Source: Microbotryum violaceum
Lineage: Eukaryota
Direction of reading: 5' to 3'
DNA length: 64,000 bases
Assembly: GCA_001244265.2 (NCBI GenBank)
Contig: CDLV01000004.1
Coordinates: 496,001 to 560,000, forward strand
Shown: positions 1 to 64,000 of the stretch, piece by piece
Layout of the letters: each line of letters opens with the position of its first letter
Numbering within the stretch: position 1 is the first letter of the stretch
The notes under the pieces: model-generated
Databases searched by the model: none
Told to the model about the DNA's origin: nothing
What the model saw: the letters and a program-made list of their open reading frames with translations, nothing else
Position numbers and translations under genes: made by a program

Positions 1-439
1 GCCAATTACTGGGTGTGCACGAAGCGCTTCAACAAAAGGGGCGGGGTCATAAAAACGCTGCGTTGACCGTGCAATCTTCTCGCCATTCTTCCCCAGCGTG
101 AAACGGTTCTCGCGGCACCCGGGCGTTGGACACTCCTCAAGATCTTCGAGCCGTTTGGCGCCATAGGACACCTGTTTTTTTTTTGAGTTTTTGTCCTGAT
201 CCCTTTTACGATAATCAGGACAAAAAGCTTAAAAAAAAGAGGGCCTTGAATGGTCTATATAGTCTAGGCTGCAGATTGTCTCATTTGTTCGCATGTGCCA
301 TGAGAGTTCCCTAGCAATTCTCCCGATTTTTAGTAGCCCTATTAATAACGACATTACTCATTAAAAGGTTTCGTCTAAAGCAGATAACCATGGTATAAAA
401 TACCTTTATCTACTAGCGCCTTTTTATTTTCTTTTTGTC

Positions 440-643
440 TCAGACAAAAACGACAAAAACGACGCAACCTTTGGGGCACTTCCCGACCTCCACAGTTCTG
501 AAGCCGGTGAGATATCGTATCGTTCGGACCATTTTGTACTCGGACATGTCGCTGAGGTCGGCGTTGTGGAAAGTGTAGGTGCGCAGCAATGTGAGGAGGT
601 CAGTCCAAGCGTCTCTCGAAAGCGAATGGTCCCGCTTGAACAT
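440..643 (-). mobile_element. Fragment resembling the N-terminal part of a CACTA/En-Spm transposase
   Basis: ORF contains LTGFRTVEVGKCPKGCVVF, similar to the G..(yd)C..xC..F motif preceding the core of fungal En-Spm transposases. Short and isolated, so the call is weak. Confidence 0.35.
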
Positions 644-962
644 GTAAAGTTGTAGCTTTGCAAGGTCATGGGGTGGAAGCGTTCGACTTTGAAGTCCTGT
701 ATGAGGTAGTTACAGCATCAGCCCTCGTGTTCGTGTCAAATACGACCACTTGAAGCACAGCAAAACTTTGAGTCACCTTCGGCACCAAGCTCGGCGAGAT
801 GAGCCTCAAGCGCGGCAATCTCATCTTCAGTGGGCTCGGGCTCTTCTGCCCCCTTGGACATCCTCTTCCTCTCTTGCGCCTCTCAGGAAGTTCTCATCGC
901 TTTGCGCTCCACCCGCATGGGAGTCCGTATCGCTGGTATCTCTGTCACTATCATGTTCCTCC

Positions 963-1145
963 TATTAGAACCTAAAGCCGAGGCACGAGATAAGTTTAGT
1001 ACGAGAGCCGAGGATGATAGTAAAGACAGTTGGAGAAAGAAGACAAGCGCAGAGTAGGAGCGCGCGAGGCAACTAATATCAACAACTAGTAACTAATCAT
1101 GATCGGTAATAGAAGTGGGATGAAACAGCAATATACACTCTGACA
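963..1145 (-). repeat. Probable short copia-type LTR (orphan) truncating the MULE 5' end
   Basis: On the minus strand it starts TGTCAGAG and ends TTCTAATA, like the solo LTR at 32480-32740. Shares GCAACTAATAT with the copia LTR at 38006-38172. No TSD found. Confidence 0.45.
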
Positions 1146-4100
1146 ACATTAAGCGTAATGGAGCCCTGCCCAACACGTTGATGTCAACTATTGAAGCTGT
1201 TGCCAATGCCGGTTGCCTCGCGTACATCGAAATACCGAGACAGCGCCAAGGGCAGCCACTTGCCGAGAAAATACACGATCCAGACCCTCGGAAGCAACCC
1301 AGGAACGATGGGTCGCGGTCGAAGTCGAAGATCACCTCCAATTCGCTAACCGACTCTGAGACGTCATTTGGCATCCAGACTCCTCAGATGAAAGCGAGGC
1401 TCTCGGAAACGATTGATGACCGGCTAGTCGAAGGCAATTTGGGATGGCCTACCGACGCTCACAACACCTACTTTCGCGACAATCGGGTGTTGCTCGCCAC
1501 GGTCTGCTATTCGCCAAGCGCTCGTCACTGGTTTCCGATCCTGTACTCCGTCGGCAACCACGAGTGATCGGGCTTCTACCGCCGACATTTTGCGCACCTA
1601 TTCCAGATTCTTGACGATGCCAATTATAGCGTGGAGGACATCGTCAACGGAGTCACATTTGTTGTCGATTATTCAAACGCGCAGATTTCGGGTCTTCGCC
1701 AAGCCATTTCGGATTGGTACGTGGCACGCAAGACCGCAGATGTGGGACGCTTGAACGTCACACCCAATCAGGTGTCACAGTGGACTGCAGAGGCTATTCA
1801 GATTGGCGAGAAGGCGGCAAGCGGGTGCGCCTTTCACTTCATTGAGCAGGTCAGGAGGTTCGGGGCGACATCTCAGTACGCAAACGGAGCGCAAACGATT
1901 TGCAATGCTGGTCAACACCATGCGCAACGCGAAGTCCCATGCATCGATTGAGTCCATGGCAAAGCGCACAATCGATGAGTTTCCTGTGTCAGAGAATTGG
2001 ATCAAATGGTGGACACGACCGGCGATTCGAAATGTGGTATTCAAGGAACTCAATGGATCCGCAGAAAGATGTGTGGCTACCACAACAAATGCGGTGGAAT
2101 TTTCCCACTGGCTCCTAATCCATTCATGTGGTGGCGAACGCTTTGGACCGGTGGAAGGGGTGATGCGACTTATCGACTTCGCGAGAATGACAGACCGAAT
2201 TGAAAGTCATGCGACCGGTAAGGGCCTGGCATAGCGTTACCACCAACCCATTATCCTCATCTAAAACCATTCTCGCCTTTGCTTTGAAAACAGACGGCTA
2301 TGTCAGGAGTTCCACTTATCACGAGCAAGGCAACGTCCGCGCTCATATCAAAAAGATCAAGTCACGCAATCGGGTACCTTCATCCTACGTCAGTAACGCC
2401 AACATGCCTGAGCCTTCGATCTCGTTCGCTGCACCTGCTCTTCTAGCTGGCATCGGGTTTTCTGAGTCACCACAAGGACCTTCAGACCTGTCAAAGGGTC
2501 CTGCAACACCACCACTGAGGGAATCAAACAAATTACCTCCTTCCACGTCAAATCGTTCCCGGCAGCAACCAAAGAACCGGTCAAGGCAGGGCAATGGGCC
2601 CACTGCGCAGTCGATGGCCTCCAAAAAGGGCTCAACACGTGTTGATTACCCCCACAAGCGCAAGGACCCTGACCCGCCGTCTGACGAGCATATTTCGAAC
2701 GAATCATCAGACGACGTTGGATTGACGCCCTCAATTCATTGCAATTCATCCGAGGCCATTCCCCCGACGGATCGCTCCATCAAGCTCCATCAAACGTCCA
2801 ATTCCAAATCGAAAGGTAGTCCTCCCCGCTCAGATTTCAGCGGCCCATCGCGACGAGTCCCCGTTGTCCCTATGTCTGTGAGGGCGCTCAATGAAGAAAC
2901 GGAGTTGTCCCAAATACGTACGCCTCCGCCCTAGACTGTTGACTGAGTGCAGAGGCGCTGAGGCCTGGCTGACGGAATCCCTGCTCTGATTTATCCTCCG
3001 TCTCACAGTTCTTGCGCAGCACAATGCACGAAATTTGGAAGCCCCCAGTGGTCGAAAATACCGGATACCTCGAAAACGATTGGCCTTCCTCTTGTCGGAA
3101 CCTGAATCACAATCGGAGGCAAAGAGGACATGTACGTTCGTATTCGACATTCCCCTGTCCATGGTTGCATCCAAGTCGGAGTTGGCGCCATCAAAATCTG
3201 CAAGAAAGGTAGAAATTGCCACGCCAAAACCTGCTTCGACGTCGACGTCACTCGAGCGCACCAGTGACAAACTCCCAGAGGACTCTAGAGCTGCACCAAG
3301 GGTAAAATTCGCTCCGCCCAAGACATCGACGTCGACATCGCTCGGTAGCACTATTGTGCAGCTCCACGCAGACTTCTGGCTTCGATCAGGTGAAGACGGG
3401 CCAGTCGTCATTATCCAAGGCCCGTGGAGCGATAATTCTTGCTGGATTGACTCAACGCTTATCGCATTGCTCTCGGTCGCCAACGGATTGGAACCATGGC
3501 TGTTGTGAATTTGATAGTCTTGCGCTCCTAAGCGGCGCAGAGATGCGTTGTGATAACACGCCAAAGTCAGGACCACGAAGTTGTAAGATCAAGTGATGAG
3601 AAGAAGAACAAGAGAGTAGCCCAAGATGCAACTAAGAAAAGCCTCTATCGCTAAGCGAACCTCCTTCCTAATCCAGCCATCCACCTGGCCTCAGCCAACC
3701 CTCAGCTGTGCGCCCACACTCCAGCCTAAGCACCCGCGCGCCTAGCTTCCGCCTGCATCACTCATACAACAATGGCTGCAGTGTCTGGATATCCCTAACA
3801 CCCATACGGCCTATGTGATTCCTCCACTTGGCGATGAGATGGTGTTGAGGGTCCGCCCTCGATATTTGGCACTCGAGCTATGGGATGCGATTCGTGAATA
3901 CACAGCATTGGCTCGAAAGTTTGATATGAAACCGGCGGCGAACGCCATTGAAGCATATACACAATTACGAGAACGGATGATTTCCGCTGTGGTTGGGATG
4001 TCGAAAGAGTGCGGAAGCCATTTTACACCTCCATTTGAGCGAGGGAGTTATAGTAGCCCAGTAGTCAGTCAATTACTTAGCGAACCCCGCCCTCCCAAGA

Positions 4101-5026
4101 CGATTGAAACTGGACGCTAATCATCACTTTTTTCGGCAGACCTGGCTCGAGACACTTCACTCGTTCACCGTCGATCATCCGGTTCTGCCAAGCGCCGTCA
4201 CGTTGAATGATCCCGACCGAACTCTCGTGGAATTACATCTTCAATGAGCCGGGTATTGCACTGCCTGCAACTGCATTCAGATTGAGGTGTCCCCAAGACG
4301 ACAGTTTGTGGTTGACTGGCCCCTTCTCATCTCAAGTCTCCACCTGCCTTCGCATTCGCTGGAAACGTTGTCGGACGTCCTCGCCTCAATCGTTGGGCAA
4401 CCGTTGAAATTGTACACAGAGGCAAAGAACTCAGGCCGTCGGCATCACAAGCGCAATTGCCCCGGAGGCTCTTACGTGCAATTCGTTTCAATCACCTCGC
4501 GTCCCGTGTGATTGTGATCAACATCAACAATATTTACCCGGAACATCCACTGGCCCCAGCTGAGCTACGCTTCGGTGTTTCGGACCAAATGCCAACTGAG
4601 ATGGTCTGGCGCCTTCGGTCAGGAGTGTACAACCTCAACAATTCCCATTTCGTTACGAACGCGACGGTTGGATACGGGCAAGAGGCCGCATGCTATCATT
4701 TCGACGCAATCAAAGGCCCTCTCGCTAGGCCGATAGGGGACAGGAACGCTGGCGGATTAGTTTCCGTTCTTTTCTACGAGCTAGAAGAGGAGTCATTGAA
4801 CTTTTTGCAAGCCTTCAACCTAATGCTAACGCGGCAGTGGCACGAAATGTGGAGTCTATACCATGAGCCCTCCGATCCTACCGATATCGGCATTAAAGTG
4901 TCAAGTCTACCACCCAAAGGGACTCTTGAAGAAGGACAAGGTGTCTGGAAGATGGAAGATGCGACGGCTTTTTTTCATGAATGCGAGATAGTGAGTGTCA
5001 GGAACGCCAAAAAAGCAGATCAATAG
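1146..5026 (+). pseudogene. Mutator-like (MULE) DDE transposase fused to a C-terminal USP/papain-like cysteine protease; degenerate
   Basis: MULE motifs PTDAHNTY (D1), VVDYSNAQ (D2), GCAFHF (CxxH), TTTNAVEFSH (E), with a stop at 1565 and a frameshift near 1890. Phase-compatible introns 2218-2293 and 2918-3008 join it to an ORF with NSCWIDS, then later NSHFVT and YHFDAIKG. Interrupted by the solo LTR at 3501-3771. Confidence 0.75.
3501..3771. repeat. Solo LTR (271 bp) with 5-bp TSD
   Basis: TGTTGT...ACAACA termini, ATGGC at 3496-3500 and 3772-3776. Removing it restores the reading GLEPW-LQCLDIPNTHTAYVIPP. Confidence 0.85.
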
Positions 5027-5328
5027 AGCTGACGATGCTCTCCTCTTACAATGTTTTCCAGCGGTGCAGTGCTCCTGGAGGAAATCACAGTGGGGAACAT
5101 TCATGTTGATGGCAAGTTTGACTCACAAAGTTGTGCCCAAGTGGTCCAGTGAAGTTTTGGCCTTGTCAATCACTAATGTAGTGTACAGTAGGGGCTATGA
5201 TAGCGGTCAGCAATAGTATGTATAGCTAAACTTAGTGCAAAAATGGGCATGGCGATACTTTGACAACCACTGGTGTGCGGAAAGAGTCAATTATTCACCA
5301 GCAGCAGCCAGTGCTCTTTGCGCGCGAG

Positions 5329-5593
5329 CGTATCCTTACGCATGTCACGTGCGCGCGCGGGCGTATCCTTACACATGTCAACACATGTAAGGATACGAGG
5401 GTGCGGTAAGGATACAGGAGGTGCGGTTAGAACACAGAAATTTTGAATCACTACAAGTCTTGCAATACACATGCTATCATGTAGTCCTTGCAGACACCAT
5501 TCAGAAATAGTTATATGTTGATGTTACAATATCAAGATGAACAGATTTGGTTGTGTATTGACCTTAACTCATGTGTAAGGATATATCCTTACA
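5329..5593. repeat. Cluster of inverted TATCCTTAC/GTAAGGATA motifs, possibly transposon subterminal sites
   Basis: 12-bp stem 5362-5373/5386-5397, perfect 20-bp palindrome TGTAAGGATATATCCTTACA at 5574-5593, further copies near 5331 and 5406. Confidence 0.6.
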
Positions 5594-5608
5594 TGTGTCG
5601 TGGCCAAG

Positions 5609-6156
5609 CGACTCGTCACCCCGACAGCGCCTGATGTCCTCCCTTGGCTGAATCTCGAGTGCTGGCTGTTGAGCCGTCGGGGCCAAGAGAAAAGCGATCC
5701 AGTACAACGAAACGAGCCTCGCCTTGACGCGAGGATATTGACCAGAAACCAGCGACCTTCCTTCCTAAGCCATGCCGTAGATCTTGACCAACGCAAACAA
5801 ACGAACCATTCGACGGAATCCAACACACGGCTTAGGAGTAAAAGGAGAAGTGGCTGAAGCGTAGTCAACAACCGAGCAACAGGAATGAGAAGAGAAAGGG
5901 AAGGAAAATAAGGGGGGAAGGAGAGAGAAAAACTTCACAAAGCCTCCAACGCAAAGACAATCGTACTGGCTTGCCGATCGATCCAAGAACGAAAACCGCT
6001 ACTGCGCAAAGTAGAGAGAGAGAGAGAGAGAGGTGCGCAGCCTTCCACTGCGCAACAAGTTTCAAGACAGTCAGCTTCTAAAATGAAAGAGAAGTCAACC
6101 TCCGAAAAAGAAGGGAGGAAAATGGGAAGGAAGGATTTAACTCGGTCATCACACCG
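5609..6156 (-). repeat. Partial copy of the non-coding poly(A) retroposon also found at 11441-11939
   Basis: Colinear similarity from ACTCGTCACCCCGAC to TTAACTCGGTCATCACACC with 11441-11939. Confidence 0.75.
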
Positions 6157-6394
6157 CGCCATAAGTGCGCCGTAAGAGTCCCTTATCTAGGGTACACTTA
6201 AGCGACACTCAACGCGCGCGCTTTTTTTTTTGTTTAATTAGGCTCATAAATTACCATCCTTTGGGTTGGCTAGAATCACTACAGAAAGAGCTAAAAGAGG
6301 TAATAAAGCAACGACGACAAGCAGCTGGGTGAAAATCAAACCCCTGCGCGCAACGAGTGCTGCGCAGATCAAAACCCGCCGAGCACCTAACGCA

Positions 6395-9300
6395 TGTTGC
6401 AACAAGGACTAAGAGGTACTCCACGGCTCAGCTCCGAGATACACGAGTGAGATGATGAGAATAGCGTGGCTTTGCAGTAACTAACCTAAGAGGTACTCCA
6501 CGACTCAGCTCCGAGATACACGAGTGAGATGATGAGAATAGCGTGGAGAAGGAACCCAGAAGGAAAAAAGACGCAAAGACAAAGATAGGCGCGCGCGCAG
6601 AATAAAGTATTAACCAAGACTAATAGCAATGAGTTAGGCTCTCAGACCCCACTTCTAACACTCCCACCGGTCAAAGAGACTAACGAGACCATTCCAAGTA
6701 GCGCACGAAGTTGATCAAAGCGTTGAAATCCCAAAGGCTTTGTCATAATATCCGCGGCATTGACGTGGGTAGGGCAGTATTCAAGTTTGACCTCGCCAGA
6801 AGCAACCCATTCTCGAACAAACAAATGAGCAATGTCAAAGTGCTTGGTTCGCATGTGATCGACCGGATCCTTGGCGATCTGGATGCATGCGGCGTTGTCT
6901 TCTTGAATGATAGTAGGCTGTGCTTGTGGAATGCCGACATCACCAGCCAAACAACGGAGCCAGATTGCTTCACGAGTGGCTGAGGATGCAGAGAGGATTT
7001 CGGCTTCGGTAATGGATGTAGCGATCATAGATTGTTGCTTCGACTGCCAGGAGATAACGCCGCCAGCGAGCATTGATGCATAGGCTCCCACCGATCTGCG
7101 AGATTCCGGGTCATCCGCAAACGAGGCATCGGAGTAGACCATCAATCGAGTTGTGGAACTGTTTTGATAAAGAATTCCCAAATCGATGGTGCTGTTGAGG
7201 TAGCGAAATATACGCTTGACCGCAGCCCAATTGTCGACAGTTGGACAGGAGTTCTTTTGAGCAACGGCACAAACAGCAATCGCAATATTGGGTCAACATT
7301 GAGTGGACGCGTACTGCAGGGAACCCACAGCCGATTGGTACAATGACACATTGGCAAATGGAGTAGCATCGTTCGAAGCGAGGGTGATTGTCCATGGGCG
7401 TGACTGCACGGCGCTTGGATGGAGAAGCGAAATCGAACTTCTCGAGCATAGTGCGGACATACTTGCCTTGGTGAACGAGGATGTAATCTTTGGTGCGATG
7501 AATTTCGAAGCCCAGGAAGTAGGAGACGGGTCCGAGACGCTTGAGCTGGAAGGCCTTGTGAAGCGATCCGAGCTCGGAGTCCAAGAAGGACTGATTGTTG
7601 GACGCAATGAGACCGTCGTCAACATAGAGAGTGATGATAGCAAACGAAGTGCCCGAATGTTTGATATAGAGGCAAGCATCGGCAGTTGCCCTCATGTAGC
7701 CTCGAGACACCATGAGATCATTGACGGCTCGATACCATTCACGGGGCGCCTGTTTGGTTCCATACATGGAACCCACAAGCTTGAGGCACTTGCCAGGGGA
7801 TTGAGGATGATTCCATCCTTTTGGGTATCGAACATAGACATCCTCGGTCATCTTGCCGTTGAGAAAGGCGCAGTCGAAATTGAACTGTTCGAGATACAGG
7901 CCCTGAGCAGCAGTCAGAGCAATCAAGAACAAAATTGTCAAAGAACGAGTGACAGGAGCGTAGGTGTCATGGTAGTCGATGCCTGGGTGTTGAGCAAATC
8001 CTTGAGCAACAAGACGAGCTTTGAAACGAATGATTTTGCCGTTTGCATCGCGCTTGATACTGTAGGCCCAGATCATGCCGAGTACCCGAATTCCTTTGTG
8101 CCACTTGACTTCCTGAAAGACTCCATGATGATCAAATTGTAGAAGTTCTGAGACCATTGCCGCACTCCAATGGTTGCGATAGGGTGACTTTATGGCTTCC
8201 TCGAATGTCTTGGGTATCTCGATGTCTTCTTTGGCGAACACGGCAGCACAGTAGGCATTGTAGGAAAGCTTGTCGTGGAACACGGGTGGAGTATCCAAGA
8301 CATCCACCATGATAGCCGAAATGATGGGAAGTATATTTTTGCGGAAGTTGAGGTCGACGACGAGAACCAGCAGGAAGGATGTTGGAAGGATCAACATTCT
8401 CGAATTGGCCAGGATTTGGACCAGTGCAAACGATGGCGTAACCTTCACGAGGAGCGAGAGCGACTTCCGCCTCACCGTCGAGTGGTTCTTCTGCATCATG
8501 ATAGTTATCAGGTCCATCGTCGAGTCCATCATTGTTGTCATTGTTGTCATCCTTACAAGGAACGACTGCAAGATACCCCCCTGTTGACCAACTCCAATTG
8601 GAACCACCGGAGGAGGCTGTGGATCCGGCAAAGTTGGATCCACAACAGGTGAAGTTGGTGTAGACGGCAACATATCTGGCGGAGGATGAGGAGGTTGAGA
8701 ATGATGAACGGGATCAGAAGCGTCCGCACGATCTTGAGACGAAGTGACGACGGAAGGAGTCTCAAGGAATGTGACGTGACGCGAAACGTAGACCTGTTTC
8801 GACGATTGGACCCAGACACGGTAGTTGTATTCACCGGAGTACCCGATGAAAACTTCCTGAATGGAGCGAGGTGCAAGCTTGGAGCGATGCTCCTTGGGAA
8901 CGTGGACAAACGCCGTAGATCCGAATGGCTGAAGATGAGCAAGACTAGGCTTCTTGCCGAGAAGAACTTCGATTGCCGTTTTTCCTTGAATACGAGGATG
9001 TGGTCGACGATTGAGAACAAATGTCGCGATGGCCAGAGCATCTGACCAGAATCGCATGGGAAGACCGGAGTTGAGGAGCATTGATCAAACGAGACCCATG
9101 AGAGATCCATTGAGTCGCTCTACTTGACCATTTTGCTCCGGAGTATAGGGGGCCGTGAATTCCACAATGATGCCCTGCTTTTCAAGAAGAGCCCGGAACA
9201 ATGAGTTGTCAAATTCACGGCCATTGTCCGATCTGACCCTCTTGATTTTCTGACCCGTTTGACGCTCGGACTCGGCTTGAAATTTCGACCATGCTTCGAT

Positions 9301-11176
9301 AATCGTCTCAGCCCTCTTGTCCTTTAGCACGATTGTCCATTTAGCCGTCGAATACTGATCCACGATAGCAAGATAGATAGTATCGCCATGGTGATTGGGA
9401 TGTTCGACAAACCCGAGATCAATGAAGACGCGGTAGAGTGCATGAGGCGCTTCGGTACTCTTGTTGGAGAAGGGTGATCGCTTTGACTTGGCCTGGATGC
9501 ACGAAAAGCAAGGAGTAACCTTTTCGTCCTTCAGAGTGATGCCAGTGATAGCTCCGGATTTGACGGCCAAAACGATTGCCGCAGGAGATTGATGGCCCAA
9601 CTTCCGATGTGCTTCCATCAACGTACAGGTTCCAGTGAGACAATTGGCTCCGACCATTGAAGGCGGTGAGGATGACATGATAGGCTGAACGGGAGCTGCA
9701 TCCATGACAAACCCCCGACCAGGAAGCGAGCGCAGAATCGACTTGCCGCGGATGCTGAAAATGAGATTGCTTTGGGGACCAACAGCGTACGTCATCGATT
9801 CCAACAGACGGTCGATGGCGATAAAACCGAATTGAGCACCGGGCATGTAGTAGACCCTCTTAATGGTGATACAAGCGCCATATGAGGTAAGAAACGTCAC
9901 TGAGCCATGACCGGGAGATTCGATTTGAGATTGATCGGCGACAGAAATTTTGAGAGGCTCAGAGACAACGTCCGATAGGACCGACTTGTCTCCAACGCAA
10001 TGGACCTTAGCACCCGAGTCAATGATCCATGGAAAACGTGGCATCGTTCGCAAATAGGAGAAAGTGTAGGTCATCAATGCAGATTCATCTACACCAATGG
10101 CAGCTACGTTCGAATTTGAGTCCGAGGAAGCGGGAGCGCTCGCATCCTTGTTCCTGCTTGGACAGAGACGCCAACCATGCTCGTGTCCCAGTGCTTTGCA
10201 GCGCGAAAAATGTTTGTTTCGGGAATCAGCCATTTCGACGTTCATCAGGAGTTTCGGATAGAACGTGTTCCAATCCATGTGGATGTCGATGTCGGAGGCA
10301 AGGTTCCCAATGATTGAGTAATACTGGGCTGGGAGCGACCAAACGAGCATGCCTGCAAACAGCCAATGCGGAAGCGGAGCTCCGAGGTTCTGAAAATCGG
10401 ACATGGCGATCTTGACCTTGTTGACGAATTCCTTAAAAGGAATATCCCCAGAGTAAGGTTGCGCTAGAGTGTTGAGGAGGTCCATAGTGCGACTCGGGCG
10501 ACCGTGAGAGTGGAGACCACGGAGGGTGTCCCACATCTCGTACGCCGAGGTAAGATGAATCAAGTGAGACATCTGTTCCTCAGAGATCGAATTGGCGATG
10601 TACTTGCATGCCAAATCGTTGCGGCGGATGGCCTGTTCGCGATATTCCGCGACCTTGTCCGCAACTTGAACGCTGGTGAGCCTGGGCGAGGCGTCCGAGT
10701 GCGCAGAACCAGAGCCCCCCCCCCCCCGCCCAAGCCCGCTAAAGCCGGAGGAGGCTGGTTCAACTGGCGCGACGGACGCAGTTGCATGTGCGATAACGAG
10801 CGTGGACCGATAGTCCGCGACAAGGGAGTTGATGGATTGATTGACGACATCCCATACTTTGTCAGCTCGAAGATTGATAAACGCACGTTGTGACCAGCTC
10901 TTGTACCCTTGTGTGTCCTTGAGATACAAGCGATTGTCCGACCCGTTGGGGAAGTCGGATTCGCCCGTTGAGCTCATAACCTGTTGCAACAACGACTAAG
11001 AGGTACTCCACGACTTAGCTCCGAGATACACGAGTGAGATGATGAGAATAGCGTGGAGAAGGAACCCAGAAGGAAAAAAAAGACGCAAAGACAAAGATGC
11101 CTAGGCGCGCGCGCAGAATAAAGTATTAATCAAGACTAATAGCAATGAGTTAGGCTCTCAGACCCCACTTCTAACA
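6395..11176 (-). mobile_element. Ty1/copia LTR retrotransposon 1, full length, degenerate
   Basis: LTRs 10982-11176 (5') and 6395-6660 (3'), TG..CA. TSD ACGCA/ACGCG. PBS GGTTATGAGC and PPT-like GGTGGGAG. Domain order gag, PR, IN, RT, RH. Confidence 0.95.
6642..10977 (-). pseudogene. Copia gag-pol polyprotein with frameshifts
   Basis: WIIDSGA (PR), HRKLGH..CFSC and RSDNGREF..QNGQVER (IN), RFKARLVAQGF and LYVDD (RT), YSDASF..IQEDN..ADIMTK (RH). Breaks near 9083 and about 7370. Confidence 0.9.
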
Positions 11177-12043
11177 ACGCGGACTCCAACGAGCGGTGAG
11201 TACTGCTGCCGCTTCATAACCCAAGATCGGGAGCGAAGATACTCGAAAACCAGGCAAGAGCGCCTAGGAAAAGAAAGGGACAATATACAAAAAGTCACAA
11301 ACGGGAACACCGAGAAAGGAAAATACTAAAACAAGGGCAAAGGAGGGGAGGAGGGGGGACACACCCGAGGGACCAAGAAAGGGGTCGAAGCCAGGGATAG
11401 AGGTCCCCAAAGACTAACAGGCCACAGCCAAGCCCCAGCTACTCGTCACCCCGACAACGCCCGATGGCCCTCCTTGGCTGAGTCTCGAGTGCTGGCTGTT
11501 GAGCCATTGGAAGTCGGGCAAAAAAACGATCCAATAAAACGAACGAGCCTTCTTCCCGATCCATGCCGTAACGACCATTCCATTCGACGAGATCCATCAA
11601 GCGGCTTGGAGGGAAAAGGGGAAGGCGGCTGAAGCATAGTCAACATCCGAGCGAGACACATGGGAAAAGAGAATGGAAAAGGGGAGAGAGAGGAGATAAA
11701 AAAAAAACAGGGGCACTTCACATAGCCTCCAAAAACAATTGACCCTGCTTGCCGATCCAACATCCAAAAACAAAGATTGCCACTGGGCAAAAGAAAGGAA
11801 GAGAGGTGCGCAGCCTTCCACTGGCCAACAAGTTTCGAGATAGTCAGCTTTCAAAATGAAAGTCGACCTTGGAAAAGGAAGAAAGAGAGAGAGAAAAGAG
11901 GGAGGGAAGGAAGGAAAGACTTAACTCGGTCATCACACCTCCCAATCTCGAGCCCCAGGAACAAAACCCGCCCGAGAGAGAAAATCTCGCTTGAACGCTC
12001 TAAGTGCACTGGGGATCGAGGCGGCTTAACGAGTGGTTAAGTC

Positions 12044-15000
12044 TTTTTTTTTTTTTGTAGAACTTATTCATTATATTGCCCCCAATTCCTGTTCCCCCTG
12101 ATTGGCCTACGGAAAAACTAGATGGAAGTCGACGATGATAACACAAACCGCCCGCAAGATGCGAGAAACGGGCCGGTGTCCACCAATCCGATACTTGGGA
12201 TTCAAGTGCCCGAGCCAAGCGGTTGCTCCCCCAGGAGACGAATGAGAGAGAGAGAAAGAGAAAGAGTAATAAAACAATTGACTAACGACAAGAGGCCCAC
12301 CCGCCGTCACTCCCCAACTCGGTCGAGACAAAGACAGGAGATCGACTGCGCAACTACCCTGACCTGCAAAGTCCTAAGTCTATGCTCGGTCACAACAAGA
12401 TGCGGTGGAGGCCCCTCAAAACCTCCACCTCAGCAGTCCCTGGCCCCTCAAAGCCGACTTTCTGCCTGTGTCCGCTGATCCCTCCCTTGACTCAGAACCC
12501 CGAAGCCAAAGAGCGCGAGTCACCGTCGAGTCAATCTCAAATCGCGAGCCGGTCCATGAGCAACGAAGGCAGACCTGTAATAGATGAAAGATGAAAGCGA
12601 GATATTTAGTATACAATGTTTTGTTGGAAGATGAAGCGTGATGGTGTGTGTGTGTGGGGTGTGGTGGGGGGGAAATTGAACGCAGCCTCTACTGCCCTTG
12701 CCCGCCCCTTGCTCCTCCCGCCCTCAACTTCATCCTCTCCTCCAGCACCACCCTCCTCCTCTCCACGCTTTCAATCATCGTCCCGTGCTTCTGCATCCTC
12801 CATCTCCCACTGCTGATCATCTCCAAAACCATCCCCGTGAAGATCTTGATCATCCAGCCCGCCCCTTCCTGTTCGCTGAGCTTGGCCTTGAGCTTGGGAG
12901 GCCAAAGAGCTGTTGCAGTGTCGTGTACTGGGCGTCCTCGATCGTGTCGCACCCGAGTGCGTCGCAGAGCACGTCCCTTGCCGCGATCCAGACGTTCCGC
13001 GAGTCAACGCAGCCAAAAAAGTAGTGGTCGGTGTTGTCCACCGGCGCTTCGCAGACGAGGCACGCGGGAGAAGTGTTGTGATTTTGTTGATGTTGCAGCT
13101 TGCGCGTTGAGGTGAAGCGGAGAATCAGCTTGAAACAAACTTCCCTCTCCCTCGCCGTCAGTGCCTTCGAGTTGACCACCTTCCAAAAGCTCCTGAGGTC
13201 GTCCGGCTGCGGTGGTCCCTTGAGCCCGAGCGTGTTGGTAAAGGCCTTCACGTTCAGGACCCGGCGGATGTGACGGATGGTGTACGGTCAAGCCATGTTC
13301 AGCAGCTTGTACTGGCTCGCCTGCTGTGGAAGCACCGGGTCCAGAAGGCGCTGCTTCATTGTGAAGCGGGCCATGGGCTTGGGGAGAATCGCCTCGAGCG
13401 GTGCGCTGGTGCCAATCCGGAGGCAACGTTGAGCCGTCCCGCCGCCACCGCCACCGCCAAGGGCGTGTTCTTGTGTCGATCGACAGTGAACCGGTACCAG
13501 GCCGCGATTGCCAGTCGATGCGGGAGCCCGCGTCAATCGTACTCGCTGTTGTTGCCGAGCACATCCGCCGTCGGCGTCCAAAGGTGAAACCCCCCACCCG
13601 CATACAACTCGCGCCGGTAGAGATCCGCCACCTTCGGGTAGCCTTGGAGACGAAGGTAGTCAGGTATATGAACCGCGTTGATGGCCTGTCTCCCTCTGAT
13701 GGGGGTGTGGAGGCTGCCGAGCAAGGTGGGAAGCGCGAGCAGGTTTGCGGTGGTCAAGGTCCTCGGGTTGACCTGCGCGTCTTGCTGTTTCGGAACCCCC
13801 AATGCTGCTCGCCATCGGGATGGAGGTCGCTGGGGATGGGAGTGGATGGATGTGGCCAGAGATCGGTGGCCAGGTCAAGGTCCGACTGAGCTCGCTGGAG
13901 TGCCGTGCGCGCAAGTCCTTGCCAGATCGCGCCCGAACCGTCCCAGATCCGTGCCGCAACCGCGTCCACGACGTCCTGCATCCTGATCACCCCGAGTCCC
14001 CTCTTGAGCTTGGCTGTGAACACAATATCTCTGCCGTAGCTGGTCCTGCCCTTGCCCCCACGGACGAAATCGACGAGCATGTCATCGAGCTTCTTGACAA
14101 CTTCGGGCGGCGGGATGTTGGCTGCAAGGAAGTGCAGGATCTTGGGGATGGCGTACCGATTGACGTAAAAGGCACGGGTGTGGTGTGTGAGCCAGCGATG
14201 CTGAACCCCTTCCAGCGCCGCCTCGAGGCGTTCGATGAGATTCGCGTAGGCGAGTTTGGTGTCGCCGCTCGGGTCGAAGGGGAGGCCGATCCACTCGAGC
14301 GACTCGCCTGCGGCCTTGACGACGAGCGGGTGTTGCCCCGGGTCCCAGCGGCATCCTATCGGTAGGACGACCGTCTTGTCCGTGTTGAGCCGGCCATTCG
14401 TTGCATACCTCCAGTCGAGCGCCAGGTCATTGAGCAGATTGAGTGACTCCAAGCCCGCGACAGCGACAACAATGTCATCGGCGAAAGCAAGTGATGTAAT
14501 GGCGCGGCTCTGTGGGTACGGATGAAGTGCAGGTATGGACAGATTCAGCGCGATGTTTCGACGGTGTAGAGCATCCAGAAACGGCTGAAACACGATGTCC
14601 CAGACCGACGACGACGCCGGGTCCCCTTGGCCGAGCCCACACGTCAGTCGCACCGGCGCCGTTAGGAACCCATTGATGATGTAGCGGGCCGAGGTCGAGT
14701 CACCCGAGTAGAGCATCCTCAGCACGCGAAGAAAGGTGGCAGGAGCGCCCAGAGCGTCGAAGATGGCAAAGATCCAGTCATGCTCGACAAGGTCGTAGGC
14801 GGATGATTGGTCAAGAGACAAGAGCGTGGCCACGGGGAACTCGATCCTGCGCGCGCCAACTTCCTCGATCAGGAGACGAAGGTGTAGTGCAGCGTCAGCC
14901 AATCGGCGGTCCTTGATGAATCCGTGCTGCTGCGGCCGGAGGAGATCGGGTAGAATTTGGTTCAAACGGGCGACATAGACCTTGGTAAAGCTCTTGTAAT

Positions 15001-15487
15001 CGCACTCGCGCAGGGTGATTGGCCGGTACGACGAAAGTTCGGCGCAATCGGCATTCTTCTTGTGTCGCTTGAAGATGAGGCGCACGAGTTCTTGGCCCTG
15101 CTTGGGAGAGAGTGAGCCTCGCTCTATCATCGCGTCGTAGGCCTTGGTCAGCACCTTGGCCCACGCCTTGGGTGCGGTCTGGTAGAGTTCGTAGGGCACG
15201 CCCGACGGTCCCGGCGATCGCCCCGGGTGCGTCGTCCCGATCGCGGCCACGACCTCGTCCTCGGTGATTGGTTGCTGGAGTAAGTCGATCTGCAATTCCG
15301 AGAGTCGGCGCAGAAAGAGAGGATCCGAGCGCGGGTTGTCGCAAGTCCGCGCCGCCCTGATCGGCGCGAGGAATTCGTCCCGAAGTCGGTCGACGCGGTC
15401 CGGGTCACGAGGCTTGATGTGGTAGAGGCGCTGGAAATGCGCCTGCGTGTGGTCAAGAGCGACATCAATGTCATGCGTTAGCTCTCC
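12044..15487 (-). mobile_element. Non-LTR retrotransposon (L1-like LINE) copy A, 5'-truncated
   Basis: T13 at 12044-12056. RT motifs SPGPSG, YRPITL, QHGF, GLGQGDP, LAFADD. C-terminal CLVC..HYFFGC zinc finger. Frameshifted. Confidence 0.9.
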
Positions 15488-21094
<5,607 letters not shown>

Positions 21095-21147
21095 TGCCCA
21101 AACGAGCTTTCACTCCCCGCGCCGATTATCGCAACCCTCGGTCAACA

Positions 21148-23400
21148 ATGGCACCCTTGCGCACCTTGTTCCGAGACACTTGCGCTCGACAAATCACGTA
21201 CTACCTATCAGGCCACAGGTTTCTGCGACACCCGAGGATGAGCCTGATTTCGAGGTGCCCGAGAACTTTCTACAAGACAAAGACCAACAGCGAAGATCGG
21301 ACATGGTGAAGCGCGACCAGCTGTCCGCCTCCAATTGTAGTCAGCACCCGTCGACCGCCCACTCCGACAGCGAGGAAACGATCATCGAAGACAGAGACTC
21401 GTCGCGCAACCAAGTTGATGGAAGCGAGGAGGAAGGCCAAGATCGCAATCTAGTCGACTGGTAGGCTGATCGCTGCAGGAAGTAAACGCCTAGTGATGTT
21501 GACCTTGCTCTTTCAAATCCGTACGATCAACGACCTCGATCTGCAGGTACTCTGAAGACGATGCCGAAAATCCTCTCAATTGGTCTGTACCTCGCAAGAC
21601 CTTTGTGACCTTCTGTATCTCTCTCATCACAACCAGCGTCTAGTGAGTACCTTGTTTGATCTTCGTTGGCTTCGTGGGTGAGTTATCGAGGCGCTGGTGC
21701 TCGTCTAATGTATTCGGTTGGCACCTTCCAGCTCGGGATCGAGTATTTTTACTCGCGGAGTGCAAGAGACGATGCAGACCTGGAGAGTGGGACAAGTTCC
21801 TGCTACCCTCGGTCTGTCCTTGTTCGTCATCGGTTACGCGGTACGTTTGCGGACGAGTGGTGACGGTAGCATGGATGCACACGCACAGCTGGAAGACCTC
21901 CTGCTCTCGGGAGACTGACTCGACTCTGTGTTGTTTATGATGGCACAGCTTGGTCCCATGTTCTTGAGTCCTATGACTGAGATCCCCGCGATCGGGCGCA
22001 CGTTCCCATACATCATCGCCCTCACGATCTTCGTCCTTCTTCAAGTGCCAAGCGCTCTCACCACTTCTTTTTCGTGCTGCGCTTCCTCGCGGGATTCTTT
22101 GGATCGCCCCCACTCGCTACCGGCGGCGCTCGCATCTCCGACATGTTCGCTCCGGACACCCGAACGTTCGCGATGGGTGTCTACGGTCTCTCCGCCGCCG
22201 GTGGCCCAGCTCTCGGACCTGTCATTTCGGGTTTTGCGATCGCCGCCCGGGGATGGCATTGGTCGATGTGGATTTTGCTGTGGCTCTCAGGATTTGCACT
22301 CGTCTTCCTGACTTTCACCTTGACTGAGACTTCTGCGACCAACATCCTCGTTCGCCGGGCGCGCCGACTCCGCAAACTTATTGGGAAGAAAGAACTCAAA
22401 AGTCGAGGCGAGATCGAGCAAGCCAATATGAAACCCATGGATATTGTGCAAATGACCATCATCCGGCCCTAGAAAATGACTTTGACAGAGCCAATCGTCA
22501 TTGCGCTGAACGCTTATATTGCATTTGTGTAAGCTCAACTTTTCCCTTTTTCCTTACTATCTGCTTGTACCGGCGTGAACGTGGTCGAAGACTGATAGTA
22601 TAGTAAACGCACGCTCGTGCTTTGCATTTCAGGTATCACAGGTACGCTGTCCTGTACTGCTGGTTTGAGTCATTTCCCATTGTGTTCCTCGAGGGATACG
22701 GTAAGCGTGGTCTCAGGCACCTCTCAAAGCGTTCTGCAGCATGAACTACCGTGGCTGATCCCGGTCGCGAATTGGCCTATGCAGGCTGGGGTCTTGGAGT
22801 CGCCCAGTTGCCATTTCTCTCGCTGCTCGTGGGCTCCATCCTCGGTTTCGCGGGCATCACGTACTGGAATCAAAACTACTACAGGCCACTGTATAGCAAA
22901 CTTCATGCGAAAGTACCTCCTGAGGAACGACTGGTTAGTCATCCGCCCTTCGGGCCGGGCTGCGAATCCAAGTGCCTTGTAAAGTCCGAACATGTTAACG
23001 ATGTCGTTCATCGGTTTCCCTGCAGTACCCCGCTTTCGTTGGAGCGTTCTGTTACCCGATCTGCCTTTTCTGGTTCGGATGGTCGGCCAACAGGACTTCA
23101 TGGGTGGCACCCGTCATCGCCGCCGCCTTCTTCGGTATCGGGACAACTTGCATGTTCATGAGCGCGCTGAACTATCTTTCAGACGCCTACCCGCGTCACG
23201 TCGCCTCGGCATTGGCCTCCAATGGTATCGTTCGATCATTGTTAGGCGCTGCGGCACCCCTCTTCGCTGGAATCATGTTCCGCAACATTGGAATCGACTG
23301 GGTGCGTAGTGTCCAGGAAACACACTTATTTGCTCATCGCCGCGCTGGCATCCGACCATCACGCGCGCGCTTCCCACCTTCTGTCTATCATAGGGGTGGT
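21148..23400 (+). pseudogene. MFS drug:H+ antiporter (DHA1 family), multi-exon, broken
   Basis: N-terminus MAPLRTLFRD..HPE, LVDW/..D.ENPLNW, LGLSLFVIGY, LSPMTEIPAIGR, LRFLAGFFGSPPLATGG, GPALGPVISGF, NYLSDAYP..ASALASN. Frameshift near 21233, TAG at 22470, C-terminus apparently lost. Confidence 0.85.
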
Positions 23401-23837
23401 TGATCTCAACTCGGTGTCATTTCACCTAGGTTAGGTAGCACGAACCCCTTTCAGTCTAGGCACTTATTACGTTAGACATAACGAAACATTGCAAAGTGCT
23501 TTCATGGTGATACGCCAAATAATTGCTCGAAGAATACTATCATGTGTGTCACAAATCAGTGCAAACGGAGCTCAAAGCACGATGCGCCATTAGCCCGGGG
23601 CGTTTGTCTCTACTGGCGGCGCGCCGGCTCCTTCGCATCGAGAGCAGGTCGCAACCGATTGTGAACGGAGTAGTCTGTTTGGTATAGGATTACAACATAG
23701 TACCCGAAGAAGCTCCCAACCACTGATACCCGGCCTCGCCTCGGCTAGATTCGCATGCCACGACCAAATCATGTGCGAACGTCAGCGATTGGCCGACACG
23801 AAAGCCGTGCGTACTCATCCCGAAGCACGCATCGATC

Positions 23838-24534
23838 CTAGTCGTCTTCTTTTGGGGGAGGTGGTCCACAAGGTTGTAGCATCCTCTATTGCACGAAGGA
23901 GATAGGTCAGCTCGAAAGGCTTGTTTGTCCTTGGTCGGTCGATCGCGCCGTTGGGTCGAATTCGGTGGGATCTCGTCCGATGCTGGCCGACCAAAGAGAG
24001 CACTTTGCACCGATGCGAAATCCATCCGACTGCGCTTACTCACCTCTGTTAATTCAAATTTGACCCTGGCAGGGGCTTCCCCGTCTGCGATGGCCATGTA
24101 GTTGAGCAAGGGAGGGTGGCCAACGACGGAGGCGTACGTGTCGCGGTGTTGGTGCGAGAACCATTCGCTGTGCGATCGACGAGGTTGGTTCAGATGAGGT
24201 CGAATGTGGTGAGCAATTTGTGTGTGGAGAGTAGAACGGGTCAGTCCCCTGCACGGCAAAGTGGACGAGCTGAAGCGGGAGAAGGGGAGTGAGCGTACAA
24301 CTTGGTCATGTCGGCGTGTCCCGTGCCTGGTGGAAGGCAGGTCCGAGTCCGATCAGGTCATGTGAGCTGCTTGCGTTGTTAGAAATGGATGATGCTACTA
24401 CTACTGACCGACATAGCGGGCGTGCAGTTGCGCGATCTGCGTATTCGCCGTGTGTCGCAATTCGACCTGCGTGCGATGGTGGCACGTGTCAGGGGTGTAC
24501 CAAGAACACACTGACTCGGGGCAGGACTCACCAT
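23838..24534 (-). CDS. SF3B5: Splicing factor 3B subunit 5 (Ysf3/SF3b10), 5 coding exons, intact
   Basis: Spliced product M-VELRHTANTQIAQLHARYVG-TGHADMTKF-EWFSHQHRDTYASVVGHPPLLNYMAIADGEAPARVKFELTE-RMLQPCGPPPPKEDD*, with canonical GT..AG introns. Confidence 0.93.
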
Positions 24535-24676
24535 GGTGTGTGGGGTGGATGGGCGGGCGCAGGGGGATGCAGGGGGATGAGGATGGGGATGGGGCAGGAG
24601 GTGAAGCGAGAAGCGAGAAGCGAGAAGCGAGTGCAGTGGCAGTCGAGCGCGCTCAGAGCCTCTCAGAGCCAAATCA

Positions 24677-24780
24677 ACCCTAATCAACCTCACCCTAATC
24701 TACCCTAATAATACCTCACCCGGTCCTGCCTATCAACTATTAGTCCTGACCAGCTCTGACTTGTGACAGTGCTACCCTAA
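24677..24780. promoter_or_regulatory. ACCCTAA (telo-box-like) cluster in the divergent SF3B5/NDUFB7 promoter
   Basis: Four ACCCTAA copies at about 24677, 24692, 24702 and 24774 in a 410-bp intergenic region. Confidence 0.4.
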
Positions 24781-24943
24781 AAGCTGGTCCAAGCGCGCCG
24801 CCGACCACTTGCACGCCGTTCACTTTGATCACTTTCCTCGCTCTGCCGCTCCCACCTCCCACCTCCCACGTTCCTACAGCACGAGCACCCACCCTCCTCC
24901 CTCCTCACCCGCCGACTCAAGCTTCTGCACACGCTCACACACT

Positions 24944-25741
24944 ATGGGAGCACACGCCACTGGACTGTTCGAGCCGCAACCGGCCGCTCCCGAACTCGCG
25001 AACCGAGCCCGTCTGCCGATCGGGTCAGTCACTCCGTCGCACGACCCCATCCGACACGAGTAGAGCTAATCCTTCCATCTCGCACTCAATAGATGGCGTG
25101 ACCAGTGCGGAAAGTCAGTCGCCCCTCTGCCACCGACCCGCGCAGGAACACCCAGCCCAGCCCGGTCCAGCTGAGCCTCCCACTTGTCGCTCCCTCGCAC
25201 AGACTGCTGATCCCGTTGAACGTGTGCCGACACGAGAACCTCTACATGACCTGGAGTGAGTACACGTCTAACCAAAGTGGACCGTAGCGAGCGCACGCAC
25301 TGACTGACTGCTCCCCTCCTCCATCAGAATGCGACCACGAGAAGTACGACCCACTCCGAGACCCACTGGCCATCGACATAACCTGATCACTAACGTGCAA
25401 CGTGCAACGTGTAACGTGTAACGTGTTTACTCTACCCCACCTTCTCCATTCGTTGGCTTCGTCCCACAGACACGTCTACGAAAAGTAAGTTCCCAAACGC
25501 CGTCGAGGGAGCGCCGGCGGCACGTCGACGCCGAACTGACCCTTTCCCTCTTGTGCTCTTTCGCCCATAGGTGCCAATACGACGAGTCAGCATCTCGGTG
25601 AATGTCACGTACACCCCCTCCATTCCGCTGACGTCACATCCGTCCTCCCCCCCCTCGTGTTCTCACCCCGTGCTCAGCTACATGAACCGTATGAAGCAAC
25701 TCGAAAAGGCCGAGAGGAAGCGAAGAGAGGAGGAGGAATAG
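24944..25741 (+). CDS. NDUFB7: NADH:ubiquinone oxidoreductase subunit B7 (B18), micro-exon gene, intact
   Basis: Spliced product ...RARLPIG-WRDQCGK-LLIPLNVCRHENLYMTWK-CDHEK-HVYEK-CQYDD-YMNRMKQ..., with twin CX9C spacing and GT..AG introns. Confidence 0.9.
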
Positions 25742-25944
25742 ATATCGCCTTCAGTCGAGGACTAGGGACTCGCTGCGGAGTAGAGCGTGTGTAATCTTAA
25801 GGGGGGGGGGGGGGGGGGAGTTTCTATCGACAAGGCCTAGAGAGGTGTGGAGAGACGAGCTCAAGAGTCCAACAAGAGAGGACTCGGATGCAACAAGCAA
25901 GAGTCGGAAAATATTCTTTCTTTTTTCACCCTACAAAGCATAAA

Positions 25945-27330
25945 CTACTTCATATCACTCCAGCCCTCTTTCCCATCGGTCTGATTCCACAAGCTCAAAT
26001 ACTTGCCAATCTTGTTCTCCACCTCGACGGGGCCCATCGACCGCCCAAACGCGTCGACGAACTTGCCGTTCGGGTCCATGAGGTAGAAGAAGATGGAGTG
26101 GTCAACTAAATAGTCATCCGTGGGTTTCGCATCGGGTGGGGTCGAGAAATACACGCGGCTGTGACGAAACCAATCGAGGAAGGGAGAAGGATCTTGAGTG
26201 ATCACTCACGGGATAATGTCATCAACCCCAGGGAACGACTCACTAGGCTTTGCAACACTTTTTTATGTCCTCGTACGTGCCCGTCAAGCCGACCAACGAA
26301 GGAATAAAGTCTGTTATCGGAATGAAAGTGGGGGCGTTAAGGTCAGCCGCCGACCCCGAACAGGACCCAAACACAACCGAGCCGGCCTTGCTCTTGCTCT
26401 CTGTCTCTCTCACCCTGAACATAGGCCTTGACAGCTTGCACGTTGTCTCGTGCGGGGTCGCATGTGATGAAGATGGGAAGGATGTCGATCTTGTGCGATT
26501 TGGCTGTGGGGCAGAACAGGTCAGGATCTTCGGCCGGAGCGAAGGGAGGGTTTCCTAACGCGTTGAGGATGTTCGACTCACAGATGGCTTTGACTACCAG
26601 TCCCATCTTGTCCAGTTCCTCGGGCAGATGTCGGGGCAGTTGGTGAAGCCGAACTTGGAGAGCATCAGAGAAGAGAAGCGTCAGCTGCTCCGGACCGCTC
26701 GAGTGGGCCAATTAATTCGGATGAGTCACTCGCTCAAAGCAGCTTACATATACCAAGCTCCATTTGCCAACCATATCCTGATCACTGAAACTCTTCCCAT
26801 CCTGATCGGTCAGCCCGAACGGTCCACCGATATTGGGTCGTCCGATATTGGCCGTCGCATGCTCCTGCTCCTTGTGCGCCTGAATCTTGGCCTTTTCCTT
26901 TTGAAAGTAGAAATAGAGACCCAAGCCGGTGACCGCAAAGATGGCCCCTGCTCGGAGGGTGAAGGGCTGGAAGGGCATCGAAGAGGGAGCAAAGGAAGCG
27001 TGGTGAGGAGCGCAGGAATGAGATCGAAATGGTGGAGGAACTGACCCCTACTGCAGCTCTTGTCCGCGTCGAATCCGAGGGACCTTCGTAAGAGTCCGAG
27101 GCATATCCGCGGGTATTTGAAGGGGCGGATGACGATCGGAGCGATGCAGCATTGAGTACGGGCGCGAATCGTGATCGTGGTCGAGTGGACGAGGTGGTGG
27201 TGGCGATCAAGGTCGAGGCATGGCGACGCAGAGGGCGCTGGACATTCAACCCGACCTGGTGGCTAGAGCAAGATGCTACAGAACGAAACAAGCGCTTCAT
27301 TACTGTCAAGACGGTGGTGGTGGGGCGCAT
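25945..27330 (-). CDS. SCO1: Cytochrome c oxidase copper chaperone SCO1/2; apparent 1-bp frameshift after CPDIC
   Basis: Mitochondrial presequence-like N-terminus, TM helix, IGGPFGL, FGFTNCPDIC..EELDKM, PIFITCDPARD, LVGLTG, RVYFS..DYLVDHSIFFYLMDPNG. Confidence 0.92.
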
Positions 27331-27539
27331 CCTGTGTGGTGGTTGTGGAAAATGGGGAGGAGCTCAAAATCACTGAAGCCGCTGCGAATCGAGTTTCGGC
27401 GGGCCCGCGGTAACGCTCGGACCCACGGCTCGGAGACAATCGTAGTTCTGGCACTGCAGCCGGTGGCGACCGGGTCACCCTATGCTCGCATGGATCAAAA
27501 GCAGCGGCCGAGTACCATTCAACGCTATCTATCCTTTAT

Positions 27540-30500
27540 ACGACAGAAAGTCGGCCCCATCCCAGAACTTGTGTACATGATAGGGTTCCACTTCGCTGCG
27601 GCTTGGAATCGTGCAAAGTGCAGTGGTGAAAAGCGCCGGGTACTATCAAGCACTGCGACTTGCGGGTGACAATGTTTTCGAATCGGTCGTCACTGCCGCA
27701 GGCCTAAAAACTTGTTGGCGGTTGAGGTTACCCCAACTGGATAAGGTGCTGATATCGCTCCGAGCACAGCGATGGGTCGCGCTAAAAGTCTGTGCTTGCG
27801 ACCACTCGGGCTTACGTGCTCAACTCTCCAAAGCCGCTTGCACTGTGATTTTTAGCGAGAGAGGTGATGTCATGTTGCAGCGGGGCTTGAGAAACCGAAA
27901 GGGACCGTGTCGTAACTAACAACTCGGTCACTATTGAAATGTATCAAAGTAAGAAAGAGACATTAAAGTGTAAATAGGGAAGGTGGGCGGGAAGCTTAAA
28001 GGACCGAGAGATCGCTTTGCGAGGCGTAGCGATCGGGGATGATAAGTAACAGGGCAACTATGACAAAAGCACGGCGTAGCATACCTTTGCGAGGCGTAGC
28101 GCAGGCGTTCAACACAATTGAACGAGCGTCCGGGAAGACTCCGCGGGAGGTAGCCTATGGGATGCTATGCGTTAGCTTGGTGCGCCCAACTAGGGCGATC
28201 CAGGAAAGGGTGGAGATCGTACAGAGAGGTCGCAGAGAACTACTGCAGGGCAAGTGAGCTATGAGTACGTCGTGCAACTAGCCGAGCGTATTCTGAACAC
28301 TTACCTCGAGCGCGTGGCAGGCGTGCGTGCGTCGAGGGTTTCTGGAGAGCAGCGGGCTGCTGTAAGGTCCTGATGAAGGAGACTGCTGAGTGAGCGACGG
28401 ATCGCTTGGATGAGGATCCAATGTTGGAGGACCAACTGACCCTTGGCAGAGGGTGGCAGTGCTGGAGCAGCAAGCTGATCCCAGAACGTGTCGACGGTGC
28501 GGAACCGTGGAGAGGGTAAGCGGCGCGGACGCGAGGCACTCGCAGAGAGGCTGAGGGCTCTGAGGAACTGACGGAGAGACCTAGGACGCTGAGCGCTCCG
28601 GAGAGGCTAGGAAAATACGCTGAGCGCTCCTGAGAGGCTAGGATCGGCTGACGCTGAGTCAGGACTAGAATGCACGGATGCGCGCTTGAACAATGAGCGT
28701 GGAACTCTTACCGCTAAAGCTGAACAGACAAAAGACCGAGTCGGACTCTTCCACTCCGAAGGGATGTAAGCCAACACGCCTCCGGATAGTCAACAGATAC
28801 CGGTCCAAAGTACACCCTGATGTATCGATAGTGGCCATCCGCAAATTGGAAGAGGTGTCGGCCTGAAAGAAGGTGTCTGATCGGAGCCCACAATATCCTG
28901 TAGGATTCGAGCTATTCTATCAGAGCTCTCCGCTACGTCGACCGAGCCAAGACAGCTTACTCTAGAGCTTGATGGAGCACCCTGCGTTTGTATATACGGA
29001 ACATCTCGTCATTGCCTTTGTCCGCCCCTTGGACTTGAGTGGGAGGCGGATGCCACAGCATTAGCAACAGCCAGCCCACCGTTGGCAAAATAGAAGCCCC
29101 AGGCGATACTCACTTTCCACTTTAGGAAGGAAAGCTATAACGACCAAACCGCCATGGTTTTCACGTTTGAGGAATCCGGCGTTGACCCCTAGAGACATAT
29201 ACACAGGATGGGCCGAGGCAGTCCCAGTTCCGATCGACAAGACAGTTGAATCCGAGCTGGTGTCAATGCGAACGGCCACATCGGTCGGGTCGTCGAGAGT
29301 GTCCTGCGGGCGGTTACTAGTCAGTTCTCTTGATGGACTTTGCGCCGGGCGATTTCAACATCCACCCAGCGCTTACTTGCATCTCCCACGCTTTGTCTGC
29401 GATATGGGGCGCTCCATATACCCGTTGCTCCTGGCCGTTTGATTTGACCTCGAACACCTTCATGGGCCGCAGATGCTGGTGACCGCAGAATACGGGATTG
29501 GAGAGAAGATGTTGGAGCACATGATGCGCGTCCTGACATCGAACGTATGTTCCTGTGAATAGAGGGTTACTAATCGGCTCGAACCTGCTTGTGTCCCTGT
29601 CCTGGACTGGCAGCGCTTACCAGCTGCAAAAATGGAAGTTCAGCATCACTATTCGACCACCCTAAGTCCTCCGCAGTTACGATGAATTTTTCTTCGCGCC
29701 ATTCAGTGTGATGAGCTAAGTAATGGAGGAGCACGATTTAGAGTTAGGTGGAAGATTGGAGAGCTCAAAACACTTGTACAAAGCTCACCATAGGGTATTT
29801 TTTCAATTGTAGATCTGAGTTGAAGCCTGTTGCTGAAGGCATGCAGTGGTCCGCCTGCGGAGTGATATCTCGGGACTTAGATGGCGGATAAGACCCCGTT
29901 CGAGCGTCCACAACTTCGGCCGAACATACCTGAAGAAACGAGTTGTTGAAAGTGATCATCGCATTGAATAGAGACTCGGACATTGAGCGAGTCAACAGTG
30001 CATACTGATAATCCTGTTTGTCCTGACACGGATAAAAGACGTTGTTCGGGTCGAACAAATGGGCATGCGGAACCGTTGGAGGCGGAGTGTGTTTGTCACA
30101 AAGTCGTCCGTCGGCTCGGCGAGCCCAGCCTGCGAGGGGAGGTTGTTCTACTCGAAACTTGCTCTTTTGGCGAGCGTCCCACTCGGGCTGGTCATCGAGG
30201 GTAGGATTATGCTCAGAGTCTGATGAACTGTCGCTTGAGGAGTCATCATCGTAGTTGCTACAGCTCGAGTTGAAGCCATCGACGTCGCAGTCGGGCCAAC
30301 CGTTTCTGGGGTTCTTCTGTCATCTGCGGCGTCAGCGAAAGAACTCTTGGCGAGAGCGCTGTTGTCTAAGAACTTGGAGGTGACTTCGTTCAGCAGCCAA
30401 TGACGTGGGTAGTGCGCGGTTGAGCGGTCGGGGCCTTCCGTGAACGTGCAAATGTGCTTCGAGATTGCGCACATGGTGGGATGATCTCTGACAACCAGCA

Positions 30501-30541
30501 ATGTTGCATGGAATTGACTCATTTGCGAACGAGAGCCTTCA
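27540..30541 (-). pseudogene. Plavaka (CMC superfamily) transposase, intron-containing, truncated; boundaries approximate
   Basis: FYPCQDKQDYQYA, LLSNPVF..RVYG..ADKAWEMQ, SSDSTVLS..AHPVYMSLG..IAFLP, FRIYKRRVLH and FADGHYR..FGPVSVDYPEAC all match Plavaka core motifs in order. Confidence 0.8.
27908..28730. repeat. Solo LTR (about 820 bp) inside the Plavaka gene
   Basis: TGTCG...CAGACA termini. Right half homologous to 41543-41980. GACCG on both flanks (offset by AAA on the right). Internal repeats of about 31 bp. Confidence 0.7.
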
Positions 30542-30971
30542 TGTTCAAGCGACATCCCGAAGGCCTGTACTACGAGTCTACTGTCAGCGAGAGTGGACTG
30601 AAGCTGGAGGAAGGCAAGGGACGCGCGTAAACACAGCCTGAATGCAGGCGTATTTTCTCGAATTGCGCTAAGTTGTCCAAAACCACGCCGCGCAGCTAGC
30701 GCGTTGCGGCGCGACGTGGCAGCATAGGGGCCACTGCATATGTTGGCGCACGCTAAACCGCGCCCTGAAAAAACACCGAACAACAAATGTGATGTGTCAT
30801 GCGTGCTCGTTCTGTTTACCACCTTTTGACTCCCTCCCTCTTCCTCCTCACTCACTCACCTTCCCTTCCTCGCCTCTCGTCTTGTCTCGGTTGTAGCCCT
30901 TCCACCCAGGGCCTGTCCAGCAATCTGTTCAAATGTCTTCTCGACCTTCTTGAGCGAGTGCCACCGCCTCT

Positions 30972-33364
30972 GTGCGCCTTGCTACAATGCGGGACCGCGA
31001 CACGCCGGCGAACCGACGGGAGAGGGCGCAAGCCCAGCAAAAACGAAAGGCGGCGAACACGAAGGCGGCCAACAACAAGCGGCGGCGACTCGACATCGCT
31101 GTCGGTGTGAGCCCAATCAACGCAGCGAAGAAGCAAGACGCTTGGCAACGCCACAAAGCCGCAAAGGAGCAGAAGGAGAAGTACGTGCAAGTGTGATCTC
31201 TTAACTCTACTGTATCTTTTCTTGAATGTAGGTGAACTGAGGCCTTGCCCGTCCTTGTTTCCAGTGCACCCCCAGCAGCCTCTGCACACGCGTCCAGGCT
31301 TGCGGTGACACGCACCTCTTCTCTTCACACCGTTCATGCAGATACCACATGTCAGCTTTTCCGTGCACAGCAGACTTCTGTTGAGCCATTCAGCGACGAA
31401 GACAGCGGCGACGAGGACTCCTATATCGATCCTGCTATAAAGGACCTTGTGTTGGGTGGACAAGCCGAGGACCCCTGTGACTTTTCGGACAACGGTCAGG
31501 ATGAGGCAGACTCGGATGAGGGCAAAGACTTAGTCGGACCCACGGTTGTGGATGGCGCCGATGGGGCAAGGTAGCGACCAGCATCATGGACGATGATGAC
31601 GAAAGCGTCATTCCAGGCGTAGTGAGTAGCATTCAAGCAGGTTTAGGTACTTGCGTGCAGGCATTCAATGGGTTGTATCAACACTTGCAGACGCCCCAGC
31701 CCAAGGCTCAGGCTCTACAGTCCTCGATCGCCGGACAAGCTTCAAGACGCAATCCACCGCAAGGTGGGGTTGCCAGTCGTACACCAGGCTCGTCTTTGTC
31801 GTTTGCGAGATCGTCGCCCCTGGTCAAAGGGAACCTCGATATCAATGCCCCCTACGACAGGGCGCACAACCGCAAGCCAATAGATCAAGAGACTTTGGAT
31901 TCAAAGCCCAACCGCCGACAAGCATCCAACTTGACTCTAGAGCAGAAGATAGTTGCTAGCGCCTGGTTCCAAACTATCTTCATGCAGAATATTCTCGATG
32001 GCCAAGGCCTGTGGCGAACAAAGAGATCACTTTACGCCCAGTCTCAGCTCGTAGCGGAGGTCTACAACGAAAACGCTGAGAGGCCTATTGAGTGGTCATC
32101 GAAGATCACCGACCTTGTGCGGCATTCTTCCCCGCCTACGGTGATACCTTGCCAGCGCTGACAACACGTGTGTTTCCTTCAAGCAGATCGTTTCGAAGAA
32201 TCTGGGAGTCTTGAATTTGATCAAAAGGACGGCGCTGAAATACACCTACAAAGCATACAAATTGGACCCGGACAGGCAACGTGAGGCATCGACCACCAAG
32301 GCCGTACTCTATCTCCAACCTACTAAATGGGCGGCCAAAAAGTTATGTTGCGGTGCGGGAACGGTAAGCTTTTCCAAAGCCCCGCTACCAGCTCCTTCGA
32401 GTGCAATTCAGCGTTGTGGCCATATGTTTTGGCACCAAGCTGCTTACAACATCTTTCTCCCTCAGGGTGGGGTCGACATTATCAGAACCCAATCATATCT
32501 GATTCTCTTCCAATCCTATTTACTTCTTGTGCCACTATTTCACTCCTACTTTGCACTCCTTCTTTAGCCTATTCCCACTACGCCGGATCCCAGCGCCTGA
32601 TTGAGACTCGGTTGACACGTTGGCTTGGGTTGAAGTCGCGCGCCTTGCGGGCACTTGTCTCTCTTCCTTCTTCATCCATCTTCCATTCTCAATCTTGTGC
32701 TTGTACTCAACCCCTTGAGTCGGAATCCAGACTTCTAATAGACATGAACAATTGCTCCTTCGAGGCCAAGGATGATTTTCAGAACGACCTTCTATCCGAG
32801 ATTTTTTGTTCAGATCGTCGCCGGCATAAGGAAAGAAAAATCTGCTGCTTTCCAATGGCCAAAGGAAGGTCTCAACCCGAACAACAATGATCATCGCAAG
32901 CTTGCATTCGCTCTTTGGACTCATGCATATGCCAGCATATGTCCCTCAGCTGTTCAGCAATGTCCATTTCAAACTACCAATCATATTGCTACATTCTTGC
33001 TATGACGGATCAGGTTCGGTATGCCATGCAGGTCCTTACGTCGCCCCCATCGCTCCCCAAATTGTCCAACAATGGCAGAAATGTGAATGTGGCGAAGCAA
33101 ACTGTAGCACTCTGGCACAAGTTCTTGGCCACTCACTATCAAGGTCCCGTCATGGCCATACTGCGTAGGCGTCGTAGAGAAGGCTCTGGGCCTTTTTACT
33201 CAGATGCTATGCAGGTACGAGTCACCAATCGAGTACAGAACAACATGGAAGTAGCGCTCCTCGAAGAGTATCGAGGGCCCGGGGTTTCTAGGTGGGGAAC
33301 CAGTGACAAGATGAGGATCACAGCCCATTGGGCTTGCAACTTTGAAGATTCTCTCTTCACTTGA
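30972..33364 (+). pseudogene. Multi-exon ORF of unknown function, divergent from the Plavaka transposase (probable second element gene)
   Basis: Basic N-terminus, acidic linker and globular C-terminus linked by GT..AG introns. Frameshifts, plus a solo LTR at 32480-32740 within an exon (GGVD-MNNCSF). Confidence 0.55.
32480..32740. repeat. Solo LTR (261 bp) with GACAT TSD and TA..TA termini
   Basis: GACAT at 32475-32479 and 32741-32745. Ends are TATCAGAA...TTCTAATA. Confidence 0.8.
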
Positions 33365-34699
33365 CTGTAGTATATGAGTGTAACATAGGTTTATAATGGC
33401 AACAGATCAGGGGCTGTGAAGATAAGACTGCCTAAACAGCCGCTTAAAACACGGTCTATGGTTCGGATAAAGTCGCTTTAGGACCGCTTTACACCGCATA
33501 AGAGGGCTTATGGATCACTTTTCGGCTTTTGCTGCAAGAGTTTGACGCTGAGGACTTTAGCGCGCGCCACTTCAACACCCCCAGCCGTAACCCGTGCCCG
33601 CATGCAGGCCTCCCGCAGTAAGCCGTGCTCGCACGCCTGCCTCGAGCATAAGCCTTGGCCCGTAAGCCGCACCCGCGCAGGAATTTCCCCAAGCATGCTC
33701 CCGCCGCACTGGGTCAGTTCCGCACTGCCTGCTGTTGCTGTACCAGTATTTGCTGCGTACCTTTGCCACCTCCTGCCAAGGTTGGTTGCCGTCCTAGATC
33801 TCTTCCTGCCCTCACGCCCTCTGGCTGACAGCTTTTGAGCAACTCACAGGACCTCCCCAGCAATACAAACACCCAACTGCCTCCCAGTCTTCTGCCCTGC
33901 CAGACTACAACGGACAGCTGCCCACAGCATATGCCTCTTCTTCTCAACCTTCCTTGTTGGATTGTTGACTGACTGTTCATACCCTGTATGCAGCCGTTCT
34001 GCCCTACACCAGCCAGTGTAGCCGCACCTTCTTCTGCTGAGTACCGAGTCACACTCCCGGAGCTAAGGTACATCATTCCCCCGCATCAGGCTCTACCTTT
34101 TGGTACTCCTGCTCACAACTGTCCTTGTTGGGCATGTTGGCTTACTTGGCTACCTTGCGCTACAGACTACACTTGCCACCCAACGTGCCAGCGTTCAGGG
34201 TCGGTTTCCTTCTTTCAAGTGTGTCACATTTTCCAAGCAAAAGTATGCCAAGCCTCCCAGTCTTTGCAGTATTTCTGAGTACTAATAGGATCCACACTTT
34301 CCAAGCAAAGTGTCCTATGTTTGAGCTCCTCCCACCCGCCCTCAAAATAACATAAAAAAATCCTTGTTGGTATCTTTTCTTTCTTTTATTATCTCTCTTC
34401 TGATCTCTGGGTCTCTTGTCTTGTGGGTACTTTCTTTCAACCCATTCCGTTTGTTACGGGATGCCGGGTTTCATGCCTAATACTGCACCTCAACTTATAC
34501 CCCGCTACCTAGCCACGCTTCTACAAAAGAGTTGACCGCTTTGTGTATGCAAACAAAGCGCGCCGTAAGTGCGCCGTAAGAGTCCCTTATCTAGGGTACA
34601 CTTAAGCGACACTTAATGCGCGTGTGGCTTAATGAGTGGTTAAGAGCGCTTAAAAGCAGCTCTAGGCTGCTTAACGACTGCTTTACGAGGTTTCGTGCG

Positions 34700-34935
34700 C
34701 TTGCGCGCGTTTGGCCATTTTGCTGATGAGCGCAAGCATCGCAAAACGCGTCTCGAAGCGAAGGCAAACGGGCCCAGAGTCATGCCGTAGGCTGCTCAGG
34801 GTAGGCCAAAATTGCGTCGACCCACGGGAAAAATGTCAAAATCTGCAAAGGCACCTCGGGGGCAAAACATGTGTTTCGTCCCAAAATGTCAATTTTTTGC
34901 AATGCGCCTCGATGATTTTCAGGATTTTGGGTCCT
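34700..34935. repeat. Transposon terminus related to the AGGACCC-ended family
   Basis: Ends ATGCGCCTC...GGGTCCT like 21064-21094, with a similar A/T-run-rich subterminal region. Confidence 0.5.
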
Positions 34936-35275
34936 CAAGATGTTGAATTGCATTCTGCCAAGCCTTCAAAACTTCGACTTTGGGCCGCCGTTTGACGGGC
35001 TTGTCAGTGTGATGTTGAAGCAACGCACAGACCTGCTCAAGCAGTGGTAAGTCTCTGATTAACGGACCAAGGGAGACCAGACCAAGAAGTTGCTTGAGCA
35101 GGAGAGAGAGAGGCGCGCGGGACCAGCTAGTTGGGGGCAAGTGCGCGTGTCTGGCCAGAAGGCGGAAGATAGACGGCAAAGGCCGGGTCTAAAGGAGAAT
35201 AAAGGTAGAGGCACAGGGGCCATGATGCTAGAAGGAAATAGGAGAGAATTAAAGTACTTTGAGAATCTCACAGTC

Positions 35276-36470
35276 AGGACCCCCAAAAGCCCAGCCTGAG
35301 GCGCGTAGGTAAAATCCGCCAAAATCCCTGATTTTGGACCTCATTTGTCCACCAATTTTTGGACTTTTTGGCCACAAAGGTCTCCAAAATGTCCAGTCCA
35401 TCTATGCGCGTCCAAAGATAGCTCTGAAACATTTTCAAAAATCGCGAAAACGCTGTCCGGACGTTTTTCGCCCGGACCGAATCGCCGGAGCTCGCGTGCG
35501 CGTCAGCAGTTTCAGTTCTGCTTTGCCAAGGGCTCCTCACCTGCACTTATTGCCTACCTCTTTGACTATGATTTGATGTGACCTTGGCATACATGTAACG
35601 TACTACAAGCGGTAAAATCGATGCCAGTCACTCTGCAAGGCAGTAAGCCGGCTACAGTGAGATGCACGAACCAAGTCCAATGGACAATTGTTCTTCTCCT
35701 ATGTTGCTGGCGTCACAACTGACAGGTATCATGCCTCGTTTCAATACAAAGCAGACAAGAGAGCCGATTTTCAAAGGCGTAGCTGACGTGACATTTCTGT
35801 TGATTGACCCAAACAGTGGGATCTAGGCAAATGCCATGTATTGCCTTGCTTGCAATTGCATCCGTACCTGGGCAAGAATGAACATTATTGATGAGCACTC
35901 TCTGGGCCATACGTGCAGAGCACACAATTGCAGCTCACTTTTTTATATCTGTCTTCGATGTATCCTCTGTTTTCTGTCTTGTTTGCGGTTGAAAAGCGAC
36001 TGAAGGTTCCTTGTCCTGTCCAGCAAATGGACCTTGCAACTCCTGACACGGCTTTGAGACGGCCTGCAACCATTGAATGCACTAAACCTTGGAGGACACT
36101 GGAGTGCATTTCACCGTGCTTGGACAATTTTGCTTTTGATGTGGGATCGGAAACTTGGGAAGTCAAGGTGGTGGCACCATGCCTTCCCTTGAGTAGGATA
36201 GCTCTGAGATGGAAGCATTGATATGCCCAACAGTGCTGGATCAAGTGCAAGCTGGATTCGAGACGCAGAAGGGATGGGAGCCGAATAACCTGAGCCTGTG
36301 AAAGAATGCTGGTTCCATTTAGTGTTGCTACACGAAGCCAATTGCTCAAATGAACCTACACGACCTGGCAAGCTTTTGTTTGCTGTCACAATGGCGTTGA
36401 GCAGGAAGCGTTCCTCTGCTTGAGCATCAGCCTCGTCATAGGCCTACTGAATGGCAAGCCTAGAATTGGA
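35276..36470 (-). mobile_element. Second, diverged 3' relic of the P/THAP9-like transposon
   Basis: AYDEADAQAEERF, HLRAILLKGR, HSSVLQGLVHSM, ARSICWTGQG and YIEDR match 19520-20064. Terminus AGGACCCCCAAAAGCCCAGCC at 35276. Confidence 0.65.
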
Positions 36471-36536
36471 AGAGATGAGCTATCAGCTCAGAGGAGGCTG
36501 GTACAGGTCTCATGGCACTCAACTTACGGTGCAGCA

Positions 36537-37893
36537 TCATCTTTTCCTTTTTACTGTGCAAAGTTTATTAAGGCCAAGAGCAGCTAAAGAGCAAACAGCA
36601 TTTTCAACTGCTTCAGCGTCGTTGCGTAGGAGCCCCCATTTGCCACAGGCTTCCCGGAATGTTCGAAACTCAACACCATCGAAAGTCTTCAGATCCGCAA
36701 ACGATGTCGGAGAAGGCACCTTGAGAAGAAGTAGTCGCAAATTGTATCGCTCTCCGCCTTCAGGACCACAAAAGTAGATTCTTCCGATTGTCCGGTTGTC
36801 AACTTTTTGTGGAACCCAAGCACAATCTTCGTTGTTCCATGTGAATTGTGTGAAGACGAATCCACTCTCAGCTCGACAGGGGCGCCTCGGTTGTTGCGCG
36901 CACCCGCTAGCCCGCCCCCCTGCGGTGAGGACAGACGCGCGCGACTGCCTCAGCGCACCAGTGATTTCACCCGCGCCTGGGCCTATCCCAGCGCGGCCCC
37001 CCTTTCCTGTTTCTTAGCTTCCTTCTCATCACTTCTGTTTGACGCTCAACCTTTCCTGACAGTAGTGGTGATCGTCTCATAAATCGGGTTGGCACGTTGA
37101 CGTAAAGCAAATCTTGTGCGTTGTGATTGGGCAGTGTCTTGGCGCACAATTTGATAAGGTGGTTAACGTCTTTTCCAGTGGTGCTGATAAATCTGGTGCT
37201 CCATGATCTGGGTCAAACCAAACTTGTTGCTCATTCAGGAGGTGCAGCGTAAGTCTGGCCACTGCGGGATCCCGTTCATGCATCCCGAATTGAAATATCT
37301 GGTGAATGACTTTGGGGGTGCAAACATATTGAACGTCAAGGAAGTTGTTGATTTTGTCTTGAGTTTTGGGTTTGTTGATTGTGAATGAAGTACAGTCGTG
37401 GCCCTTGTAAACGCACTTGTACAGGTACTTGATCGCAACAACGCCGCTTGCAATTTCTACGTTGACATGACAGTTGTACTTGGACGCAAGGAATAGATTT
37501 GTTGGAACAATGTTTGCATCCATATAAACTTCTTCTTGCGCTGTGCCCAGGAATTTGACATACTGGTGTATGCTGCAACACCGGTAGTGTGGATAGCCAC
37601 CGTCTTCGCTGGTTGTGCACGGTTGGAGTCGTTTGGGAAACCGTTTGGTACATTTTCCATGGTCGTCATGGCAGGTATGCTTGCCGGGATGATCACATTG
37701 ACGGTGTAGCATGGAGTTTGTGATGGTCTCAAACAATGCGGGAAATTTGTTGCGGTCCGGTATTTCTGTGGTGACTATATTGTTGTAGTCGTCGTTTGTT
37801 TTTGGTTTGTCTTCAGGGCCCATGGTCAAAAGGATGTGGGCGTGAGGCAGTCCGCGCTTTTGAAATTTGACAACATAGACATATGCGATGACC
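36537..37893 (-). mobile_element. Helitron Rep(-helicase) fragment
   Basis: FQKRGLPHAHIL (HUH motif), CTKRFPK, CHVNVE..IKYLYKCVYKGHD, LRLLLLKVPSPTSFADLKT..TFREAC. Small insert at about 36855-37080. Confidence 0.9.
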
Positions 37894-38005
37894 TGTGTAA
37901 AGAATTGAGACTCGTGAGCATTCTATTCATTTTATATTTTAAGAATTGACGGCGCCAATTGACATGCCTTTCCAAAGACTCCCGGTGCAAGACCAACGCC
38001 TAATA

Positions 38006-38313
38006 TATTGAAACTGAACAGCGATGTGCTGAGCAAGTTGGCAGCAGGGACAAGCCAATGAGTTTGTAATCAAGTGAAGAAGAGGAGACAAAGACGCGAA
38101 TTGCGCGCGCAACTAATATAAAGTGGAGACGCGCGTAGTGCGGATTTAAGGCAAGAGTAATTTACTTCAACACCCCCCCTTGCTCTTGGCCTGAAATTTG
38201 CCGAAGGCCAATAGCGTCGCAATGACGCTGGAAAATCGCTCGAGACAGCGGCTTGGTGAAGATATCGGCCACCATGTCATGGGTAGGGATGTAGGTGACC
38301 GAGATCTCTCCAT
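38006..38313 (-). mobile_element. 3' end of a third copia element (RNase H end, PPT, 3' LTR 38006-38172)
   Basis: [45 protein letters not shown]...TTTCAATA. Confidence 0.85.
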
Positions 38314-41300
38314 TTCTCGCTTGTGAAGAGCTTGTCGCGGTCGGAGACCAGCACTCGTGGCATGCCGAAGTGTCGATGCCACCCCTCAAAGAACCGGTCC
38401 GCCGTGGTAGTTGCGTCGTCCGTCGTGCGGCAGGGGATGAGGCGAACGTAGCCTGAAAGGCGATCTGTTACCGTAAGCAGTGCGTCATTACCATTGCTAG
38501 GTACAAGTGGCCCGACAAAGTCTAGGCCAACTTCCCGCATTGGCCGGTCAGGCACATTCAAATTGTGGACCCGACCGGCAAAACCGGTGCCATGCATCTT
38601 CATTGTCTGACAAGCAGCACAGGACTCAACGTAATCTTTGCATGCATCCTTCATTCCCGACCAGATAAAGTTGCGGCGTAGGTGTTCATACGTCTTGTGT
38701 AGTCCAAAATGGCCTGCGGCATCATGCGCGTCATGTAGCGCGTCCTCCCGAAAGTTCCCTGTCTTTGGCAGGAGGATCCGTCCTTTGAACCGTGCGATTC
38801 CATTGTCGACTGAGTAGCCTGGTGTTGAGTCAATGTTCTTGATAGCTTGTTGACATTGCGGGTCCTTGCGGTAACCGTCCCTGAGTTTGCAAAGGAAGGC
38901 CGGATTGAGAGTTGCCTCCGCCAGCACGTTGACATTGTCGCTCGCCTGGCGGCCGGCTGTGGGTTCCTCCGGGAAAGAGTAACGACTCAATGCATCAGCC
39001 ACTGTGTTCTCTGGACCTCGTACATATACAATCTCGAAGTCGTAATCGGCCAGTCGTTCGGTCCATCGAGCTTGTCGTCGTGAAAGGCTTGGTTGCTTCA
39101 TGAAGCCCGCCAAGGAGTGGTGGTCTGTGAGGATCTTGAATCGAACACCCAAAAGGTCCGCCCGCCAGTGATGAAGGGCGTCCACAATTGCAAGCAATTC
39201 CATCTCGTGGGCTGCATAGTTGCCTTCCGCTGGGTTGTACTGTCGTGACCAATAGCCTGCCGGCATGGCCGTCTGCCATTGCTTTCCTTGACTGAGTGCC
39301 GCCCCGATTCCCCGATTGCTCGCGTCCGTCATCAGCCATAATGGGTCGCCCTTGTCGGAATGGTCAATGGGATGTAGAGAAGGAAGGTTGCCCACCAAGG
39401 ACTTGATTGCCTCAAACGCCTTGTCGTGCTCTCCCGTCCAGCCTTCGTCGACATGCACCCCTTTCCGTGTCAGCGGGACTAAAACCGCCGTCAAATCCGC
39501 AAGCTTGTCGATGAACTTCCGCAGATACTGCACCAGACCTAGGAATCCCCGCAATTGCTTCACCGTCCTTGGTCGCGGCCACTGTTGAATCCGCTCCACC
39601 TTGTCAGGATCGACCTTGATGCCTTCCCGAGTGATCTGGTGGCCGAGGAAAAAGCACTCGGCAGCAAACAGTTCCGTCTTCTTCGGCGATACGTACAGAT
39701 CCGCCCGTCTCAGCGCCTCCAGGACTAGTCGCACCCGTCGTTCATGTTCCTCCAAGGTGTCGGCAAAGATTGTGATGTCATCGAGGTACACGAAACACAC
39801 GCTCCCGATAAGGTCTCCGAGTGCCTCGTTGACTCGGCGCTGATGCGTTGCCGGGGCATTGCAGAGTCCCATTGGCATTACCGTCCAATCGTACAATCCC
39901 CACGGTGTCACAATCGCCGTCTTCCGGATGTCTTCCTCGGCCATCTTGGTTTGGAAGAAGGAGTTTGTCAGTCGATCTTCCCCCAGAATCGCGCGTTTGA
40001 GCAGACCGACAGAATCTCGTCCGGAAGTGGTAGAGGTGTGCGATCTCGGACCGTCCCTTCGTTGAGTACTCGGTAGTCACAGACCATGCGTGGTTGGATT
40101 GACGGGTCCTTATCCATACCTTTCTTTGGGATGACAAACGCCGGGGACGCGAACTCTGATGACGACTTTCGAAGGCGGCCATTGGCAACGTGCTGATCAA
40201 TCAGGCGCTTCCAGGCTTCCCGGTAACGGTGTGCCGCTCGATAACCCTTCAAGTTCGGTTTTTTTGCTCCGTCCTTCAGCTCGATTCGGTGTCGGACCGG
40301 TGATTCATACGTCGAAACCGGAGGAATATCCCCCGGGAACCGATCCGCGAACTCGACCCGTAGCTTTGCCTCCCGCCGTCGCAACTCCGTCAACTCCGTT
40401 TCCCTTTGCTGGACCCCGTCGATGTAGGCAATCACTGCACGCCAGTTGATCCGAGCTTTATCGCTTCGTTTGGCATTCCTCGCCGCGGCTCGCTGGGGGT
40501 GGGGTCCGAAGACCGGCGCAAGAAGGTCGATCTTTACGTCAGGCATGGTCGGATGTGGCACCAGGATCTTGTGTGCCGCGAAGTCGATGGTAACCTTGTG
40601 TTTTACAAGGAAGTTGAACCCCAGTACCACTTCCAAGGGCTCCTGCAGTTTAGCCACCTTCAGAATCGTGTGTCCCGCTTCCCATGCGCCATTCTCGAGC
40701 GTGATCGGAATCTTTACAAACGAGGTAACATGAAACGCGCATGCTTGGCCTTTGATTGCAGTTTTGACCAATGTAGGAACAGGGAGACGATGCATGACTA
40801 ACCCCAGTTTCTCAACCACCTTATCTGCGATAAAGGAGGAAGAGGCCCCAGAGTCAGCAAGTGCCTGCAACGTCTTTGACTTCGTGTTGTTGTGCAGAGT
40901 GATGGGAATGGTGGAGATGAACTGAGGGGCGTACTCGTTTTCTTCGTCCGTTGAGATGTCGTCTTCTGAGTTTTCCGCAATTTGATGGAGGGTGTCGTTC
41001 TTGGCCGCTTTCGCCTTCTTCTTTTCGAACTCGGCCCACCCTCCGGGACATCCGGTGCCTGCTGCCAGTTGGCTGTACAGTCGCTTGCGCAGTGATCCGT
41101 GTTGATGCGTCTGCAGCTAAAGCAACCCTCCTGCTCATCGTCCAAGCTGTCCTCCTTTTCCTCTGGCACTGATGATGGCGCTGGTTGGGCGGTGGATTTC
41201 TTGCCACGCGCCATGTTTGTCCGTTACCGTTTGTTGTCGTTCGTTCGTCCCGTGGGTGTGTTGCTGGCGCACGTGGCAGTGTGCGTCTTTGACCGGTGTA

Positions 41301-41425
41301 AAAAAAAAAAAAAGTGTAATACACCCCGTTGGAGTGTACACCTGAGCGGCAACAACAAGGATCACAGGACCAAAGTATGTAGAATTGACACTGGACACTC
41401 ATATCAGTTGCTTGTATGACAATAA
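38314..41425 (-). mobile_element. Ty3/gypsy element 1, 3'-truncated, gag partly deleted
   Basis: ALADSGAS (PR), [11 protein letters not shown] and VYLDD (RT), TDAS..ELLAIV (RH), H..GH..C..C and LDFVGPL..SDRD (IN). Partial 5' LTR from 41315. Confidence 0.9.
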
Positions 41426-41542
41426 TGTAATACCCCAGGCCCTTCACAACTAGGTTACACGGTCCAAAAGACTGACGATTTCAATAGATGCATATTGAAA
41501 TCAGAAGGGTAGTTAAATAGTGTAAGGCAACCGAGCCTTACA
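41426..41542 (-). repeat. 117-bp solo LTR of the TRIM-like element
   Basis: Reverse complement of 53473-53589. Flanks do not match, so it is probably a recombination junction. Confidence 0.85.
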
Positions 41543-41980
41543 GGCAGGGCCTGCGGGCATCGAGAGTTTTCTGGAGGCAGCGGTTGCTGTAAATCCTGTG
41601 CGAGGGGGGCTTTGCGTGAGCAACAGATTGCTTGGATGAGGATCCTAAGGTGGTGGCTAACTGACCCTTGGCAGAGGGTGGCAGTGCTGGAGCAGCGGGC
41701 TGGCAACAGAAAGCGTCAACGGTGCGGAACCAAGGAGGAGTAAGCGGCACGGACACAAATACACTTGAGGGGTGGAAAAACTCTGGGGACTCACGGAGAG
41801 GCCTAGGGATGCTGAGCACTCTGGAGAGGCTAGGAAAGTACGCTGAGCCGCTTGCGGGGAGGGCTAGGCTCTGAGCACTCCGGGGAGGCTAGGAAAGCTG
41901 ACGCTGAGTCAGGGACTGGATGCACGGATGCGCGCTTGAACATTGAGTGTGGAACTCTTACCGCTAAAGCTCAACAGACA
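41543..41980. repeat. Partial LTR homologous to about 28310-28730
   Basis: Shared CTGACCCTTGGCAGAGGGTGGCAGTGCTGGAGCAGC and terminal GGAACTCTTACCGCTAAAGCT..AACAGACA. Confidence 0.75.
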
Positions 41981-42500
41981 TCAACTCTCCTAAAAGACGC
42001 TTGCACACGTGAGCTATTTTTAGGCAAAGTTGGGTCAGAGTTGCAGCAAAACCGGTATAAGGGTAACCCAATTGATGATCGGAAGATGAAGATTACCGCC
42101 GAGCTAGGAGGGCCATGTTGAGGTTGGGGGAGATGCGGACATATCCCTCCCAAGCCGCTGACTTCCAACATCCAATTTGCTGGATTTTGGCCGGGAGGAA
42201 ACCAATATCGCGTAGTGAGTAGCACCACCTGAGCGAAGCAAGTGACCAGAGTATTTGCGACCAAACTCCGCATGCAACCGAGTGATGAACCAATTTTGTG
42301 TTGGCGGCACCCGGACAACATCAGAAAGAGTTTTGCGCCAACTCCCATGGTCCGGAACCGGAAGTCACAAGCGGCAAGGAACAGAGAGAGCACGTCGATA
42401 AAGTGGGGGCCGGTTGCCTTGGTGACCACCTGCAGAAATGAGCCTCACCATTGTTGGTCGACTTTATGGTAGGGAAGGCGGACCCGGAAACCTGTCTTCA

Positions 42501-42911
<411 letters not shown>

Positions 42912-43151
42912 TCAGTGCGCTAGCATACTACACATATGAGAAAAGGGGTACCCACCTAGAACCTCGAGTCAGTGAGCTGGCAAAAGCCAAGGGAGGTTCT
43001 AGGCGCGCGCAAGCTATTCAACTAAGCCAAAAGTTCTATTGCCTTCCATTGTACCTCGGGCAAAGGCCTCAGGCCTTGCACCCTCCCCTCCATCCTCTTC
43101 TTCAACTCCCAACGCCAAAGCGCCTCTGTCCCCGTCCCCACCAAGTTTTCA

Positions 43152-43490
<339 letters not shown>

Positions 43491-43559
43491 TCAAAGACGA
43501 CGGTCACGGGTGTCCACCATGACGAAATCGCCCACCGCAATGTCCGGTTCTGGCCATCA

Positions 43560-43682
<123 letters not shown>

Positions 43683-46600
43683 TCAATTGAGAGACGTTGG
43701 CAACAGGCTGGGTGAACGACCTAGGACCACCTCAAACGGCGATTTGTTTGTTGAGGCGTTGACGCTTGCATTGATTGCAAACTCAATGTTGACCAGATAT
43801 CGGACCCAATTGTTCTGCTGCTTGTTGACCACGGCTCGCAAGGCTTGAATGGCGGTCTTGTTGGTCCGTTCGCTACGGCCGTTGGTTTCCGGGTGGAACA
43901 ATGTAGACATGGCGAGTCAAGTGCCCATCAGATTGTGATACGCGCGCTAGAAATGCGATGTAAATAGCTTATCCCGATCGGAGACTATCCTTGTTGGCGG
44001 TCCAAAGAAGCGGTGCCATCCCTCATGAAAACGTTTGGCTATGTCCTTGGCGGTGTCCGCGGCCAGGCTAGGTATCAAGCGCGTGTAGCCCGATAAACGA
44101 TTGGTGATCGTGAGGAGCATGTCGAACCCCTGGCTCTTGGGCAGGGGGCCCACAAAATTGAGAGCCACCTCCTGCATCAGCCCATCCGGCACAGCCAACG
44201 CATGCGATACCCCCAACGCGCCCGTGGTTGTTGCTTTGGTACGTTGACATACATCACATGTTGAGACATAGGCGTCGCATGATGTTCGCAGCCGCGGCCA
44301 GAAGAAAGTCCGAGACACCTGATGGAAGGTCTTGCGCGGGCTGAAGTGACCCAGCGCATTGTGAGCGATGTGTAAGATGTCCTCCCGAAGCTGTGGCACC
44401 GCAGGTACAACCATCCTACCCTCGAAATACAGCACTCCATCCACACAAGAGAACCCTGGCGACGAATCGAGATTGCGCTTGACCTGCTGGCAAAAGGGAT
44501 CGGAGTCATAGCCCTCCACAAGGCGGCCCCGCAGCTGTGTGTCGATGTCCATCTCTGAAACCGCCTGTACGGAATCAGGCTCCCCCTGCGGGAAAGAGTA
44601 CCGGCTCATCGCGTCTGCCACGGTGTTCTCGCCTCCCGGAATGTAGGTGATGTAGAAATCGTAGTCGGCTAGACGTTCGACCCAGCGGGCCTGACGCTTT
44701 GATAGATTTTCCTGCGTCTTGAGGTACTTCAGTGATTCATGGTCAGAAAGGACATGGAAGTGGACACCCATCAAGTTGACTCGCCACTGACGCAGGGCGT
44801 CCACGACCGCCAAAAGCTCCTGTTCATGGGTCGGGTAGTTGACCTGTGCACTGATGTACTGACGAGACCAATACGCCACCGGGTGTGCCTTGCGCCAATC
44901 CCGCCCCTGAAGCAACATGGCGCCTATCCTAACGTTACTTGCATCCGTCATAACCCAGAGGGGATCAGCGGAATCCGTGCGGTCGATTGGCTTGAGACAT
45001 AGCAGCGAGGTGACAATGGCCTTTATGGCGTTGAAGTGTCGCTCTTGCTCGGCACCCCACATGGGTCGGACATTGGCGTTCTTCGACGTTAAATCCGCCA
45101 GAGGTTTGGTATGTTGGGCCAGACCATTGATGAACTTGCGCAAGTATTGAACGAGGCCCAGAAACCCCCGAAGCTCTGTGACAGTCCGCGGACGCGGCCA
45201 CCCCACGATTTGCTCCACCTTCGACTGATCTGCTGCAATCCCGTTTCGCGAAATGACATGCCCCAAAAAGTCGCAAGACGTTCGAAAAAGTTCGGTCTTC
45301 TTTGGCAAACAATACAGATTGGCCCGCCGCAGCGCCTCGAGTACCTCCTTGACGTGGGTTTGATGATCCTCCATGGTATCCGAGAAGATAGTGATGTCGT
45401 CAAGGTAGGCGAAGCAGCTCTTGCCAATGAGACTAGACAGAGCCTCATTGACCCGGCGTTGATGCGTTGCCGGCGCGTTCGACCGGCCCATCGGCATGAC
45501 AACCCACTCGAAGAGCCCCCAGGGGGTTGCCACCGCGGTCTTTGGTATGTCCTCCTCGGCTATCTTCGTCTGGAAAAAGCTGTTCGTCATATCGATCTTG
45601 GACCAGAAGGGCGCCCGAGCTGCAACGGCCAAAATCTCGTCCGGCAGGGGAAGCGGTGTGCGATCTGGTACCGTTGCTGCATTGAGGATCTGATAGTCGT
45701 TGACCCAACGCGGCATAATTGACGGGTCGGTGTCCATACCCTTCTTGGGAATGATGAAGGCCGGCAAGGAGTATTCCGACGATGATGGGCGAAGACGACC
45801 GGCCGCGAGGTGTTCATCCAGTAAGCGTTGCCACACCGCACGCCAGCGCATCGGAGTGCCGTAGGTTGGTTGCCGCGGAGTCTTCATACCAGGTTTCAGC
45901 GCGATACGATGGCGGACCTTTTACTCGTACTGTAAGACCGGCGGGATGTCTGCCGGAAATCGGTCAGAGAACTCCTTGCGAAATGCGACTTCAAGTGCTC
46001 GCAATTGCGACTCTTCCGCTTGCTGCTCTTCGAGATGAGCGAGACAGGCCCGAATGCTCGCCTGAACCGCACTCTCCGACCATTCCCCCTTCTCCCCCCG
46101 GTGCATCAGATCGATACGCTTGCCGGGTAGGGTTGGATCGGGGGCCAGCACTCGACGCCTTTTGCAGTCGACCAGGATATTGTGTCGCTTTAAGAACGGT
46201 CGCCCCAACACCACTTTCAACAACGTCAATGGCGCAATCTTCAGAACGACGTGCTGGGTAGATGTTGTGGGAAATTAGTAAAGGGTCAGCGGTCCAGAGG
46301 GACTTGTGGCATTGGGAAGTTGGCGCGCGCGTAGTGTGGCGCCGGATGGAGGCAGATGGCGGTGTGGCGTATTGATTGGACTCAGAGGTGGCTTGCACAC
46401 GGATACTATCTAAGGCTCTGGTCTCGTTCACTCTCTCCTTCTTCTTTAACACACACTCGATATCTATCTCGCCCATTCGCCTGCTACAAGTTGATTGACC
46501 TTGGCAATACTCTATCTCACAATAGGTCATCTATGAACGCCGTGTAGCTACAGCAAATCTTCATTCATTCACTGGTACTCCAAGTCCAAATCCACAACAG

Positions 46601-48701
46601 GTTATGAGTTCGACGACTACCACCAATGTATCGAATGAAGGGGACGTCAAGATCACCAAGCTCGGTAAAGATAACTACGAGCTGTGGTCGATCCGAGTCA
46701 ACGCATTCCTCGAAGGTTGTGGCTACAGCAGTGTACTTCAACACGGAGCTGACCGACCATCGAGTATGGATGTGCAAGCATGGAAGACTCTCCATGGCAT
46801 CGACCCAAGTCTAGAGGAGGGCAAGATCCCGACTCTAATCACCAAGTGGGATCGTAGTGCGCGCGCAATCATCATCTCGTGCCTCGATGATTCGAATCTC
46901 AAGATGGTCAAGAGCAAGTCGCTCTCAGCCAAAAACATCTGGGAAAAGTTGAAACAACACCACGAAGGGAACGCTGATCCGTTCAAGATTTGCACGCTAC
47001 TCTACGAGATTTCGAATGCGTCGTACGATGAGGACACCAACCTCGGCGAGTTTCTCCAGGGCATCACGGACAAGGTCGATCAACTCGAAGATCTCGGCCA
47101 AAAGTTCAAGGATGAAGCCATCGTCGCGTTTATGCTTCAAGCTCTACCTCCCTCATACGAGATGCTCAAGCAAGCTATAAAGCTCAGCGATAAGTGCTCG
47201 GTTGACTACGCCGTCAATCGACTTACCGACGAGTACAGTGAACGCAAGCTCACTGGCAAGTACGACAAATTACTCAAGAACGCGGGAGCGTTAGCGGTTC
47301 GCGAAGGCACGCAAGTCAAGCGTGATCCGAACTGCATTTGTCGTGGTTGCAAGGGAACCGGCCATTACCAAATCGATCCGGAATGTCCCAAGTACGATCC
47401 GAACGCCAAACGCGGTCGTAACAAGAACCACAGCAACAAGAAGAAGAAGCAACATAAGCATTCCAAGGGATCTGCGGATTCGGAGGAGTCGGCTTCTTTT
47501 GCGTTGGTGGTCAAGTCTCTCGAGGAGCCATTCGCTTCACATCAACGTCGCAAATAGGGTGTCACAGAACGACCAGAGTGAGATCTGGATCCTGGACACC
47601 GGTGCAAGTCAGCACTACATTGGCAACGCAAGTCTGCTTACCAACCGTCAACATGGAAGTCTGAACGTTCAAACCGCAAGCGGTCAGGTAGTACATTGCG
47701 ACACGTATGGTACGGTACGGTTCAAGTTGAGAAGCGGGGCCTCGCTCTCACTTTTGAACGTCTACCATCTCCCGGGCGCTCCGGTGAACCTCGTCTCGAC
47801 TCGTGCTCTATACCGATCAGGAGCTAGTTGCGGATAGGAAGATGGCAGGGATGTCATGACGATCAAGATCAAAGGGCTGACCGTAGCAAAGACGCTGAAC
47901 GGTACCGGTTACACCCTCGACTTTACGCGCATTGTCGAGGACCAAGCTCATGTTGCAACTCGTGCGACAGTGGGAGCGCCTTTGATGGAATGGCATCGTC
48001 GCTACGGCCACATCGCCGTGAGCTCGCTCAAGGAGCTCGTCAAGTCAGGCGCTGTAGATGGACTAGTTCTCACTGACGAGAAGGTCCACAACTGCGAGCC
48101 CTGCATCAGTTCCAAGTCTCGCGTATCGAAGTTCTCCGAGTTGGTTACTCATGTCAACAACGTCCTTCAACGCGTATTCATGGACATCGGATTTGTCACA
48201 GAAGATCAAGTCGATTTTCAAGGTCGAAAGGCGTACCTGGCTATTGTAGACCAGTACTCGACTGCGAAGTGGACATTTCCGTTGAAGACCAAGTCGGCCA
48301 AAGAAGTCACTTGCGTATGGATTGCATTTCGACATGGTGTCGAGAAGATGACTGGTCGCAAAATCAAGTGCGTTTGCACGGACAATGGCAACGAGTTCAC
48401 CAACAAGCTCTTTGGCACAGATTTCCAAAGTCAAGGAATTCTACATGAGACCTCAGCACCGTACACCCCACAACAGAATGGAACGGTTGAACGCTTCAAT
48501 GGCCGTTGATGGCGATCGTTTGTGCGGTCCTTGCAGCCTCCAAGCTGTCCTGGAAGTACTGGTCTTATGCGATGGAGTACGCCACGTTCGTCGCGAATCG
48601 GGTCCTACACTCCAAGTTGGATGGCAAGATGGCTTACGAAGTTTTCTACGGAAAGAAGCCCAAGGTCTCGCACTTTCGTCCGTTTGGATTGACCGTCTTC
48701 G

Positions 48702-50543
48702 TGTAAGGCCCAGCGTTGGGCCTTGCAGGTGACAGGATACGAGTATGTATTCCAAAGAATAAACTGGTCGGAAAGGAAGAGAGGCCCTACTTTCCGGCAA
48801 TGCCTAAGGCCAGACGCGCATCGGGCCTTTGAGTAACTACAGAGTATTACACTCTCCACCACCTGAACCAAACCCTGCCTCCCTTATCTACTTCTTCTCT
48901 TCTTCATCCTCCTCTTCTTTCTCAGATCCTCCCAGCCATTCATTCTCAAACGCCTCGTCCAATTCCGAGTCACTTGAGTCGGAACCCCACGGTTGACGGT
49001 ATGCCTGGTCGCCCATGAAGTTGAGTTGATCCAGGTGGTCCCCAATTGTCCCGCCTGTCGTCTTTGGGCACTCGCGAATACTATGCCCCATTTCCCGGCA
49101 GTTGAAGCAGCGACCCTCATCAATGCACTGTTGTCGGGCCTCAGCTGTCAATGGTGTGCGCCTTGCCATGTTTGATTTGAGATCCCGTGGCGAGCGAGTG
49201 ATACGGGAGTTGGTGACGGACACTTGACCTTTCCACTCGAGTCCCAGCAAGGAAGCGACCGCCGTCATGTGTCCAATGAGCGAGTTCACTGTGAATGTTG
49301 AGAGTGTAAAGCCGGCAGTTGAGGTGGTACGCGCATACAGTAGGTCGTTGGCGTGATGTAGCAAGTGTCGTTTGAATTGGTCGTCATTGATGAACTTTCC
49401 CCCGTCCTTGCCAATACCCAAGGTTGCGCGCCGACTCGCTAGCTTCGCAGCGTACGTAGTGAAAGAATCCGACCCTTGTCGCGTACGGTAGAAGTCGTGC
49501 TCGGCGGTGAGCACAAAGCCCGAGTCCAGGAACCGTTCCCTCACCTCAGCCGCAAAGGCATCCCATGTCGTCAATGCCTTCAGTTCATCCCTGTGCTGAT
49601 TCCACCAAATTTTCCCTTCGCCCTGCATTTTCATGCCAGCTTCCCTGATTTGTCGAACGACCGTCAACGTCTCATCGGAACGCTTGAGATCCCCGAATGC
49701 CTCGATTGCGTCCTCGCAGTCGCCTAGCCAGAGGATGACGTCCTCCGCCGTAAACGGTGCCTTGAGCTCTGGCATGTGGAGTTGTGTGGGCGCTCGGTCC
49801 GACATCTTCGGCATCGACTTTGGTACGAGATGCGGCGGAGCGTCCTTGTTCGGTGGGGGTCCCTGATCCTTGCTGTTTCTGGTTTGTGGGGCCAGATTGG
49901 AAAGCGGGGCGTCGGCGACGGATGGGCGCGGGCGGGTGGCGGCGATTGCGTGCGAAGCAAAAAAGAAACGAAACCGTGCGGGCGAGCGACGGAGGGGCGC
50001 GTTCGGCGAGCGACGGTGGCGGTCGCGTGCGAAGTGAAAAGAAAAAGGGCGGACGAGCGACGACGGTCGCGTAAACGGCGAACAACCTCAGCAGTTGTGT
50101 GTGACGGCGAACGACCAAGTCGTGTAAGCAATGCGGCGAACGTCTTGCGACGTATGATGTGGACGGCGAACAGAGACGGCTCTGTATGACAAACGACGCG
50201 AGTCGTGTGGGGGTGCGGCGAACGTCTTGCGACGTGTGATGTGGACGGCGAACAGAGACGGCTCTGTATGACAAACGACAAGTGTCGTGCGGGGTGTGCG
50301 GCGAACGACCTGCGTCGTGTGTACGTCGAGCCGGTTTGAAGCGGTGACGGAGTGTTCTTGGCGAATTCTTGTATCGGATGTCAAAAAAAAAATGTAAGGC
50401 CCCAGCGTCGGGCCTTGCAGGTGACAGGATACGAGTATGTATTCCAAAGAATAAACTGGTCGGAAAGGAAGAGAGGCCCTACTTTCCGGCAATGCCTAAG
50501 GCCAGACGCGCATCGGGCCTTTGAGTAACTACAGAGTATTACA
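48702..50543 (-). mobile_element. Non-autonomous gag-only LTR element
   Basis: 150/151-bp LTRs 50393-50543 and 48702-48851, TSD CTTCG/CTTTG, PPT AGGTGGTGGAGAG, single gag ORF, tandem repeats of about 83 bp in the leader. Confidence 0.92.
48888..49814 (-). CDS. Retrotransposon Gag with CCHC zinc knuckle (308 aa, open)
   Basis: AEDVILWL..GKIWW..TWDAFAAEVRERF..RQGSDSFTTY (Retrotrans_gag-like), CFNCREMGHSIREC, acidic tail. Confidence 0.85.
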   Translation of the reverse strand: MPKMSDRAPTQLHMPELKAPFTAEDVILWLGDCEDAIEAFGDLKRSDETLTVVRQIREAGMKMQGEGKIWWNQHRDELKALTTWDAFAAEVRERFLDSGFVLTAEHDFYRTRQGSDSFTTYAAKLASRRATLGIGKDGGKFINDDQFKRHLLHHANDLLYARTTSTAGFTLSTFTVNSLIGHMTAVASLLGLEWKGQVSVTNSRITRSPRDLKSNMARRTPLTAEARQQCIDEGRCFNCREMGHSIRECPKTTGGTIGDHLDQLNFMGDQAYRQPWGSDSSDSELDEAFENEWLGGSEKEEEDEEEKK

Positions 50544-53122
50544 CTTTGCGCAAGTCCCCAAGTCGAAACGCTCTAAGCTCAAGCCAACTTCAGTCAGGGG
50601 AACGTTCATCGGGTATGACAAAGAGTACAACTATCGCGTGCTTGTCGACTCCGATTTGGAACACAAGGTGGTCATCACACGCGACATTGCGGTCTTGAAC
50701 CTGCAACCAGAGGAGGTCCGTGCACCAGAGGTCACGACTTTGCTCAAGGGGCCAGATGAAGATGTGGGTCCTGTCTTGGAAGGCAATGACGCCGGAGACG
50801 AACTTCAGGGTGAGGTTGCTGTAGAGCAGATAGCCCCTGCTCGTCCGAACCGTCCTCGTTGGGAATACAGATATCCCGCGGTTAGGGGTCGAAACCCAGG
50901 CAGGTTTGAGGAGATCGACGCAGGCAACAAGATTCATCAGCGTACTCGTGGCCAAAGACGCATCGCGGAACAACAAGGTCTCTTTGTCACAGATATACCC
51001 GAACTTGATCCCGAACCACCCATCATGTCTGGCTATGCAATGATCAGCACGGATCGACCGGCCGTACCCAGCAGCTACGAAGAAGCAATGAATAATGTCA
51101 AAGCGGACAAGTGGAAGGAAGCTATCCAGGACGAACTCAATGCGATGGATCGTCATCAAGTCCTTGCAGACTCGGATCGTCCCCACGGTGCTTGCGCTCT
51201 CGGTCAAAGTGGGTTCTTGCTCGTAAGGAGAACGCTCAAGGAGAAGTCATTTGTTACAAGGCTCGATTGGTCACGCAAGGTTTTGCACAGCAATCTGGCA
51301 TTGACTACAATGAGACTTTCGCTCTTGTTGCTCGCTCTACAACGATTCTCTTTCTCATCACCATTGCTGCATCCCAAGGACTGTGCCTCGAACAATTCAA
51401 TTACGACTCAGCGTTTCTGAACGGAACGATGAAGGAGATGGTCTACATGAAGTATCCCAAGGGTTGGGATCGTCCTCAGCTTGGCCAAGTCCTTCGTCTT
51501 GTCAAATCAGTGTATGGAACGAAGCAAGCTCCTCGAGAATGGAACTCGGCAGTCAACAAACTCATGGTTGCTTGTGGTTACTCGCGATCTGACGCCGATT
51601 CATGTCTTTACATCAAGCGTGTTGAGGAGATGTTCATCTACATTACTCTTTACATCAATGATGGACTCGCTGCCTCGAACAATCAGACGTTTCTGGATTC
51701 GGAGATCCAAGCTTTCAACAAGGTGTACCAACTCAAGCGACTTGGTCCTGTGAAGGTGTTTCTCGGTCTCGAATTCTTGCGCTTGTCCAAGTTCATCTTC
51801 GTGCACCAGTCCAAGTTCATCAGGAGCCTTGTCGCTACGTATGGCGGATATCACGGATCGAAGCACCCAGCGAAGGTCCCGATGGAGCCCAGGTTGAACA
51901 TGGAACACTCGGTGGAGCTGTTCGATGACATTGCACTCTACCAGTCAGCAGTGGGAGCTTTGCAGTATACTGCGCATCGTGCTTGTCCCGACATTGTCAC
52001 TTCGGTTCGTGCAGCAGCTTCCAAGGTTTCAGCTCCTACCCAGACCGACTGGATCGCGGTGAAGAGGATCATCCGCTACTTGCAAGGTACCATTGACTGG
52101 GGACTCAAGTACAACCTCGAGGGTTTGACTGTGTTCGAACTCTACTCAGATGCCTTGTGGTGAGACGACATGTTGACTGGCAAGTTGATAGGAGCGTTCA
52201 TCTTGATCATGGCAGGCGCAGCAATTTCTTGGCAGAGTAAGCAGCAATCGATGGTTGCGACTTCGACTACTGAGGCCAAGATCTTGGCTGTTTCCGCAAC
52301 AGCAAAGGAGGCCATGTGGCTTCAACGCCTGGCTGCGGATCTCAAGATTCAACAGCCTGGATCTACACTTCTCTGGGAGGACAATCAGGCGGTGATTGCA
52401 ATCGCACAGAACCCGGCTCATCATGGTAAGACGAAGCACTACAGTGTGCATCACTTCTACATTCGCGAGCGAGTTACGACTGGCGACATTCGAATCAAGT
52501 ATTGCAAGACAGGAGCCATGACTGCGGATTGTCTCACCAAGCCGCTCGCTCGCAACTTGTTCGAACTTCATTGTGATGGATTGGGGATGGTATCCCTTGG
52601 AGCCTTGACCAGTGGGAGTGTTGTGGGAAATTAGTAAAGGGTCAGCGGTCCAGAGGGACTTGTGGCATTGGGAAGTTGGCGCGCGCGTGGTGCGGCGCCG
52701 GATGGAGGCAGATGGCGGTGTGGCGTATTGATTGGACTCAGAGGTGGCTTGCACACGGATACTATCTAAGGCTCTGGTCTCGTTCACTCTCTCCTTCTTC
52801 TTTAACACACACTTGATATCTATCTTGCCCATTTGCCTGCTACAAGTTGATTGACCTTGGTGATACTCTATCTCACAATAGGTTAGTTGTAATACATTTA
52901 AACACACACTCAATATCTATCTCGCCCATTTGCCTGCTACAAGTTGATTGACCTTGGCAATACTCTATCTCACAATAGGTCATCTATCAACGCCGTGTAG
53001 CTACAGCAAATCTTCATTCATTCATTGGTACTCCAAGTCCATATCCACAACAGTAGACCATCGGCCATTCAGGGTATGAAGTGGCACACACACAAATTCA
53101 GTGATGGGATGCGAGACCCTGA

Positions 53123-53200
53123 TTTTTTTTTTTTTTTTTTGTATGAGACTTTGGATTGCAACACTAACAGATGTGGGTACCTGAAGCTTCCTCCGTGTCA
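53123..53200 (-). repeat. Short poly(A)-tailed retroposon 3' end
   Basis: T18 at 53123-53140 followed by about 60 bp unrelated to either flank. Confidence 0.4.
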
Positions 53201-54231
<1,031 letters not shown>

Positions 54232-54234
54232 TCA

Positions 54235-54597
<363 letters not shown>

Positions 54598-54600
54598 TCA

Positions 54601-54897
<297 letters not shown>

Positions 54898-55913
54898 TCA
54901 AAAAAAAATTGGAAGCACCGCGTGCAGCGGTGCTCCAGAACGATAGACAGGATCAAACAATAGTAATTCACTAGAACCTCAGGTCAGTGAGCTAGCATAC
55001 TACACATATGAGAAAAGGGGCACCCACCTAGAACCTTGGGTCAGTGAGCTGGCGAAAGCCAAGGGAGGTTCTAGGTGCACGCAAGCTATTCAACTAAGCC
55101 AAAAGTTCTATCGCCTTCCATTGTACCTCGGGCAAAGGCCTCAGGCCTTGCAGTTTGGTGGACGGCGGTCACCAAGCGGTAGCGGTGAGGCTGGTCGCAT
55201 TGAGGTCGAGCTTCGGGGTGGCCACCAACAGGTGGGCAATGGAGGTGAGCGCCTCGCGGACTTTCAGGTTGATTGGGACGCTAGCGTTGGGCCGCGTTTT
55301 TGTGCCGATCTTGTTGTACAGCAGAGTAATGTGTGGGCGGGCTTGAGGGGCGATGTTCAGAGCCCAGCTGAGCCAGCCTGTCATTTGGCGCCATTGCCGC
55401 AGAGGTGGGCACCTACCGGGGAAGTCCAGGAAAGCCTGGATGGCCGTAGCAAGGTCGTTGACTGCTTTTGGTGTGAGGGAGATCGAGAAGTTGTTGAGGT
55501 CGCAGTATATACCCGTGATTGTCACGCATCGGCCAAAGGGGGCTTTGTTAGGTGTGAGCTTGAACGGGAGCCCGAGCGAGCTCCAGAGAGTTGCCATCCG
55601 CGCTTGCTGCGAGGGAATGATGTGGGTCTCACCGAAAGGAACTAGACGGCCCTCGATATCGACCCCAAAGGTGTCCTCCATGTAGGTAAGGGGGTGCTCA
55701 ATGCCGTAGGAGTGATGAGCTATCCAAACGACGAGTGACATGAAGCATGTCCAGAGGAAGGGCATCGTGCGAGGACCTAGTTAGCCGAGAGCAAGCTGGT
55801 GGCAAAGCGGTGCCACCGGAGCAGACAAATGAAGTCAACGATAGAATCGTAAACCGTCAGGCAAGCCGCACAAGATATGCCGCCATTGAGGCCAGACCTT
55901 GTGTGATCGGTGA

Positions 55914-61800
<5,887 letters not shown>

Positions 61801-62196
61801 TGACCAGAAACCGTGAATGAACAATTGGACGAGGGCGCGATCGGAATGTTGTAGGAGAAGAGTTTCAAATTTCGTGTTGTCAATTGTGCAGACGAAACTG
61901 AATTGGGACGGGTACATGCGGTGTGCCCACTGGATGAGATGAAGTTGCGCTGGGGTGTAGGTTGCGCGCGCAAGCGGCCCTGCCAGGCCGGACGCGGTGG
62001 AGGAGAGAAGGGGTGTGGTGGGTGGGTCCGAAGAGGGGGACCGAAATGGAATCGACGCTGAATGCGGGGTGCCGGCCCGATGCCAGCAAGGAGGGAGGGG
62101 GGAGGGTGAACAGGAGGCGACCATGAGTCGTCGGGTGAATCATGGTGGGGTGACAGGGGGACCTGGTCTTCCGAGCTGTCGCCGTCTTCTAGGAAT

Positions 62197-63717
62197 CTAT
62201 TGCCGAGCGGCAGAATGAGCAGAAGATTTGGCCGCCATCTTTGCAAGTTTGCGTCCAATCCCGGTCTCGAGATTTGGGCAACCGCTATCACCAGATTGGT
62301 GGTCCTTTGCCTCGCAATCGAGGCAAACATGCTCGCGACCGCACAACGCAAGCGGATGCGGCTGTCGTCTGTTGTAGCGGATACAGATCCAATCCTTGCC
62401 ATTGGACAATTTGCTTTTCTTGGTGCGGGTGTTTGTCTCCTGGGATGAGCCTTGAACCCGCCAAAATGTATGCTCCTCGAGCTCGGGATTGTTTGGGAGG
62501 GCTGCGACCAAGAGGATAGTGTTAACGTACGCCGCGTGGGACTCGCTCGCTTCGAGGAGGGAGGTGACTCTGTTGTTTGGTTTGGCGCACATGCGGCGAA
62601 AGCAATCGTCAAAAGCGATGGGAAGTTTGGCGCCCTTGAAGCCGTTTTGAGCGCCGGCGTGCATCTCGTCAAGGAACTTCAGGTAGTGTGTCCAGTTGGC
62701 GCCGTCGTATGTGCCGAAGGCTGCGTTTTCCACCGCTTTGATCTCCTTGAGTGCTCGGATGAACTCGGAGAAGTCAGTGACAGGAGGCTTGGCCCTTGAC
62801 GCTTTCTTTTGAGCCCGGGCCTGGATCCCCTTGAACTCAATACCGTTGTTGTTGGTGTACGAGTCAAAGAGCTCGGCTTCTTGGCGGTGCACGACATCAC
62901 TGATGTTGACAAAGCCGCCCGACATGATTTTCATCACTTCAATGACGTCCATCTTGACGACTCCCTGGCGTTGCAGCTGGGTACGGAACACTCCCGCGGC
63001 CGTCTTGAGCCAAGTTGGGTCATTGCGGGGGAGGTGGCATGCTTGGTCCCAGGCCTCCTCTTGCCAAAGCTGTTCGATCACCTTGGGGTCAGAGGAATAG
63101 GCCGGCGTGAATCGAGCGGCGGTGAGGCGGCCTAGGCGGTAGCGACGAGACTCATCCTCGACCTCGAGGGCACCAACAAGAGGGGTCTGAGAGCCAGCCG
63201 GCAGGGGCGGCGCTACGCCGAGCTGTTGTTGCACTGTCGGGAAATGCGAGCTAAGAACCTGCGACGGCGCCGTTTGCGCACACAAGGTCGGAGGTCGAGT
63301 GGGGGCGGAGCCGGCGAGTTGTATGAGCTGATCCATTTGCTGACTTTCCTCATCCACCCACTGGTCTTTGTTGATTGCGGCTTGGGTTGAGACGAGAGTA
63401 CCCTTCAGCAAGGGAATCATCTGGAACACGCAACCAGCAGGGAAATCCGCCATGTCAAGCTGGGTGGAGTCGACAAACAAGCGGTCAATAACGAGAATTT
63501 TGTCGTCGGTGCCTCTCGGAAGGTTGTTCACGCGGTATGCCGGGACATCGCCCATGCCTTCGATGGGCACGGTCTGCGGTCGCGTCGTCGTGCCAGGTGG
63601 CGCAGGGCGCGCCCCAGGGGTGGGGTCGGTACCGGGTGTGTTGCTGTCCGTGAGGGTCTGAGCCGGCGCTGAGGGAGCTCCCCTTCGGTATAGCCCGTCA
63701 TTGGTCCAGTAGCGCAA
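62197..63717 (-). CDS. Gag-like ORF1 of the YR retrotransposon; start uncertain
   Basis: Long open frame ending CIRYN..CGREHVCLDC..H..C, upstream of the RT-like frame. Confidence 0.7.
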   Translation of the reverse strand: MRYWTNDGLYRRGAPSAPAQTLTDSNTPGTDPTPGARPAPPGTTTRPQTVPIEGMGDVPAYRVNNLPRGTDDKILVIDRLFVDSTQLDMADFPAGCVFQMIPLLKGTLVSTQAAINKDQWVDEESQQMDQLIQLAGSAPTRPPTLCAQTAPSQVLSSHFPTVQQQLGVAPPLPAGSQTPLVGALEVEDESRRYRLGRLTAARFTPAYSSDPKVIEQLWQEEAWDQACHLPRNDPTWLKTAAGVFRTQLQRQGVVKMDVIEVMKIMSGGFVNISDVVHRQEAELFDSYTNNNGIEFKGIQARAQKKASRAKPPVTDFSEFIRALKEIKAVENAAFGTYDGANWTHYLKFLDEMHAGAQNGFKGAKLPIAFDDCFRRMCAKPNNRVTSLLEASESHAAYVNTILLVAALPNNPELEEHTFWRVQGSSQETNTRTKKSKLSNGKDWICIRYNRRQPHPLALCGREHVCLDCEAKDHQSGDSGCPNLETGIGRKLAKMAAKSSAHSAARQ

Positions 63718-64000
63718 GCTGCTGGCCGCGAAGCGGCTGGGTCTTCGGAAACGAGGGCTGAGGCTACCACCGGGTGAAGGTCGCTAGTTGTCTCAAGCGA
63801 ACGTTTGACGCCGAGGGGGATGGCACGAACTTGGGCGAACCAAAAAGCGAGTTCGGCCTCCGCGGACGAGTTCCTTCTAGGCGGCCCGGCATCATCGCTC
63901 AGTTTCGAGATCAGGTCGGTTTGGGCCTCCTGCGTTAAGCAGCCGTCGTCGAGCGCGTCGAAGACCAATTTGACAGTCTGCGTTGCTTGCGGAAGAGTCC

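Follow-up and report, generated by a model that had tools for sequence, protein, structure and literature searches.

In this window, a 64,000-nucleotide (64 kb) stretch of the Microbotryum violaceum genome, two copia-type retrotransposons (hereafter, copia 1 and copia 2) carry in their 3' long terminal repeat (LTR) an extra block with intron-like borders which is missing from their 5' LTR. This raises the question of whether such blocks are a selected, intron-like feature of the LTR, as a first-pass annotation had proposed, or the product of slippage, of reverse transcription or of some other process.

Two copia elements with unequal LTRs

Copia 1 has the hallmarks of Ty1/copia (Pseudoviridae-like) elements: TG...CA LTRs, a 5-bp target duplication, a primer-binding site (PBS) after the 5' LTR and a polypurine tract before the 3' LTR (Table 1). 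Its domain order is gag - protease - integrase - reverse transcriptase (RT), with integrase ahead of RT: (i) Retrotran_gag_2, Pol_BBD, gag_pre-integrs and rve are the Pfam domains of the upstream open reading frame (ORF); and (ii) SH3_retrovirus and RVT_2 are those of the downstream ORF. The polyprotein is broken by one in-frame stop and one frameshift, and its best protein matches come from Microbotryum. The PBS is presumably of the initiator-tRNA-Met half type, and the same type is also found in distant fungal copia loci. Copia 1 is a single clean insertion: contigs of three other runs carry the empty site with a single target copy, seen as a loose end at 6393 (8 contigs in X1, 2 in X13 and 1 in X9).

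Table 1. Positions in the window of copia 1, copia 2 and the parts of their LTRs.
Feature	Position	Strand	Description
Copia 1	6395..11176	-	Complete Ty1/copia-type LTR retrotransposon (LTR pair, Pfam domains, ORFs)
Copia 1 target-site duplication, upstream copy	11177..11181	-	CGCGT
Copia 1 5' LTR	10982..11176	-	Short (one-unit) form, 195 nt, TGTTAG...GCAACA
Copia 1 PBS	10962..10981	-	GGTTATGAGC...; gag ATG inside PBS
Copia 1 ORFs	9085..10992, 7111..9081, 6642..7181	-	
Copia 1 polypurine tract end	6661..6668	-	GGTGGGAG, adjoining 3' LTR
Copia 1 3' LTR	6395..6660	-	Long (two-unit) form, 266 nt
Copia 1 unit A	6486..6546	-	61 nt, starts directly after CT-rich tract, ends CTCTTAG
Copia 1 extra block	6409..6485	-	77 nt, spacer + unit B; candidate intron GT...AG (LTR comparison)
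Copia 1 spacer	6470..6485	-	GTTAGTTACTGCAAAG, 16 nt
Copia 1 unit B	6409..6469	-	61 nt, ends CTCTTAG / CCTCTTAG (acceptor-like)
Copia 1 3' LTR tail	6395..6408	-	TCCTTGTTGCAACA; block thus 14 nt from LTR end
Copia 1 target-site duplication, downstream copy	6390..6394	-	TGCGT, 1 transition
Copia 2	46263..53052	+	Second, distantly related copia element, same LTR asymmetry, target-site duplication GTAGA on both sides
Copia 2 5' LTR	46263-46599	+	One unit
Copia 2 3' LTR	52619-53052	+	Two units
Copia 2 unit A	52804-52881	+	78 nt
Copia 2 extra block	52882..52978	+	97 nt, spacer + unit B
Copia 2 spacer	52882-52900	+	GTTAGTTGTAATACATTTA, 19 nt
Copia 2 unit B	52901-52978	+	78 nt

In agreement with the first-pass annotation, alignment of the copia 1 LTRs places an extra block of intron-like size exactly at 6409-6485, in the 3' LTR only; this block starts with GTTAGT, ends with YAG and, when taken out, leaves the exact short LTR. 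It consists of a spacer and a second copy (unit B) of the preceding sequence (unit A), the two units lying at positions 115-175 and 192-252 of the 3' LTR. The 5' LTR has a single unit (11056..10996), which runs straight into TCGTTGTTGCAACA and the PBS GGTTATGAG... Over their 61 positions, units A and B show a single mismatch, and the LTR pair outside the block shows 3 substitutions and two small indels (4 and 2 nt). A repeat search finds three copies of the unit, with a spacing of 77, and in blastn the unit pair is the sole internal repeat in the copia 1 stretch compared; TRF (score of at least 80) picked up the copia 2 array and missed the copia 1 pair.

The 3' LTR of copia 2 shows the same arrangement, with units that agree at 73 of 78 positions; these differences (5/78) compare with 5/~257 in the remainder of its LTR pair. 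Mutated TCG sites amount to 5 of 6 in the two 3'-LTR units vs 0 of 3 in the 5' unit, and position 31 of the unit is T in both 3' units and C in the 5' unit. In general terms, near-identical units (60/61 and 73/78) imply that the duplications are recent or, under an added assumption, that they have been homogenised by template switching.

The sole other readable LTR of the copia 1 family, a 5' LTR in run X17, has the short form and neither supports nor contradicts a bias towards one side. A further LTR of the long form came to light in neither family. In contigs of 4 runs over 5600-10900, none of the eight joints listed skips 6409-6485, and contigs coming from gag stop 28 and 46 letters into the LTR, where short and long forms are indistinguishable. 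Two other measures were dropped: (i) spacer coverage from depth bins, as there is one depth per contig and the result ranges from below 0 to above 1 with the assumed flank depth; and (ii) counts of two-place fits (27, 3, 2 and 0) as a repeat signal, which the (CT)n run at 6004-6041 can mimic. A falsely duplicated stretch in the assembly has a practically negligible probability: the other runs are without the insertion and so do not confirm this copy, but the spacer is unique and non-repetitive, point changes separate the two units, and a second element of different sequence has the same architecture.

Farther afield, metagenome contigs contain 80 related loci, all at 40% identity or less, prokaryote genome contigs contain one distant locus, and no relatives were found in viral contigs. 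Since these relatives are only distant, they are usable just as a general control. LTR asymmetry or internal repeats appear in none of 21 LTR pairs of the distant metagenomic copia loci, while the same script detects both cases in the window; such features are not a general copia trait.

A shared junction with intron-like borders

Both elements read TAG|GTTAGTT where the first unit meets the spacer, and the 10-mer TAGGTTAGTT is the longest word common to both junctions. This decamer, which in copia 1 comprises the first 7 nt of the spacer and the preceding TAG, is the sole word common to both spacers and covers exactly the positions of a splice donor; past the first 7 nt, the spacers are unrelated. 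The word GGTTAGTT occurs twice in the 64 kb (both strands), each time at one of these junctions. Its count by itself is not unusual (1.13 expected by chance; at least 2 in 30 of 100 shuffles): it is the placement that matters. Donor-like octamers, defined by at most one mismatch to AGGTAAGT with GT fixed, have a frequency of 1.6e-4 per position over the window (21 in about 128 kb). At 27914-27920 there is a third GTTAGTT, whose surroundings are unrelated.

Copia 1 and copia 2 are 53% identical in RT and 22% in Gag, and their LTRs are unalignable, with no blastn cross-match at E<=1e-3; in consequence, they represent different families and the motif does not come from a recent common sequence. 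The junction decamer that they share is not a product of chance. Copia 1 had been presented as a second, independent case, and this reading holds, given that TAG|GTTAGTT is common to both far above chance even though the LTR families do not match each other.

These data bear on the possibility that each 3' LTR was separately duplicated after insertion, through slippage or break repair with 16-19 nt of filler, the block being functionless and the short LTR the only form transmitted in the family. Such private accidents would fit the absence of the block from the 5' LTRs of both elements, the short form of the X17 LTR, the similarity in copia 1 between the unit divergence (1/61) and that of the LTR pair (3 substitutions/195 nt), as for a duplication no older than the insertion, and the T at position 31 in both 3' units of copia 2, as if a mutated unit had then been duplicated. 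But the two events must both have ended the unit at TAG and started the filler with GTTAGTT (about 4^-10, in a fixed register), forming a decamer found nowhere else in the window. Moreover, the 5/78 vs 5/~257 of copia 2 exceeds the expectation for changes after insertion, although TCG hot spots blur that comparison. Two accidents of this kind are decidedly unlikely. The same architecture and decamer in a distant copia family point to what would be a constrained, transmitted feature of the LTR rather than to two private events.

Regarding their borders, GTRAGT is the general donor consensus, in which T at +3 is suboptimal. Both junction donors carry this T and, in both elements, TAG|GTTAGT matches AG|GTAAGT, the U1-complementary consensus of U2-type introns, at 7 of 8 positions; a splice consensus or an intron-length figure for Microbotryum, or a consensus for its class, was not found in the literature. 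Both blocks start with GT, they end with TTAG and ATAG, they contain no ATG, and YTNAY motifs occur in them at 27-47 nt from the 3' end. The latter are weak motifs, common by chance: TTGAC at 27 nt in copia 2; and, in copia 1, which has no CTRAY branch motif, CTCAC and CTCAT at 39 and 47 nt. At 77 nt (copia 1) and 97 nt (copia 2), the blocks have a size compatible with fungal introns: introns average 65 nt in Cryptococcus, another basidiomycete (PMC5851062), and those of one Glaciozyma gene measure 48-60 nt (PMC4100274).

In both elements, a cut from the end of the first unit to the end of the second restores the unduplicated layout of the 5' LTR. Because the short form also exists as DNA, splicing could not be demonstrated by a joined read on its own. 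The short LTR of copia 1 reads TAG|TCG, with no GT, and its donor lies wholly inside the non-duplicated spacer; copia 2 has TAG|GT, yet the donor hexamer GTTAGT again needs the spacer. In neither block, then, do both splice sites derive from an AGGT within the duplicated segment, as they do in a duplication-born intron.

The same junction might instead be a signal for transcript 3'-end formation at the end of R, of the TAG..TAGT..TTT type (the yeast tripartite 3'-end motif), the second unit being a repeat on the U5 side that belongs to a long form of the LTR. TAG and TAGT do lie within TAGGTTAGTT, the AT-rich TGTAATACATTTAAA follows in copia 2, and the end of R is where a poly(A) signal would be expected. 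This role is nevertheless very unlikely: in copia 1, AT-richness and the TTT part are both missing from the spacer, the short LTR would have no signal at all, and the match to AG|GTAAGT is more specific.

As to the origin of the spacers, no other copy of either one exists in the window at <=3 mismatches, their matches elsewhere being scattered 9-11-mers, and neither 3' LTR region matches an Rfam family at E<=1. By eye, the spacers and the primer-binding sites share only GGTTA. Derivation from the LTR tails (8/14 matches in copia 1 and 8/12 in copia 2, at chosen offsets) was judged not significant given the offsets tried. Other candidate sources were rejected on sequence grounds alone: (i) a telomere repeat, a tRNA loop or a copy of U1; and (ii) the 3' end of a LINE with a long target duplication, or a transposon footprint.

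Origin of the asymmetry

Under the accepted scheme of LTR reverse transcription, a new copy takes both of its LTRs from a single template. A state confined to the 3' LTR cannot, therefore, be transmitted, and it must arise either in the final stages of reverse transcription or once the element is inserted. Crossover between two elements is not behind the asymmetry, since each element is a single insertion flanked by a 5-bp target duplication (CGCGT/TGCGT in copia 1, GTAGA/GTAGA in copia 2). Accordingly, the earlier proposal of a selected feature, as opposed to slippage, survives in part: slippage with random filler is a poor explanation of the shared junction, but a selected preference for the 3' LTR finds no support, because both LTRs share one template and two cases on the same side have p=0.5 without any bias.

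The account that we favour, albeit tentatively, is that of a two-unit or long LTR form, anatomically a leader-duplication intron, whose 5' copy would have collapsed during or after reverse transcription. Fungal transcription is expected to start at the end of a CT-rich tract. The 61-nt unit of copia 1 begins at the CT-rich end of the promoter and, hence, is probably near the transcription start and roughly equivalent to R or the leader; its location directly after that tract, with the repeat 14 nt from the LTR end, argues for R/U5 over U3. Unit A would then be exon 1, or an R-like leader, followed by a near-consensus donor (TAG|GTTAGTT), and a pyrimidine-rich TAG closes the second unit. Together, the spacer and the second unit have the anatomy of a short leader intron made by leader duplication, and removal of the block, by splicing or by recombination between the repeats, gives the exact short LTR. 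The 5' LTR could have lost one repeat through: (i) a template switch between units during plus-strand strong-stop DNA synthesis; (ii) transfer of the plus strand between two cDNAs that differ in form within a single particle; or (iii) a later deletion between the 61-nt repeats. The long form probably existed before copia 1 inserted; that the junction donor is in use is possible, if somewhat doubtful. This account does not predict the TCG pattern of copia 2 (5/6 vs 0/3), nor does it explain where the 16-19-nt spacers come from.

Alternatively, the arrangement could have arisen as a by-product of reverse transcription and have no role in splicing. In this view, the unit would be R, aberrant first strand transfer or leader re-copying would generate U3-R-spacer-R-U5, and the shared junction would reflect a sequence preference of the process, or a common short template, instead of selection. 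The left edge of the unit coincides in both elements with the end of the CT-rich tract, a natural end of strong-stop DNA, the spacers differ little in length (16 and 17-19 nt), and asymmetric LTRs are known to arise in reverse transcription (PMC9278108). But no strand-transfer path giving a 16-nt foreign spacer could be derived, the spacers have no match elsewhere in the elements or in the window, only the GGTTA seen by eye is common to them and the primer-binding sites, and their divergence past 7 nt excludes a single common template. Such a by-product seems rather unlikely.

A more elaborate, and highly improbable, version of the intron account is that of a retrotransposition-proof intron, which would sit in R and have a body copied from the leader upstream of it. 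In basidiomycetes, genes frequently depend on an intron to be well expressed, yet an intron spliced from genomic RNA is normally lost by a retrotransposon. According to this model, RNA spliced at its 5' end would yield strong-stop cDNA of the form unit + tail; this cDNA could pair with the intronic unit copy in the unspliced 3' R; its extension would re-copy the spacer and the first unit; and the intron would thereby be rebuilt in the progeny. Landing of the cDNA on the first unit would give short LTRs, and mixed landings per particle would give asymmetric elements.

Known systems and implications

Several known systems resemble the long LTR form in part. The potato RdRp gene is said to be a case of intron birth by tandem duplication. 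One-step creation of introns in this way corresponds to Rogers' model and was shown experimentally by Hellsten et al. 2011 (PMC3265369). As in such introns, whose splicing brings back the sequence present before the duplication, the candidate donor lies at the end of the first copy and the acceptor at the end of the second, and removing the block restores the short LTR. In contrast to them, the donor here lies in a non-duplicated spacer of 16-19 nt, the short LTR of copia 1 has no AGGT, and the host sequence of this candidate intron is not a gene but a retrotransposon LTR.

In maize, spliced transcripts contained within LTRs are presented by their authors as the first such evidence (bioRxiv 10.64898/2026.05.08.723830). 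The maize introns and the fungal candidate both lie inside the LTR of an LTR retrotransposon, but the former average 1303 bp and belong to long LTRs with non-coding LTR-only RNAs, while the latter measures 77-97 nt and would be built from a leader repeat at a distance of 14-73 nt from the end of the LTR.

In HIV-1, asymmetric LTRs arising in reverse transcription were found in 26 of 88 proviruses and attributed to misalignment plus transfer between two cDNAs (PMC9278108). There, too, a length difference affects one LTR only despite the expectation of one template; but the usual HIV-1 case involves defective proviruses with a deletion that extends into the 3' LTR, and here the 5' LTR is the shorter one, by exactly one repeat plus spacer.

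Two further systems deserve comparison. The U3 enhancer repeats of retroviral and retrotransposon LTRs are contiguous and lie upstream of the start site; they, too, measure tens of bases, are arranged head to tail within an LTR and vary in number between copies, but the repeats of copia 1 and copia 2 are at the 3' end of the LTR and have a spacer and splice-like borders. HTLV-1 and foamy viruses have a splice donor in R, which both LTRs thus contain, paired with distant downstream acceptors to produce subgenomic mRNAs; the candidate donor studied here is also within the LTR, but so is its candidate acceptor.

Even if the blocks are only side products of reverse transcription or repair, their common junction would still suggest an undescribed sequence preference. 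If the long form is transmitted and its donor works, it would represent a fungal intron that lives within the LTR of a retrotransposon and derives from a duplicate of that element's leader. The collapse of its repeats could then distort the dating of LTR pairs. Furthermore, duplication-born introns would have been caught young, in a sequence that is reverse-transcribed each generation, which would bear on the origin of introns and on the expression of retrotransposons in basidiomycetes, fungi that depend on introns and are armed with RNAi and hypermutation.

Structure of the two copia elements

Copia 1 is a complete Ty1/copia-type element. Its upstream ORF contains the Pfam domains Retrotran_gag_2, Pol_BBD, gag_pre-integrs and rve, its downstream ORF contains SH3_retrovirus and RVT_2, and the polyprotein is interrupted by one stop and one frameshift. 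Comparison of its LTRs confirmed, at exactly 6409-6485, the extra block described in the first-pass annotation: the 3' LTR holds two repeat copies (units A and B) separated by a spacer, the block being spacer plus unit B. One mismatch separates the units over 61 positions; three substitutions and two small indels distinguish the LTRs outside the block. In copia 2, the second copia element of the window, the 3' LTR carries 97 extra nt and the 5' LTR a single unit. The two elements belong to different families (identity of 53% over 165 residues in RT and 22% in Gag).

The primer-binding site GGTTATGAG contains the gag start codon in both families (10975-10981, minus strand; 46600-46606, plus strand) and, in consequence, the whole leader is LTR sequence; both ORFs begin 5 nt past the LTR. 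The leader in the copia 2 5' LTR contains a short upstream ORF start (CTATGAAC, 46532-46546), and the matching place in the 3' LTR (52985-52999) reads CTATCAAC.

Coordinates and features of the two copia elements
Feature	Position	Strand	Detail
Copia 1	6395-11176	minus	Pfam domains, LTR pair, target duplication
Copia 1 5' LTR	11176..10982 (195 nt)	minus	one unit, tail immediately after
Copia 1 3' LTR	6660..6395 (266 nt)	minus	unit A-spacer-unit B-tail
Copia 1 unit A	6546..6486 (61 nt)	minus	CTCTTAG at end
Copia 1 spacer	6485..6470 (16 nt)	minus	GTTAGTTACTGCAAAG
Copia 1 unit B	6469..6409	minus	between spacer and 14-nt tail of 3' LTR
Copia 1 primer-binding site	directly after 5' LTR	minus	GGTTATGAGC; gag ATG within
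Copia 1 purine run	just before 3' LTR	minus	GGTGGGAG
Copia 1 target duplication	11177-11181 and 6390-6394	minus	CGCGT/TGCGT
Copia 2	46263-53052	plus	target duplication GTAGA at both ends
Copia 2 3' LTR unit A	52804-52881	plus	LTR comparison
Copia 2 3' LTR spacer	52882-52900	plus	LTR comparison
Copia 2 3' LTR unit B	52901-52978	plus	LTR comparison

Genomic surroundings and insertion history

The window is almost entirely transposon sequence. The best-matching proteins are annotated from Microbotryum silenes-dioicae and from M. intermedium (73-95% identical over portions of the query). The flanks of copia 1 (5604-6155 and 11434-11939) show 66% similarity along about 590 nt and, hence, the element lies within a diverged repeat. 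An older gypsy element seems to enclose copia 2: direct repeats of 243 nt flank it (42838-43080 and 54910-55152; 95% identity), accompanied by gypsy-type RT, RNase H and integrase ORFs on the minus strand. Within copia 2, two 145-nt direct repeats that share 99% identity at a distance of 1692 nt (48709-50545), together with an 82-nt tandem array (50132-50318), may represent a small nested insertion. Other elements of the window are (i) two head-to-tail copies at 12314-19230, with a period of about 3453 nt, 76-92% identity and an RVT_1 reverse transcriptase (minus strand); and (ii) a gypsy-type element at 55943-61605, young in view of its nearly identical LTRs (99.4% over 358 nt), though with a pol reading frame broken into several pieces.

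Each of twenty public runs contained no more than 0.47 of the words sampled from copia 1 and its flanks. Contigs of four other sequencing runs were compared over 5600-10900. Those of X1 (8), X13 (2) and X9 (1) diverge from the window at 6393 and go on with GGACTCCAACG..., which in the window lies just beyond the copia 1 5' LTR. The site is therefore empty, with one target-duplication copy, in those three genomes; the insertion is thus polymorphic and confined to the source lineage. One contig of the fourth run, X17, passes from U3 through one unit and the tail to the primer-binding site with no interruption, and is a short (one-unit) 5' LTR of the copia 1 family in another organism. None of the 8 joints listed from the four runs skips the 6409-6485 block, and no second long (two-unit) LTR was seen among their contigs, those entering the LTR from gag ending within the unit, where both forms read alike. 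An assembly artefact is regarded as extremely improbable.

Relative to the contigs, C-to-T and G-to-A changes are in excess in the window copy (for X1: A>G 41 and T>C 41, versus G>A 17, C>T 13), which fits the TCG-directed hypermutation reported for the genus (PMC4469406). In copia 2, 5 of 6 TCG sites in the 3'-LTR tandem units (52804-52978) are mutated to TTG or CAA, versus 0 of 3 in the 5'-LTR single unit (46448-46525); the interior is not TCG-depleted (TCG+CGA 299, TTG+CAA 305). Hypermutation seems to have focused on this short tandem repeat.

The shared junction and a candidate leader intron

In both elements the unit/spacer junction reads TAG/GTTAGTT, a 10-mer that is the longest word common to the two junction regions. 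The first-pass claim of an independent second case stands, given that GTTAGTT opens both spacers while the LTRs have no blastn cross-match. Past these first 7 nt the spacers are unrelated, and the window contains no further copies of either (up to 3 mismatches). GGTTAGTT occurs twice in the 64 kb (both strands), only at the two junctions; its significance lies in this placement and not in the count, which by itself is unremarkable (1.13 expected; at least two in 30 of 100 shuffles). Donor-like octamers (at most one mismatch to AG/GTAAGT, GT fixed) occur in the window at 1.6e-4 per position and, therefore, two at the same structural position are not chance: the common donor-like junction is real and non-random.

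Private duplication with filler is improbable as the source of the blocks, since the unit would hardly stop at TAG, and the filler start with GTTAGTT, in each of two independent post-insertion events. For this reason, a two-unit LTR form predating both insertions, and constrained at the junction, is favoured. Mutations common to the copies are compatible with either gain or loss of the second unit. Three points count against this long form: (i) the contigs showed no second long LTR; (ii) the near-identical units require a recent origin in both families or template-switch homogenisation; and (iii) the TCG loss in the copia 2 3'-LTR units is explained neither by it nor by an intron.

The conserved junction span coincides with the positions occupied by a splice donor, and an intron reading of the block is plausible on sequence features. 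In both elements, the unit starts immediately 3' of a CT-rich tract, right after which the start site is expected in fungal promoters. The unit would hence correspond roughly to the leader/R, and the block may be a candidate leader intron built from a leader copy. Both blocks end in a pyrimidine-rich YAG and contain no ATG; YTNAY motifs 27-47 nt from the block ends are weak evidence, copia 1 having no CTRAY. The block had been called typical in size for a fungal intron, and both sizes are comparable to those of small fungal introns (PMC5851062). The T at donor +3 counts against an intron; a 3'-end formation signal at the junction, instead of a donor, is quite unlikely. The blocks come close to the model of intron birth by tandem duplication (PMC3265369), but their donor sits in the non-duplicated spacer and so they lack one of its defining features; no source of the donor-bearing spacers was found. 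So far, reports of LTR-internal introns come from long-read data of maize (bioRxiv 10.64898/2026.05.08.723830). The boldest reading, in which the intron body is a copy of R, so that strong-stop cDNA from spliced RNA could land on this intronic copy within the 3' R and restore the intron, is very doubtful.

Origin of the LTR asymmetry

During LTR reverse transcription, minus-strand U3-R-U5 templates plus-strand strong-stop DNA, from which the 5' LTR is then copied. One template thus lies behind both LTRs of a new insertion and, in consequence, a 3'-LTR-only feature cannot be passed on as such: it originates in the last reverse-transcription steps or after integration. Without bias, the block falls on the same side in two elements with a probability of 0.5. 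The proposal of a selected feature confined to the 3' LTR is therefore not upheld. Asymmetric LTRs, formed during reverse transcription, were reported in 26 of 88 HIV-1 proviruses, the authors proposing misalignment and strong-stop DNA transfer between two cDNAs in a particle (PMC9278108). Aberrant strand transfer that has a mechanistic sequence preference is an unlikely source of the blocks, if less so than private duplication.

From a two-unit template, a short 5' and a long 3' LTR would likely arise by (i) a switch between units during plus-strand strong-stop synthesis; (ii) intermolecular strong-stop transfer between two cDNAs; or (iii) a deletion between the repeats at a later stage. A script that recovers both window cases served as a rough control: among 21 LTR pairs of distant copia loci from metagenomes (several of these loci being the same element from sister assemblies, all at most 40% identical in RT), none had LTRs of unequal length or a repeat of at least 20 nt inside them. 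The asymmetry of both copia elements of the window (two of two) suggests that the two-unit form is prone to collapse.

Follow-up and report, generated by a model that had tools for sequence, protein, structure and literature searches.

Two Ty1/copia retrotransposons, copia 1 and copia 2, each carry LTRs of unequal length, and in both (n = 2 elements) the long LTR is the 3′ LTR. The extra block, 77 nt in copia 1 and 97 nt in copia 2, is in each case a spacer plus a second copy of a repeat unit. Removing one repeat together with the spacer from the long LTR gives the short LTR, and the deleted stretch is flanked on each side by a direct repeat. With moderate confidence, we hold that the long LTR is ancestral and that deletion between the direct repeats explains the short 5′/long 3′ pattern. 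The unit/spacer joint is donor-like in both elements, and this suggests from sequence comparison that the long form may be an inherited, selected architecture. Splicing of the block is, as judged from the sequence, unproven.

Results

Anatomy of the two copia elements

The window, i.e., the whole 64-kb stretch of DNA that was analyzed, is rich in transposons, comes from the genome of an anther-smut-like fungus and surrounds both copias. Both are of the Ty1/copia class, with a copia-type gag and the integrase (rve) placed before the reverse transcriptase (RVT_2). Their direct LTRs end in TG..CA, the target duplication is 5 bp, a primer binding site follows the 5′ LTR, and a purine tract (..GTGGGAG) precedes each 3′ LTR. 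Pfam matches run in the order Retrotran_gag_2, gag_pre-integrs, rve, SH3_retrovirus and RVT_2 in copia 2, and those of copia 1 are Retrotran_gag_2, Pol_BBD, rve, SH3_retrovirus and RVT_2. The target duplication of copia 1 (ACGCA/ACGCG) has 4/5 bases intact. For copia 2, a contig with the empty site was found in each of four runs (46257 joined to 53053, with 5 letters common to both); these contigs possibly stem from paralogues of the host Ty3 element.

Table 1. Coordinates in the window of the copia features and of the control host intron.
Feature	Position	Strand	Length	Remarks
Copia 2, Ty1/copia element	46263..53052	+		LTR pair, Pfam matches; degenerate: reading frames broken, an insertion nested inside
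Copia 2 target-site duplication GTAGA	left 46258..46262, right 53053-53057	.	5 bp	5/5 bases intact
Copia 2 short 5′ LTR	46263..46599	+	337 bp	one unit at 46448-46525
Copia 2 primer binding site GGTTATGAG	46600..46608	+		adjoins the 5′ LTR end directly
Copia 2 long 3′ LTR	52619..53052	+	434 bp	
Copia 2 unit 1	52804..52881	+	78 nt	terminates CAATAG
Copia 2 spacer GTTAGTTGTAATACATTTA	52882..52900	+	19 nt	donor-like hexamer at start; lacking in the short LTR
Copia 2 unit 2	52901..52978	+	78 nt	TTGAC at 52948-52952; terminates TAG
Copia 1, related-family Ty1/copia element	6395..11176	-		nearly intact: one in-frame stop, one frameshift
Copia 1 long 3′ LTR	6395..6660	-	266 bp	
Copia 1 unit 1	6486-6546	-	61 nt	
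Copia 1 spacer GTTAGTTACTGCAAAG	6470-6485	-	16 nt	
Copia 1 unit 2	6409-6469	-	61 nt	
Copia 1 short 5′ LTR	10982..11176	-	195 bp	one unit at 10996-11056
Copia 1 primer binding site	10973-10981	-		same type as in copia 2
Control intron, host MFS-transporter (pseudo)gene	22934..23025	+	92 nt	inferred donor GTTAGT, acceptor CAG

The copia 2 LTRs, both ending TGTTG...CAACA, aligned with 7 substitutions over 337 columns and a single 97-nt gap. This bore out the initial annotation, which had given the 3′ LTR as 434 bp, the 5′ LTR as 337 bp and the excess as 52882-52978. The excess had further been described as a short spacer plus a copy of the preceding ~78 bp, beginning GTTAGT, ending ATAG and with TTGAC upstream of the AG. 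We found exactly this, i.e., a 19-nt spacer and a second copy of the 78-nt unit from GTTAGT to TAG, where the A of TTGAC is positioned 27 nt ahead of the final G. In the 5′ LTR the sequence is CACAATAG|GTCATC, the exact junction that had been claimed. Tandem Repeats Finder reported the repeat of the 3′ LTR with period 97, 1.8 copies and 93% matches. Unit 2 of copia 2 differs at 5 sites from unit 1 and at 2 from the unit of the 5′ LTR, and units 1 and 2 of copia 1 differ at 1/61 sites. The gag ATG of copia 2 (46604) lies within the primer binding site, so that the 5′ UTR is contained entirely within the LTR.

Copia 1 had initially been noted as an unrelated copia of the same design and polarity. 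Its design (61-nt unit, 16-nt spacer) and polarity held; the two copias are nevertheless related, because they share the primer-binding-site type and have 48–62% amino-acid identity in the best pol segments (tblastx). Their LTRs are otherwise unalignable. The primer binding site GGTTATGAG is common to copia 2, copia 1 and the metagenome copias described below, and we take it to pair with the anticodon stem-loop of initiator tRNA-Met. Half-tRNA priming has been described for copia and Ty5 (PMC5371799).

A donor-like joint between unit and spacer

Both unit/spacer joints read TAG|GTTAGTT. Counting both strands, the window contains the 10-mer TAGGTTAGTT at exactly two places, each a unit/spacer joint. 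Of the registers in which the deletion can be placed, 1/84 in copia 2 and 1/62 in copia 1 has GT..AG ends, and in both elements this sole register falls at the unit/spacer joint, in line with the intron-like ends that had been proposed. The occurrence of the intron-like register exceeds chance. Both blocks run from GTTAGT to TAG; they thus have GT..AG intron ends, and their donor hexamer is used by one host intron (Table 1). Across this intron (22934-23025), the homologue P0003 joins ...PPEERL to FPAF..., and P0002 is annotated as reading through; TTAAC lies ~28 nt before its 3′ end.

The donors of the host introns in the window (n = 5) are loose, i.e., GTAGGC, GTGAGT, GTACGT, GTAAGC and GTTAGT. 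Host introns are ~80–110 nt long, and the copia blocks are of nearby size, 97 nt and 77 nt, the latter just under the range. The acceptor is CAG in 5/5 host introns and TAG in both copia blocks. The branch motif yTRAy, expected 10–40 nt ahead of the acceptor, is present in all five host introns; the copia 2 block has TTGAC 27 nt upstream of the AG, and yTRAy was not found on reading the unit sequence of the 77-nt copia 1 block.

Use of the joint TAG|GTTAGTT as a 5′ splice site is one possibility. The GT..AG ends of the block follow from the conservation of this joint, and splicing is not required for the junction. No second copy of the copia 2 spacer was found in the window at ≤4 mismatches, and neither the LTRs nor the window matched an Rfam family. 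A likeness to 5S rRNA was accordingly unsupported. We also dropped a likeness of the copia 2 unit end plus spacer (CACAATAGGTTA) to the LTR terminus with its primer binding site (CACAACAGGTTA), because copia 1 shares only AGGTTA. An antisense reading, in which the reverse complement of GTTAGT, ACTAAC, would be a branch-site motif, was ruled out because flanking DNA can hold no conserved antisense donor.

Repeat loss or gain and LTR symmetry in comparison sets

The assembled contigs of 24 sequencing runs (labels such as X13, X16 and X17) were used for comparison. The short form of copia 2 is present in other runs: a 337-nt contig (X13 record 9) covers 46263-46599, and X17 record 25 covers 46276-46597. 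Word depth of the X13 short-LTR contig was 681, compared with 74–110 for internal contigs, a depth that is not a copy number. None of the contig rows listed bridges the spacer (52882-52900), none shows a 97-nt joint, and none is a long-form copy beyond the two in the window; as contigs lose rare variants and 893 further rows lay outside the listing, this carries no weight as to absence of the long form.

The element nested in copia 2 has a tandem repeat in its leader (82 nt x 2.3, 50132-50318). A contig of run X16 differs by one unit of this repeat, with a joint from 50154 to 50237 and TG..TG ends. Loss or gain of a unit thus occurs here without splice-like ends.

A metagenome scan gave 80 copia loci of 27–40% identity, which were taken as background for LTR symmetry rather than as members of the two families. 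From 32 direct-repeat rows, 13 were dropped: seven with repeats at both contig ends (L006, L026, L031, L036, L039, L054, L059), two for L010 (~2-kb repeat, 39-nt offset) and four that were short and of low identity (L021b, L047, L050, L055b). The remaining 19 LTR pairs, several of which are one family counted twice, were of equal length within 1 nt (19/19), and 0 had an internal direct repeat. LTR asymmetry therefore accompanies the internal repeat. The scan for related loci in viral contigs gave no matches.

Discussion

Probable deletion between direct repeats

If the long form is ancestral, the progenitor LTR of both elements would already have consisted of a CT-rich tract, a unit, a spacer starting GTTAGTT, a second unit and the U5 end. 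One unit and the spacer would then have been lost as the template switched from one direct repeat (78 nt, or 61 nt in copia 1) to the other, which left the short 5′ LTR. The most economical timing would be plus-strand strong-stop DNA synthesis: this DNA alone would template both strands of the 5′ LTR, the 3′ LTR would retain the long minus strand, and the element would be born short-5′/long-3′. Post-integration replication slippage or single-strand annealing could alternatively give the same sequence, with no polarity bias. We infer both the ancestry of the long form and the timing of the deletion; the anatomy, the target duplications, the common joint and the presence of the short form elsewhere are direct observations.

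The sizes fit such a deletion, with repeats of 78/61 nt and losses of 97/77 nt, i.e., exactly one unit plus spacer. Since nothing in the short LTR, or elsewhere in the window at ≤4 mismatches, corresponds to the spacer, simple tandem duplication of the short form cannot have given the long one. Moreover, architecture and 10-mer joint are common to two families despite LTRs that are otherwise unalignable, which points to an inherited long form. Retroviral reverse transcriptases, as described in the part of PMC3187697 consulted, often delete direct repeats; loss of a 110-bp repeat reached 41% in one cycle, LTR enhancer repeats of 50–75 bp are unstable, and switching rates are alike for RNA and DNA templates. 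Among HIV-1 proviruses, 26/88 were asymmetric at birth, ascribed to misalignment in reverse transcription (Joseph et al. 2022, PMC9278108, text consulted in part). The initial annotation had conceded that recombination between the direct repeats yields the same junction, and we agree. Ectopic crossover between different copies is excluded by the target duplications (5/5 and 4/5 bases).

Several points stand against deletion between direct repeats. The same polarity in two of two elements is somewhat unlikely if asymmetry is a minority outcome. The identical donor-like joint in two families goes beyond what deletion alone explains, and the whole-LTR contigs of other runs are of the short form, with no long copy outside the window among the contig rows listed, so that a long ancestor is presumed. 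The unit comparisons also give no consistent picture of which unit survived: the 5′ unit is nearer unit 2 in copia 2 (2 vs 5 differences) and nearer unit 1 in copia 1 (1 vs 2). The sites that differ between units are mostly TCG/CGA hot spots, as known for RIP-like mutation in Microbotryum (PMC10502011, sections consulted), and parallel mutations are therefore likely.

Alternative origins of the asymmetry

The block might be a true spliceosomal intron in the 5′ UTR, with transcripts from long 5′ LTRs spliced at GTTAGT..TAG and short LTRs as the cDNA of spliced leaders. In favor of this are the sole GT..AG register at the unit/spacer joint of both elements, an AG|GTTAGT joint conserved across two families, the loose host donors with GTTAGT as the putative donor of one host intron, block sizes (77 and 97 nt) near those of host introns, the copia 2 TTGAC 27 nt before the AG and a 5′ UTR entirely within the LTR. 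LTR introns have been reported in maize (PMC13192763, text consulted in part); another basidiomycete has poorly spliced introns in its transposon transcripts, and its introns promote expression (PMC5851062, as far as consulted). However, the copia 1 block is without a yTRAy branch motif, both blocks end in TAG compared with CAG in 5/5 host introns, and unit 2 merely copies the exon, with nothing intron-specific there. The block is also absent from both 5′ LTRs, which are the LTRs that would supply the leader. Reverse transcription of spliced RNA would give short/short and not short/long elements, and asymmetry would hence need an extra step such as plus-strand transfer between the DNAs of co-packaged spliced and unspliced RNAs, which predicts no polarity. 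We regard this origin as rather unlikely. It could also be combined with repeat loss, in that a copia lineage of anther-smut-like fungi would carry a true spliceosomal intron wholly in R-U5, with a selected joint TAG|GTTAGTT, and unit loss in plus-strand strong-stop DNA would yield the short-5′/long-3′ form. The intron would comprise the spacer, which bears the donor, and a copy of the exon before it, placed in the LTR as the sole 5′ UTR available, since gag starts in the primer binding site. The spliceosome, acting on RNA, and template switching by reverse transcriptase would then produce an identical intron-less LTR. This combination we consider unlikely. In the version put forward initially, the leader is spliced and the intron is regenerated in every cycle by annealing of strong-stop cDNA to the second unit, making short-5′/long-3′ LTRs heritable. 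The polarity of 2/2 elements and the copia 2 5′ unit, which is nearer unit 2 than unit 1, are as this predicts. Canonical reverse transcription contradicts it: the 5′ LTR derives from plus-strand strong-stop DNA, whose template is the very minus strand that also gives the 3′ LTR (PMC3187697, part consulted), and a regenerated block is hence expected in both LTRs. Annealing to unit 1 would give short/short and annealing to unit 2 long/long, never short/long. Moreover, the copia 1 5′ unit is nearer unit 1, and unit 1 would be left unhomogenized, yet the units differ at only 1/61 and 5/78 sites while the LTRs are otherwise beyond alignment. Regeneration in every cycle is therefore very improbable.

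The short form might instead be ancestral, with spacer and unit gained de novo by aberrant strand transfer or filler-DNA repair. This would agree with the short whole-LTR contigs of other runs (X13 record 9, X17 record 25) and with the lack of a long copy beyond the window among the contig rows listed. It would, however, take two independent events in two families that placed the same 10-mer at the same joint (chance ~4^-10 per fixed position pair), and the spacer has no template in the window and no Rfam family match; a de novo gain thus appears quite improbable. Intron birth by AGGT tandem duplication was rejected, as neither short LTR contains the spacer and copia 1 has TTAG|TCCT at its short junction, i.e., AG|TC and not AG|GT. 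That the long LTRs are assembly artefacts, stutter in a repeat, is hardly credible. Nothing specific speaks for it apart from the block being unbridged among the contig rows listed, and against it the pattern recurs in a second sequence 46 kb away, unit 1 and unit 2 are distinguished by 5 sites in copia 2 and by 1 in copia 1, and the spacers are unique sequence.

Implications

LTR pairs are taken as identical at insertion, and this is the basis of insertion dating and of genealogies drawn from 5′ LTRs. An unstable internal LTR repeat in a lineage would make elements asymmetric from birth; dating and genealogies would be biased, and LTR-finding tools possibly misled. In Microbotryum, genealogies have been built from 5′ LTRs (PMC10502011, sections consulted). 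If the block is truly spliced, these LTRs would provide a compact example of an LTR-internal intron in a fungus. They would further offer a natural setting where splicing and reverse-transcriptase template switching have an identical product, which bears on intron retention and loss in retroelements. If the block is not spliced, the conserved 10-mer would still mark a cis element of another kind in the LTR.

Comparison with known systems

The literature searched, on asymmetric or unequal LTRs, LTR introns and Ustilago/Microbotryum retrotransposons (splicing, RIP), described no unit-spacer-unit LTR and no fungal LTR introns. The two copias resemble the half-tRNA-primed Drosophila copia and yeast Ty5 in having the primer binding site, here GGTTATGAG, directly after the LTR; the metagenome copias have GGTTATGAGCCC, a primer binding site of the same type. 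A unit-spacer-unit LTR is not among the features described for Drosophila copia and Ty5, as far as the literature was searched.

LTR introns of maize (PMC13192763, a 2026 preprint) have canonical splice junctions entirely within the LTR, as would the copia blocks, for which splicing is unproven. In contrast to the copias, the maize LTRs are kilobases long, their introns average ~1.3 kb and the LTR-contained transcripts are non-coding; neither an exon-copy structure nor LTR asymmetry is described in the text consulted. In intron birth by duplication of an AGGT segment (Hellsten et al. 2011, PMC3265369; PeerJ 2016, PMC4974935; parts consulted), the block also ends with a copy of the upstream exon and its removal restores the unduplicated sequence. 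That model, however, requires the unduplicated form to contain the entire segment once, together with its GT side, and the copia short LTRs lack the spacer.

Asymmetric HIV-1 proviruses (PMC9278108, part consulted) resemble the copias in a large 5′/3′ LTR indel difference within one integrated element, there from birth and here presumably so. They differ in that 24/26 had an intact 5′ LTR and a deleted 3′ LTR, whereas the copias are short at 5′, and, in the text consulted, their deletions have no designed repeat at the bounds, unlike the copia LTRs. Compared with retroviral U3 enhancer arrays, the copia repeat lies just upstream of U5 and has between its copies a unique spacer whose donor-like start is conserved. 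Retroviral deletion of direct repeats by copy choice, as described in the sections of PMC3187697 consulted, is alike in that the repeated segment and the intervening sequence are lost exactly; it is frequent for repeats of ~50–110 bp and possible in DNA-templated plus-strand synthesis.

Two copia elements in a transposon-rich window

The window is rich in transposons, and Pfam analysis places Ty3-type and copia-type pol genes over most of its length. Among host genes, only a disrupted MFS transporter stands out clearly. Its best named relatives are Microbotryum proteins with 91% amino-acid identity, which suggests the genome of an anther-smut fungus or of something closely related. With two or more frameshifts in addition to in-frame stops, the gene is likely a pseudogene. 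Its intron at 22934–23025 is spliced in the homologue P0003, and the annotation of the homologue P0002 reads through it.

Features of the window discussed in the text
Feature	Position	Strand	Remarks
Old direct-repeat pair, ~550 bp	5604–6155 and 11434–11939		74–86% identity; copia 1 lies ~250 bp inside
Copia 1	6395–11176	−	3' LTR 6395–6660; 5' LTR 10982–11176
Two adjoining copies of ~3.4-kb unit	12047–15167 and 15488–18648		~80% identical
MFS transporter gene	~21148–23301
Copia 2	46263–53052	+	TGTTG..CAACA LTRs; perfect 5-bp target duplication GTAGA
Nested non-autonomous LTR element	48701–50547		1.85 kb, in copia 2 integrase region; 153-bp terminal direct repeats, 99% identical
Copia 2 long LTR, unit 1	52804–52881	+
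Copia 2 long LTR, spacer	52882–52900	+	19 nt
Copia 2 long LTR, unit 2	52901–52978	+
Ty3-type element	55943–61605		Chromodomain integrase; 374-bp LTRs, 99.5% identical, without internal repeat

The Ty3-type element is probably a young insertion, given the near-identity of its LTRs. Copia 1 may have inserted into an older LTR element whose internal region was short. In the first ~3.4-kb copy, the minus strand codes for a reverse transcriptase of the RVT_1 type (the Pfam scan covered the frame of this copy only).

By every feature tested, copia 1 and copia 2 are ordinary Ty1/copia members. In copia 2, the primer binding site GGTTATGAG directly follows the 5' LTR, and a purine tract (..GTGGGAG) stands ahead of the 3' LTR. 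In both elements, the gag start codon falls within this primer binding site (46600–46608 and 10973–10981), hence the LTR supplies the whole 5' UTR. Copia 2 is a dead element with broken frames and the nested insertion in its integrase region. This insertion carries a minus-strand gag with a zinc knuckle, and contigs of three public sequencing runs contain the copia family without it. The ends of copia 2 are confirmed by contigs of the empty-site form, joining 46257 to 53053 with five shared letters, in each of four public runs; these contigs may derive from paralogous copies, since the copia 2 flank is part of a Ty3 element.

In comparison with contigs of the four runs over 46000–53300, the bases of copia 2 are for the most part A or T at positions where other copies carry G or C. 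Per run, we counted 38–56 A>G and 39–52 T>C differences from copia 2 to the contigs, compared with 7–17 C>T and 10–21 G>A. These counts fit heavy C-to-T mutation of the copia 2 copy in the window.

Both elements have asymmetric unit-spacer-unit LTRs

The copia 2 LTRs measure 337 bp (5') and 434 bp (3') and are separated by seven substitutions and one 97-nt gap. The long form holds two units with a spacer between them, the short form a single unit; taking 52882–52978 out of the 3' LTR leaves the 5' LTR junction CACAATAG/GTCATC. The intron-like block described in the initial annotation is therefore real. A second copia of the same design and polarity, also claimed there, is borne out by minus-strand copia 1, with a 61-nt unit, a 16-nt spacer and again a long 3' LTR. 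Contrary to what had been stated, it is not unrelated to copia 2, because the best pol segments share 48–62% amino-acid identity and the primer-binding-site type is common to both. Units 1 and 2 differ at 5 of 78 sites in copia 2 and 1 of 61 in copia 1. Comparing the units is uninformative as to which of them the 5' LTR retains; sites differing between LTRs or units lie mostly in TCG/CGA contexts, the target of a RIP-like process reported for Microbotryum (PMC10502011).

Between the LTRs of the two elements, a single 10-mer is the only part that aligns. It reads TAG/GTTAGTT at both unit/spacer joints and is present nowhere else on either strand of the window; the chance of an identical 10-mer at a fixed position pair is about 4^-10. 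A deletion between the repeats could be placed in 84 registers for copia 2 and 62 for copia 1; only one per element yields GT..AG, and this is the unit/spacer joint. Upstream of the unit, the LTRs of both elements also contain a (GC)n block together with a CT-rich tract. The asymmetric LTRs are thus real and not a chance product. From sequence, we read the long layout as an inherited architecture, in which the joint would have stayed constant while all else diverged. No long-form copy outside the window was seen among the contig rows listed from public runs, and the long-form ancestry is hence what we infer. In two distant metagenome copias (L069, L080), whose primer binding site is of the same type, both LTRs contain a short tandem duplication (~20 nt) in what is presumably U3, a symmetric counterpart.

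Origin of the asymmetry

In canonical reverse transcription, minus-strand strong-stop DNA is made on R-U5 and, after transfer to the 3' R, elongated. The same minus strand is then copied into plus-strand strong-stop DNA, which templates the 5' LTR (PMC3187697, section 1.2). One minus strand is therefore ancestral to both LTRs. The initial annotation had proposed that a leader intron is spliced out and the block regenerated in each cycle by strong-stop annealing to unit 2, giving heritably short/long LTRs. This cycle fails, as canonical reverse transcription yields symmetric LTRs: spliced-leader cDNA would give short/short upon annealing to unit 1 and long/long upon annealing to unit 2, but never short/long. 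Moreover, unit 1 would diverge freely, yet the units differ at just the five and one sites counted. A less likely reading is that the block would be a spliceosomal intron in the LTR-borne leader, which its sequence supports in part. According to an alignment of Microbotryum homologues, the host MFS gene has five introns of roughly 80–110 nt with the donors GTAGGC, GTGAGT, GTACGT, GTAAGC and GTTAGT, yTRAy-type branch motifs and a CAG acceptor in all five. GTTAGT at the block start is thus a donor that the host appears to use, the 77- and 97-nt blocks are near the host size range, one just below it, and TTGAC precedes the AG by 27 nt in copia 2. However, no yTRAy was found in the copia 1 block, both blocks end in TAG rather than CAG, unit 2 is an exon copy and so holds nothing intron-specific, and the block is missing from both 5' LTRs, which are transcribed into the leader. 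Short-form LTR DNA exists as whole contigs in two runs (X13, X17), hence a splice-like junction read alone would be no proof of splicing.

Deletion between direct repeats explains the asymmetry best. The progenitors would already have had the long form, and one unit plus spacer would be lost through a switch between the repeats. During plus-strand strong-stop synthesis, such a switch would shorten both 5' LTR strands and leave the 3' LTR long, i.e., the observed polarity; in the final plus-strand extension it would merely leave the 3' LTR as a heteroduplex. A bias towards short 5' LTRs is thus expected without splicing, and the polarity test suggested initially is unable to separate the two models. 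The same polarity in two of two elements is mildly surprising. Repeat slippage following integration is also possible. Repeat deletion is described as frequent with retroviral reverse transcriptases, with 41% loss of a 110-bp repeat in one cycle and template switching on DNA at about the rate on RNA (PMC3187697); for HIV-1, 26 of 88 proviruses are reported with LTRs asymmetric from birth (PMC9278108). In the leader of the nested element, an 82-nt × 2.3 tandem repeat (50132–50318) shows a one-unit difference, with TG..TG ends, in a contig of run X16. LTR pairs of distant metagenome copias were symmetric in 19 of 19 cases, none with an internal repeat. Both observations fit repeat deletion. Deletion alone leaves the conserved donor-like joint without explanation. 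Support for the mechanism put forward initially is only partial, and the most probable reading is mundane.

Relation to known systems

Our literature searches found no fungal LTR intron and no unit-spacer-unit LTR; a 2026 preprint describes introns inside LTRs of maize (PMC13192763). It is the conserved donor-like joint that lends the finding moderate interest. In its layout the block is similar to introns that arise by duplication, as outlined in PMC3265369, but that model fails because the short form lacks the spacer. The copia LTR asymmetry works like retroviral direct-repeat deletion.
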